This document shows, one piece after another, positions 1-64,000 of a stretch of DNA of 64,000 nucleotides (positions are counted from its first letter, which is position 1; each line of letters begins with the position of its first letter). Made by a program: the position numbers and the translations under genes. The stretch lies in contig JAUZTB010000062.1 of the NCBI GenBank assembly GCA_034780895.1, positions 7,700,494-7,764,493 of the forward strand. Reading direction: 5' to 3'. The DNA comes from Rhynchobatus australiae. Its lineage: Eukaryota. The notes below the pieces were generated by a model, which saw nothing but the letters and a program-made list of their open reading frames with translations, was not told where the DNA came from and made no database searches.

Positions 1-214
1 CATTAAAATTAAATTGTCCTATTTTGCCATTCAAAAGTATACAGCTGGACCCCCAGACTCAATTTAAAAAAGGAATTCTAAATGAATTCCATTGAATTTA
101 TTGTTTGTATTTTCTTATTTGAAACTCCAAGAGCAGCATCACATAATATTACCAAAGAGCACTAATATCACAGAGAATGACAGGTATAAAAATCATCTCA
201 CAGAAAAGCACAAA

Positions 215-545
215 ATACTTAGGGGTTTGACAGAGTAAATGCATGGATGTTTTCCCTGGAGGGATTCATAGAACCAAGTGGCAGTCTCTCAATCCTGAAT
301 AGCTGATCCCTTACTTTATGAGAAATTTCTTCAAACAATAATAAATCACTGGAATTCTCCACCCAAAAGGTGCATGGAGGCTTAGTCACCGAGTACATTC
401 AAGACAGACAGTGACAAATCTTTGGGTCTAAATAGAACCAAGGCATATGGAGTTAGTACAGGAAAGTGTGCTTACCCATGATCTTACTGAATGGTGAAAC
501 AGGTACATGGGACCAAATGGCCTACCCCTACTTATATTTAGGTTC
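215..545 (+). mobile_element. CR1-type LINE 3' fragment
   Basis: Degenerate ORF2 C-terminal and 3' UTR motifs (ggggtttgacagagta...tggaattctcc...gaccaaatggcctacccct), shared with other CR1 copies in the window. Confidence 0.7.
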
Positions 546-1554
546 TTCTGAGTGAAGTTATTAACACAAGGGATACCTTCCAATAAATATGCAAAACACA
601 TTCTGTGGTGAAGCAAGAGATTGAAGGAATTCAGATTCTGAACCCAATTGACAGAATCAGAGCTGTGCTTTGGCTTCACAAAACATGCTTTGAATAAAGT
701 ACAAAGATCACAGCTTGAAGAACTGAAGACATAGCATCATAGATTGTGGCTGTAAATATTTACAAAACTCAAAAAGAAATTTGCCTTTTGCCCATCCACA
801 TGTACTTACTTTAACGCTTGGTGAAATGTTGCAAGCCACTGGCTTACAACATCAGTTTAATTGAACTTCAGTGTTATGCTGCTAATGGGGGAAGATGAAT
901 TATTCCATTTCTACACCAGCCTATACTTGGTCATATAAATTGCTTTCAGCAACTTCTCAGATCACATTTGAAGTTCCTGAAGACAGAAATAAGAAGTTGA
1001 TTTCAAAAATAAGCGTGCCACAAAATCACCTTTGCAAGGGTTAAGATTACCCTTTTGGCTGTTGAAGACAATTAACCAAGTTTCTCCTTCAAGAAAGATT
1101 TTCCTTTTGAAACAGAAAGTCTTTATTTTTTGAAACTATGGAGACACCTTTGGTTTCACACTAGTAAACAAAGTATGGAAGGAGCTGTTTGACTTTCAGT
1201 CACGTGCTCTAATTAGTTTTCAACAGATATTAATACGAGGGTAAAAGAAAACAGAATTCACACATTTAGAAATGTTGTATCTGACCAATTCTCCCATAAC
1301 AGCTGTAGAGAATAGCAAAAGTGCTAGCTTTTTGCACTTGATCCAGTACAATGTCCTTGTTGTAATCCTGGAGCAGTGCACCGTGAACCTGGAAAAGCAC
1401 AAGTTTCTTTGCTGAGGGAGACAAATTATGCATCTAATTTCCACTAGAATTAAGTGATAATCAATTCTTTGAGCTACGTGTTCATAAATTCAAATCAGTT
1501 AGGAACATTCTAAATCAGTAAGCAACATTCTAATTTGGGCAAAAAAAAATCAAA

Positions 1555-1735
1555 AAGCTGCAGGTGCTGGAAATCTGAAATAAAACAGAGACTGCTGGAG
1601 ACATTCATCAGGTCAGGCAGCATTGGTGGAAGGAGAAAGAGTTAACATTTCAGGTTCTGCATAAAGGAATCTAACCATTTCTGCAGATGCTGCCTGACCT
1701 GCTGAATGTTTTCAGCATTTTCTGCTTTTAATTTC
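1555..1735. mobile_element. Penelope-like terminal repeat, fold-back (inverted) pair
   Basis: The left arm tgctggagacattcatcaggtcaggcagcat is the reverse complement, with mismatches, of the right arm atgctgcctgacctgctgaatgttttcagca. The same family recurs more than 10 times. Confidence 0.7.
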
Positions 1736-3144
1736 TAACTTGGGACACTGCACATTACACTCGGGAGTACTGTGTCATTGTTTACAGTGTAAAGAAAGGC
1801 AGGCTTAATAATCTCCATCTCTGACATCTCATTTCATTACTTCAGCAGACTATTTTTGCAATACAATGTGCTACTACTCCAACACCACATGACTTGAATC
1901 AATGCCGATTCTTTGAAGAATGGATTCAGCAGCAATAATTATATTATTCAGTTTATTCTCAAACCTGCAACCTCAATTTGACTTCCTAAAAGGATGTTAA
2001 AAAAATGGAAACATTAAAATAATGGAGAATTCTAGCAGCTTGCAGTAACAATGCAAACAAGATTCCCCTAAATACAACACTGCTGTCATTTTCTTGCCCA
2101 TTTTGATGAATGACGTTAGAAACTCTTCACTAAGCTTGTTTTGACAGTTCTTGTAGAGGTTTCAGCTAGCTGGAATCCCCAATGAAAATCAGCATAGTAT
2201 TCTGCTGATATCACGTTACCTCTACCTGGCAAATTGCAAAGCTCCACGTTTCAGTCATGTCAGTAATCAAAATCATATAAAGGCAGATTATTGACAGTTA
2301 TAGTTTCTCAACCTAATATGGTGTGTAGTCTACATTGATACTTAAATGGTCAGATCACATTCCTCAAAAAGTGATCTGGGATATCCTTCCTTGGTTGGGA
2401 GTGTTCTAACATGCTCTGTTGAAATTGAAAAATATATATTATGAACATGATGTCAGGAGAATCAATAATTAATTTTTCAAATAACAGCTCAAAAGTTTGG
2501 AAATGAGTGCAAATTGTATAGTCTTTCCATCACTGCAATGCACTTCATGAAGTGCTATACTTGCGAGCCATGGAGCATTAATTTACTAATGATCCCAGAG
2601 TTTCAAAAGTGATATTATAATGTTTCCACATATGTGGGCATCCAGATAGTGCTGGAAACACTTTGGATACGTGCTTTGTTTGGATATTTTACCTGCCCAA
2701 AGGAGTGATTTCAGTTGTAACACCAAAAACAAAATGACCATCTCGACTTTGAGGATTCAAGAGGCATGGAACAAGTAGAAGCAGCATAGTGACAAAAATT
2801 CTCTGCTCCTGACTTAGAGTCTCACCCAGCAAGAGCACAGATCAGAAACGCAAGAATAAACATTTCCTTCCAAATAGCTTTTGGAAAATCACAAGTAACC
2901 TAAAAAAGTCCAAGTTGATCCCAAGGTGAATTGTTTTAATCTGAATTCTCATCAAGTGAACCAATGAAAAGGAAGCAGAGGTTCCAAAAAAACGTATTCA
3001 ATAAAGTAGTAGCAAATGAAATCCAGAAGTTCAAAACCCAGCATTTAAAACATCTTAAGGCTATATGCATTACATCCACTAACAATGCTTTATGCTGCCC
3101 ATGTTTGAATTCTGCATCTAATTAAGAATGTATGCTTGCATTTT

Positions 3145-3560
3145 GATAGCATCTGTCACAATCCAATGACTTTAGCTATGGGGAGAGGTTGGATAGGTGG
3201 GCTTGTTCTCCCTGGAGTGAAGACGACCATGGGGGTTACCTGACAGAAGTAATATATAACAGAAGTGTAGGGTAGGTAGCTAAAATCTTTTTCCCATGGC
3301 CAGGGTATCAAGGTGAGAAGGATCTCAGGGGCAAGATTTTTCTTTAGAAACACAGACTGGTTGATAACTGGAACCTGCTGCCAAAGGAGGAGGAATCAGA
3401 TACAATTACTACATTTAAAAGGCATTTTAGTCAGACACTTAAATAGACAAGGCATAGAAGGATACTGTCCTAATGTGGATAAATGGATTTAGTATAGATG
3501 GGCAAGAAGGTCGGCATGGATGCGGTGTATTTCTGTGCTGTACGACTTTGACTCCATGAC
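3145..3560 (+). mobile_element. CR1-type LINE 3' fragment
   Basis: aatctttttcccatgg...tggaacctgctgccaaaggag...acatttaaaaggcatttt...tgtgctgtacgactttgactc tail. Confidence 0.75.
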
Positions 3561-3564
3561 CTCC

Positions 3565-3880
3565 TAATGATCCCAAGTGCTTCACAGTCAATGAAGTATC
3601 TTTGAACTATAGGTACTAAGAAAATCCAATCGGAAGAATCTCCAAATTGTAAATAGATAACAGCCAAATCATCTGGTTTAGTGATGTTGGTCAAGCAATT
3701 AATATTGGCCAACTCTAAATGGGAATAAGTACAAGAAATGTGACGAATCTTGTGGTTCTATCTTCACTGCTTCCACTGACTGAATGTTTAAGTGAATGGA
3801 CTGAATGCAGCAATTCAGGTGCAGCCTGATGAAACCCACGCACATCTGCAGTACGAGAGCCTCAGTCTGGAACTCCACTG
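3565..3880 (-). mobile_element. DeuSINE (SacSINE1/AmnSINE1-like) remnant
   Basis: tcccaagtgcttcacagtcaatgaagtatctttgaa...atctggtttagtgatgttggtc...aatattggcca resembles the reverse complement of the Deu-domain SINE consensus as I recall it. Confidence 0.55.
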
Positions 3881-4639
3881 AGTTAGCAATGTAACACAGC
3901 ACTTTTGTTTGTTCTGCTGATGCTGCTCTGTTGTGTCTGTAAAGAAATCAAATTGGCCACCCCTTTAAAATCTAAACTCACATTACAGCCTGTTTGAATA
4001 AAACCTTATGCACTTTATTAAGATGAACCGAAAAGAAAACTTGTACTAACGGATTCTAATTATAAGTCATTGACCCAAAATGGTAACTCTCGTTTCTCTT
4101 TCAGACCTTTTAAGTACTGTATTTTGCAACATGTCAGTTTTCATTTCAATTTCTAATTTTTATTTTGTTTTTACTATATTATGGTTAGTCCCATTTCTCA
4201 TGTGTTTTACCTACCATTTTGGCAATGGGGGCAGAGCTAATTCACATTGCAAACTGCAAAGCTAATTGGCAAATCCTTCAGGCTTTAAAGGCAATCTGAA
4301 TTAGTTATTGGTACAGACAGCTGCCAAAAGAAAAACCTCATCTAAACAGCTCACCAACACTATAAGAGCCGAGTTTTTAAAAAAATGCATGAAATGTAGT
4401 TTCATTTGCTATCTAGCCAGCTCAAAGATTGCAAAAAAGATTTAAGGGGTTCCAATGATGACAAAATCTAAACTTTTCAAAACTGTATATCAACATGTAC
4501 ACACCCACATTTGGGAACAATAGCAGGGTGAAGTTACTAGACTGGATTCTAGAGGATTAGACCACCAATCCAGAGGCATTTTGAATCCTATAATGATAGC
4601 GGGTGAATTTAAATGATTAAATGAATCTTGAATGATAAA

Positions 4640-5200
4640 TTGGCATAGAGTACAAGAGTTGGGATATTGTGTTACAACAGTTGGTGAGACTGCACCTGGA
4701 GTATTGTGTGTTGTTCTGGACATCATACTGCAAGGAAGGATGCGGTTAAGCTAGAGAGGGTGCAGAGAACATTCACAAGCTGGAGGGCTCAAATTACAAG
4801 GAGATACCAGATAGGCTGAGGCTGTTTTCCCTGGAGCGAGGGAAGCCGAGGAGTAACTTACTGAGGTTTATAATACCATGAGGGGCATAGATAAGGTGAG
4901 CCAATGGTCTTTTTCCCAGGGCAAGAGAATCAAGAACTAGAGTGCATTGGTTTAAGGTGAAAGGGGAAAGATTTAAAGGGGGACCCGAAGGGCAAAATTT
5001 GTCATAGAGGATGGTGGATATATGGAAGAGCTGCAAGAGGAAGTGGTAGAGGAAGGTACAGTTACAACATTTAAAAAGACATTTGGACAGGTAAACGGAT
5101 AGGAAAGGTTTAGAGGGAGAGGGGCCAAACACAGGCAAATGGGACTAGCTAAGGAAGGCACAGGTTGGACTGAAGGGCCCATTTCTGTGCTGTGACTCCA
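4640..5200 (+). mobile_element. CR1-type LINE 3' end
   Basis: Decayed ORF2 C-terminus (LEYCV..W, LERVQR, RLRLFSLE), then a 3' UTR ending gaagggcccatttctgtgctgtgactc. Confidence 0.85.
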
Positions 5201-7949
5201 ACAGTAAACTTTAAACGACTAGTACCTCATGCAGTCTTGATGTTCATTATAAAATGAAAACAGTTTTGTGATATTAGACACAGTATACATGCATACTTGA
5301 AGCCCATTTGCAGACAAGTCCAAAATCCAGTTTAACTGTAATGCTGTGACCAGAACCATGCTGTATTACAATCCTGAAATCACTTATCAAACAGCATAAT
5401 GGAAATAACTGCACCACATGTACTAAAGAGTTCAAGTCATTTTAAAGGGCAAAACTTACAAAAATCTGATGATTGATGATGAACTCTCAAAAGCATGTTT
5501 TTCAACAGTGCATGCTACAAGAACCAACTAGGGTTTGGCAATGGTAGCCAATGGTACCAATAACCTTGCCATCAGCAATAAGTTATTTTATTTCTCTTTT
5601 CTAACTTACAATTTCTCTGCATCGACTCAAAGATCAATGCCATTTGATAGACCAAATGGAATGACCAGAGTACCGCTGCATAAAAATGTGGTTAACCTTA
5701 TCAGCAGTCTAGCTGCTGATGCTAATAAAATGTAAGAGGTGCTGCAAAAGCATGCTCTTTGAGACTCATGCAAGCTCCACTTCAGATGTGCTTCACTAAA
5801 TTATGGAACAACAATGATGGTATCAAATGGCAGGTGAAAAATTAGGCTGACAATTCCAAAAGCATTGTAATCTATTTAGATGGCAATAAGCTCAATGCGT
5901 ACTGTGATGAAGTACACATTTGTTTTTGTGTACATGGAAGAATACTTCCTCTAAATGAAAGTGTTTCACTTAAATGTTAGAATTCATCCAGTGGATGATA
6001 ACCTTATTTTACAAGTATGCAGATTGTGTAAGTGTTTGCTAAACGTTTTAAGCTCTCCAGATAGAACAATGGTAAAAGTATAGTAACCACATTTCTCACC
6101 TCACTTTCCATCTGCTTCCTCCACCTTCATAACCATTGTCTCAAGCAAAATTGCATAATTTTGCACTGTTGAAAAATTTGTTTAAAGTTCAACATTTTTC
6201 TATTTTTGAGGGATTTTTGTAACCTTTGCTCTTGATAGTTGAGTAAAACATTTTCAATTATAATCTATTCCATGGTAATTACAGATATTGACAACCAAAC
6301 AGAGATTTGGTTCTCAGCACATTAGCCAATGGTTTCACTAATTGGTAATGTAAATCAACATTTCCTCATTTAAGCTGCCTGAAACACCATTCAGTCATAT
6401 CAATAATATCATTTAGTGGATGATTTTTCAATTCTGTGCCTGTTAATATATAGCTGTGAAGAAAAAAGGGATTTATTTTTGTTTAAACTGAGGTGAGGGG
6501 ATGGGGAAAGAGATCCTATATTAAGAACTTTCAAGTTGCAAGGGATTATTGTGGCCTTTGCCACAAATTAAAAGTCTTAATTTTTTTATTACCTTAGATT
6601 GCATCAGAAATTGGATTTAAAAGTCACAAGTCCTATCAATGTTCCCTTCCCCCTTCTGCTTTTACCTGGAATTATGAAGTGGCTTGGAGTACACTTTCTC
6701 TATAATTCTACACTGAATGAAGGTCAAGTTTTGCTTCAGAATTATCCCACTGACTGGAATGGTAAAGACAGCTGACAAAATGCCTTTAAGATATGACCTT
6801 TTAATAATAAACAAGTAACTTTTTATGAAGAAAAGGGAAGTCAGTGGAATTTGAATGATACAAAGCAAAAAGGTAATTAATAGTGAAAGAAACTATTAAT
6901 GGAAAATAGGTGGTGAAGAATTGGAGATAAACTAGAGAATAAAGAGGCAGTAATGTCAATCAAAAAAGGCCACATTAGTAAGAAAATTAGAGTGCATAAA
7001 GGACAGCAGGAGCAATATGTAGTATAGAAGTCAGGGTAAACTACACAAATAAACCAGAGGTCAATTTACTTTTAATTCCTATGAGCTATGGTGTTCAGTG
7101 AGCAGGATCTGTCAACGTTTATTGAAAATGCATGAGGGAAGACATGCTGTGCAAGATTGGAAACAAAACTAGCTTCTCGGCAAACATACTTTCTCAACAG
7201 GTTATTTGGTCAACTCTTGACAATTTATGACCTTACCTCCCCAACCCTTCCTCATATCATTCATAACATCTAGTCTAAACATCATCCTGGAGCCTTATCC
7301 TTCTCCCAGCTATTCACCACAAAGCCCACTCTATAACCAGATGTCAGTAAATATGTAAAAACATCTCAAAGTGACAAGATCTGAGTAAGGACACATTCCT
7401 CACCACTCCATTTCCTTCAGGAAGCATCATGCATTGAGATCAGTTCATATCATGAGAGCATATACCCTCAAGCTTTAAAAATATCTGTACGACAATTCTA
7501 CAACATGTCTTTTCCTTACATTACCTCCTCTTTTTAAGCCCTTGCACAGCATTATAAGCCATTGTAAAGATCCTGTTAAATTAGATCAGATTACATAGTA
7601 TACAAGGAAACCAGCAATCCACGTTCATCAATCAGAATTTAAATATTCATATCTTTCTGTTCACTACATGCAACTCAGAGACCTTAATCAAATGACTTGT
7701 ACCCTGCACCCTCTGCTGCAATGGAACTAATCTGTACTTTCAGGAAGTGGTCAAACATTTGTTTTTAATCTTTTACAAAAACATTCTCAAGGTCAAGTTA
7801 ATGAATGCATACAAAAAATGATCATTATTGACTTCCAATGCATCCTTCCACAATAAATATATACAGACCTTCTGTGAAATTAACAGTTTACAATTCAATG
7901 CAGCAATTTATATTTTATGGCTACAAAACTAAGGTCTATGGCTACAGGG

Positions 7950-8250
7950 ATAGAGTAGCATATTTAAATTAATGACTAGTAACCTAAAGGCATGGATTAA
8001 TGACACAGATACAGAAGCTTATATCTCACTGTGGCAAGTGGGAAATTTAAAGTCATTTAATTTAATAATATGGAATAAAAAGATATTATCAGTAATGGTA
8101 ATCATGAAAATACCAAATTGTTGCAAAATCCCAGCGGGTTCACCATTACCCTTTAGGGAATTGAATCAGCTGTCTTTACCCAGGCTGGGCTACATGCAGC
8201 AATATGGCTAACTCTTAAATGTATCCCGAAATGATGGAGCAAGCAACAAT
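7950..8250 (+). mobile_element. Old tRNA-derived SINE (core ggttcac...ccctttaggga...ctggnctacatg)
   Basis: Shares its core with 37660-37880 and a fragment near 63320-63380. Confidence 0.5.
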
Positions 8251-8549
8251 TGTGTACCAGAGAACACAATGAGGAAATGTGCTAGTTCCCTACATTTATT
8301 AGATTGTAAGATGACCCAAAGTCTTCCATTTCCTCTTAAACTTTCCCCAAACCAAAGATTACAATAGGCAATGTTCTGATAAATACTTCAGCCAGGTTAA
8401 GTGCAGGAACTTGTTTCACACAAGATCCATAGGCCGATCTAAAACCAGTACCACACCTTGTATCAAAGGGAAAGTATGCACAAGTGGCTATACCCCATCT
8501 CTCAACATTCTTCATTATCACTTTAAATATTTCTTTTAATTTGTTCATT

Positions 8550-9055
8550 TTTGGGGATCAGAGAGTCATTAGCAAGGCCAAAATTTATTGCCCATCTCTA
8601 AATGCCCTTANNNNNNNNNNNNNNNNNNNNNNNNNNNNNNNNNNNNNNNNNNNNNNNNNNNNNNNNNNNNNNNNNNNNNNNNNNNNNNNNNNNNNNNNNN
8701 NNNNNNNNNNTTTATTGCCCATCTCTAAATGCCCTTAAGAACATGCTGGCTCACCACCACCTTGAAGTGCTGCAGTCCTTCTGGTGAAGACACTCCCTCA
8801 GTCCCACTGGAGAGAGAATTCCAAGAAATGGTGATACATGTCCACTGTTTTCCTCTTCCATGCACCCTAGCCCCTTTGTAGGAAAGTTGTGCTTAGGGAG
8901 GAAGAGTCGGAATAGCCAAGGCACGTAATAGCTGTGTATTTCTAACATGGTCCACACTGCGGCTACTGATTCGCCAATAAAAGGAGGGAATGGATACTTA
9001 GGGCAGCAATGAAGTACCAATCAAGCAGGCTGGTTTGTCCTGGATGGTATCACAA
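8550..9055 (-). mobile_element. LINE 3' part of the family with the gggcaataaa..ggccttgc tail (L2/CR1 group)
   Basis: gcaaggcc..atttattgcccatc...tgctgcagtccttctggtgaag is homologous to 56560-56690 (-) and 58540-58910 (+). Confidence 0.65.
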
Positions 9056-11569
9056 TGGCTTTATGAGAGGTAAAACAAAATTGTGAGCTTCAAGAATGCT
9101 GTATGTCACAGAAAAGCACAACCCTAAACAAATGTCAAAGGGGCTAAATGTGTCATAAGGGGCTTTGTACTTCAGTTAATTGAATATTATCTTCCCTCAT
9201 CTACCAATTTCAATATAGCAGAAACTAGGAACCATCTGCTACATTATTACAGGACTTCACAAACCGTAGTGCAAAAGGGATTAAGATGGTTTAATTATCC
9301 AAAAGTTCCAATTGTTTATCCAAATAATGTTCAGATTTGTTTTTTTTCCCCCTTCCAATGGGAGAGAATGAACTTTCTTTCATTTAACATTTTTCAGGCT
9401 AAGCACAAATTTTGTGCTGATCTGCTTCAGCAGCTGATAAACCTGTATACCAGTATTAATTCCATGTCACAAAATAAAAATGCTTTTTTTTTGGACATCA
9501 TAAAAACAAAGAGTTTGACAGTGCCAAGGTAAAACACAAAGCACAACTCCAAAGAGTGAAAGAAATTCAGATTCCATCCCCTATTTCGGGTTCTACTCTG
9601 AGCTGGAAGCAACTCTTCTACACAGAAATAAGTGGGAGGTGAGGGGAGAAATAAACCATCCATGCTAGATTAGTGTATTTGTCAAACAGACTTAAAACAG
9701 TCATCTGCCTTTCTTATCAAAATAACTCCACAGTTCAGTAGACTCTGATGTGCATCAATATGCTCTTTGCCAAAGAATTAAATACACATGAAATAGTTAA
9801 ACGTGGCAAGGAGAGATTTGTATGTTGCAGTTCAAAAAGGAGATATACAAATTAAAACAGGGGATTTGGTAGAACTCAGTTTAAAAAGGCAGGTATTCAT
9901 TTAGATATTTACCTCATGGTCACTGGGATTTCTGGAACTCATTTGATCACATTAGAACTCCCCAAACAGCTGTTCACTGAATTAGACTCGCAGATTTTTT
10001 CTTTCACTCTTTTTTGCCTTTTCCAGGAGACTACTGGTGAGAGGGAACACTGGGTTCACAATAATTAAGCTGTGATTGCTCAACTTGATGGACGTTTATT
10101 CTATTGTCCTTTTCTAAGCTTTGCAAATATAGTCAATAAATGACATCAACTTACTTCTAGAAAATGTTCTTAAATCCTTTTGCCCTGTGCTCCCCTACTT
10201 TCCATGATACTCCTGCTTAAATTGTCCCTCCAACTTCCTCTATTTTTAAATGAGTAGTCAACTGGTAATGCAAACTATTTCTCTCAGTGACCTATGAAAA
10301 GTTATAGCATTTGCACCAAATAGTTACACGTTAATCAAACACTTGAATTGTCCTACAACGAGGAATCTACAACTTCAAACATTTTTTTCTGTAAAATACA
10401 TGTACTTATTCTGTCAACCAATAATTACGATGCTGGAAACATAAACCCAAGTCCATAAATGGATCAGCTATTTGCTTCATTTACAAGGGCAAAGACACCT
10501 GCAGAAAACTTTGGATAATTCTATATCAGAAAAGCAAAAGAAGGATAAATAATCTCCAGAGTGTACTTTGAAGCTTCTCTGTTGAACTTAGTGAAATCAT
10601 TATTCACAATTTTTCTGACCACTAATTCAATTTGAACAGCAACCGTTAACGGGGTATACTATTTTACATGCTGCTCTGTTAATACGACCCAAAATAAACT
10701 ATGACTGCTACCATCGTTTAGAGGTGGATCTTTCTTTATGCATGTCAAATGCTTCACCTCCAACTCCCCCAGTTCCAAGCTCAGCATTGCATCACCACGT
10801 TCAATTGGACTGCTACCTAAACTCTGGACGCTGGTACTGAACAGGGTTAACAGAATGCTCATCTCTCAGGAGGTACATTTATAACTGCCCAGCAATTCCC
10901 ACTACTGAACAACAATCTTGCAATAAGCAAATAATTTACTGGCACAGCAAGCTAATGTGTTTACTGGGGACTTTGTAACAGCGGCATGGCATGGCAGGGC
11001 AGCTAAATGCTCTTTGTGGGTCATGATATGGTTTGTGGCTTTTCACTCAAAGCCAGTTGCTTTTGTTTACTGACCTTGGTCAGTTATTGTAACAAAAGGG
11101 ATCTAGATTCTAAAAACTTCAAACAATATGATTAATAATTAGATGCAGCAATCAAAAACATGTTATGCACTTTATATCCAGTTGAAAGAACACGTCATGT
11201 GTCACTATGCTCACGAGTTACTCTATACAAATATAGGAACAAAAACACCTGGAACTGATCAACATCATCCAAGAGTGTTCCTTCATGAGGCATTCGGCTC
11301 CTGGTAGAACTATAATTTTTTTTTAAAAAACATGAAGCAGATCTGGCATTCCTTCTAGGCATGAGATAAGCAACTCTACTGTGAATGCGTTCCTGTCCTT
11401 GGTAGGAAAAAGTACCATCATGACATGGTTCTTTACTTCTCTTCCCCTACCCAACCACAACACTGTCATAGGCACAGTGCCACCAAAATGCAAACACAAA
11501 TGGCAGCTTCTAAAAAAAAAATCGACTTTCATGCAATGTCAGAGAAGTTCCACAGCCCTAAAATCAAAC

Positions 11570-11910
11570 TAACATTTAACAAACTCAATATGTCTTGACA
11601 TGGGTAGAAAACATCCCAAGGGGTTTCACAAATGTGTAACAAAACCAGATGCCTTGTGAAAGTAAAGATTGGGAGTGGTGACCAAAAGTTCAAAGAGTTT
11701 CATTACAAAGAGTCTCTTATATGGAAAAGATGACAACTTGGGAGTGAATTCTCAAACCATAGGGCTAAACAGCTGAAATCAGAGCCATCAATTGTAGAGA
11801 ATGCAGAATCCAGAAGAGGCTAGACTCAGAAGATCAGTTTCAGATTAGGGCTGAAGCAGGTAGTACAGGAGATGAGGGGGAAACAAGGCCAAAAAAAGCA
11901 ACAAGTCCAT
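11570..11910 (-). mobile_element. L2 LINE 3' fragment
   Basis: Similar to the 3' part of the L2 copy at 25920-26550 (tagggc...agctgaaa motif). Confidence 0.45.
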
Positions 11911-14309
11911 GCATTTTTATTTGTTTATATTCAGCTAAAGGTGTTATCTATAGTGGAATCTATAGTTTACCCCACAACATAAATAGACTCTGTACCCTTA
12001 TAATACGCAGATATACTATATATTATACCATAATATCTAAATGCCCAGATATACTTAAAAAGCACCTCTTGGTAATCAGAAACACAGAATTAAATTCTAA
12101 TACATTCCTTGCAACTGACAATAGTTACATGTTATTTCTCACACCCAATGATCTGACAGTGGAATCAGATTGCAACAATATAAGATTACAGTTTAAGAAC
12201 AAGTAATAGGGGTGTTAAATTACAGTTACACAGCTAAATTGAACCATGGTCTTGTTACACTACTTTTAGGACACCATTTGAATATTTCGTATTGTGTTAA
12301 CTTACTTATATTTGACTTTCAGAGTAACATGAACCAATGCAAGATGGATGCTTAGTGACCCATGGCTTTACAATGCAAGTAAACATTTGATGAGACTATT
12401 TTACGCACTTCAACAAAGTGAAGTCTATCCACTACAAATTAACTTAATTTAATCTCACTCCTAGTTAAAAAAAGAACAAGATTAGGTAGGCAAGACAAAA
12501 TAACCCCACGTTCACACTTTCCTACCTACTAAGCATCTACCTGGTTTCTATAACCAGAACAGCATCAGTTATTGATAATAATAAATAACATGGGATATGG
12601 CAATACCACAGGAGGTATTAAAGACAATATTTCCCTTTATTTCACGTATGCTAAACTCAAATACCTTAAAATTAAAAGCAGCATAGCTGATGTACTTAAT
12701 GTAATCCAGCAAAAATTTTCATCAAATATGAAAGGATTGTTGCCTCATATAAAGCTGCCTCTCAGCAAAGTAGATACTTTAATTAAAACTATAGCACATA
12801 TCAATTTTTATTCCACTCAATCCATGTAGGAATTCTGCCCATTTTAAACACACCCACATTTATATGTGGCCTAAAGGACTTTTCAAATAATTGATTTATG
12901 CTATTTAATAGTCAAATGCTAATACTCCTTTAATTTACAATGTTCATGTTATAGCTTGATCAAAGTCCCAAAAGCCACTTTCTTTAAAATCCAACAGCTC
13001 ATGTTCTAAATAAAGTCCAACTTCAAAGCATAGTTTTTTTAATAACATAATTATTTATCAGCAGTCTGATTAGAGGCAAAAATTGCTTTATCTATTATCT
13101 CTAATTAAAATTAAACTTGAAAAAGTGTGTATACATCAAAGAGAACTAGCTTAGCACAATCCAGAAATTAAACATCAACCTGTGACATGTTTAAGCAAAA
13201 AACTAACTTAAGNNNNNNNNNNTATTATGGTGTACTTTGATCTAAATCTTCAAAACCTTTCATTATTCAATGGTTCATATAATAACTTTTTACTTTTTCC
13301 TGTTAATACCTAAAAGAGATAGAGAATTAAGCACATAAGCACTAATTAAAGAACCTTGTAATTTTAACCTCTTAGCTTCAGTGTTCATTTATTTTAAATG
13401 CAATACGACTATCTCTACAAGTACTGATTTCACTCATCTGTCATTAACAGCAAAACACAGCTGGAATAAAGGAAAATGTCCATTTCTGGTTACCTGTTCT
13501 GTTTAAATGCTGGGGAACTCAACTGCAACACTTTCTTATCTGCACATTTAATCACACAAAATCTGATGCAGTCATTGCCTTTAATTTGAACTCAACATAT
13601 TTGAGATACACTTTCTACACTGAAGCACAGATTTTCTGGCAGTCAGCTGGTAAGTTTCCTACAAGTATGACTAAGTATATAAACCCAAAAAAAAGGCTTC
13701 CTGCCAATGAATGAACAAATCTGAATAATAATGAGAACACATTTTTTGCCAGACCAACCACTGGGACTGCATGCCATTTATAATTTTGACTTAAATAGTA
13801 AAGTTCTCTGACTGCTCTTACAGGAGTTGAACTATAATTATCCTTTTGTTAAGGAAGTCTATTTTTTCAAGTTATGAGACTGAAGAGTACAAGCAGTTTC
13901 ACAAATTGTTTGGTCTGCAGAGAACAGCTGTTGCCAGCATTTTAAAAGTACTAGGGGAAGGCTGTTCTCACTCTGTGCCATTAAAAGCAATTCTCTCCTC
14001 TGAATCCAAGCTGAAATCATGAACAAAATGGTATTTTCAGGCAGTAATAATACTGATTGCTTCAAGTAACTTGAAACCTGGCCAGCACAAAATGGAAACT
14101 TCACAGGTGTTCTGAACCATTTAATATAGTTAGAACCTTTAATCTGTCCCAGTATGTAGCATGCACCACACACTTTATAATTCGAGTAAACACTCTACCA
14201 ATTGTCAAGATAAATCCTCAAGCAAATCTCTATCCAAATTACAAAACACATGTCATTACCTTTAAAAGCACAAGTGTACATATTTTTTAATAAAAAGCAA
14301 ATCCAAAAG

Positions 14310-14800
14310 TTATTTTGGTTAGAAAAGGGAGAATCATTGAATATAATGTATTAGGATTTTCAAAAAGCTTTCAAGGTGACATGAAATTGGCAGCTATAAT
14401 TAGGGCTAACTAACATTAGGGGTGATTTTATAACATGGATAAGACTCGTTAATGGATGGGTTGTAACACGAGATACCAAAAAGGGTCAATGCTTGGGCTT
14501 CAATTATTTACGAATTCAATGAAATGGAGAAGAGGACTGCAGTGTTTCCTCATTTGTAAGCAATACGAACATTTAAGGGGAGGCAAAGAACCTATTGTAT
14601 AATAGACAACTGAATGGTAAGAACATGGCTGATGGAAGGTGATAAACAGAAATTGAGTATGTTAAACACAGAGACATAGTATCCAAGAAAATCATGAGAT
14701 ACGGAATAGTACAGGAGGGTGCAATGAAAATAGATCAATCACAACCTTATTAAATGGCAAAGCAGACTTGAAGGGTCAAGTAGCCTATTTCTGTTTTTTT
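14310..14800 (+). mobile_element. Highly decayed CR1 RT/3' fragment
   Basis: tattaggattttcaaaaagctttc (Y.DFQKAF motif) and a 3' tail gacttgaagggtcaagtagcctatttctg. Confidence 0.6.
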
Positions 14801-16734
14801 TAAAAAAAGATGTTCATTTAGCTTCCAAAAGCTTCAGATTCAACCTGAAATTAACTACAATATTCTGATTAGTTTAAAGTTATGCATTTAAAGATTTCAT
14901 ATCACTTTGCATAAAGTTTATTGTTAGCTTGATACAGTGTAACTGTAGTAGATTAAGAAATAAGCACAAAATTGAAGTGTAAGCTTAGGGTTAAAAGGAC
15001 CTATTACCACATTTTACTAATCAGTAAATTTAGTGGCTGAAATGGCAATTCTATAGATAATTATAAAATGAGGGGGAAAATTTTAAATGGGTGGTCACTT
15101 TGAGGGAAGAGAAGAGTTTCAACTTGCTGTTATTAATCACATCTTTGTCAGTGCAAATATGAAGTGCAATTAATATGTACTCCATTCAGAGCAAGCTAAA
15201 TTAGCTGCAAAGGAAGTAATGGCATTTAAAGAAATTTAACTAAAGCATCAGATCCAGGCAGGATAAAAATGCTAGACTGGCTATTTTATTTGGGAGAATG
15301 TCAGGTGAAGTGAAAATAGCTTCCAAAAATCTAAAACAGGCAAAATCTGGTGGTAAGATAACAGTTTCTCTTTTGATTACAATATTCTTACCAAGTTAGT
15401 AGCTCAAAGTGTAGTTTTAACTGATGAAACTAAGTTTAATAGTGTGTTTTTGAAACTAACTTTTCCCATTTATATGGTTACTTAATTAGTGGTCATTTAT
15501 CCTTGCCTAATTATGTAGAGATATGCATGTTGTAAGCTTAGAGTTAGGGACATGTGCAACATTGGAGATTAATTACTTACATAAAACTTTTCAAGAGTAC
15601 GTAATTCAAACCAAAAAGATTTCCAACTACCATGGCCAGTTTGCATCGTTTCATATTTAATTTATTAAAGCTGTTTACATAATTCAAGTTAATCACCTTT
15701 ATTAAACCTAATCCACTACTGAGCTTTTTTAAAAGCTGGTAGGGGATTTGTTTGCAACAATTTTGCTAAAATGTGGTATTATAATTAGAATCATGTACTC
15801 TTTGTGATAGTGTTCAGGAACAATGGATCTTTCACTGTTACATCTAGAGATTCATCCTTGTTTGTCAACATCAAGATATAGGACTTCCAAGAAATACACA
15901 GCTTTCATTGATCCTGCCTTCAGAAAGTCAAAAATAAGGATTTTTTTTAATGCAATGAACGATCAGTTTTAACTTTCCTCAAGTAATTAAGAAGGGTTAT
16001 AAGTATTGCGGCAATCAAAAAAGACACTTGCAATAAAATGAATTTGGCTTGGTCAATGTAAAATGCATGAAGGAAGTTTATACAGAAAATTTTTTTAAAA
16101 GGGTGATAATTTGAGGTGGTTGATTAGACAGCTTCAGATGAACAAAATTTTTTAATTGAGGGAGAGGTTACAGACGTGCAATGGTTTTGGCAGAACTGCA
16201 GAAGAGCCCACAATGCTGAAAGAACCAATAGCTTCAAAAGAAATGTTTGAGAACACCAATTACAGAAAAGCAAATAGTTCAATTTCTCATTTGCAGTTGA
16301 TAAATCTCAAAAGCTTAAAAGAAAAAGTCTTATCTAGTGATTGGGGTGGGGAGGAAAACATCAAATGAAGGAGTATACTACAGCAACAGATGGAGATTCA
16401 CTTTGCTTATATAAATTGAAAAGTTGAAGAACCTATTACTGAATAACAAATGTAACTTACATATTCCTTGAACAAATCAAATCTGTTTGTTTTCAGATTT
16501 CAGTATTAAATTGCTACAAATGGTTATCTCTAAAAGGGCAAGGATCAATATAGTGATTAAATAAATTCCAGTCTACATACTGTCTGCAAATTGATGCAAT
16601 AAATTAAAACCCTGCTAAATAAGCATTCAGTGACTTGATAGTGTAAAAGAGTCTATGTATCAGTGGAAGTCCTATGTGATTGACAAGTACAGAAACTATT
16701 TAGAAGTTTTTTTATTACATGGAAATACTGAAAT

Positions 16735-18550
16735 AAGGGCAGAAAAAAGATGAAATATGAAGGTAAGCTAGCCAATAATATAAAAGAGGATACCAGAAGT
16801 TTTTTTCAGATATATAAAGAGTAAAAGAGAAGCAAGAGTGGACATCAGACCGCTAGAAACTAATGTTGGAGTAGTAGTAATGGGGAACAAAGAAATAGCG
16901 AACGAACTGAACAAATATTTTGCATCAGTGGAAGACACCACCAACATGCCAGAAATTCGAGAGACACGGGGCAGAAGTGAATGTAGTCGCTATTACTAAG
17001 GAGAAGGTGCTTGGGAAGCTGAAAGGTCTGAAGGTGAACAAGTCAGCCAGTCCAGAAGGACTACACCNNNNNNNNNNNNNNNNNNNNNNNNNNNNNNNNN
17101 NNNNNNNNNNNNNNNNNNNNNNNNNNNNNNNNNNNNNNNNNNNNNNNNNNNNNNNNNNNNNNNNNNNCCACAGGGTTCTGAAAGAGGTAACTGAAGAAAT
17201 TGTGGAGGCATTAGTAGTGATCTTTCAAGAATCACTACTCAGGAATGGTTCCAGAGGACTGGAAAATCACAAATGTCACTCCACTCCAAGAAGGGAGGAA
17301 GGCAAAAGACAGGAAATAATAGGCCAGTTAGCCTGACTTCAGTGGTTGGTAAGATGTTAGAGTCCATTGTTAATGATAAGGTTTCAAGGTACTTGGAAGC
17401 ACATGATAAAATAGGCCAAAGTCAGTATGGTTTCCTTAAGGGGAGATCTTGCCTGACAAATCTATTGGAATTCTTTGAGGAAGTAACAGGCAGGATAGAG
17501 AGAGTCAGTGGATGTCATTTACTTGGATTTTCAGAAGGCCTTTGAGATGCTGCTGCACATGATGCTGTTAAACAAGATAGGAGTCCGTGGTATTACAGGA
17601 AAAGTACTAGCATGGATAGTAAATTGACTGGTAGTGTTGAGGAAGCAGGGAGTCTGCAGAAGGAGTTGGACGGGTTGGGAGAATGGTCAAAGAAATGGCA
17701 AATGGAATATAGCATAGGGAAGTATATGGTCATACACTTTAGTAGAAGGAATAATGGCAATAGACTATTTTCTAAATGGGGGGGATGGGGGAGAAAGAAT
17801 TCAGAAATTGGAGATGCAGGGGGACTTGGGAGTCCTAGTGCAGGATTTCCTAAAGGTTAACTTGCNNNNNNNNNNNNNNNNNNNNNNNNNNNNNNNNNNN
17901 NNNNNNNNNNNNNNNNNNNNNNNNNNNNNNNNNNNNNNNNNNNNNNNNNNNNNNNNNNNNNNNNNNNNNNNNNNNNNNNNNNNNNNNNNNNNNNNNNNNN
18001 NNNNNNNNNNNNNNNNNNNNNNNNNNNNNNNNNNNNNNNNNNNNNNNNNNNNNNNNNNNNNNNNNNNNNNNNNNNNNNNNNNNNNNNNNNNNNNNNNNNN
18101 NNNNNNNNNNNNNNNNNNNNNNNNNNNNNNNNNNNNNNNNNNNNNNNNNNNNNNNNNNNNNNNNNNNNNNNNNNNNNNNNNNNNNNNNNNNNNNNNNNNN
18201 NNNNNNNNNNNNNNNNNNNNNNNNNNNNNNNNNNNNNNNNNNNNNNNNNNNNNNNNNNNNNNNNNNNNNNNNNNNNNNNNNNNNNNNNNNNNNNNNNNNN
18301 NNNNNNNNNNNNNNNNNNNNNNNNNNNNNNNNNNNNNNNNNNNNNNNNNNNNNNNNNNNNNNNNNNNNNNNNNNNNNNNNNNNNNNNNNNNNNNNNNNNN
18401 NNNNNNNNNNNNNNNNNNNNNNNNNNNNNNNNNNNNNNNNNNNNNNNNNNNNNNNNNNTTGAAAAGGAAAAAACAAAAATCAGCCATGATCGAATAGCAG
18501 AGTAGACTCGATGAGCTGAATGGCCCGATTCTGCTCCCATGTCTTATGGA
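16735..18550 (+). mobile_element. CR1 LINE ORF2 (reverse transcriptase) remnant, frameshifted and gapped
   Basis: Translated motifs GNNRPVSLTSVVGKMLESIV, QYGFLKGRSCLTNLLEFFEEVT and VDVIYLDFQKAF. An internal deletion near 17630 removes the FADD region. The CR1 tail is at 18480-18550. Confidence 0.93.
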
Positions 18551-20782
18551 AGTGATCTCTATTAACTTTATGCCCAATACAAATTTCCATAAAATTATTA
18601 TATATTTGACACATTTCCCCAAGCACAGGTATTTTACTGCACTTCCAAAACCTCTCCTCTGAAGAATTTGTTCACTGAGAGCACTGATATTTTACTGACA
18701 AAGTATTAGGTACTTTTGACCAACTTACTTCTTGATCAATACTTCATAGCATATCAGGCATCCAGTTATCTCAAGAAACTGTCCAAATAGGAAAGGGTTC
18801 ACAAAATAAATTAGGTAATATCCTCACTTACAGAATAGCCCAAGTTGCTGGGTACAATGAAGTTGTTATTCTGTCCATTCACTGTAACCAATTCTGTAGC
18901 AGCTCATGAATTGTAAGTAATTCTGCACCTGGAATTAACACTGACCAAATTCAATTTAACAATCACCACTTGCAGGTAAATTAGCACCACCTATGATATC
19001 AAGTGCAAATATTCTATTCAAAAACAATTGGAACAACAAGTGTTAGTACAGATGAGAATACATTGACATTTCCTCAGAGCATGCACTTCCTAATTAGAGT
19101 ATACCCCACACGTTAAATATTCAGTCTTAATTTGGCCATTTTTTCCAATACAATGACTAAAAGAAAAGGCATTTGAAGTGCATCTACATGAAAGAGCCCT
19201 GGTGACACTTCAAGTGCTGTGTGACAAGAAAAGCAGATGTGCTCCAATGATATCAGCTGCAGGGGATCCCCGTGGAATGGTTCTACTTCCTGGCACTGAC
19301 TGCAAATGCAGCACGCCAACAAGACTTTATTTTTAAAAAAATACATTGTGTGCTTCAGTAGAGTTTGGGAGAACAAATAAATAGGTTGTGCTTGATATGA
19401 AAGCTGGCAGCAACGTTGAGACACAGTGTACAAAAGAGGTCAGAGGGTTTATAGTGGAGGCTCAAGGAAAGCTGATTTTAAAAACTTCTTCAGACAAAGC
19501 AGGGGGCCAGTTACATTTCTGAATAGAGGGCTTATTTGTATTTATCCTCTCAAACTGAAGTGCATACATCTAGAGTTACAGGAATGGGGAGGAGGAGCTG
19601 GGGGATGGTTGGGAAAAAAAAAGATGGAGTTTCAGATGTTTTCCCACTATTGGTATGAATGTTCACCATCTTAAAACTGGATTGTTGCAATGTCAATCTA
19701 TTTAGCAATATTTTATCTTGACACCTATTAAATATACATTTGCGTCTACAAAGTCTACCAATCATTTTGATGAACTTAAATATGGATATTATCAATTTAA
19801 AAGTAATATATTAATCAGTAACTACATGCCAACTCATAGGGACTCAAGGTCAGAAGAGGCAAGTGAAATCTAAAACGCAGAATTGTAAATCTTGATTGAA
19901 GCAGTTAGCAAGACAATGGTTGTTAATTAGTTTGATAAATTTCACAATACTAATAAATGGTCCATTTCACATCTATAAGCAGACAGCTTCACATGGAAAT
20001 GAAAATTTAACAAAGTGTCCCTAGAGTAAGTAAAGCACCAGGTAACAATGCCTGACTTGGCAACAACAGCATCATGAAATCATACAACCTTCACCACCAA
20101 GCTTTATGGTTGGAAGTCAAATAAATTTGAAAAAATTGTGAAAGGTTTTGATGTAATTATCGAAAGCACCCTCGAAAGTCACACCTCGAAAGGTTAAAAA
20201 TTAGTCAGTCCCAGTACTTATTTGAACTTCCTGTGCAATAGCAAAATAAAACAAAAGCCTTTTGTCCTTGCTAAAGTTACAGTCACACATAAACGTCACC
20301 AAGAATTAGCTTCTTCTATTGTGCTTCAAGTTTACTGCAAGGTTTCCTATCAGGAAACAGCTGTCTTTGGCATAAATGTATTCTGCAAGTAAAACGAAAA
20401 GCAGTCCTTTACTGACCATTAATCTAATCAAAGTATTTACTTTACTGGTCACTATACAAATACATACAAGAGAGCTGTTGGCAGCAGCTATAACTTTCAC
20501 TATGCCACATGTCCTACTAGGACAGACCCAAGAAAGACATTATACTGTAAAAATTTTTGAAAAGTTGAAAATCAAAACCAATCTTTTTACATTTAAGAAA
20601 GCATACAGAAAATATTTTAGTTCCAAATTTTCTTCGCTTCTGCCAACTATTAATAATTATTATTAAAACAGCAATAATTTTGTATTGGTGCTTTATATTA
20701 AATGTAAATAATAGATTTGCTTTGATAGTGAACACAATTCAGTCAAATGTACTTCTTTACTTCAGTTTCAAATGTTTGAGCT

Positions 20783-20987
20783 AAAAGCAAAAAAATTGCA
20801 GAGGCTGCAAATCTGAAAATCCTAGAAGTACTCAGCAGGTCAGGCAGCATCTGTGGAGAGAGTTAATGTTTCACATCGATGAACTATCATCAAATGCAAG
20901 GCAGGTCTGTAAAGCCAATTCTGTTTTGCTTTCTATGCATGCTACCTGATCTGCTGACCATTTCCAGCATTTTGTGCTTCCATTTCA
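20783..20987. mobile_element. Penelope-like terminal repeat, fold-back pair with decayed hammerhead core
   Basis: Arms tcagcaggtcaggcagcatc and atgctacctgatctgctga. Minus-strand TTGATGA...GAAACATTAAC at about 20860-20895. Confidence 0.65.
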
Positions 20988-23366
20988 TCAGGTACCTCCC
21001 TAAAACAGTACTTCCTCATGAAACATTTGTGCTGTGGTCTTATAACAGAATGTTCTGGGAAACATTCCACAGACTATTAGCCGTGTCTATGCACAAATGA
21101 GCAAGTGTTAACACTGCCCAATCTTAATGATACACGAAAACTAAAGCAATAATTGCAGAAATAAAGTCAGTTCTTATTAACTGTGCTAACTGTATAGTTA
21201 AACTAGGATACATCAGCTAACATCTGTAATTCACAAAACTAAAATGAAGTCTACTCCACTGTCATTTCCCAGATGTAATACTTTAACAACTTTCACTTTG
21301 TAATGCAAGTAATTAAAATGCATGAAGAACAGACATGGATACAAAAGCTGGTCTTGAATGTACTTGGGTTGAAAAACAACGATTCTATCAGCCATTATGC
21401 AGTTGAGAACCAACACAACTGACTACAAAGCACTAGCTGTATTGTTCTTAAACAACATGTCACACTAATGAATCGTTGCTAAAATATGCTCAGAACAGCA
21501 TTCAGTAGTCTAGCTGCCTGTTGGACAATAACTAGCCATTCTTTATTAAATCAGTACACGAGAATCCCCTTATCCACCATTAAAGTGGTGCCCTTAATAA
21601 GGAAAGGAAATTGGCAGGCAATATACAAATTTAGTCTTGCATAATTATCCTTTATTATGCAATAATATGGGAATGGTGATGAAAATAAATGTAACAAATT
21701 TAGCACCATCACCAAGAAACAGTGGTAAAATACAATAGCAAGATCACTTTCACAAAGTGATCTCATGTGCAAGATTATGATGGAATATAGATAATGCAGG
21801 TTGTACTGTAATAGTGATCAAGCAGTGTTTTGGAAAAAAAAACAGCGTATACACCAATTAAAAAGGCAAAAGGGAATAAGAGAATTCTGTTTATAGGAGA
21901 AGTCTATTTAATTTGCTTTCTTTTAATCCAAAATGTGGAAGAAGTCAGAGAAAATGACTTTTACTCTGACTTGTGGGGCACCAACTGCTTAACCACTCAG
22001 ATCAATTGTTTTAATCAGTGGAAGTTTCTGAAGGATAGTTTAAAGAATTTGAAATGAACAAGGCTTCTACAAAGTTTTAACCATTTACAAGCCCTCATTC
22101 AAGTCATCCAATATTCTAACTTGAAAATGTTTTGTCAGTACTCCATCGGTCCAGTCCCTGGTCCAAATATTGGCCCCCTACCCAACAGCTCAGCCTTCAA
22201 GATTTCAAGGCAGTGAACCATAGCTTTCTCAAGAGCAACTAGGGACAGCTAATAAATGGCAGCTTTGTCAGTAATATGCATATCCAGTATCTGTTCTTAT
22301 GATTTATTTACTCAAAAATTTTTTAATAACTGCCTGTGAAGTGAATATGAAATTTAATGAACCTACTATAGCAAAAACATTTACATAAAATATTCCTGCT
22401 CTGACGTGTGTGGAGATGGGAAAGAGAAAGCTGTCCTTGATAACAACATCCAGTCACTCCATGATAGGAGTTGCAGGATGGTGAAGACCAAAAACATCAA
22501 AGCAGCAACAAGTTGAAGTATCTTCATGACTGACCTGGGAGGCAAATTGCTTAAAATCAGGCTTCAATGCGTTTTACCAAGGGATCAAGAAACAGACCAT
22601 GGAAGGAGCATGCGCAGTTCCAAAATTTAAGTGCCTTTTCTAGCACTCGTTGTGGGCCAATAAGAGAGGAATCCTAAGCACATACTTTTTCCTACTCCAG
22701 ATTACCTTGCCTGGTGATGATTGCACCCAGCTGTCAATCTGGCTATCAAGTCAGCTATCTGCTGAGCAGAAAAATAAATGCCATTAATTTAGTAGAACTC
22801 CCAAGGCTCCAATATTGCCAGGTTCTTTGATCAGTCTCAGCCTTCTCTGCATGTTCCTGAAAACATAAGCAGCATTAAAATTCACATATTTATTGAACAT
22901 CTATTACCTGTATGTGGACTTCCAGTTATTGGAACTGGAATATTCCACTATCACTCTGAAAGTGGAATAGTGTAGCCTAAACCAAATGATTTACACTTCT
23001 TCAGTAATGGAGTGGTCCTAGATACATACAGTGAAACTACAGCTACCCTAGATCTGTCAGAAAGTATGCTCCCATGGCATCAGCTCTTGCACTTGTTCTA
23101 AATTAGGTTTAGCATTAAACACAGGGATCAAAAATAAGCTCACTCATCCTCAACATCAGCAGCAATCAGGGTACAAGCATATGTGCTACACTAATGCTGG
23201 AAATAATTCTTGTGGGAAAATGTTAACCAACAAGTTTGCTATAAATAAAAACAGAAGTTAAGAGTAAAATTGAGAATCTCTTAAGCTTGTAAAACTTTGA
23301 CAAGTATTTGAAATTAGAAAGATTTTTGTTCTACTGAAGTTTTGTTTTTTTTAAAAACCGTACCGT

Positions 23367-23718
23367 GGGGCAACACAGTAGCATAGTGGTTAGCACAACG
23401 CTATTACAGCGCCAGCGATCGGGGGTCAATTCCCGTCACTGTCTGTAAGGAGTTTGTACATTCTCCTGCATCTGCGTGGGTTTCCTCTGGGTGCTCCGGT
23501 TTCCTCCCACATTCTAAAGACATACGGGTAGGTTNNNNNNNNNNNNNNNNNNNNNNNNNNNNNNNNNNNNNNNNNNNNNNNNNNNNNNNNNNNNNNNNNN
23601 NNNNNNNNNNNNNNNNNNNNNNNNNNNNNNNNNNTAGGTTAATTTGAGGTTTAAAATGGGCAGCGCGGACTCGTTGGGCTGGAAGGGCCTGTTACCACAC
23701 TGTAAATAAAAATTAAAA
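23367..23718 (+). mobile_element. V-SINE (HE1-like) with CR1-type tail
   Basis: tRNA-like head (A box tagcatagtgg, B-box-like gggtcaattcc), V domain gggtttcctctgggtgctccggtttcctcccaca, and tail gggctggaagggcctgtt. Interrupted by an N gap. Confidence 0.85.
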
Positions 23719-25919
23719 CAATGTGGTGATGCCACAAAGAAAAAAAAAATCAGATTGTGAATTTGTGGCCCAAGTTGTTTCAGCAAACCTCTGCCAAGGT
23801 AGCAAAAAGACTACTGTAATTGTTCCCAAACTACCAAGAGTAAATGGTGAGCAGTGCTTGGCTGGAAAGGAGTACTGGTTCTTGTCAAGAGGTCAGGGGA
23901 GGTGGGGGAAGAAAGTCAGTCAAGGATCCAGTTTTTGACTCCTGAACTGTGACCATCAACATATGATAACGTGGAGTAATTAAAACAGGACTCGATTGTT
24001 GCATCTTCCATAAATTAGAACATCTGCTAGCTACATATTTGAAACCTGGTCAGCTGCTCAGGGTCAATGAGGGCCAGCACTTGTATAACACCACTGATTT
24101 CAACCCAAGATACCCTGCAGGGAACAAACAATGTGAGAAAGTGTTTTCAAACCACGATTCAATTCCAGTACATCAACAATTCTGGTACAGAATAAAAGGC
24201 AGAGCTCAAAAGATCACCTCTGTTCTTAAGCAACAGTCATTGATAGGGAGAGATTGAGCAAGACACCACTGTGTAGATTCATCTACTTTGTAAAAATTAA
24301 GTTACCTCAGAAACATTGGACCTTGAGTTTTTATGTGCACAACAGACTTTAATTGAAAGTATGCATTTAAAGAATGTTTTCTTTCTTTTGAGAAATTAAT
24401 TCTATTCAAATGAACTCAAAGATTCATTGACTAAATTTCTGTTTATCTTTAATGAAATACTATCTAGAAATGGTTAGCAAACTGCTGTTGCACAATACCA
24501 GTCAAGGATCTTGGGACTCCAGTCACAAGAAACATTAATCAACTTTGTTCAGCAGCATAAAAATAACTTGTTTATCAAATTGTTGAAGCAACATCTTTTC
24601 TAGCAGATTTGACTCCATAAATGCCACTACTCCAACTATTAATGCACAGTCACTGTGCATTTCTAGATTTGAGATTGACATGACATTAACTGAAGTCTGC
24701 CATTTCCAAACAGCCCACCATCTCTGAAGGCACTTTTTGCATCACCACTAATACTTAAAGTATCTACTTGCTGAAACAAACTACATATTAACATATGATG
24801 TCAGATATTTCAAACAGATTCAAAGCATAATTAAAACAAGCTCACTTAGAAATCCTGTTAGAATTTAATGCCTTGAAAATTGCATTTTACTTTTCCAGTG
24901 TATTAAGTGCATATGATGGGTTCTACTCACCTGCCCACCAATGTCAAATCAGGTGCAAAAAGAACTAAACTAGGATGTCCTCACTTTATGAAACTGCTTT
25001 TATGGTTTTCTCCCATTTAGAAGCATTGGAAGCTGACTCACGCATTCAAAAGTGGCAGCTACTGCCTGAATTCATAGCTGCCAACTTATTTACATACTGT
25101 CCAATGGAAGGCAGGTTAGCATTATTAAAGCATTCTTTCTCGGCAGTCATACAGGCTGCCATGGGCGTGAGAGGGTAGAATAAATCATGGTGGGAAGGGG
25201 CAGGGAAATGCCAGTACAAGGGGAAGGGATCAATGGCACAGCATTGGGTAATGAGACCCCAGAATGCTAAGGAATGACACGACCGGGACCCATGCCACAA
25301 ATCAGGCCACAGCCACAGATCATTGAGGCCAACCACTGCAAGATCTATGGCACAGATACAATGTAGGCTTTGTCACTGCTGCCTGTCTGCAAAATGGCAG
25401 CACTCACAAATCAATGTGGGGGTTGGTCAGTGAAAATAAAAACCAATGCCTCAGCCAGGAATACTTTAACTCGTAGATGATTCCCAACTTTTTACGTGAA
25501 ATTCTCCCATTTCAGATTGGCCTTTAGATCCAAATTTTCAAGCTTAATTTGGAAAGGCATGTCATGCTTTGATGGGCAAAATATGGCAGCCAAAGAACAT
25601 CCATGTTGGGATGAACCATGATAGGATATGCACAGTCCAAGTTCCTGATGGCCACAAAATACATGTGCAATTTGCCTTTCATTTGTGATTTATGCACAAG
25701 CACAAATGTATTTTTCTGAACTAATCTAGAAGTGTATCTTCATACTTCAAGACCAAGGGAAAAGCTGACTTACCACTAAAATGTACTGATCCCCAACTGC
25801 AGAATAAATGCTAAATCAAATTCAAACACAGTATGAAACCAGACACACCCAGAAAAAACATCAACATTAAACCAATTATGGTTCAACAGTTAGCAGTAAG
25901 CATCCAAGGCTATGTAGCT

Positions 25920-26550
25920 CTTCACAGGCTGGCAAAATGTCTCAAAATCCTTCACAGGGGAGCATTATCAAATCACTTTAAAGACAAAAGAAAGGTGGCA
26001 AAGAGAGATTTGGAGAGATTCTACAGATTAGGGCCTTGCCAACTAAAAGCATTTTCTCTGATGGTGAAACAATAAAAGCCTGAAGAGCAATGGGCAAAAT
26101 TAGAGTTTAGAATTTGGATAGACAAGGGATTGAAAGAAACGATACAGATTATAAGGGGAAGAGAATGGAGGGATTTGGAAACAAAGGTGAGAATTTTAAA
26201 ACAGTGGAATACCACTTCCAGATGAATCGCTAAAGGTTGACAAGCCAAGGTAATAAGTGAACAAGACCTTGCCCTAATCAGTAGCATTTTGGATGATAGA
26301 GGGTAACCCAAGGAAGTTCAGCTGGCAGTGTTTTGCAATGGTCAGGTCTGGAGGTAACGAAAGGAATAATATTAAAGTTTCAGAAGATAAACTGAGGAGA
26401 GTAGACAATCTCAGCAACAACGTGAGTTCCAATGTTCAACCTGGAGTCATATGCAAGATCGAGGCTGTCGACAATGGGAGGAAGTTGGTAGGGAATGGAG
26501 TTTGTGCCCGTGCCAAAAGACGATGGCTTCAGTCTTTCGAATAAATTAAA
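25920..26550 (-). mobile_element. L2 LINE ORF2 C-terminal fragment
   Basis: Minus-strand remnants FVTSRPDHC (cf. L2 FVTSRLDYCN) and FKILTFVSKSLHSL (cf. FKIL.L.FKSLHGL). Confidence 0.75.
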
Positions 26551-27079
26551 TAATCACACACAATTGATCTAACATTGGAAGAACAACTAGTTTGGCTACA
26601 GAAACTATTGTTACTTCAGGGGATATTTTGCATTCAAGTGAAACACCGAGAACCTGCTATCAATGTGAACTTACGGACTGAATAATGAACACCTGCTCAG
26701 TTCAGGTTAACTTGATTACAGTTAATATGCAAGCAGCTTATAACAAAACTAAGATACCTGATAAATAAAGATTAATACAAGCTGGGAGAGAACATCTTAG
26801 CTGGAATTTTAAGACTTTTTATTTCAAACTGTTTAAATACAGCTCATTTTAAAGTAACTAATCTATAAAAGATCACAGAAATCTACAGCTTATTTCCATT
26901 GATTTAGACTTCAAATAGCTCAAGGTTTCACATGAAATTATTGGTGTTTTAGATTTTGGTCAACATCCTGTTATTTTCTTTTTTCTGCTGAGATTGAATT
27001 ACTTCCTTAATTTCCTTCCTGGTCTTTAGTAATTAGATAAAACATTTTACTTTAATACTCTAATCTTGAAGAATCTCAG

Positions 27080-27760
27080 AATTGTTACAGCACTGGAGGC
27101 GGCTCTTTGATTCTGAGCCCACACCACCATTTTGCAAGATTATGATTCCTCATATCTGTGCACACATTTCCCCCTTCAAGTACTTAGCCAATTTGATTTT
27201 GAAAGACAGGATCCGCTTCCACTGTTCCTTCAAACAGCATATTCCAGATCATAATCACTCGCTCTGTAACAAGGTTTTTCCTCACATCACCTTCAGTCTT
27301 TTTTTTTTGCAATCACCCTAAAACACTGTTCTCAAGTTCTTTAATCTTCCGTTGGAAACAGATTTGCATTATTCACTGTGTCTAAATCTTCCATAATTTT
27401 GAACATTGCCACCATATCTCCACACTAAGGAGTAGTGCAATCTTAGCTTCCTAGACTAGCCATGTAATCAAAGACCCTCAACTCCAAAAATCCTTTCCTG
27501 TACCCTCTCCAAGGACTTCACAACCTTCCCAAAGTCTTGCTGCCTTCTATGGGGCCAATATTCCAGCACTGCACAAACTACAAATTGATGTTTTGTAGGG
27601 GTTTCTGGCTTCTGTAGATAATGCCTCTATGGATTCTTAAAGAGTAAAAATCCCCACCAGTTCAATCACCTTCAAGGATAATTGCACATGTGGCCCCAGT
27701 CCCCTCCGTTCTTGCACTCCTTTCAGAATGCACCCTTTCAATTATATTCCTTCTTTCTTC
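27080..27760 (-). mobile_element. CR1 LINE 3' fragment
   Basis: Reverse-complement CR1 3' motifs (attccagatcataatcactcgctctgt; cctttcctgtaccctctccaagg). Confidence 0.65.
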
Positions 27761-27939
27761 TCACACATTTAGTGTCAAATACCTTAATACAATAAAAACA
27801 AACAAATTCTGTTGCTTCAANNNNNNNNNNNNNNNNNNNNNNNNNNNNNNNNNNGAAGGAAAATAACAGCAAGAGACAAAACATTTTGAACCATTTCCCT
27901 TCTACAGTATTTTAAACAGATGGCACAAGAAAGCAGGGT

Positions 27940-28155
27940 TCAGAGAAAATGCAGTGGATCAAAAATCATACGAGTCATTCACAGCTGTGCCCCAAGGTAA
28001 GGCAACTTAAAATATCTTGACAGGTACTTGAATGAACAGGGCATAGAGGGATCTGGAACTAATGCAGGCAAGTGGGATTAATATAGAAAGGTAAGATCAT
28101 CAGCACAGATGAGGTGGGCCAAAGGCCTATTTCAATGCTGCACAACTCTATGACT
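27940..28155 (+). mobile_element. CR1 LINE 3' UTR
   Basis: gacaggtacttgaatg...aatgcaggcaagtgggatta...gggccaaaggcctatttcaatgctg...actctatgact. Confidence 0.7.
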
Positions 28156-28959
28156 TCCAATGCATATTTAGTGATTTTAAGCATTTTGTTGATATCAGCT
28201 GTCTTCTGTGCAACTGCCAAAAAGCCAAATCAGGATCAATACCAATACACAATAATTTCTTATCATTAAAACTTACAATTACTTTAAATATAGATGGGGA
28301 GGGGTATGATGGTTGGAAATATGTGACTGTAAACACGTACAGACAAAAATATTGCCTGTGGGTTTGTGAGATGGCTCTAGATTAAAATTCCTACACTTCC
28401 GGACCCCAACATAATAAGTGGTGCCCTTGCCAAAATAAATGTTTGAAAAAAAATTAAAAGATACTGAGAATGTAATCTCCTGTGTCAAATTATCATTAAG
28501 AGAGCAGTTTTTTTTTCCCCCCGATGATGCAGTGTGCTGCAATCCATTATTTACAATATGGAAATCATTTGGTACATGTTAAATATATAATAACTGAGGT
28601 ATTGCACCAATGAAATAGCATCCCATACAGGAATTAAGAACAGAAGATGCAGATAATTGATCTTTTCTCCACTCCTGCTGAACAAGTCCACTGGTTTCAA
28701 AAGGTGCTGACAGTACTTCAGTGCATCACCTAAAATCTTACACCTTGTGCACAAGCCAATCAGGATTGGTAATCCATTTCAATTTTGAGGACTGTCATTG
28801 CACATCCAACTTAATCCTCACGCATAGCAAACTTTCTCACTATGCGGTCTCCCCTACATTGGTAAAACCAAAGAGATTAGGTGGACACTTTGTGGAAATT
28901 CTCTGTTCAGTCCACAAGGGTTATCTTGAGTTTAGTCAGGTCAGATTGACATCCTAAAA

Positions 28960-29310
28960 CATTGTGTTTTCTCTCTCCGCAGAAGCTACTTGACCTGCTG
29001 GGTTTTCCAGCATTCTCTTTCATTTCAGATTTCCACAATCTGTCATGTTCTATATCACAGAGTTCCCATATATTTTCCTCCTTCATCCTCTCCCTCCAGT
29101 TACATCTATTGCCATTAACAAGCCTTTGGAAGTCTCTCTTTACCAATACCATTCCACGCCATCCATTTCCTCTTGATTCCACCCTATCACAGAAAATCCC
29201 CCATGTGATCTCCACTCTTCTTCCCTTTCCGCAATGTAAAATATGCCTCATTTCTGGCATTTCCTAGCTCTGATGAAAGACTGACCTGCGCATTTCCAGC
29301 TTTTTTTTAA
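28960..29310 (+). mobile_element. Penelope-like element remnant (tandem terminal repeats)
   Basis: Arm ttgacctgctgggttttccagcat, a pyrimidine-rich spacer, then CTGATGA near 29270 and a second partial arm. Confidence 0.55.
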
Positions 29311-29624
29311 ATTTCACTTTCCCAGACCAGTCACAAGTTGCGATTCAGAAATGGTCAATCCAAGAGGTTGGTTTTCTTCACTTTCAACAGGACCAGACAT
29401 GCTCAGTTTGTCACTTTTATATGAAGTGGGGATTTTAAAAACACCAAAATGTTCACGGATGCATCAAGCCTTTGTTTGATTACACAATCACTGCTTCTGC
29501 CAGTACAGAAGCATCTCAATTTTTCTAAAACCAAGTGATATTTTCTATGTTCATGGAGCAAATTGAAGCATGAATTTCACTTCAGTTTATTATTATTCCA
29601 GCAACCATGCCATTCATTACTCAC

Positions 29625-29711
29625 CCATCTCCTTGGAAGCTTGGCTATCACTGGCTAGTTCACCCATTTTCACTAGGGCTTCAAAATAGCCTTTTGCTGC
29701 AAAGGATACAC
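29625..29711 (-). CDS. BAIAP2: BAIAP2 coding exon 3 ((S)VSFAAKGYFEALVKMGELASDSQASKEM(G), 87 nt)
   Basis: Acceptor atattccag|GT and donor ATGG|gtgagt. Matches IRSp53 GVTYAAKGYFDALVKMGELASESQGSKELG. Phase 1-1, in frame with exon 2. Confidence 0.97.
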
Positions 29712-30249
29712 CTGGAATATTCAGATTTCAGAAAACATGTTTGTAGAAAATGTTGAAATACCTTTATTACTAGAGTTAAATGACTTAACACCAAGAAACC
29801 ATTTTGATTTAACAAATATTTTCCTCTCCTTTTAAACAGCACTAATGTGAATTCAAACATTGGCACTAGAATATTTTAAAGCAGCATTTTAGAATTACAA
29901 GGCGCAAGCATGACAATCGTCAGAAATGGAAGAAACTTATGCAGCATTTAATGAGATCTTTAGGTTCAATCTTCATTAAATGTTTAAGCGGAGGGACTGA
30001 AAGCANNNNNNNNNNTGTCGTCATTTTCAAGGACTAAACAGATGCTGGAGTTACTATCATCCAGCCCTTTGTTCCTGATATTTGGCTCCATTGAGCAGGA
30101 GGGATGTACAATGGGCAGCTAATTACCTTCACTCTTTCAGTGAGGGGGAAACAAAAAAAATTTTACCCTTATACTTCTAAACAATTTTGATAGAGGCTTT
30201 ACGAATTATAGATGGGATACATATTTATCACAGGATAGCAGCTCAATTC

Positions 30250-30410
30250 TGACACAAGAGACTGCATATGCTGGAAATCTGGAGTAACACACACAAAATG
30301 CAGGAGGAATTCAGTGGGTCAGGTCTCAGCCCAAAATGTCAACTGTTCATTTCCCTCCATAGATGCTGCCTGACCTGCTGAGTTCCACCAGTATTTTGTG
30401 TGAATTGCTC
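30250..30410. mobile_element. Penelope-like terminal repeat, fold-back pair
   Basis: cacacaaaatgcaggaggaattcagtgggtcagg pairs with cctgacctgctgagttccaccagtattttgtgtg. The centre tctcagcccaaaatgtcaactg is the 3' half of a hammerhead motif. Confidence 0.7.
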
Positions 30411-33400
30411 ACAAAATTAAAAGCTGGTTTTATTTAAAATTTCATTATAACTAATAAAGATAAGGTTGGTTAAGTCTGATTTCATATATTGTGTATGTAC
30501 ACAAATGACTGTTAAGGAGATTTCCAGTAGAATTATAACCACTGAGTACCTGTAGGGCTTCAATTAAATAATCATTTTTGCAATTCTTGAACTTAAAGCC
30601 TCTGTTATGTGTTCATTATATATTTTGTTTGAAGTTAATAAGCTTTTGGAATCTTCTGTGACATTTTCTGATGAATGATACAGAATTGTACAAAAGTGAC
30701 TATGGTTTGGTACCAAAGTAAATTGATTCTAAATTTGATTTAAGGTTTGGAGGAAGGAGTATAGAGAAGTGTTAGCAATATTGGAATGCATTGTTCTTTG
30801 TTAATTACACACAGATATAAAGCACGTGGAGAAATATGCTTATCATGCAAAAGCCAGTGTATGGTGTTAATTATTAATTCCTTAATAATGTTTGAGGATT
30901 CCTCAGTGGTTGACTATTTGTTGCTTGTTCTTGGTTTCAAATGGAAGCATCCGGGATCATAGAGAGATCTTGAAGATTAACATGGATTGTTAACTTTTAA
31001 TTAAGTTTTCATCTGAATGAGCAATTTTAATTGGAATTCTCATTTTAAGGATAATGACAGCTGAAAATATCTAAAAGGATAGTTATTGCCTCGATAGTTC
31101 CAGAAGTTTGAACAGCAGAGGAAGTGTGAGGAAGTTTGGAGAATGTTCAGAAATTGAAGGTAATGGTTCGACTATTCAAAGAGTTTAATGATCCAGGTTT
31201 TCATGATTTTGTGAAGCTGGTAAAATTCACTCTGTAAAACACTATTTGGTGTATCTATCCAGCCATGAAAGCATCATCAATTTCGCTCCATATTTTACAT
31301 TGGAAGACATTACATTGGGTATGACAAGTAATCACTAGCAANNNNNNNNNNNNNNNNNNNNNNNNNNNNNNNNNNNNNNNNNNNNNNNNNNNNNNNNNNN
31401 NNNNNNNNNNNNNNNNNNNNNNNNNNNNNNNNNNNNNNNNNGCCCTTTAATGAGTTTAAATTTGTAATTTACACGAGTTTAGTCATCTAACCAGACAGAG
31501 TTTACCATTTATATTCACAGCCAATTTCATACTTCCATTTGTCTCAATAAAATGAACTGCAGCCCTTTTCAGGAAAAGGCAATTTTTCTGAAATAATATT
31601 AGAAAAAAATCAATCCAAATTAAATAAAAACATCAAATTAGTTTCTGAAGCATACATTACCAAGATCTCATTTCAAATCACAATAGTATAAATACAGCCA
31701 TTAGCTCTCAATCACTCTGATAACATTGAAGTGCTTTATCTGTACAAATTGAACTTGGTTTGGTATGAATAGGAAAAAAAAAATCAAAAAAGGTTTTTGA
31801 CTAACCTGTTGAATACTTCAGGCATGTTTTCAACCAATACCCAAACATTAGAGAAATTGTGCTGTAGTAATACTTATCATTTTTGCAGATCTTTAAGGGC
31901 TTTAAAATAAACCAAAGCTAAAGTCCTCTTACACAATGTACATCTTCTTCATGTAGCAATGATGTATATTGACATTCCTCCCCCCTCCCCCCAAGTAGAT
32001 GTTTTCAACAAATTACAGTTAAATAGGACCACTAAAAGGGGGAATTATCAGTTTTAAAACAGATTTTCAAACACTTTCAGCATATGGAGATTATATTTAC
32101 TGCATTAATTCTGGATCATTGAAGAACAAGAAATATTTACTTTTCATTTCCATTGAGCTCAGAATATGGTCTCATCAGACCATAACTCTTAAATGGCTTC
32201 CCAAGACATTCTCGATGTAATTAAAAAAGTTAACAGATGAGCAGCTCTATGCCTTTGAACATTCAGAAACAAGTACATTCATAACTAAATTATTTTAAAT
32301 CACAAAGCAAGCATTGATTAAACATTTTTTTTATATATATTATATTACACTTAACCAAAATAAGGAAGCAACACTTTAATTGCATTGTGTGGAGATTCTC
32401 TTGTTGCTCATTTCCACATATTCTCCTTCAGCCTAAAGAGATATTCAGGCAAGACCATGGGCCTCACAACTATGAACAGCTGACAAGAACTTTCTAGAGT
32501 AGAGACACAGAATTCTTTGTCTACTTTCAATCTCGACAAAATGGAAAGTTAGCACAAGTTGTTTCTTAAGTTTAATAAAAACTTGTTGAAAACACGTTAT
32601 GAACAAGGCTGAAAGATTAATAACAGTCAGTCCTAGGTATGAACTAGCCTTACTACCGCACTAAATCAGAATTTAGATTTTCAAACAGCCCACAAACTAC
32701 TTATTACTTTGGACCTCAAAAACATTTATTTCTCCTGCACCTGTTGACCTAGTCACAGAGTGCTGGCAAAGCAAATAACCATAGTATACAATATATTTAA
32801 AATATAAAATAACGGAAGTGTTCATTACAACAAAAAAAATGGTCTATGAAGAAAACTTCAGGGCTCGAATTTAATGCCAGCTGACTAATCAAGTGTTAAT
32901 GAGCCTTTACATGTTGTCAAGTCAGCTTTAGTTAGAATTTTTCTNNNNNNNNNAGTTTAAAAAGGAAACAAAACATAGCTCAGCAGGCCATCAGCATTCA
33001 CTCTCCATTACTGTAGTCTTTTTCCAAAAAAAATCAGTCTCAGTAATGGAATGAAACGGTGGAGCAATAATAAAATGCAGATTCCGTACATGCACTAATA
33101 TACTTTGATTCACTGCACATACGGTATGGTATTTCTCACCTGTTCTAGCTTTCTTGATCCAGATTTTCTCTGCACCCATGTGGCCTGAGGTAATGATCCA
33201 ACAAGGTTTGAGAAAAACAGTAACAGTGGAAAAAAAAACAAAATTCAAGATGGTGTTCCCAGCAGAACTAGTGATAGCTACAACCACTAGTAAAAGTTGA
33301 CCAGCCGCTTTGGTATATATTTTAGGCTTGGATTCCAGAAGATCAGCATTTGCAACTCAGTTCCTGGCACAATTAGGGGCAAGTCTGACTCCCTTAACCC

Positions 33401-34199
33401 AACGGCAGGCTTGATGACTCTCACAATTGTTGGATCTACAAGCCTGCCATTAAGAACAGGGTTTCGAAACATCAATGCCAGAAGGTCGCTCACCAAATCC
33501 AAATTAAACCAATGGCAATACAAAAGCAGCTTAAGAAAGATTGAGATTCGAGCCCCGAAATTACATAACTATATTTCCTGTGTTAAGATCTGAGAATTAG
33601 TATTTTGCAACCTCCCATATTGCTTTAGGAAATTTTGATTTAATGATTATTTTTGAATTTACCAGCAACTGTACTACCACAAATATTAGGTTTAAAACCA
33701 AAATTAACCCAAAAAGGTTATGTTGCTTTTATTTTGCAATAGTTACTATTGGAGGATGAAATATAATTGAGTATCATCTCACTAAAGTACGTAATCATCT
33801 GGAACGTTCTCATGTTTAAGGTTTCTTCCTCAGCCAATGTTAAGATTGTTAGCTCCCTTTTCAGTGACTTCAAAATTTGCTGAATTCATTGAGATATCAG
33901 AAATTCTGACCTATGAAATTAATTGTTTGTATGTTTAAGATTTGCAATGTTTTGGGTCAATCCAAATCAAGATACCAACATACATCATCTGCTGTACATT
34001 TTTTGGCATTGGATAAGAAATGCATTGATGTTTCCTGAGATTGCAACAAGGGCCCCAGATCTTAATGTGTTTGTTGTGCAATACTCGTGCATAAAATTAC
34101 AAGTGGGTTCAATGGTAATTTTATTTTTTTCTGGCAAAATGTGGGATTATTTGGTGATTAAACACAGGAGAACAGATTTCCTTGCACACTGCAAGATAT

Positions 34200-34440
34200 G
34201 CATTATACACAAGAGATTCTTAAACCACAAGAGGCAGCACGAGTTATTTTGCACCATCTAGCTCTTTGAAAGCATTTGCTTAAAATTCCTCCATCTTTCC
34301 CCATATTCTTGCAATGTTTCTCCTTCCCCATCTTCAACTATCTATATATCCACATCCCTTTTAAAGGTAAAACTGAATTTGCTTCCATCACACTTTCAGG
34401 CAGGCATTCTATATTATAATAGTTCACTCCATATCTTCAT
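34200..34440 (-). mobile_element. CR1 LINE 3' fragment
   Basis: cccttttaaagg...tgcttccatcacactttcaggcaggcattc is the reverse complement of the CR1 3' region. Confidence 0.55.
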
Positions 34441-34839
34441 GCTGGTTCGTTGCCATGTCTCCACTTGAATCAAGATTGACTGCAGATGTTGGTCCTTTAC
34501 TATAATATGATTACATTCCTTTACAGAATTATGATCAATTCATTAGAATTATGCTCTTACATAGGGGATTTTATTAGCATAATGCAAAGTTCAGAAAGAT
34601 CACTTTTAAAAGGCTCTCATAAATCAAATCTTTAAACAAAGAAAGGAGTTATTTCGATAGCAAAGGCCATCAGGAATTTTATAGAATACAATATACTACT
34701 TCTCCAATTCAATAATTGCATTCATTCCAATACAGCTACCAACACTGCTTTTACTTTGCTGAAAATTTCAGGATCACATATAGCATTACAATTTAGGGAG
34801 GGAAGCCAATATAAAGTAAACAGTACATGTAAAAAGGGG

Positions 34840-35540
34840 TTCAGAAACAGATACTAGTAGTTAATGTACCCAAGTTTTTGAAGGTGGCAGGAATGTTGAC
34901 AAAGCTGCTAAGAAAACATATGGGATCCTTGATTTCACAAACAGAGAAATTTGAGTGCAAAAGACAACAAATAACAAACTTTTGTAAAATATTGTGACTA
35001 ACTCTGGGCAGCAAAGTCTTCAGCAATAAAAACATCAAGGCCTTAAGTTCCAAGGAAATTTACTAGACTAAGGAATAGGACATTTAGCCCATCAAGTCTC
35101 ATCTATAACTCAATGAGATCATAGCTGATGTGAACTGACTGCAACCACCAGAGTGGGACACAAGGTGAAAAATTGTGTTTGTGAATAGTGACCAGGGAAG
35201 CTGGGATGATTCTTCACAACGCAGGGAAGGTTAGGGGTAGATTTGATGTTCAGAAGTCACAAAAAAAAGTTATGAAGGAAAGGAGAAACTCAAAATGCTC
35301 AGTATCAGAGGATGAAGAAGTTGGAGAAAAGCAAAACTAAGGCACAAATTTTTTATGGCCTGAATTGTATTGCCTGAAATAGTGACAGAAGCAATTTCAA
35401 CAACCACTTTCAAAAGGGAAAAGGGGAAGCAAAATCTGCCAGCTCTGGGGAGAGAAATTAATTGGATATCTGCTTCAAAAGACCTAGCCAAAGCACAATG
35501 GGGCAAATGACCTCCTCCTGCACTACATCATTTTATGTGA
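34840..35540 (+). mobile_element. CR1 LINE fragments
   Basis: aaggtggcaggaatgttgac...aaggccttaag; 3' part tgcctgaaatagtgacagaagc...gggcaaatgacctcctcctg. Confidence 0.6.
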
Positions 35541-37107
35541 CTTGCAATTTAAATAGCTGCTTCTAACATCTAGCTCAATGTTAGATACCCAACAGAATTT
35601 CTCCTGAAAATAAGCAACTGTTTAGCTCGTGAAATTCGTATTGTATCTTATCCACATAAGGAATAAATAGTTTTCAATTAAAGCATTTGCAATCATTTTG
35701 ATTTAAACTGAAGGCTGTGAAAAAAAGTCAGCAAATGGCTTNNNNNNNNNNNNNNNNNNNNNNNNNNNNNNNNNNNNNNNNNNNNNNNNNNNNNNNNNNN
35801 NNNNNNNNNNNNNNNNNNNNNNNNNNNNNNNNNNNNNNNNNTTACAACCATCATGCTGAATATTTAGTTAATTTTAACCTCTGTACTGATCGTCCAGTTC
35901 CTTTTTACACTTATTCTTTGCGATTAATTTCTTATCCTCGCTACCCTATTATTCACCTCAGCTTTCAGAATGACAACTTTTTTTTTAAAGAAAAAAAAGA
36001 GACTTTTTGGTGAAACATTGACACATGAACAAACTCACAAACATTTAACCATTGATTGTTAGAATGAACACAAAAATCCTTAGACTCACAAGGGAGCAAA
36101 AATGCATGAGAAAAATAAACCCACCCCACTTAATGCTATCTGCAAATACTCTAGCAAACAAAAATACATCATTTGATATGATTTGTATTGCTCATTTAAA
36201 ACTAGATGTGAAAAATCAAACTGATAACATTGCTGTATGTCTCCTACCCCCATGTAGCCTTCTCCCATCCTCTACAGCTAAAAGTTTGCACTCAAAACTT
36301 CTAGAAATATGGCTTTAGAAGCTCTACTGTGCATTGAAATGAATGGAAAACACAGCGTCCTCAGCTGTGGCATGCTGCTTAAGCTATTTCACAAGCACAT
36401 CAAAGTTACATTCCACGAGAAAAAACCTAACGCCATATCTTTAAATAACCTTCCTACAAGACACCNNNNNNNNNNNNNNNNNNNNNNNNNNNNNNNNNNN
36501 NNNNNNNNNNNNNNNNNNNNNNNNNNNNNNNNNNNNNNNNNNNNNNNNNNNNNNNNNNNNNNNNNTCCTACAAGACACCACATTTTATGTATGCATAGAA
36601 GTGTCTGGCTTTATTTCTCAGGCAACTTTCCTTTATTTTGCATTGTTACTTGGAGACCAGCTCTCAATTAGTGAACATGATTTCAGTGTGAGCACCCCCC
36701 ACACTGTAGTTCAGCAACAGACAGCCACTTAAGTCCATTGCGATTAAAAAGGTTAAAACCCTAGCATCGGAGATCATTATTCAAATCTTCCACCACGTGG
36801 TACGTTAAGTCTTAATTCTTAGTAGGACCATTGAAAGTGACACACTTCACAAGCAAAGCATCACTAAATGGACAAAATAAAACGGACAATTCTGCTTCAC
36901 CCATGGCTCAGTGGAAGGCAACATTACGATCCAAAGAAGGAATCAGTGACCTGTCACCCATCTAGCTGAAGGAGAATGCATGGAGATGAGCAAACATACT
37001 TACACAAGCAAAATAAAAATCAAAACAAGGACAAAACACAGACATCAATCATAAAATGGACATTAAAAACAAACTCAGATTATAAAACAAGTGGACAAAT
37101 AACTTAC

Positions 37108-37183
37108 TGGAAAGCGCTTTTTCATAAGACTTCCCCATAGCGATAAAGTTTCTCAGGCTGGGATTAAACTGGTCCATAATGGT
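37108..37183 (-). CDS. BAIAP2: BAIAP2 coding exon 2 (TIMDQFNPSLRNFIAMGKSYEKALS, 76 nt)
   Basis: Acceptor ttttcatag|ACC and donor TCCA|gtaagt. Nearly identical to IRSp53 TIMEQFNPSLRNFIAMGKNYEKALA, and closer to it than to BAIAP2L1 ([25 protein letters not shown]). Phase 0 in, phase 1 out. Confidence 0.97.
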
Positions 37184-37659
37184 CTATGAAAATAAAAGGT
37201 CAGAATTTATTTGCATTATCAGTGCACTACATACTCAAACTCTTCTCATATTAGACAATATTTATGATCTGAACACAATGTGTATTATTTTGTTTTATGT
37301 ACAAAAATTACCCGAATTTCTGAAAATATTCTCATACCAAATTCACACTTGGTCTAGTGGCAAGAATTTGTCCTCTACTGCAAACATTAAACATGGAATG
37401 TAGCAAAATTCAGTCCTACTGAAGTCAATGGGATTAATTTCAGAAGCCAAGTTCAACATCATTCATCAGACATACAACAGAGGGTGAATTCCCACCTCAA
37501 GCTATATGGTGCAATTCCCCACAATGAAGAAAGCTCACAAATATACTTCAAGCAGCATTCTGTATCATGCAACAATGTAAAAAAGACCAGAGAACCAAAT
37601 TGAAATCCCAACATAGCAGATGTGATTACTAATCAGGAATTAAAACAAACAAGTCATCA

Positions 37660-37880
37660 GTAATAATGATCAAAATGCTGTTGTATTTTTGTAATAATCG
37701 ATCTGATTCACTAACATTCTTCGCAGGCGGAAATCTGCCAGCCTTAATCTAACATAAATGCAATCCCAGACCCATCAATGTGGAACTCTTCAATACCCCC
37801 TGAAATGGCCTGGCAATACATGAGCTTTGAGAAATGGGCAATAAGCATTGGGCTTGCTTGCAATGCTCAGATCCTGAGAA
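37660..37880 (+). mobile_element. Old SINE (same family as 7950-8250) with gggcaataa tail
   Basis: atctgattcactaa...ggaaatctgcc...aatgtgg..ctct..ctgaaatggcct...gggcaataagc. Confidence 0.55.
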
Positions 37881-40019
37881 GTGTACAAAAAACATGCCTT
37901 TTCAACATACTTATATTTTCCTGCTATCCTCCAAGAGAATCATGTCAATTATGAAATTTAATCTGCCACAGCTCCACAGATACAACTTGATCATTGGGAT
38001 GTTTACAAATGCAGGTATTGATAACAACAGGACAATGATAATGTGGGTCAGTCAATTTTGCAGTGCTTGTCAGAAATTACCAGTTGGGTTCAATTAAGAT
38101 GAATTTAACTTCTCTTCTTATTAACTTCAATGGATTTTCATAGCTTTTGTTATACCCATTATCGTTAGTCAGTGCTCACTGATGAGTTAGATGCAATAAT
38201 TCCACAGTGAAACAGAAGTAATTACTCCCTACTATTATTAAACTGAATTCATCAAATATATGCTCACAATGAATTTGGCAGCTTTGGGAAAATAAATAGC
38301 ATGGACAAGTTTCAATCAGTAAATTTGACAGTAAAGGCAACTTTATGTTGACTAAAATGCTGATCAGCGGTTGATATTGCCACTCTTTGTAAGAGTCTTC
38401 TATGAATTCACTCTGCTGAACTCCATTTACTATTACAGCTGCTACAATCAACTACAGAACTGTGCAAACTACAAATGCTTAAGTATTAACTAAATAAACT
38501 GTCAAATTCAGTTATTAATTTAAAATCAATTCAGTAGTTATTCTAACATCTCACCTCCATTAGTCAAGTTTGAATACAATCAAGAGTTACACATCTTCAT
38601 ACCGATCAAAAGCAGTAATCAGTCCCTTTACAATGAGTGGCTATGAAAAGTTTGCTTCACTGCAGAATATTTGCTTGAAATCCACCCAACTCATTCTGAA
38701 GCATAAAAGTATAAATATTCAAATCCAAAGCATTGATTTCCATATAAAAGACACATTACTCTCTTCACTGCCCGATTTTCATCTTGCTAGAGCTTTTTGC
38801 TATGCAAGAAAGATTACTGTGTCCCCTTTATAGTGTTAATTGAAACACTTAATTGAAACATGAACATATATAATTAAGGGAGTTGAATACTTCCATGCTT
38901 TGCTTACACTAAGCATAGAACCGTCATACGACTGGCTGTCGCGAGAGTGGTAGGAAACATAGGTGAAAAATAAACAAACACAGAGCCTTTGACCAGCTAT
39001 GGTCAAATCAAATGAACGACATCAGCAAAATGTCTGTAATATGCCGAGGCTTGTCTGGAGAACCAGAATTCTGTACTATTGGTAAAGAAACAGGGCTGCA
39101 ATATAAACAACATCAGCTGACTAAAGATTCTTAATTCCCAAGGACATTATTAATGCAGAAGAGTCATCCAGTGGATTAATGATTGATATATCACATGTCT
39201 ACTCACCAGGATGCAAACTTAATAATGATTGGACAAGAAAGTAGTTTGAATGTATGCAGCGAGGAAAAAATGAAAGGCTTCTCAGAATTAGATGACTGAA
39301 TCAGCAGGTCCTGTGTACATATCCAACTACAAGGGAATATTTGCCAGAGGTGGTTGTACTTAGTTTAATGATCGGGGTGTGGGTTCACCACCTATAAAAG
39401 TAAGAGATTTGGCAAGGACATACAGAAGTATCAGAAGAAACCAAAAAGCGAACCAAGGAGACCTGAAAGGGCCATTAGAGGTGGATAAAACTAATAAGCT
39501 GCAGAAGATCATTGTTCCATGAACTGTCCATCCAATCTCAAGATGCTAGTATTTGTATAGCCCATGTTGTAAAAAAATTATTCAAGCAGCAGTTCACAAA
39601 TTATGATTTTGATACAATAAAATATCACTGCTCAACTAAAATAGTGCTACAACGAATCCACTGAAGAATCCCCTGAAGAGGGTATCCTGGACATCTCCCT
39701 ATTGGTTCCTGCATGCCGCTGGGCACGGCAGTGGTTTAAAGCAGCAGCAAAAGCACTTGCCCAACACAGAGATCAAAATTTAGCTAATTTTAGTGTTCCA
39801 CCATACTGCATTACAGGTTCATACAGCTACCATGTAATAATTATAATGACTTAGCTTTGATAGGTCAAAGACATCAAGTAAGTTAGTAATGATTAAACTG
39901 GCTCATAGTGAACCAGCCATTGGACTACTTCTGGTATTGTTTCAGATGGAACTTTACAACCAAGAAAGGAATGTTTCTGCAATTTCTCAAATATACAGTT
40001 TGACAGTGTTCATTAAGTG

Positions 40020-40803
40020 TTGGAAATTTGGGCAGAGAAATAGTAAATGGAGTTTAATCCAGACAAGTGAGAGGTCAAATGCAAGAGGATTCAACACAGT
40101 AAATGGCAGAGCATTAGGAGCATTGATGTACAATGAGATCTTGGGGTGTGTCCATAGCTCCCTGAAAGTGGCAACACAAAAAAAGCAAACAGCATACTTG
40201 CACTTAATTAGTATAAATGTTGGCAAGTCACATCGCAGCTGTATGAAACTTTGGTTAGACCATATTTGGGGTGTTAGGTGCATTTTTGGTCACGACACTA
40301 TAGCGAGGATGGAGGCTTTGGAGAGGATGCAAAAGAGGTTCACCAGGATGTTGCCTGGATTAAAACGCATTAGCTTTAAGGAGAGGTAGAACAAACTTAG
40401 ATTGTTTTCTCTGGAGAGTCAGAGGCTGAGGAGAAACCTGATAGGATGTTATAAAATTATGAGAGGCATAGATAGGGTAGATAGTCAGAATCTTTTTCCC
40501 AGGTTGGTAATGTCAAATAGCAGAGGACATAGCTTTAGGGTGACAGGGAGAAAGCTTAAAGGAGATGTGCAGGGCAATTTTTTCTAAACCACAGAGAGTG
40601 GTAAATGCCCAGAACACATTCCCAAGGAAGATGATGGCAGCAGATAAAATAGCAATGTTTAAGAGCACTTAGACAGACATATGAAGAGGTGGGAAAGAGA
40701 GGGATGTGGACTATGTGCAGGTACATGGGATGAGTTAGATTGACATCATGGTCAGCACAGGTATGGTGGTCCAAGGGGCCTATTCCTATGCTGTACAGTA
40801 TCA
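40020..40803 (+). mobile_element. CR1 LINE ORF2 C-terminus and 3' UTR
   Basis: ALERMQKRFTRMLPGL, FSLESQRLRRNLI..YKIMRGIDRVDSQNLFPR, and tail ggggcctattcctatgctgtac. Confidence 0.9.
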
Positions 40804-43800
40804 NNNNNNNNNNNNNNNNNNNNNNNNNNNNNNNNNNNNNNNNNNNNNNNNNNNNNNNNNNNNNNNNNNNNNNNNNNNNNNNNNNNNNNNNNNNNNNNNN
40901 NNNNNNNNNNNNNNNNNNNNNNNNNNNNNNNNNNNNNNNNNNNNNNNNNNNNNNNNNNNNNNNNNNNNNNNNNNNNNNNNNNNNNNNNNNNNNNNNNNNN
41001 NNNNNNNNNNNNNNNNNNNNNNNNNNNNNNNNNNNNNNNNNNNNNNNNNNNNNNNNNNNNNNNNNNNNNNNNNNNNNNNNNNNNNNNNNNNNNNNNNNNN
41101 NNNNNNNNNNNNNNNNNNNNNNNNNNNNNNNNNNNNNNNNNNNNNNNNNNNNNNNNNNNNNNNNNNNNNNNNNNNNNNNNNNNNNNNNNNNNNNNNNNNN
41201 NNNNNNNNNNNNNNNNNNNNNNNNNNNNNNNNNNNNNNNNNNNNNNNNNNNNNNNNNNNNNNNNNNNNNNNNNNNNNNNNNNNNNNNNNNNNNNNNNNNN
41301 NNNGACTTAATGACTCACTACACTGTGAAGGTAAAATATTCAGTGTTCAATGTGAGTGCACATCAATTTATCAGCACCTAAAGGCCAGAGTCAATCTGCC
41401 ATCTCCCTTCTGCCGATTAGTAAATTGTATTAAATTCAGGAAACAACCAAAACCAGTCAGATGTGAAAGCTGACGTGCTTTTAAATAGCACTATGATGGT
41501 GACTGGATGGAACCCACATATGGGTAATGGAAAGACCTAAAACTCAAAACTCATCTACTTCCTTTGTAACTGGTCATAAGAAAACAAAATGAGCATTCAG
41601 TAAGCAAGAAACTAGCCCTCTAAAAGATCAAAAAAGGTTATATTAATGTCCAGTCCTCATCCAGATCAAACAGACTGCAAACTGAAGCGTAAAACAGTGT
41701 AGGCATTCTAACTCAAAGGCCTGCCATGGTCTTTTGACCTTGCTTTTAACTGGGTGACAAAAACTTATTTGGGAACTATGGAATGTCTCAGGTTACCCAA
41801 CAACTTGATCTGAAGCCAAACTCATTTCAGATGGATCTCTCTGAAACTAGCAATCCTTCACCCATGCTCCACTCCCCTCCCCAGCACCAAAATATTTCTC
41901 CTTTCTTCATACAAGAAATTGTCTCAATTAATTTCTGATGTCTTTAATCCGCTACAGGGGACATTACACTATTCTGACTTGTGGCAACAACTGTTACTTA
42001 TTGTGCTGTAAACTTAGCAACTGTTATCACAGAACAAGCAACACAAGTATTCTTAACATACTGTACAAAACTGTACATAGGTACAACACTTTCTATCAGC
42101 CAGGGATACAAATAGAATATCGGTTCCCCAGAATCAAAGTCACAAGATTGCTCATTTGTACCCGTTTAAAAGTCTTGTCATACAAAAAAAGTCACTTCAA
42201 CACTCACAGAAATATACATCTTGTCAACACTAATTACAAAACCAACTACTAATATTGTTGACTATCGATTTCCCAGTATCCAGTTTACTTGATTCATGAA
42301 AATTTCTTTTTCTTCTCAAATGTTTTTATTTTCAGAATTAGCACTTTGGAAGAATGAATATTAATTTGTGGGTAAATAGCAAAGACAAATAGGAAAGCAA
42401 TTAACAACCAGAAGTGCCAGAAAACGATGAGCAGAAGATTTTTTGTAAAGTGCTGTTAAGACTTTAAAATTCACAAAAACTTTCTAAAAGTTAAAGCCTC
42501 CCTGCTAATGCCCAGGGGCATGTACTTTCCCCAGCTAGAAACATGGTTACAGCTCTCATTAATCAAGCTGATGCCAAAAAGATGCTCTCCCTATTCCAAC
42601 CACTGATTTGCACAATGCCACTGTGATGTGTCAGGACACCCAGCTAAAGTTTGGCTAAGAACCAATGAAGCAGCCCACTCAATATGCTATGCTTTCAGTG
42701 AATCTCAATGCTATGGCACTTTAGTGGTCAGAGCCAAATACTCATCTCTGATGCTCCAGTTTTCTGTTGAAATTGGCATCTCCAGTTTTCTGTTCCTGAC
42801 AATCATGATTACTCATCCATCATTTCAGTGCTGTTGGCACTCTCTGCTCCCTACCCTCTGCATAATAGCTGCAGACTTCTTTCAGAACACATTCAAAATG
42901 AAGACTAAAAACACACAGCACACATTTTATTGCATAGTTTCCTGATTTTAATTTGATGGTTTCAGCAATGAAGACAGTGGCATCTTGGAATTCACTGAAA
43001 CAACTTAATCCAACAACAATCTGATCATGCAAGTTTCTTATACAGCTGACATTTTTGATGCCAATATGGTTGCTTCTTTTTACAATGACAAGTTAATCAG
43101 TAAGCTCCAAACAGGTTCTGCAATCAGGGAAATGCACAATGCAAAGTGTGAAATAACATCCTTAGCAGGAAGATGTTGATACCACCCACTGCAGTTCTGG
43201 CAGGACAAAGTCATAAAATTGGATCATCAATTTTCAATGGAAAATTGGCACAGTCACAGCAATGCTAGCATACTGCAGATTTCTCATATCCATTTTGAAC
43301 AGTGACCAAGTATGCAATAAAAGGTGGGAAAGGCCAGTACAAGGAACATTAAAATTATTTTGGCACTCTTGAACAATTCCCTTAAAGCAATCCTTGGAGA
43401 TCACCACCTACAGGACAAAATTATTGTCTGCTGGTAATTATACTGACTCCTGAGATCAGGTAGTGGTTATATTGATTTATCTCATAACTTTAGCTATTGA
43501 TAAATGAAGTACACTTCAACTGCAAAAAAAAGAGAATGTCTGTTAAAAGTTACCCAACAAGGTCAATTTCAATCTGAGAAGCAAAAATTCTAAACCCAGT
43601 TGGAAAATTATAGTTAATTACTATTTAGGTAGACTGAGTATCATAATTTCCCCTGGGGGTACTGTCATGTTATTAACAAGCATTTCACATTCCAAAACAT
43701 GCATTTATTTAAAAAAAATAAACCAGGCTAAACATAAAAAAATGTGCATACACACTGATCTGGCACATCATTCTGGATCTTAAAAGAGCTTGTTCAAACT

Positions 43801-44625
43801 GACTGAACCGTATTGAAAAAGCAGAAGGCAGCAATACTCTGACACTAACTGCATACAGATTCATGAGCAGTCTTCAAAGGAACAATTCCCCAAGCCCTTC
43901 CTTTGTAAACAAACTTTCATTGCTGCAAAGCAACAAAAGACCAATAAAAATGCCAACACTACTCTTGTCTTAAGACTGAACCACACCAAAAGCCACATCC
44001 AACCTGATCTATGGGGAATAAAAAAATAAATTACTTTATAAAACAGAACGCAAAAAGTTATATGAAATTCCATCGTACCACCTAATGATATTGTTTCAAA
44101 AACATAAAAATGTAACGAATTATTGCCATATATCAGTTCAAAGCTTCAACGATCAAGCTGCCTTCGTGTTTCGTGACATCAATTGGACCCCACACCCAGA
44201 TCCGCAAACACACCTACCCTCCTCCCAAAAAACTCATCTACGTCCTTCCATCCCAACGCATCGCTCCTCCATAAGATTCACAAGAACATTCTAACTAAAC
44301 ATTTCAAAAAGTGCAGCCAAAAAAAAATAGTTTAAATGCACTTGCGAGCTGCTTAAACCTTTCCATGCCACAAAACAAAAGCCATAGTAAGACATGCTTT
44401 TTATCGTTTTAACAATGAGGGGCTACCACGCCGGGAAAGCAGGCTGGCTGGGCAATTCTAAAGAAAAACTCAGGCAAACCCCCCGATCAGAGCCAGAAAC
44501 TCAGCACCAAGTCGCCAGTCAGGTTGGACAACGGCCGAGAGACTCCGGGGAGGGAAGTTGGAGAAAGTTGGATGGGAGCCGGGGACAGGCCGGCCGGCTG
44601 GGGCTCGGCCGGTGGCCGCACTCAC

Positions 44626-44673
44626 CTTGTAGACGCCCTCGGTCATTCGGTGCATATCTTCCGTGCGAGACAT
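44626..44673 (-). CDS. BAIAP2: BAIAP2/IRSp53 coding exon 1 (MSRTEDMHRMTEGVYK)
   Basis: ATG at 44673 in context gcaaccATG (A at -3) inside a CpG island. It has 16 codons, then a phase-0 donor AAG|GTGAGT. The peptide resembles the IRSp53 N-terminus (human MSLSRSEEMHRLTENVYK). Confidence 0.95.
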
Positions 44674-44965
44674 GGTTGCTGAACTCTCCTCTCAACCTGC
44701 ACCGAGCAAATCACAAGAGTAATCTAAAAAAGTTACTCTGCGCCGCGAATAAAAAGCCTCTCTCGCCCCCTGAAACTTTTTTTTTCTCTCTCTCTCACAC
44801 ACACTTTCTTTTGACAGTAATCTCCAAGCCGCCCCCGCAACCAGCCGCGGTGCTTCTCCGCCAGCACCCGTCGCCTAGGAACGCGAGTGAGGAGGACTCC
44901 CGCCGACAACCTAACTCGGCGGCACAGGAGGAGTCGTCGAGCGGGCAGGGGGGGGGGGTCCTGCC

Positions 44966-45001
44966 ATTGGCCCGGCTGGCGGAATCCCGCGCGGCCATTG
45001 G
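44966..45001 (-). promoter_or_regulatory. Tandem CCAAT (NF-Y) boxes
   Basis: ATTGG at 44966-44970 and 44997-45001. Both read CCAATGGC on the gene strand and start 31 bp apart. Confidence 0.7.
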
Positions 45002-45019
45002 TTACACGCGACTAGCAAT

Positions 45020-45042
45020 CACCGCCCCCTCCCCCCCCTCCC
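45020..45042 (-). promoter_or_regulatory. GC box (Sp/KLF) and G-rich tract
   Basis: CCGCCCCCTCCCCCCCCTCCC on the + strand, which gives GGGGCGG plus G-runs on the gene strand. Confidence 0.6.
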
Positions 45043-45075
45043 TTTGGAGTAGCGGTAGGTTGAGTCGGCACTCGT

Positions 45076-45083
45076 TGACGTCA
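45076..45083. promoter_or_regulatory. Full palindromic cAMP response element (CRE)
   Basis: TGACGTCA with its CpG intact, inside the promoter island. Confidence 0.75.
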
Positions 45084-45889
45084 CGGCCAACACTCCTGGG
45101 CTCCTGGAAGATTTGCAGCCCAGCAAGTAGCAAAGTCTTTTTTAAAATCATAAAAAAAGAACGCAAACTATTTCCATAGCAACCAGTTAAAACTGTGTTA
45201 GAAATCCCCTTCGCATGTACAAGACTGTGCACCAAATACGTAACATNNNNNNNNNNNNNNNNNNNNNNNNNNNCAAACGTAGTTTTTTCACTGGTGGTCA
45301 TTTAGATATACTTTTGAAGCATGCATTGAACATTCATGGAGGGGAAAATAATTATTACAAATCAATCCAGTGTGAGCTCATCTGTGGGCATGATGAATCA
45401 CTCGTAACCATCGTAGACTCAGATGCTTAAGGATGACTATCCCAGCCTCTACTTTATGTTAATGCTATTCCAAACTAATCACCATTATGATTTACTGCGA
45501 ATTCTCAGTCCAAAAAGGCAGATTGCAGTTTGTGGTAGTACTCTTTAAATCATGATATATGGTTTGCTGCTACAGCAAATTAATGCAAGGGTTTTTCCTC
45601 CTGCAAGTTATTAATTTAATTTTCTTGATTTGCTAAATAGAAGTGGTAAAAGCCCAAATCTCCTATTCCATGGCTCCCTCTTCAGGGAAACTCCTCTATT
45701 TTCTTTTAGTGACAAAAGGAGTACCATTTGTAATTTCACATAACTTACTTTTCCATAAAACAATCTCTGTATCTTTCAATGGTTTGCAGTTAGAATAATC
45801 CCCATTTGTAAAATAAATGCTGACATGGGAAATATGGTGGTATTTTTCCCTTCGTTTTTTATTGCTTTTGATGTACTTTTAAAGGATGC

Positions 45890-46545
45890 TGGTTAGAACC
45901 GCACCTGGAGTAATGCATGGAGTTTTGGCTTCCTTATTTAAAGAGGGATTATAAGGCAGTGTGTATAGGAAGTTTCCCTTGTGACGAAAGGGTTGACATA
46001 TAAAGAAAGGTTGAATGGGTTAGGCCTTTAGTCTTTGTAATTTTGAAGAATTAGAGGTCATGTCATCAAATTCTTAAGGCTATTGATATGTTGGGTGCCG
46101 AGAGGATGTTTCTCCCAGTGAAGTTATCTAGAACTAGGGACATAGTCTCAGAATTAGGGATTACCCATTTAAAACAGAAATGAGAAGGAATTTCTTCTCT
46201 CATGGAGTCATAAATCTTTGAAATGTGCTATCCCAGAGAGACATGGAGCAAAGTCATTGAAAATGTACAAGGCCGAGACTGACAGGCCTTTAAACTAGAA
46301 GGGAGTCAGTGGCTGTAGGAACAATGTGGGTGAGTAGAGTTAAACCAAGCCTGGATTATCCATGATCTTATTGAATGGCAGAACAGGTCAAGGGCCNNNN
46401 NNNNNNNNNNNNNNNNNNNNNNNNNNNNNNNNNNNNNNNNNNNNNNNNNNNNNNNNNNNNNNNNNNNNNNNNNNNNNNNNNNNNNNNNNNNNNNNNGAAC
46501 AGGTCAAGGGCCTGTTGACCTACCCCTGCTCCTGTTTCTGATGAT
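45890..46545 (+). mobile_element. CR1 LINE 3' fragment
   Basis: cacctggagtaatgc...ctagaactaggggacatagtctcagaa...atgatcttattgaatggcagaacagg...cctgctcctgtttct. Confidence 0.8.
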
Positions 46546-46669
46546 CCTGGACTCAGGGATTTTGGTGAAGCTAAAGGACCTACTTCCATGTTAAGCACAG
46601 ATGAACTCTGGAATATTGGGGAGCTGATTGTTGACTTGGTGACAAAACTTCCAAATATTTCTCATGGCT

Positions 46670-46940
46670 TCTAATGTACAGTGTTTAAAATAAATTCTTC
46701 AACTGACTGACTAGTTTTCACCACACCTTACAGTCTTGATCAACCTGTTCCCAATCGTTAGTATCAATGTTGCAGAACCTCTTTGTTGATTTTGGAACTT
46801 TCTGTTAACCTCTCTTTGGTTTTCACAAATGCTGCCTAAACCAGGTGGTTCTCTGTCATTCTAACCACATAATCTGACAATCTCAGTCATGCCAATAATG
46901 CTGACAGTTTGCATCCTTACATGATGCAGGATTTCTGTGT
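46670..46940 (+). repeat. Direct repeat copy A (~270 bp)
   Basis: Aligns with 47717-47996 (ccacaccttacagtcttgatcaacctgttcccaat ... catccttacatgatgcaggatttctgtgt). Confidence 0.9.
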
Positions 46941-47517
46941 ATCATTAGTCTGAGACAGATTTCATGGCAATGGTTGAATGATAAGCAGCCAAGTTTAGAT
47001 ATTTCCTTAAAAGGAAGAAGGAAAAACGGGATGGTATGCCCAAAATTCTTTCTCAAGGACACTATGATCCTACAATCAAGAGCAGTAATGGGCAGAGTTG
47101 TTTGTGGGTTATTTGTTCATATGTTCCAAACTTAGAATTGTCTCTCAGTATGAAACTTAGTGAAGGACATACATGTACATGGTAATACTAAACCTTCTCA
47201 ATCTTTAACTTTCTTCTTGAAAATAAGAAAAAGGATTGGAACAGATGGTTTTGAAAGAACATTTTTAGAACTCATTTGGGCAAAAACTGCAGTGATGTTA
47301 ATTGACGATCATTCTCTTAGTTTAATAGATTACAGTCTACTAGTTTATCAGGTTAAGCAATGTTTATAAAGATGTTATTATCGGGATAAGGGTCATGGTC
47401 TCAAGATAAGACAAAGGATACAAAGTCACCTCTTCAGGAGAGGAAATTCCTTCAGTCACTGGGTTGTAGATCTCCGAAACTGGAGGATGGTGGAAGCTCA
47501 GTTACTGACAATCTGTA

Positions 47518-47650
47518 TTCAGTCCCGATGCAGGGTCACGACCTGAAATATCAATCATTCCTTTGCCTCCACAAACACTGCTCAACCCACTGAGTTCCTC
47601 CAGAAGTTTGTCTTTTGCTCTAGATTCCAGCATTTGCATTCTCTTGTATC
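47518..47650 (+). mobile_element. Penelope-like terminal repeat with decayed hammerhead motif
   Basis: cagtcCCGATGCAgggtcacgacctGAAAtatc followed by the arm ctgagttcctccag...agattccagcat. Confidence 0.65.
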
Positions 47651-47716
47651 TTCAAAAGCTTTTTCATTTTTATACCACCGTGTGGTCAAAGGATATATTG
47701 CAGACATATCTCCAAG

Positions 47717-47996
47717 CTAATGCACTGTGTTTCAAAGAAATGTTTCAACCTACTGTCTAGTGTGCACCACACCTTACAGTCTTGATCAACCTGTTCCCAA
47801 TTGTAAGTATCAATGTTGCAGAACCTCTTTGTTGATTTCATTAGCTTCTTGTACACCTCTTTTGGTTTTCACAAATGCTGCGTAAACTATCGGTAACTAG
47901 GTGGTCCTCTGTCATTCTAACTACATAATCTGACAATCTCAGTCATGCCAATAACGCTGATGGTTTGCATCCTTACATGATGCAGGATTTCTGTGT
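47717..47996 (+). repeat. Direct repeat copy B
   Basis: Diverged copy of 46670-46940 with scattered substitutions and a short insertion near 47888. Confidence 0.9.
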
Positions 47997-48019
47997 AAGT
48001 CTAAGATAGAAGCTCGCCT

Positions 48020-48183
48020 GACCTTCTTATTCTGGCTTCTGCCCTCTTCCTTCCAGTCCTGATGAAGGGTCTCAGCCCAAAACGTCGACTGTTTATTTCC
48101 CTCTATTGATGCTGCCTGACCTGTTGAGTTCCTCCAGCACTTTGTGTGTGTTGCTCCAGATTCCAGCATCTGCAGATTCTCTT
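48020..48183 (+). mobile_element. Penelope-like terminal repeat
   Basis: Hammerhead motif followed by gatgctgcctgacctgttgagttcctccagcac...gattccagcatctgcag. Confidence 0.75.
48054..48091 (+). ncRNA. Minimal type-I hammerhead ribozyme motif (G12 mutated to A)
   Basis: CAGTC [stem I] CTGATGA A GGGT-CTCA-GCCC [stem II] AAAA (for GAAA) C GTC^ GACTG [stem I']. CAGTC and GACTG are exact complements. Confidence 0.7.
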
Positions 48184-48849
48184 NNNNNNNNNNNNNNNNN
48201 NNNNNNNNNNNNNNNNNNNNNNNNNNNNNNNNNNNNNNNNNNNNNNNNNNNNNNNNNNNNNNNNNNNNNNNNNNNNNNNNNNNNNNNNNNNNNNNNNNNN
48301 NNNNNNNNNNNNNNNNNNNNNNNNNNNNNNNNNNNNNNNNNNNNNNNNNNNNNNNNNNNNNNNNNNNNNNNNNNNNNNNNNNNNNNNNNNNNNNNNNNNN
48401 NNNNNNNNNNNNNNNNNNNNNNNNNNNNNNNNNNNNNNNNNNNNNNNNNNNNNNNNNNNNNNNNNNNNNNNNNNNNNNNNNNNNNNNNNNNNNNNNNNNN
48501 NNNNNNNNNNNNNNNNNNNNNNNNNNNNNNNNNNNNNNNNNNNNNNNNNNNNNNNNNNNNNNNNNNNNNNNNNNNNNNNNNNNNNNNNNNNNNNNNNNNN
48601 NNNNNNNNNNNNNNNNNNNNNNNNNNNNNNNNNNNNNNNNNNNNNNNNNNNNNNNNNNNNNNNNNNNNNNNNNNNNNNNNNNNNNNNNNNNNNNNNNNNN
48701 NNNNNNNNNNNNNNNNNNNNNNNNNNNNNNNNNNNNNNNNNNNNNNTCAATTCTTTAACAGAAGACTGCTTAGATAAAAATATGTAAAATTCTGTAAAAG
48801 TTGAATGTGGAGCTTATATAAATTGTGTTACTTAAATCACTCATCAATA

Positions 48850-49400
48850 GGTATAGAGATATATAGATTACAGCCAAGAGGTCCATTGTACTTGTGTGCT
48901 TGCTCTTTGAAAGAACGAACCAAATGATTCCACTCATCCCTGCCTTTTACATTGTAGCCCTTCAAAATTTCTCCTGTCAAATATACATTCATTTCCCTTT
49001 TGAAAGGCATTAATGAATCTGCTTCTAACATCACAATTTGCTATGTAAAAATGCTCATCACCCTTCTGGTTTTTTTTTATTCCAATTACTTTAAATCCAT
49101 TTGCACACAAAGCCCACATAATTCTGAGGTCTATGAAATCCCTTTGTCTTCTGAGTTCTAGGTAGAATGATCCCAGCTTTTTCAGTTTCTCAATATTCCT
49201 GACATTGCTCATTCAAAGATTTGGCATCCTTCCTGAAGTGTGGTTCCCAGGATTGGACACAATAGTCCAGCTGAGGGACAACCAATGATTTAAAGTGGTT
49301 TAGCACAACTTCCTTGCATTTGTGACCCATGTCTCTATTTATAAGCCAAGAAAATTGTTCTCTTTACAGCCATCGCTACTTATTCAGCCCCACTGAAAGA
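48850..49400 (-). mobile_element. CR1 LINE 3' fragment
   Basis: cccttttgaaagg...tgcttctaac...tcctgaagtgtggttcccaggattggacacaata (reverse of the YCVQ.W.P motif). Confidence 0.7.
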
Positions 49401-49659
49401 TTTCCTTTTGGTTCACCTTGACCTCTTATATTTAAAAAAGATATCCTTTTCAGACACCGCAGAAATAAGAGTATGTGATGAATGTACAAGTAGGTAAACA
49501 CATTTCCTCTTGTATCGTTAAACTGGGACACTGATAAAGAAACAGATCATCAATTTTTCTACTTAATATTTTATACTTAGAAAGATCAGCACTCTTCCAA
49601 AACAATGAGAGCGAAATAAAGGAAAGTGTCAAATCAGAAGCAGGAGTAAATGAAAGTCA

Positions 49660-49786
49660 TAAAAAAACTGCAGATGCTGGAAATCTGAAATAAAAACAGA
49701 AAATGCTCAAGATACTCAGCAGAGCAGGCAGCATCTGTGGAAAGAAAAACAGAGTTAATGTTTCAGGTCCAAGACCCTTCAACAGA
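49660..49786 (-). mobile_element. Penelope-like terminal repeat with hammerhead-like motif
   Basis: Minus strand CTGTTGA AGGGTCTTGGACCT GAAA CATTAACTC followed by the family arm. Confidence 0.65.
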
Positions 49787-50509
49787 TATTTCAAAAGCAA
49801 GAGCATCAAAGCAAAGTTTTAACAAAAATAACAATAGTTCTTTGTTACACCCAAGGCAAGGCATTGGCTAAGATGTATGTTCTGGTGGACAATTCCTTTG
49901 CTCTGTTTGATTTCCTAAAGTTGATTTGTAATTTATCCTCTCCAGCATTTATTTTCTTCACATCATAATTGAATAGGGAATTTTGCTTCCTCCCAAAAAG
50001 AGGTGATGTCAAGCATTATTATAGATCCACATAACTAATGCTTGGGTTTCTAGGTGGAGACAGTTTTCTTTGCTTGTTTAGGCAGTTAAGCAACCCAGAG
50101 CTTGACTGTGCACAGTCAGTAAACATTTAAAACTAGACTTGATGCAAAAAACATGTATCGTCATGAAGGGCATTTTGGACTTGGCCACCATCACCAATAG
50201 GGTGGAAGCTGATACAGATAGTCATTACAGACCAAAGAAAGCAGCTAAATTACACACTGTATTCATTGCACTGTTAGTGTGCTTTACGCATGACAGATTA
50301 TAACAAGCAGCACGCATTGTATCCCAGAATTAGACGTTGCCTATTCTACTTCTATTGGCATTTCTGTAAAAATGCTCTTGTGATTACAATGGGCTATTTT
50401 GAGTTCTGTCTTCATTTCTGAGGTCTATTTCACTTCAGAAGTTGTCGGGTGCCTTCTCAATGCAGGGCTTGTGGCACCCAGAGCCTGTTGTTGATTTTCC
50501 TGTATGTTA

Positions 50510-50524
50510 TTGGCAGCACGCCAA
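50510..50524. promoter_or_regulatory. Perfect NFI/CTF palindrome TTGGC-N5-GCCAA
   Basis: TTGGCAGCACGCCAA in unique, non-repeat sequence about 5.5 kb upstream of the promoter. Confidence 0.45.
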
Positions 50525-50791
50525 TGGTGAACTTCTCCCATTCTCACACACCAAACATGTAAGCTCTTCTGACTGGACTAGTTTCCATAATGATTTAGCC
50601 TGGGGTGACAGTTAGGGATGAACCAACCTATCATCACTTCAGTAGGGTATATTGTTGGGTTACAGTTCAGAGTTTCAGAAGTTGTTGTGTGAAAGCAGTG
50701 CAGACAGGGTGGCAGATTTAATTCAATGACATGGCAGCTCTTTTATTTTTCGTTTTATAATTTAGCGCAACTCATGTCGTGCATTAGTTTC

Positions 50792-51482
50792 AAGCCAAAA
50801 GCAAACTGCTGGAGGAATTCAGCGGTTGAAACAGGTCGACATTTCAGGTCATAACCCTGCATCAGGACTGAGAGTGTAGAGGTAAGATAGCCAGTGTAAA
50901 GAGGTAAGAGGGAGGGGTGAGACAGGGGCTGGTAGGTGATAGGTGGAACCAGGTGAAGTGGAGGACGATGGGTAGATGGAGCCAGGTTGGGGAGAGGTAT
51001 GTTTAGAGGCAGGGGTAAGGGTGGGGATGGGTGATAGGTGGACACAGATAAGGGAAAAAAATGGGTAGTTGGAGTCGGGTGAGGGAGGGGCAAGGTGGAG
51101 ACAGAAGCTGGAAGATGATAAGTAGGACCAGATAAGGGAGGGATGATGGGCAGATGGGACCAGATAGGGGAAGGGATAGGTAGACTGAGCCAACAGAGGA
51201 GAAACCCAGGTGGATGGGTATGTGGGTGGTGGGTAAATGTTAAAAGGAAAGGTGAACAAAGGGAGAGAGAACCTAGGTGGACCAGCAGGAGCAGGAAAGG
51301 ACACCAGGGGTGTGAGTTTCCTGAAATTGGAAAATTCAATGTTGAATTAGGTTGTAGGCCACCTAAGTGGAATATGAGGTGTTTTCGTTAACCCCTTGCC
51401 ACCACAGATCCTGCTTGACCTGCCAAGTTCCTCCAGCAGTTTGGTTTTTAATCCAAATCCAATATCTACAGTCTCTTGTGTC
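50792..51482 (-). mobile_element. 5'-truncated Penelope-like retroelement (GIY-YIG C-terminus, pyrimidine-rich 3' region, hammerhead, inverted terminal repeat)
   Basis: Minus strand 51386-51320 encodes KHLIFHLGGLQP/FNIEFSNFR with one frameshift, like the end of PLE GIY-YIG endonucleases. A hammerhead-like motif lies at 50835-50870 and an inverted arm at 51395-51482. Confidence 0.75.
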
Positions 51483-51979
51483 TCCATTGTGCATTAGTGT
51501 GCTGTCTCAGTCTACTGGTCAAATGGATCTCTATTATAATGGACCATTGCTGTGCTTGGTGTTATTTCTAGGTACATTGTTAATTGTGGTAGTGTTGACG
51601 TTTACAGTAGGCTTGCTATAACTCAAAGCCTTCACCTATAGCCACTAATAGGTGTGTTGTAGACAGCCATGAAAGTAATGGTCCAAGTCTCTCCGGGTTT
51701 GTATGGATATGGATTATATTAGAGATGTTGAACAATAGGAATAAGTTCTCAACATTCTTGCAGCACTCTTACCACAAGGGTGGAGTTAATTAGCCCATCT
51801 ACAAGAACAATAATCTGTATTTATACAACATTTTTCATGCCAACAAAGAACAATTAAAACAAATGTAATTCTTTCTGTCAGGCTCCATTATCCAATATCC
51901 AACTAACTTGGGTCTCCTGTACTGTGGGGCTTTGTTAATGATTACCCAGACTTCAATATGGATGTGTAAGTAAGAAGGC

Positions 51980-52280
51980 TCATAGACACCCCTAGAGAGA
52001 GGCATTTGGACCCATCATTTCCATAGCAACTGCAAATTAATCCCATTTACCAGTTTGTGGTCCATAGGGTTGTGGTATATGGTGCATCAAGTGCTCAGCA
52101 ATGTGATGATGGTTTTCTGTCTCCATCAATGTTTCAGGCAGCAAAATCNNNNNNNNNNNNNNNNAAAATTCTTCTCCTGATTCCCTTCTAAACCTTTTAT
52201 CCATTACCCTAAATCTGTGCTTCCTAACGCTAAAAAATATCTATAATTATGAGCAGGAATCCTTCTCTGTTGCCTCTAGC
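51980..52280 (-). mobile_element. CR1 LINE 3' fragment
   Basis: ggcatttggacccatc...tcccatttaccag...ttaccctaaatctgtgc. Confidence 0.5.
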
Positions 52281-53339
52281 TCTGTCATATAGAACCTGGT
52301 CAAAGTTACAGAGCTCTGCATCGGTAAGGTGCTCTATTTAAAATGGTTACATTCCAGCAGAACATCAAAATACACGTAACAGCCACTTATATTTACCCCT
52401 TACCCACCTGAGCCCAAGATCAGGAAGTGTAATTTCTCTCTACGGAGAACGAATAAGGCACTCAATAGTAAGGCAGACTGTGAAAACGCCTAGTGCTGGG
52501 TAACAAATGTTTTGCCGGGTTGAATTCCCTAGTTCCTGCCTATACACTGGAGTACCATCAGGCTTGAGGGGAATCTTTTAGCAAGCCCATTCCACTGATT
52601 GAGATGTTCCATTTGGTTATTTTCTGAATGCTGCTCAGAGCCAAGTTTTGTGCATGTCTTTCCATTCCCACCCCTTGTTTACTGCCAACCAGCTAATGCT
52701 CTACTCATTCTGTTATGCNNNNNNNNNNNNNNNNNNNNNNNNNNNNNNNNNNNNNNNNNNNNNNNNNNNNNNNNNNNNNNNNNNNNNNNNNNNNNNNNNN
52801 NNNNNNNNNNNNNNNNNNNNNNNTACGTTATTTTAAAAATTGCTTTTCAAATTTATTGCAACATAAACTAGAGGAACATTTTTATAAGATGACATGGTGT
52901 GGTACCTTTATGTATATCCGACATACAATTAATCATGGTCGAAACAAAAAAATGTTTATTTAAAAAAACCTGCTCAACCTATTAAACTCTCCGGCAAAGT
53001 ATCTGCTTTCTCCCTCTCTGTGAGCTCCACTCGTCCAACCTCACATCCGGCAACATCGCTCCCTGACCTCAAGAGCAAAAACAAGCAAACCTTCAGCACC
53101 CTTGGGGAGAGTGTATTTCACACAAAATTTAATTTACCTGGACCTTCAGTAGAAGGGGATTGATTTGCAAACTTTATATTGCAAATATACAGTCCTGAAT
53201 TTAAAATTGTAAATTGTTTTGCAAAATATTTGGGCAAATAAAAGCAAAAAGGGAGAACTAAGTTAATTAAAGTCTTTTAACAAATACTTGGTGGTCAATC
53301 CAACCAAAATTTGACCTGATGCAGCAATTTCCCCCCAAA

Positions 53340-53868
53340 AAACAGAAAATGCTGGAAATACTCAACAGATCAAGCAGTATCTATGGATACGAACAGTGTT
53401 GGTGTTTCAGGTGAAGAACTTTAACTCAGTTTCTCTTTCCACAGATACTGCTTAATCTGTTGAGTGTTTCCAGCATTTTCCCTTTTTATTTCTGCATTTT
53501 TGATTCACAGCAATTTCCCAATCTAATGCAAAAGCCCTGTGTTGCAGCTATATGGAAATCTGTGGATAAAATATTTCTGGAAATGCTCAGCAGATCAGCT
53601 GGCATTTGTAGAGAGAGGATCAAGGCAATAATCCTTCAAGAGAAATATTCCAATGTAACGCAAACACTTCACTCTGTTTCACTTTCCACAGATGGTGTTN
53701 NNNNNNNNNNNNNNNNNNNNNNNNNNNNNNNNNNNNNNNNNNNNNNNNNNNNNNNNNNNNNNNNNNNNNNNNNNNNNNNNNNNNNNNNNNNNNNNNNNNC
53801 TGTTTCACTTTCCACAGATGGTGTTTGACCTAATAAGTATTTCCACAATTTTCTGTTACCATTTCTAA
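53340..53868. mobile_element. Two adjacent Penelope-like fold-back repeats
   Basis: gaaaatgctggaaatactcaacagat pairs with atctgttgagtgtttccagcattttc (53340-53500). A second pair lies at 53550-53868. Confidence 0.7.
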
Positions 53869-54189
53869 TTTACTGTTTTAACAGTAGAACTTCCCATTAT
53901 GTACAAATTCCTGTCAAATCTGACAACACTTTTTTACAGGAAGTTGAATGGGGCTGCACAGATGATATCACTTGGAAAAAATAATGGCTGATTTCTCACG
54001 GCAATACATAAAACAAATTGGAATCAAGTGTCTCTATACCAAAATGAAGTCAAATAAGAGGGCAGGGAATAATTGAACCTCTATGTCTACTAATAAATAT
54101 TTTTAAATCATCTTTATTTTAAAATTTCTGCTATCAATTACTATGGCTGTGGTTATAATGAAGACTGTAAATTTATTCTCCTGTAACTC

Positions 54190-54280
54190 CAGCAAAAAAC
54201 AAACTGCTGGAGGAACTCAGCGGGTCAGGCAGCATCTGTGGAGGCAGAGGGATGGTCGACATTTCGGGTCGAGACCCTGC
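54190..54280 (-). mobile_element. Penelope-like terminal repeat, low divergence
   Basis: ctgctggaggaactcagcgggtcaggcagcatctgtgg; minus strand GCA GGGTC-TC-GACCC GAAA T GTC GAC. The 5' part of the core is truncated. Confidence 0.7.
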
Positions 54281-54964
54281 CTTCATTCTCTGCTGAAGGC
54301 CTGCACTAGGATTTCAGGTCTGTACTGTTTCTGAAGTGTGAATGAGTAGCAACACTGGTCACACTTTGCATACTGATTGTCCCCAACTTGGATTCAATTT
54401 GTCGAAACTCACTGTGTGCACACAGAGAAGCTGATTGCTTCCAGAAATCGATGTTCAACTCTAAAATACAATGCAGCACATTTTTTGCTTTCTGATTTCT
54501 AATTATACAGTTGAAATTTGCATAAGATCTCTGGCACATTTATATGCAAGCCAACTCGCTTCTTACATTTTACACGAAATGATTCTCAGTATAGGGATTT
54601 TTCCCACACGTCCTATTAATTAAACATGCTCTGGCATTACACTGGTGCTTGCAGAATTTGACTGGAGGAAGCCTCCTCTACAGCCTCCGCACTTTATATT
54701 ATCACTTCAACCTGAAGAGTACAGACACAAAATGTTACAAAGTAGCATTCAGCTGTAAAATAAAAATATCATTAAAATATTCCAGCTGGAGCTTCAAGGG
54801 TGAAATGCATAATGTTTTTTTTAATTCATATTCTTTGGGGATGTGGCTTGATTCCAGCTCCCAATGGCATGCTTGAGCTTGGGAACTATGTATGGATGAT
54901 ATAGATAATGAAACATAATGAAAAACTTGCAAATTTTAACATATGTTGGACTGGAGGTATCATA

Positions 54965-55110
54965 AATATATAAAAATACAGGAAATGCTCTCAACAGTTC
55001 AGGGAAAGAGAACAGAGTTAACATTGTTGGTGATGACCTTTAAATATTAACTTTGTCTCTCGAAAAATACCGTCCAACCTGCTGAATAATTCAACTTCTT
55101 ATTTTCATTT
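54965..55110. mobile_element. Decayed Penelope-like fold-back
   Basis: ggaaatgctctcaacag...agagttaacatt ... attaactttgtctc...acctgctgaa. Confidence 0.45.
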
Positions 55111-55154
55111 ATCCTGCACCTTTCACATCTCCTTCAGAATGGTCAAATGTGCAC

Positions 55155-55615
55155 ACAGCTGGAAAGGGCGCAGGAGAGATTCACAAGGACGTTGCCGGGA
55201 CTGGAGGGCCTGAGTTATAAGGAGAGACTGGATAAACTGGGGCTTTTCCCCTTGGAATCTAGGAGGCTGAGGGGTGACATTCTGGGAGTATATAAAATCA
55301 GGAGGGGCATAGAGAAGGTGAATGGTCAAAGTCTTTTTCCCAGGGTAGGGGAGTCTAAAACTAGAGGGCATAGATTTAAGGTGAAAGGACCTGAGGGGCG
55401 GCCTTTTCACACAGAGTGTGGTGGGTCTGTAGAATGAGCTGCCTGAGGAAATGGTAGAAGTGGGTACAATTACAACATTTTAAAAGACATTTCGATAGCT
55501 ACGTGTACAGGAAAGATACGAGTCAAATGCAGGCAAATGGGACGAGCTCAGGTAGGCAACTTGGTGGGCATGTACAAGTTGGGCCAAAGGATCCATTTCC
55601 ATGCTGTATGGTCCA
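55155..55615 (+). mobile_element. CR1 LINE ORF2 C-terminus and 3' UTR
   Basis: LERAQERFTRTLPGLEGLSYKERLDKLGLFPLESRRLRGDILGVYKIRRGIEKVNGQSLFPRVGESKTRGHRFKVKG. Confidence 0.92.
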
Positions 55616-56559
55616 CAGCACTTTACAGCCAGTGAGTACTTTGGGATATTCAAAATATAGTACTTCTCAACGGTATGGTGTGTTAGGCTCTCATTCTTCA
55701 TTCAGGGAATCCTTTGGGCTTTAATACGATTGTTGAAAGGGCACATGTACCTTGAACATCCATCGCTGCACGTTGTGCANNNNNNNNNNNNNNNNNNNNN
55801 NNNNNNNNNNNNNNNNNNNNNNNNNNNNNNNNNNNNNNNNNNNNNNNNNNNNNNNNNNNNNNNNNNNNNNNNNNNNNNNNNNNNNNNNNNNNNNNNNNNN
55901 NNNNNNNNNNNNNNNNNNNNNNNNNNNNNNNNNNNNNNNNNNNNNNNNNNNNNNNNNNNNNNNNNNNNNNNNNNNNNNNNNNNNNNNNNNNNNNNNNNNN
56001 NNNNNNNNNNNNNNNNNNNNNNNNNNNNNNNNNNNNNNNNNNNNNNNNNNNNNNNNNNNNNNNNNNNNNNNNNNNNNNNNNNNNNNNNNNNNNNNNNNNN
56101 NNNNNNNNNNNNNNNNNNNNNNNNNNNNNNNNNNNNNNNNNNNNNNNNNNNNNNNNNNNNNNNNNNNNNNNNNNNNNNNNNNNNNNNNNNNNNNNNNNNN
56201 NNNNNNNNNNNNNNNNNNNNNNNNNNNNNNNNNNNNNNNNNNNNNNNNNNNNNNNNNNNNNNNNNNNNNNNNNNNNNNNNNNNNNNNNNNNNNNNNNNNN
56301 NNNNNNNNNNNNTCTTACTGTACAAGATGGTCATTCAGCCCATCAAATCTGTGCTGGCTCCCAATATTAGCAACCCTGCCAGTCCCATCCCCTTTTTCTT
56401 TCCACACAGCTATGCAAGTTACTTACTTTCAGTTCCCATCCAATTCTCACTTGTTGGTTCTGTTTCTACATCTCCCTTATAGCTTTTCCCAAAACTTTAG
56501 ATCGATGCTTCATGGTCCTTGAGCTAAATATAATTTGTTTTTAGTTATTCATTTTTCAG

Positions 56560-57860
56560 CAATGGAGTCGCTGGCTTGGCCAGCATTTATCGCCCATCCC
56601 TATTTGCCCCTGAGAAGGTGGAGGTGAACCACCTTTATGAACTGCTGCAGTCCTTCTGTTGAAGGTCGTTCCACAGTGCTGCCCCAAGCTGATTCTAGGA
56701 CTTAAACCTAGAAATGATGATAAGATATTTATTAGTTGCATGTACATCAAAACACACAGTGAAGTGTGTCTTCTTGCATTACTGAGAATGTGTTGGGGGC
56801 AGCCCATAAGTGTCGCCATTCTTCTGGAGCCAACATAGCACGCCCACAGCTCCTAACTTGTACATCTTTGGAATGTGGGAGGAAACTGGAGCACCCGGAG
56901 GAAACCCACGCAGACACGGGGAGAACATAAAAAACTCCTTACCGACAACAGCAGGAATTGAACCCAGGTCGCTGGCACTGTAATAGTGTCACACTAACCG
57001 CTACACTAAGTCAGGAGCTGATATTCCCAAGTGTNNNNNNNNNNNNNNNNNNNNNNNNNNNNNNNNNNNNNNNNNNNNNNNTATCACTGGAGTAGCCTTG
57101 GCAAGAAGCTGTGGCTTACTTTGTGGATAGAACACACTACAGCTCCCATACACAGTAGAGATGATGCTTGGTGTGGTGGCCAGGTGTCAATCAAGTGGGC
57201 ATCTTTATCTTATATGGCGTCGAGCATCTAGAGCATTGGAGTTGCACTCATCCAGGCAAACAGAGTGTACTCCATCACTCTCCTGACATGCCTTGAGGAT
57301 GCTGGAGAGGTTTTGGGATGTCAGGAGGTGAGCCATTCGCACAGGACATCTAACTTCTAACCTGCTTTGTTGCCACAACATTTATATGGCTGGTCCAGTT
57401 GACTTTCTGGTCAATCGTGAACCCCCGGGATATTGATGGTTGGTGACTCAGTGATGATAACATCATTAAATATGAAGGTTGGGTGGCTAGCCTTTCTCTC
57501 GTTGAAGTGGTGCCAATGTTACTTACCATGAATCAGCATATACCTATATTTCATCCGGATCCTGCTTTAAGAAGGCATGGACTCCGTCATTGGCTAAGGT
57601 GTCGCAATGATCAGTGAACGTGCCACTTCTGGCCTTATTATTGGAAGGAACATCATTGATTAAGCAATTGGAGATGGTTGAGATGAGGACACTGCCCTAA
57701 GGAACTCCTCTGGTGATGTACAGGGATGAGGATGACATACCCCAACAATCACAACCTCCTTCCTTCATGTGAGATAACATTCCAACTGCGAATGTGATTT
57801 CCCCCTTGAAGCCCATTGACTTCAGTTTTACTTTGACTCCTCGGTACCACATTGGTGTGA
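56560..57860 (-). mobile_element. LINE (L2/CR1 group) RT C-terminus and 3' end, interrupted by a V-SINE
   Basis: Minus-strand remnants TESPTINI/TIDQKVNWT and VRRVMEYTLFAWM. 3' tail gggatgggcgataaatgctggcc. Confidence 0.75.
56719..57008 (-). mobile_element. V-SINE with L2-like tail
   Basis: Reverse complement closely matches 63436-63734 in the head, V domain and gatgtacatg..actaataaa tail. Confidence 0.88.
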
Positions 57861-57879
57861 ATGCAATCTAATTACTTAA

Positions 57880-58515
57880 GGAAAAATGTTACTGCATAGA
57901 AAGTTCAGAAAAGTTCACTAGACTAAAACCTGGAAATGGTGGGTTTGTCTTAAGAGAGTGGTTGGAAAGGCTATGTTTATATTCACTCGAGTTTACAAGA
58001 CTTGACAGAAACATATAAGATTCCTTCTCTGTAACTAAAAATTAACTTCTCTCTTTCCCAATTCTGATGAAGGGCCTCAGACCTGAAACATTAGCTCTGT
58101 TTCTCTTTCCACAGATGTTGACCGACCTGCTGAGTGTTTCCAGCATTTTCTGTTCTTATTTCAGATCCAGAGGGGTCTTGATGGGGTGGGATGTGGAGGG
58201 GATGTCTTCCCTTGAGGGAGAATCTAAAACTAGGGGTCACTGTTTAGCAATAAGTAATCACAAACTGAAAAAGAGATGAGGAGATTTTCTTTCTCTTGGA
58301 GGGTTGTGAACCTTTGCAACTCTCTTCCTCAGAGTGTGGTTGAAGAAGAGTCTTTGAATATTTTTAAGTCAGAGGTAGAAAGATATGCAAGGAGGTAAAA
58401 AAGTTACCAGGGCTGGACAGGAATGACAAGCTGTTATCACAATTAGATCAATCATGATCTTACTAAATTACAGAGTAGGCTTGAGGGACCAAGTCTCCTC
58501 TTGCTCCTAACTTGT
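57880..58515 (+). mobile_element. CR1 LINE 3' end, split by a Penelope repeat
   Basis: acatataagattcc| ... |agaggggtcttgatgggg resumes at about 58170. Tail ggcttgagggacc...ttgctcctaactt. Confidence 0.8.
58025..58170 (+). mobile_element. Penelope-like terminal repeat with hammerhead motif
   Basis: CTGATGA (58064-58070) AGGGCCTCAGACCT GAAA (58085-58088) CATTAGCT, then the arm gacctgctgagtgtttccagcattttc. Confidence 0.7.
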
Positions 58516-58539
58516 ACAAATGTTCACACTCTCCATTTG

Positions 58540-58910
58540 CCTGGATCAGTACAGCTCATTCCCTCGACTACACTATGGCTGCAGGGTATAGCATCTACAA
58601 AATGCATTATAGTTACTGGATGACTCTGATAGCATCTCTCAAACCATAAACCTCTATCATCAAGAAGGACTTTAGGGAAATAGGAATGCCACCACCTGCG
58701 GATTCCCCCTCAAAGTCACATCTCTTCCCGACTTGGAAATATGTCACCATTCTTTCCTCATCTCTGGTTCTCAATCCTGGAATTCCCCCCTCAATAGCAC
58801 AGTAGGAGTACCTTCACGAGAAGAAGTGCAGCAGTTCAAGATGGCAGCTCGCCACCTCTTCTCAAGGACATTTATGGATGGGCGATAAAAGCTGGCCATG
58901 AGAGCAATCC
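58540..58910 (+). mobile_element. LINE 3' region (same family as 56560-57860)
   Basis: atcctggaattccc...gcagcagttcaagatggcagctc...ggatgggcgataaaagctggcc. Confidence 0.7.
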
Positions 58911-59064
58911 CAGCTTCTCCAGCCTAACTTTGCAGTTGAAATCCGTCATCTCTGGAACTATTCCAGTGAATCTTTCCTTCTCCAGGACCATCACATACTG
59001 CACTTCCCAAAATGAGATTGGGTGTAAGCTTAAAGAATTGACTCCATATTTACTTCTAAACCAA

Positions 59065-59166
59065 AATATTTATTATTACCATGCACACTGCTTACTCTGT
59101 GAGCTTCACATGAGCAAGGAATTTCATTGCACCGTGGTGTACATGACAATAAACTAATCTGAATCT
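59065..59166 (+). mobile_element. Short LINE 3' end with (aatctg)n tail
   Basis: gcaaggaatttcattgcac...tgtacatgacaataaactaatctgaatct; the terminus resembles the tail of the V-SINE at 63436. Confidence 0.5.
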
Positions 59167-60789
59167 GGGACTGTGAGTCCAAGTCCAACTCCCGGTCTTG
59201 AGAGCATGCAGTACACTCAGCAGGCATTCACAAGTGAGGAATTGTTACTGGCCTTGATTGGACATTAAAAACCCCAGTATTATGTATGAAATTCTCTGGG
59301 GACTTTCCTAACAATTCTTCCTTAACCTAAAGCCATCTATCTCGTGTCTTGTTATATGCAAATTTCATTGGAACTCACTCTAATGGATTTACTAGCTGTG
59401 GAACCTTACAGTGTAAACATTTCCTGTTCTATTTCTCTGTAATATCCATGGTAGATGTACTTCAGAAAGGTGGTTCACAATATACAGAGCTTTTAGACAT
59501 GATAAGTCACTATATAAATGCAACTTGCTTATGTTAACACACATAACAGACACTCTTACACATTCCTTGTGGTTAAATGTAAACTTTAGAAGAGAGCAGG
59601 TGGCAAGAAAAAGTCATACCTGCACAACACAAGGCTGCACATGAGATTCTCCCAGGGTTTGCACCACCTGCCACATTAATGGAAAACTTCACCTTTGTAG
59701 TCCACTTGAGTGCAGATGAGAAAAACTATGAATTAATGCAACGCTGAGACACAACAGTTTCCTCTGTCAGACATGTGGGACTCGGGCTTCTAATTACCAT
59801 AGGAACAGTCAAGCACATCATCAAAAACTTTTTTAATTAGATGTGAAGTATATGGCAGTGGTGAATGCCAATAAGACTTAAATCTGCAAAGATAGATCTT
59901 CCAATAACAATCTGGAATTTGGAATTATTAAAAATTAAAAATACACCAGATAAATTGGAGTTCAATGTTTTTGTATCCATATGAGGTATAAATATATCAT
60001 AACAAACACAAACAATTTCTGTAGAGATATTTACACCTACAGTTCCTGCAGAACCACGCTGATGGTTCCAAAGGAACTGTGGCATTCACCCACTCACACC
60101 TGGTGTGGACTCAGACTCTCGTGCCCAAGTGCGGAAGTCTGAGATGAAATGGACGCCAGGTACCGGTGCCTCTGATTGCTCACTCTACTGTTGGACTCGC
60201 CAACGAGCTCAGCAACACAGCAGTGACGGGCTAGAGATGGGCCGAGTGCACTTCAGCCCCCCAAGTTGCCAGGGATGAGCAGGGGGTGCCAGGGAGAACC
60301 AATCTGCAAGTACTGACATTATCCATTTGAAAGTGGTCACTGACCTTGCAGATAAGTGCTTTACTTATTTCATTTGAATATTTTTAATTATTTGTTTTAA
60401 ATTTACTTTTCAAATAACTTATATGTTTTTTAAATTGTTGAAGTCGATTTGAACAGTTTTCAAGTGTTTCTAACATTTAAGCATTGTTAAAGCCTGTCAG
60501 TGGGTGCTAGGAGAAGGTTCCCAGCACACGATATCTAAAGCTTCCTCGTTGCTCGAAGCCTGCTCTTGCATCTATCACTGGAGCCTGGCCATGTGTCCAG
60601 TCAGGTGCTTACTCCAACAGAACCATCAGGTTGAGCCAGAAATAGAAGTGAGCATGCAAATCAGAGCCAGTTTAGGCCCTGCAGCCCCTCTATTCTGCTC
60701 TGCCGTGGCCGATCTGACCCTAACCTCAATGTTGCACTCCCATCTACCAGCAGTACCTTTCCACCCCCTCGCTCATCAAGTGTCTACCT

Positions 60790-61040
60790 TACAACACAGG
60801 AAGGCATTCAGCCCTATGGGTTCATGCTGGCTCCCATTTCCCTGCAATCCTGCAATTTATTCTCTCCCACATGCCCATCAAGCATCTTGCCACCTCTTTA
60901 CACCAGGGGCAATTTACAGTGGCCCATTAACCTACCAGCATATCTTGGGATGTGGGAGGAAACTGGAGCTCCTGGAGAAACCCAAGGCATTCACAAAGAC
61001 AACTTGAAGATTCCCCACCCAAACCCAGGTCACTGGAATT
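60790..61040 (-). mobile_element. V-SINE variant with CR1-like tail
   Basis: tgtgggaggaaactggagctcctggagaaaccc (reverse V domain), preceded by aggcattcagccc (reverse CR1 tail). Confidence 0.65.
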
Positions 61041-62099
61041 AACAAGGGCAATGCCTTTGAATATTACAATGTTATCCCCTGGCAGTGCCTGGCCATTTTC
61101 AAAGAAGCTTTAATGAATGTTTTTTTAATTATGCAATATACTGCTAACTAATGATTCTGGTTGGAAAATAAACAAAGGTATTATAACCAAGTTAGTTTTT
61201 GCCATAATGAATATCCTCTCTCACTTTCAGTATATATAAAACAATATTTTTATTTTATGCAAATACATTTTTGTAAGTATCTCAGTAAGAATCTTTCACA
61301 TCAGTGGTGGTGCATTTCAGGATTTTACTGCCCAAACCAGCTTTGCCATCTTTTCCTGCTTTCCTAGTCAAATGTTTCCACTGCCCCTGTCCTGGGTCCT
61401 TCCTCAAATCACTACCAGTTGGGCATTTTTCATCTTTTATTTTTGTTCGTCTGTTTTCAAAACCACCTTAAACCTAATCATCTTATGACCACCATCAGCC
61501 ACGTGTTTCCCCACAGAAACACACACCACTTAACAGGCATCAATTCCCAGCACGAGAACCAGAGATAGCTCCTTGCTTTGTGAGTAGAATTATACAATTC
61601 ACATAGATCTCCTGCACTGTATGCATTGTAGGAATAGTTCCCTTTCCTTGGCTTTTATTTTTTTACCCCCCCCTGGGGGCAATTTACAGTGGCCCATTAA
61701 CCTACCAGCATATCTTGGGATGTGGGAGGAAACTGGAGCTCCTGGAGAAACCNNNNNNNNNNNNNNNNNNNNNNNNNNNNNNNNNNNNNNNNNNNNNNNN
61801 NNNNNNNNNNNNNNNNNNNNNNNNNNNNNNNNNNNNNNNNNNNAGCATGAGAGAGGGTACAGAGAAGGCATACAAAAATCTGCCAGGGATGAAAGATTTG
61901 ATTTGAGGTAAGAATATGCAAAGTAGGAGAACACCATCCAGCCCTTGAAGCCTGCTCCACCAGTCTTCTGCCTCAGCACCACATTACTGCACTACCCCCA
62001 AATGCCTTGATTCCCTTCATATCCAGAAATCTGTGCTTTGAATGAATCCAATGACTGGAAGATTGGTCAAATCGAGGGAATTTGGTTTGTTAGATTGGT

Positions 62100-62350
62100 A
62101 AGGGATTGGTAGAGGGATTCGAGAAGAGATTTTCACCCAAAGAGTTGGGGAGGTGGAGTTTGGCTGCTGGAGCTCTCTGCCCCAAAGGCACAAACCCTCA
62201 ACACATTCAGAGAGTGGTTGGATGAGCACGTGATGCGCCATGAACTCCAAGGCTGCAGACCAGGAGCTGGAAAGTTTGATTGACCCAGGTACTTTGGTCA
62301 GCATGGACACAATGGTAAATGCTCTCCTTTCTGTGCTGTAAATTTCTATA
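62100..62350 (+). mobile_element. CR1 LINE 3' end
   Basis: ttttcacccaaagagttggg...ctctctgccccaaaggc...ggtcagcatggacac...tctgtgctgtaaatttctat. Confidence 0.65.
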
Positions 62351-63059
62351 ATTCCATTAAACCACTATTACTGCTCTAATCTACATTAGCGGTACCCATA
62401 ATGACAGCCTCACAATACAGTCTGCTCCCTTACCCTCGATATGTCACATACATCTCCGTGAGGTGAACCTGTCGGCAGCAACAGTGACTGCCGTTCTACT
62501 GCTGAGAACTGGAAGAAGAAGAGTATAGGACAAGGTAAAATTATAAGAACAAGCCAAAGGAGAGAGTGTCGTAATATGTCCCAAAAAACTGCATCTTGTG
62601 TTGCTAAAGCAGGGATACACCCATTCTGAAAGGCCAAGAAGTTGACATGTTAAAACCAAATGTGGCACATTATAAATGAAAGAGGTACCCATCATTTAAG
62701 TCCAGCAACAATGAATGAGGAGAACATTCAACACCGCATATTAATGGTTTGTCCATTTGAAAAGTACTGTGCAATAGTACAGTGAAACTTCAGTCACATT
62801 GCAGTGGGTGACAATGTAATACCTTGAAATGGAAATTACATTGGCTGGAAGACAATATCAGTAGGAAAGACCCAGATGAATTTCTATTTCACAATCTGTT
62901 GCCTATTGTCATATTTGAGATTACTGGCACCACGCCTGATGAAGACGAGGAAATCTGGAACTCTCTTCCCCCAGGAGAGCCGAGATGAGATGGTATCACC
63001 ATTTCAAAACTGTGATTGTTAAGATTTTTGTAGGATAATAGATACAGAAACAAAGGATG

Positions 63060-63420
63060 TCAACATCCTGTGGGTCACCATTCACGAGAAACTCAACCAC
63101 ACCAGCCACGTAATGGAGATCAGGCAGTGAGCATCTCACCTCTCAACATGCTAAAGCCTTCCCACCATTCACAAGGCCAATGTCAAGATTATGATGGAAT
63201 CATCTTCACTTGCCTGGATGGGGCTGCAGCTCCAACTAATCTCACCACCATCCAGGAAAGGCAGCCAACTTGATTCACTACATTGAACATTCACTCCCCA
63301 ACCACTGAAGCAATGACAATAAGCTGTCGGATAGCCATAAAATAATCATAAGGTTCACTAAATCTGCCAACCTTAGGCAACACCAGCTCCATCAGTGTAG
63401 TTGCCTCTCCAGTACCCTCA
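63060..63420 (+). mobile_element. LINE fragment (family of 56560-57860)
   Basis: cacaaggcc..tgtcaagattatgatggaat...cacttgcctggatggggctgcagctccaac (cf. the VMEY..LAWM motif). Confidence 0.65.
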
Positions 63421-63435
63421 GTACAAGAACAAGCA

Positions 63436-63734
63436 GGCACGGTAGTGTAGCGGTTAGCATAACGCTTTACAGTGCCAGTGACCCAGGTTCAATTCCCGCC
63501 ACTGTCTATAAGGAGTTTGTACGTTCTCCCCGTGTCTGCGTGGGTTTCCTCCGGGTGCTCCGGTTTCCTCCCACATTCCAAAGACGTACGGGTTAGGAAG
63601 TTGTGGGCGTGCTATGTTGGTGCCGGAAGCGTGGCGACACTTGCGGGCTGCCCCCGAGAACACTCTGCGCAAAAGATGCATTTCACTGTCTGTTTCGATG
63701 TACATGTGACTAATAAAGAGATCTTATCTCATCA
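63436..63734 (+). mobile_element. Full-length, CpG-retaining V-SINE with L2-like tail
   Basis: A box tagtgtagcgg, B box GGTTCAATTCC (63486-63496), V domain gggtttcctccgggtgctccggtttcctcccaca, and tail gatgtacatgtgactaataaag. Confidence 0.9.
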
Positions 63735-63927
63735 TACCTGGTGCCAGGGGTAGTGGTGGAAGCAGAAGCGATAGTAGCATTTAAGAGGCTGTTGTTAGGT
63801 AGACACATGAATATGCAAGGAATGGATCATGTGCAGGCAGAAGAGATTCAGTTTAATTCGGCATCATGTTTGGCACAGACATTGTGGGCCGAAGGGCCTG
63901 TTCCTGTGCTGTACTGTTCTATGTTCT
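63735..63927 (+). mobile_element. CR1 LINE 3' end
   Basis: gtggtggaagcag...atttaagagg...gggccgaagggcctgttcctgtgctgtactgttctatgttct. Confidence 0.88.
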
Positions 63928-64000
63928 CCCACCACTGATGCCCCCACTTACTTGGGCAGGACAAATTGGCGCTTGACGATTTGCATCTTCGTCTTCCACT

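Follow-up and report, generated by a model that had tools for sequence, protein, structure and literature searches.

A 38-nt motif at positions 48054-48091 (+) of the window, i.e. the whole 64,000-nt stretch of Rhynchobatus australiae DNA (contig JAUZTB010000062.1) analysed here, raises the question of whether a hammerhead ribozyme is present, in what kind of element it resides and whether this copy could still cut. The motif is identified here, with high confidence, as a minimal hammerhead of type I, situated in the 3′ pseudo-LTR of a 5′-truncated Penelope-like element (PLE), in a copy that is likely inert, having lost G12 at a CpG and having no intact partner nearby.

Architecture and state of the motif

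Direct reading of the motif returned the letters given in the original prediction, including the 5-bp stem I, the intact CUGAUGA (C3-A9), the one extra A, the short stem II and the helix III cut down to the palindrome ACGU. Stem II consists of 4 bp including one U.G pair, and AAAA is present instead of GAAA, followed by ACGU and C17. The parts of the motif are as follows.

48054-58/48087-91 (+): stem I (direct reading, covariance model and RNAfold)
48059-65 (+): core
48066 (+): extra A
48067-70/48075-78 (+): stem II
48074 (+): second CpG change, in loop II
48079 (+): G12 changed to A at a CpG (pattern counts in relatives)
48082-85 (+): helix III palindrome
48086 (+): N17

RNAfold closed stems I and II with −12.7 kcal/mol (z −1.97), and 8 of 200 shuffled sequences equalled this stability. 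When a generic minimal-hammerhead descriptor was applied with one core mismatch allowed, the motif was the sole match in the window, with a background of one match in 40 Markov-resampled windows. With zero mismatches the descriptor had no match in the window or in 79 10-kb regions of the genome; it misses subfamilies C and D (see below) because it requires a 4-bp stem I. An Rfam scan of the window at E ≤ 10 returned no hammerhead family. Compared with the core of the published minimal hammerhead ribozymes (min-HHRs), i.e. CUGANGA, GAAA, A15.1-U16.1 and H17, the copy has A at G12, and three further min-HHR features are present: an extra nucleotide after A9, G10.1-C11.1 and a palindromic 15.2-16.2. 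The published feature set matches the fold, and the minimal type-I architecture that had been proposed was thereby upheld. The motif is a real but ordinary, decayed PLE min-HHR of an already known kind.

G12 is described as the general base of the hammerhead (PMC6155905, available text). Its loss had been attributed to CpG decay, and this was borne out by an unbiased pattern search of the subfamily to which the copy belongs, in which a hand count over the first 100 listed of 2004 matches gave CG 32, CA 36, TG 28 and other 4 at the G12 site. Counting by script in 30 sequences gave 9, 11, 9 and 1, respectively. Since CG, CA and TG are symmetrically represented, G12 was present in the source and was lost by CpG decay. 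Exact matches to the intact core numbered 363 elsewhere in the genome (control 0), and with these matches and the symmetric decay at G12 the source of this subfamily, A1, has the complete min-HHR core. Divergence outside CpG was about 7.5 % (25 of 30 loci usable), and over 85 nt the copy itself departs in six places from the majority sequence of 30 relatives. Inheritance of G12A from a master, suggested by A in 26 of the 30 nearest BLAST relatives, was rejected as a result of ascertainment, with which the unbiased pattern disagrees.

The sole neighbour on the same strand within 1 kb, at 47518, is itself broken. It was ruled out as a dimer partner: it lies on the same strand 536 nt upstream and is a decayed C-type copy. 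Because G12 is mutated at a CpG and no intact partner is nearby, the copy is, judged from its sequence, very likely inert.

The Penelope-like host element and its abundance

A covariance model was built from 73 rows, including the motif at 48054. The original prediction had listed six related loci in the window, five of which were recovered with this model at E ≤ 7e-5 (47518, 49749, 50830, 54250 and 58057), whereas the sixth, at 20860-20895, had no model match at E ≤ 5 and was found by its 3′ tail (E 3e-14). The two half motifs reported near 29270 and 30325 scored weakly with the model (E 0.41 and 0.45), and 30322-30410 was 88 % identical by blastn. Two pairs of tail fragments were absent from the original list. 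The copies in the window are listed below.

1549..1734 (both strands): inverted pair of tail fragments, newly listed
20787..20986 (minus 20787-20895, plus 20911-20986): inverted pair of old copies, hammerhead heavily decayed
28800..29305 (+): old copy with a decayed GIY-YIG piece near 28800-28920 (E 0.012), an internal tail fragment near 28965 and half a hammerhead at 29263-29305
30256..30410 (minus 30256-30323, plus 30322-30410): inverted pair, the plus copy with only the 3′ half of the hammerhead
47518..47645 (+): subfamily C copy with C at core position 9, also changed at U4 and helix III
48013..48183 (+): 5′-truncated PLE 3′ end (pseudo-LTR) of subfamily A1 carrying the motif, running as far as the assembly gap at 48184
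49665..49792 (−): subfamily B copy that has lost A6 (blastn and covariance model)
50790..51390 (−): longer subfamily C copy, hammerhead motif at 50830-50872, tail internally deleted
51392..51480 (+): inverted 3′-end fragment directly adjoining the copy at 50790-51390 on its 5′ side, a typical PLE inverted 5′ copy
53338..53492 (both strands): inverted pair of tail fragments, newly listed
54190..54280 (−): copy truncated within the core, CUGAUG missing (blastn and covariance model)
58057..58170 (+): subfamily B copy, core letters all present, helix III palindrome and stems disrupted

The copy at 48013..48183 has 92-95 % identity with 39 other scored genomic copies and itself matches back to about 48013. 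The longer copy at 50790..51390 contains, in addition to a pyrimidine-rich UTR, a decayed endonuclease C-terminus at 51320-51384, a match that is weak alone (E 0.016) and is supported by relatives.

A PLE origin had been proposed for the motif and was supported by a fixed 3′ end, a GIY-YIG C-terminus upstream and inverted pairs in relatives. The right end, about 160 nt after 48030, was common to all 30 nearest loci and the left ends differed, as is characteristic of a retroelement copied from its 3′ end. Longer copies contain the pyrimidine-rich UTR and, further upstream, the C-terminus of the GIY-YIG endonuclease. The number of loci with this C-terminus upstream on the hammerhead strand was 6 of 30 for A loci with an intact core, 2 of 20 for A2, 4 of 20 for B, 2 of 30 for mixed loci and none of 20 for short C loci. 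A first look with the C-terminal peptide gave 33,480 candidates genome-wide, and five of its six database matches were from rays and skates. Among tail matches less than 300 nt apart (n = 30), 21 were head-to-head inverted, 4 convergent and 5 direct; the predominance of head-to-head neighbours fits the inverted 5′ copies typical of PLEs, so that both this trait and 5′ truncation are present.

The coding part was read from several loci. Locus L144 has the linker, endonuclease, UTR (with one 62-N gap) and an intact hammerhead in that order. Locus L129 has a reverse transcriptase (RT) with YIDD (PF00078, E 0.0012, under the curated cut-off), a CX4CxxC linker and a GIY-CxxC-YIG-like region, with a frameshift and with a 3′ end that falls in a gap. 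A PF01541 match under the cut-off (E 0.0039) was found at L147, and an RT upstream of a C-type core at L300 (E 1e-77). Thus, a GIY-YIG endonuclease with CxxC between its motifs is present upstream of the pseudo-LTR, the motifs being read directly and the Pfam scores under cut-off, and the CX2-5CxxC zinc-finger linker between RT and endonuclease is present as CX4CxxC in L129. By this linker, as defined in PMC8557442 (available text), the predicted protein places the element with Neptune or Nematis. Twenty 10-kb regions of this gappy assembly held no full-length intact ORF flanked by two pseudo-LTRs, so that RT and hammerhead are connected by way of the endonuclease that the loci have in common. 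At L064, two copies on the same strand lie 2.2 kb from each other with N between them. Long 'open frames' of 1032, 613 and 609 amino acids were rejected as full-length elements because they consist of N-filled gaps.

The high copy number that had been proposed was supported by an estimate of about 403,000 element ends genome-wide. A profile of the non-ribozyme tail had 143 matches in the 79 10-kb regions, 18 in the window and none in reversed sequence, which scales to about 403,000 (bootstrap 330,000-477,000) in 2.23 Gb, with regions taken at round positions on large contigs, small contigs unsampled and inverted pairs counted twice. This corresponds to an estimated density of about one PLE remnant per 5 kb. 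All core letters were kept in 14 of 136 tail matches having 55 nt upstream.

Subfamilies and variant cores

Clustering on the tails alone gave at least four groups, the cores of which were read by pattern searches. Subfamilies A1 and D have canonical cores; in D, N7 is A, N17 is U and stem I has 3 bp. In subfamily B, a hand count gave U at 2.1 in 97 of 100 listed sequences, with A (77) or G (19) at 1.1, and G.U or A-U at 10.1-11.1. Subfamily A has C-G at pair 2.1-1.1 as against U-A or U.G in B, which amounts to one compensatory swap. Stem I has 3 bp in subfamily C, as in D, and loop II is UUCG in most C copies (L219-L238).

Covariation in stems I and II, the fourth of the extra features published for min-HHRs and one by which the original prediction was to be judged, was found as this one clear stem I swap between subfamilies and was otherwise thin. 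Among 71 distinct rows, pair 2.1-1.1 was C-G in 39, U-A in 16, U.G in 6 and unpaired in 10. The covariation score of 0.181 (0 of 500 shuffles) represents about one subfamily event, and the search patterns fixed most stem columns.

Position 9 in subfamily C was C in 85, T in 8, A in 4 and G in 3 of the first 100 listed of 2121 matches. With 88 tail columns and 100 of 120 loci the subfamily came out as a single clade (96/81), and it made up 35-37 of 136 tail-detected copies. When 30 loci were examined, a core was found in 22, and endonuclease or RT was upstream in 13 of 20 long copies with a C-type core, indicating that subfamily C descends from an ORF-bearing RNA. In subfamily A2, U4A was found in 74 and T in 23 of the first 100 listed of 3158 matches; on the 88 tail columns the U4A copies did not form one clade (3 changes).

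The changes in the window copies had been regarded as lesions, mostly from CpG decay, in a family with a probably active consensus. This applies to the loss of G12, whereas at 47518 and 50870 the C that follows CUGAUG is inherited; since C at 9 and U4A are fixed subfamily states, several of the apparent lesions in the window are inherited and not decay. The putative active consensus would fit some subfamilies only, C at 9 and U4A being found in two large ones.

Core changes are described as usually costing hammerhead activity, with some natural variants staying active (PMC3088659, available text). The C-at-9 lineage (roughly 100,000, about a quarter of tail-detected copies) and the U4A lineage may have spread with cores that do not cut, in which case they would constitute a natural knock-out, and self-cleavage would be dispensable for Penelope retrotransposition in vivo. 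This suggestion is tentative and is held at somewhat less than even. If C-type cores do cut, CUGAUG-C-A would be a new natural core with an extra nucleotide between G8 and A9. No activity test for C at 9 or for U4A was found in the literature searched, outside of which lies the 2017 work of Lunse, Weinberg and Breaker, which reportedly describes dimeric PLE hammerhead variants with a short stem III, cleaving as dimers.

Cleavage, related systems and alternative explanations

Min-HHRs have already been described from the pseudo-LTRs of metazoan PLEs (Cervera and de la Pena 2014, PMC4209133), and the available text suggests that they cleave weakly and as dimers only. The hammerhead of the anole PLE needs the protein of the element, and insertion in vitro occurs without cleavage (PMC11167929, available text). 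By analogy with such work, a source element in partial tandem would be transcribed, and two hammerheads would pair through ACGU, possibly with help from the element's protein, the cut falling on the 3′ side of position 17. Reverse transcription would start at the 3′ end and break off early, giving short, single copies subject to later decay under DNA methylation, and a single truncated progeny could not supply paired motifs.

RNA-seq of a relative contained 10,575 of 11.05 M, 13,597 of 12.9 M and 26,025 of 12.9 M reads that matched the repeat at 85 %, i.e. 0.1-0.2 % of the reads, in both orientations. Reads did not pile up with begins or ends at the predicted site, which is a weak test with fragmented libraries and a threshold of one-fifth of depth. 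A subfamily D copy likewise had reads in both orientations and no pile-up of ends in this equally weak test. The repeat reads look like read-through in host transcripts. Elsewhere in the genome, two intact-core subfamily D hammerheads occur in tandem 76 nt apart (L154/L155, G000:C1:2828230 and 2828306) with a hairpin-rich linker, as a natural dimer substrate or a nascent retrozyme-like repeat. The double-hammerhead fold of this tandem lies 12.4 kcal/mol above its minimum, which argues against a strong role.

The ray motifs resemble the min-HHRs of PMC4209133 in having no helix III loop, a palindromic 15.2-16.2, an extra nucleotide after A9, G10.1-C11.1 and a short stem I, and in occurring mostly as single dispersed copies from truncated PLEs, with several consensus families per genome. 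Cartilaginous fish are not named in the parts of that text and supplement that were compared, and our literature search for a hammerhead ribozyme in an elasmobranch found nothing. About 400,000 element ends were estimated here compared with 2,000-9,000 descriptor matches there, which are different measures, and U3-A8 is the only core change named in the available text, whereas C at 9 and U4A were found here. As in the ray element, the hammerhead of the Poseidon PLE of Anolis carolinensis lies in the pseudo-LTR, and RNA-seq ends are absent from its cleavage site (Frangieh et al. 2024, PMC11167929, available text); Poseidon is without a linker zinc finger, whereas the ray element has one, and protein-dependent cleavage has been demonstrated for Poseidon, the ray element being known from sequence. 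Neptune and Nematis EN+ PLEs (Craig et al. 2021, PMC8557442, available text) share with it the RT, the CX2-5CxxC linker, the C-terminal GIY-YIG with CxxC, the 5′ truncation and the inverted 5′ copies. Animal non-LTR retrozymes (Li et al., bioRxiv 10.64898/2026.07.22.740005, available text) also have a type-I hammerhead from PLE pseudo-LTRs, and one of nine natural dimers cleaved in that study. They form tandem unit repeats, each with a hammerhead, whereas truncated ends of variable length are found here, the 76-nt tandem being the one local exception.

Why PLEs keep a barely active ribozyme is a standing question, the published in vitro activity being low and the one reconstituted PLE having inserted without need of cleavage. 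The copy at 48054 itself adds nothing to this question, which becomes testable with short RNAs through the sister subfamilies, canonical or with fixed core changes, each having thousands of recognisable copies. The hammerhead could be vestigial genome-wide, with its fold retained for protein binding, as part of a promoter, or by descent alone, and the element spreading without cleavage. This is supported by the amplification of large lineages having C at position 9 or U4A, by the anole PLE, in which hammerhead mutations left insertion in vitro unaffected and no RNA-seq ends lay at the site (PMC11167929, available text), and by the absence of an end pile-up in the weak RNA-seq test. However, A1, B and D keep each core letter and vary at N7, N17, loop II and one stem I pair, which are the positions a hammerhead tolerates, and variant cores can remain active in nature (PMC3088659, available text). 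A genome-wide vestige is regarded as a substantial possibility, though on balance doubtful.

The short copies might instead be an independent non-autonomous retrozyme or SINE multiplying as small circular RNA, given that most copies are shorter than 300 nt, that at one place (L154) two motifs with intact cores form a 76-nt tandem and that retrozymes derive from PLE pseudo-LTRs and are reported in one chondrichthyan (bioRxiv 2026.07.22.740005, available text). This is improbable: there is no fixed 5′ end or unit length, the 5′ ends grade into UTR and ORF, the window is without a tandem array of the unit, and close neighbours are inverted in 21 of 30 cases and direct in 5 of 30. A chance resemblance to a hammerhead would agree with the lack of an Rfam hammerhead match and the fold z of only −1.97, but is hardly credible beside one descriptor match in 40 shuffled windows, 363 exact intact-core copies and a location in a PLE pseudo-LTR, in which motifs of this kind are to be expected. 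It is also very improbable that the copy has been co-opted to regulate the neighbouring IRSp53/BAIAP2-like gene. Although it lies 3.4 kb upstream of the start codon, proximity to a gene is expected with one copy per 5 kb, and the copy lies beyond the coding span in the opposite orientation, is without G12 and has decayed in the ordinary way. The preferred reading remains that of a decayed PLE min-HHR.

The first two coding exons of the IRSp53/BAIAP2-like gene are at 44626-44673 (−) and about 37110-37183 (−) (PDB match, E 0.003), and a CpG island lies near 44400-45150. Leftwards, the window probably consists mostly of introns of this gene; the motif, 3.4 kb upstream and opposite, is thus outside its coding span. 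A local direct duplication (46671-46941 and 47717-47997, about 1.05 kb apart, 84-94 % identical) lies directly upstream of the motif copy. Of the 115 ORFs in the window, the 100 longest were compared with Pfam, and a LINE-type RT piece was the only match. LINE RT fragments are located at 17195-17857 (+) (PF00078, E 4.7e-6), 4866-5160, 39850-40547 and 55090-55558, and are presumably CR1-like. Several 100-N gaps (e.g. 8584/8711 and 53674/53800) have identical short stretches on both flanks, which suggests scaffolding overlaps. A second dispersed repeat family with 73-100 % identity, which we take to be a shark/ray tRNA-derived SINE, occurs at 23379-23529, 56795-57008, 60906-61014, 61676-61752 and 63467-63655; the repeats at 60906 and 61676 are identical over 77 nt beside a gap and are possibly an assembly duplicate.
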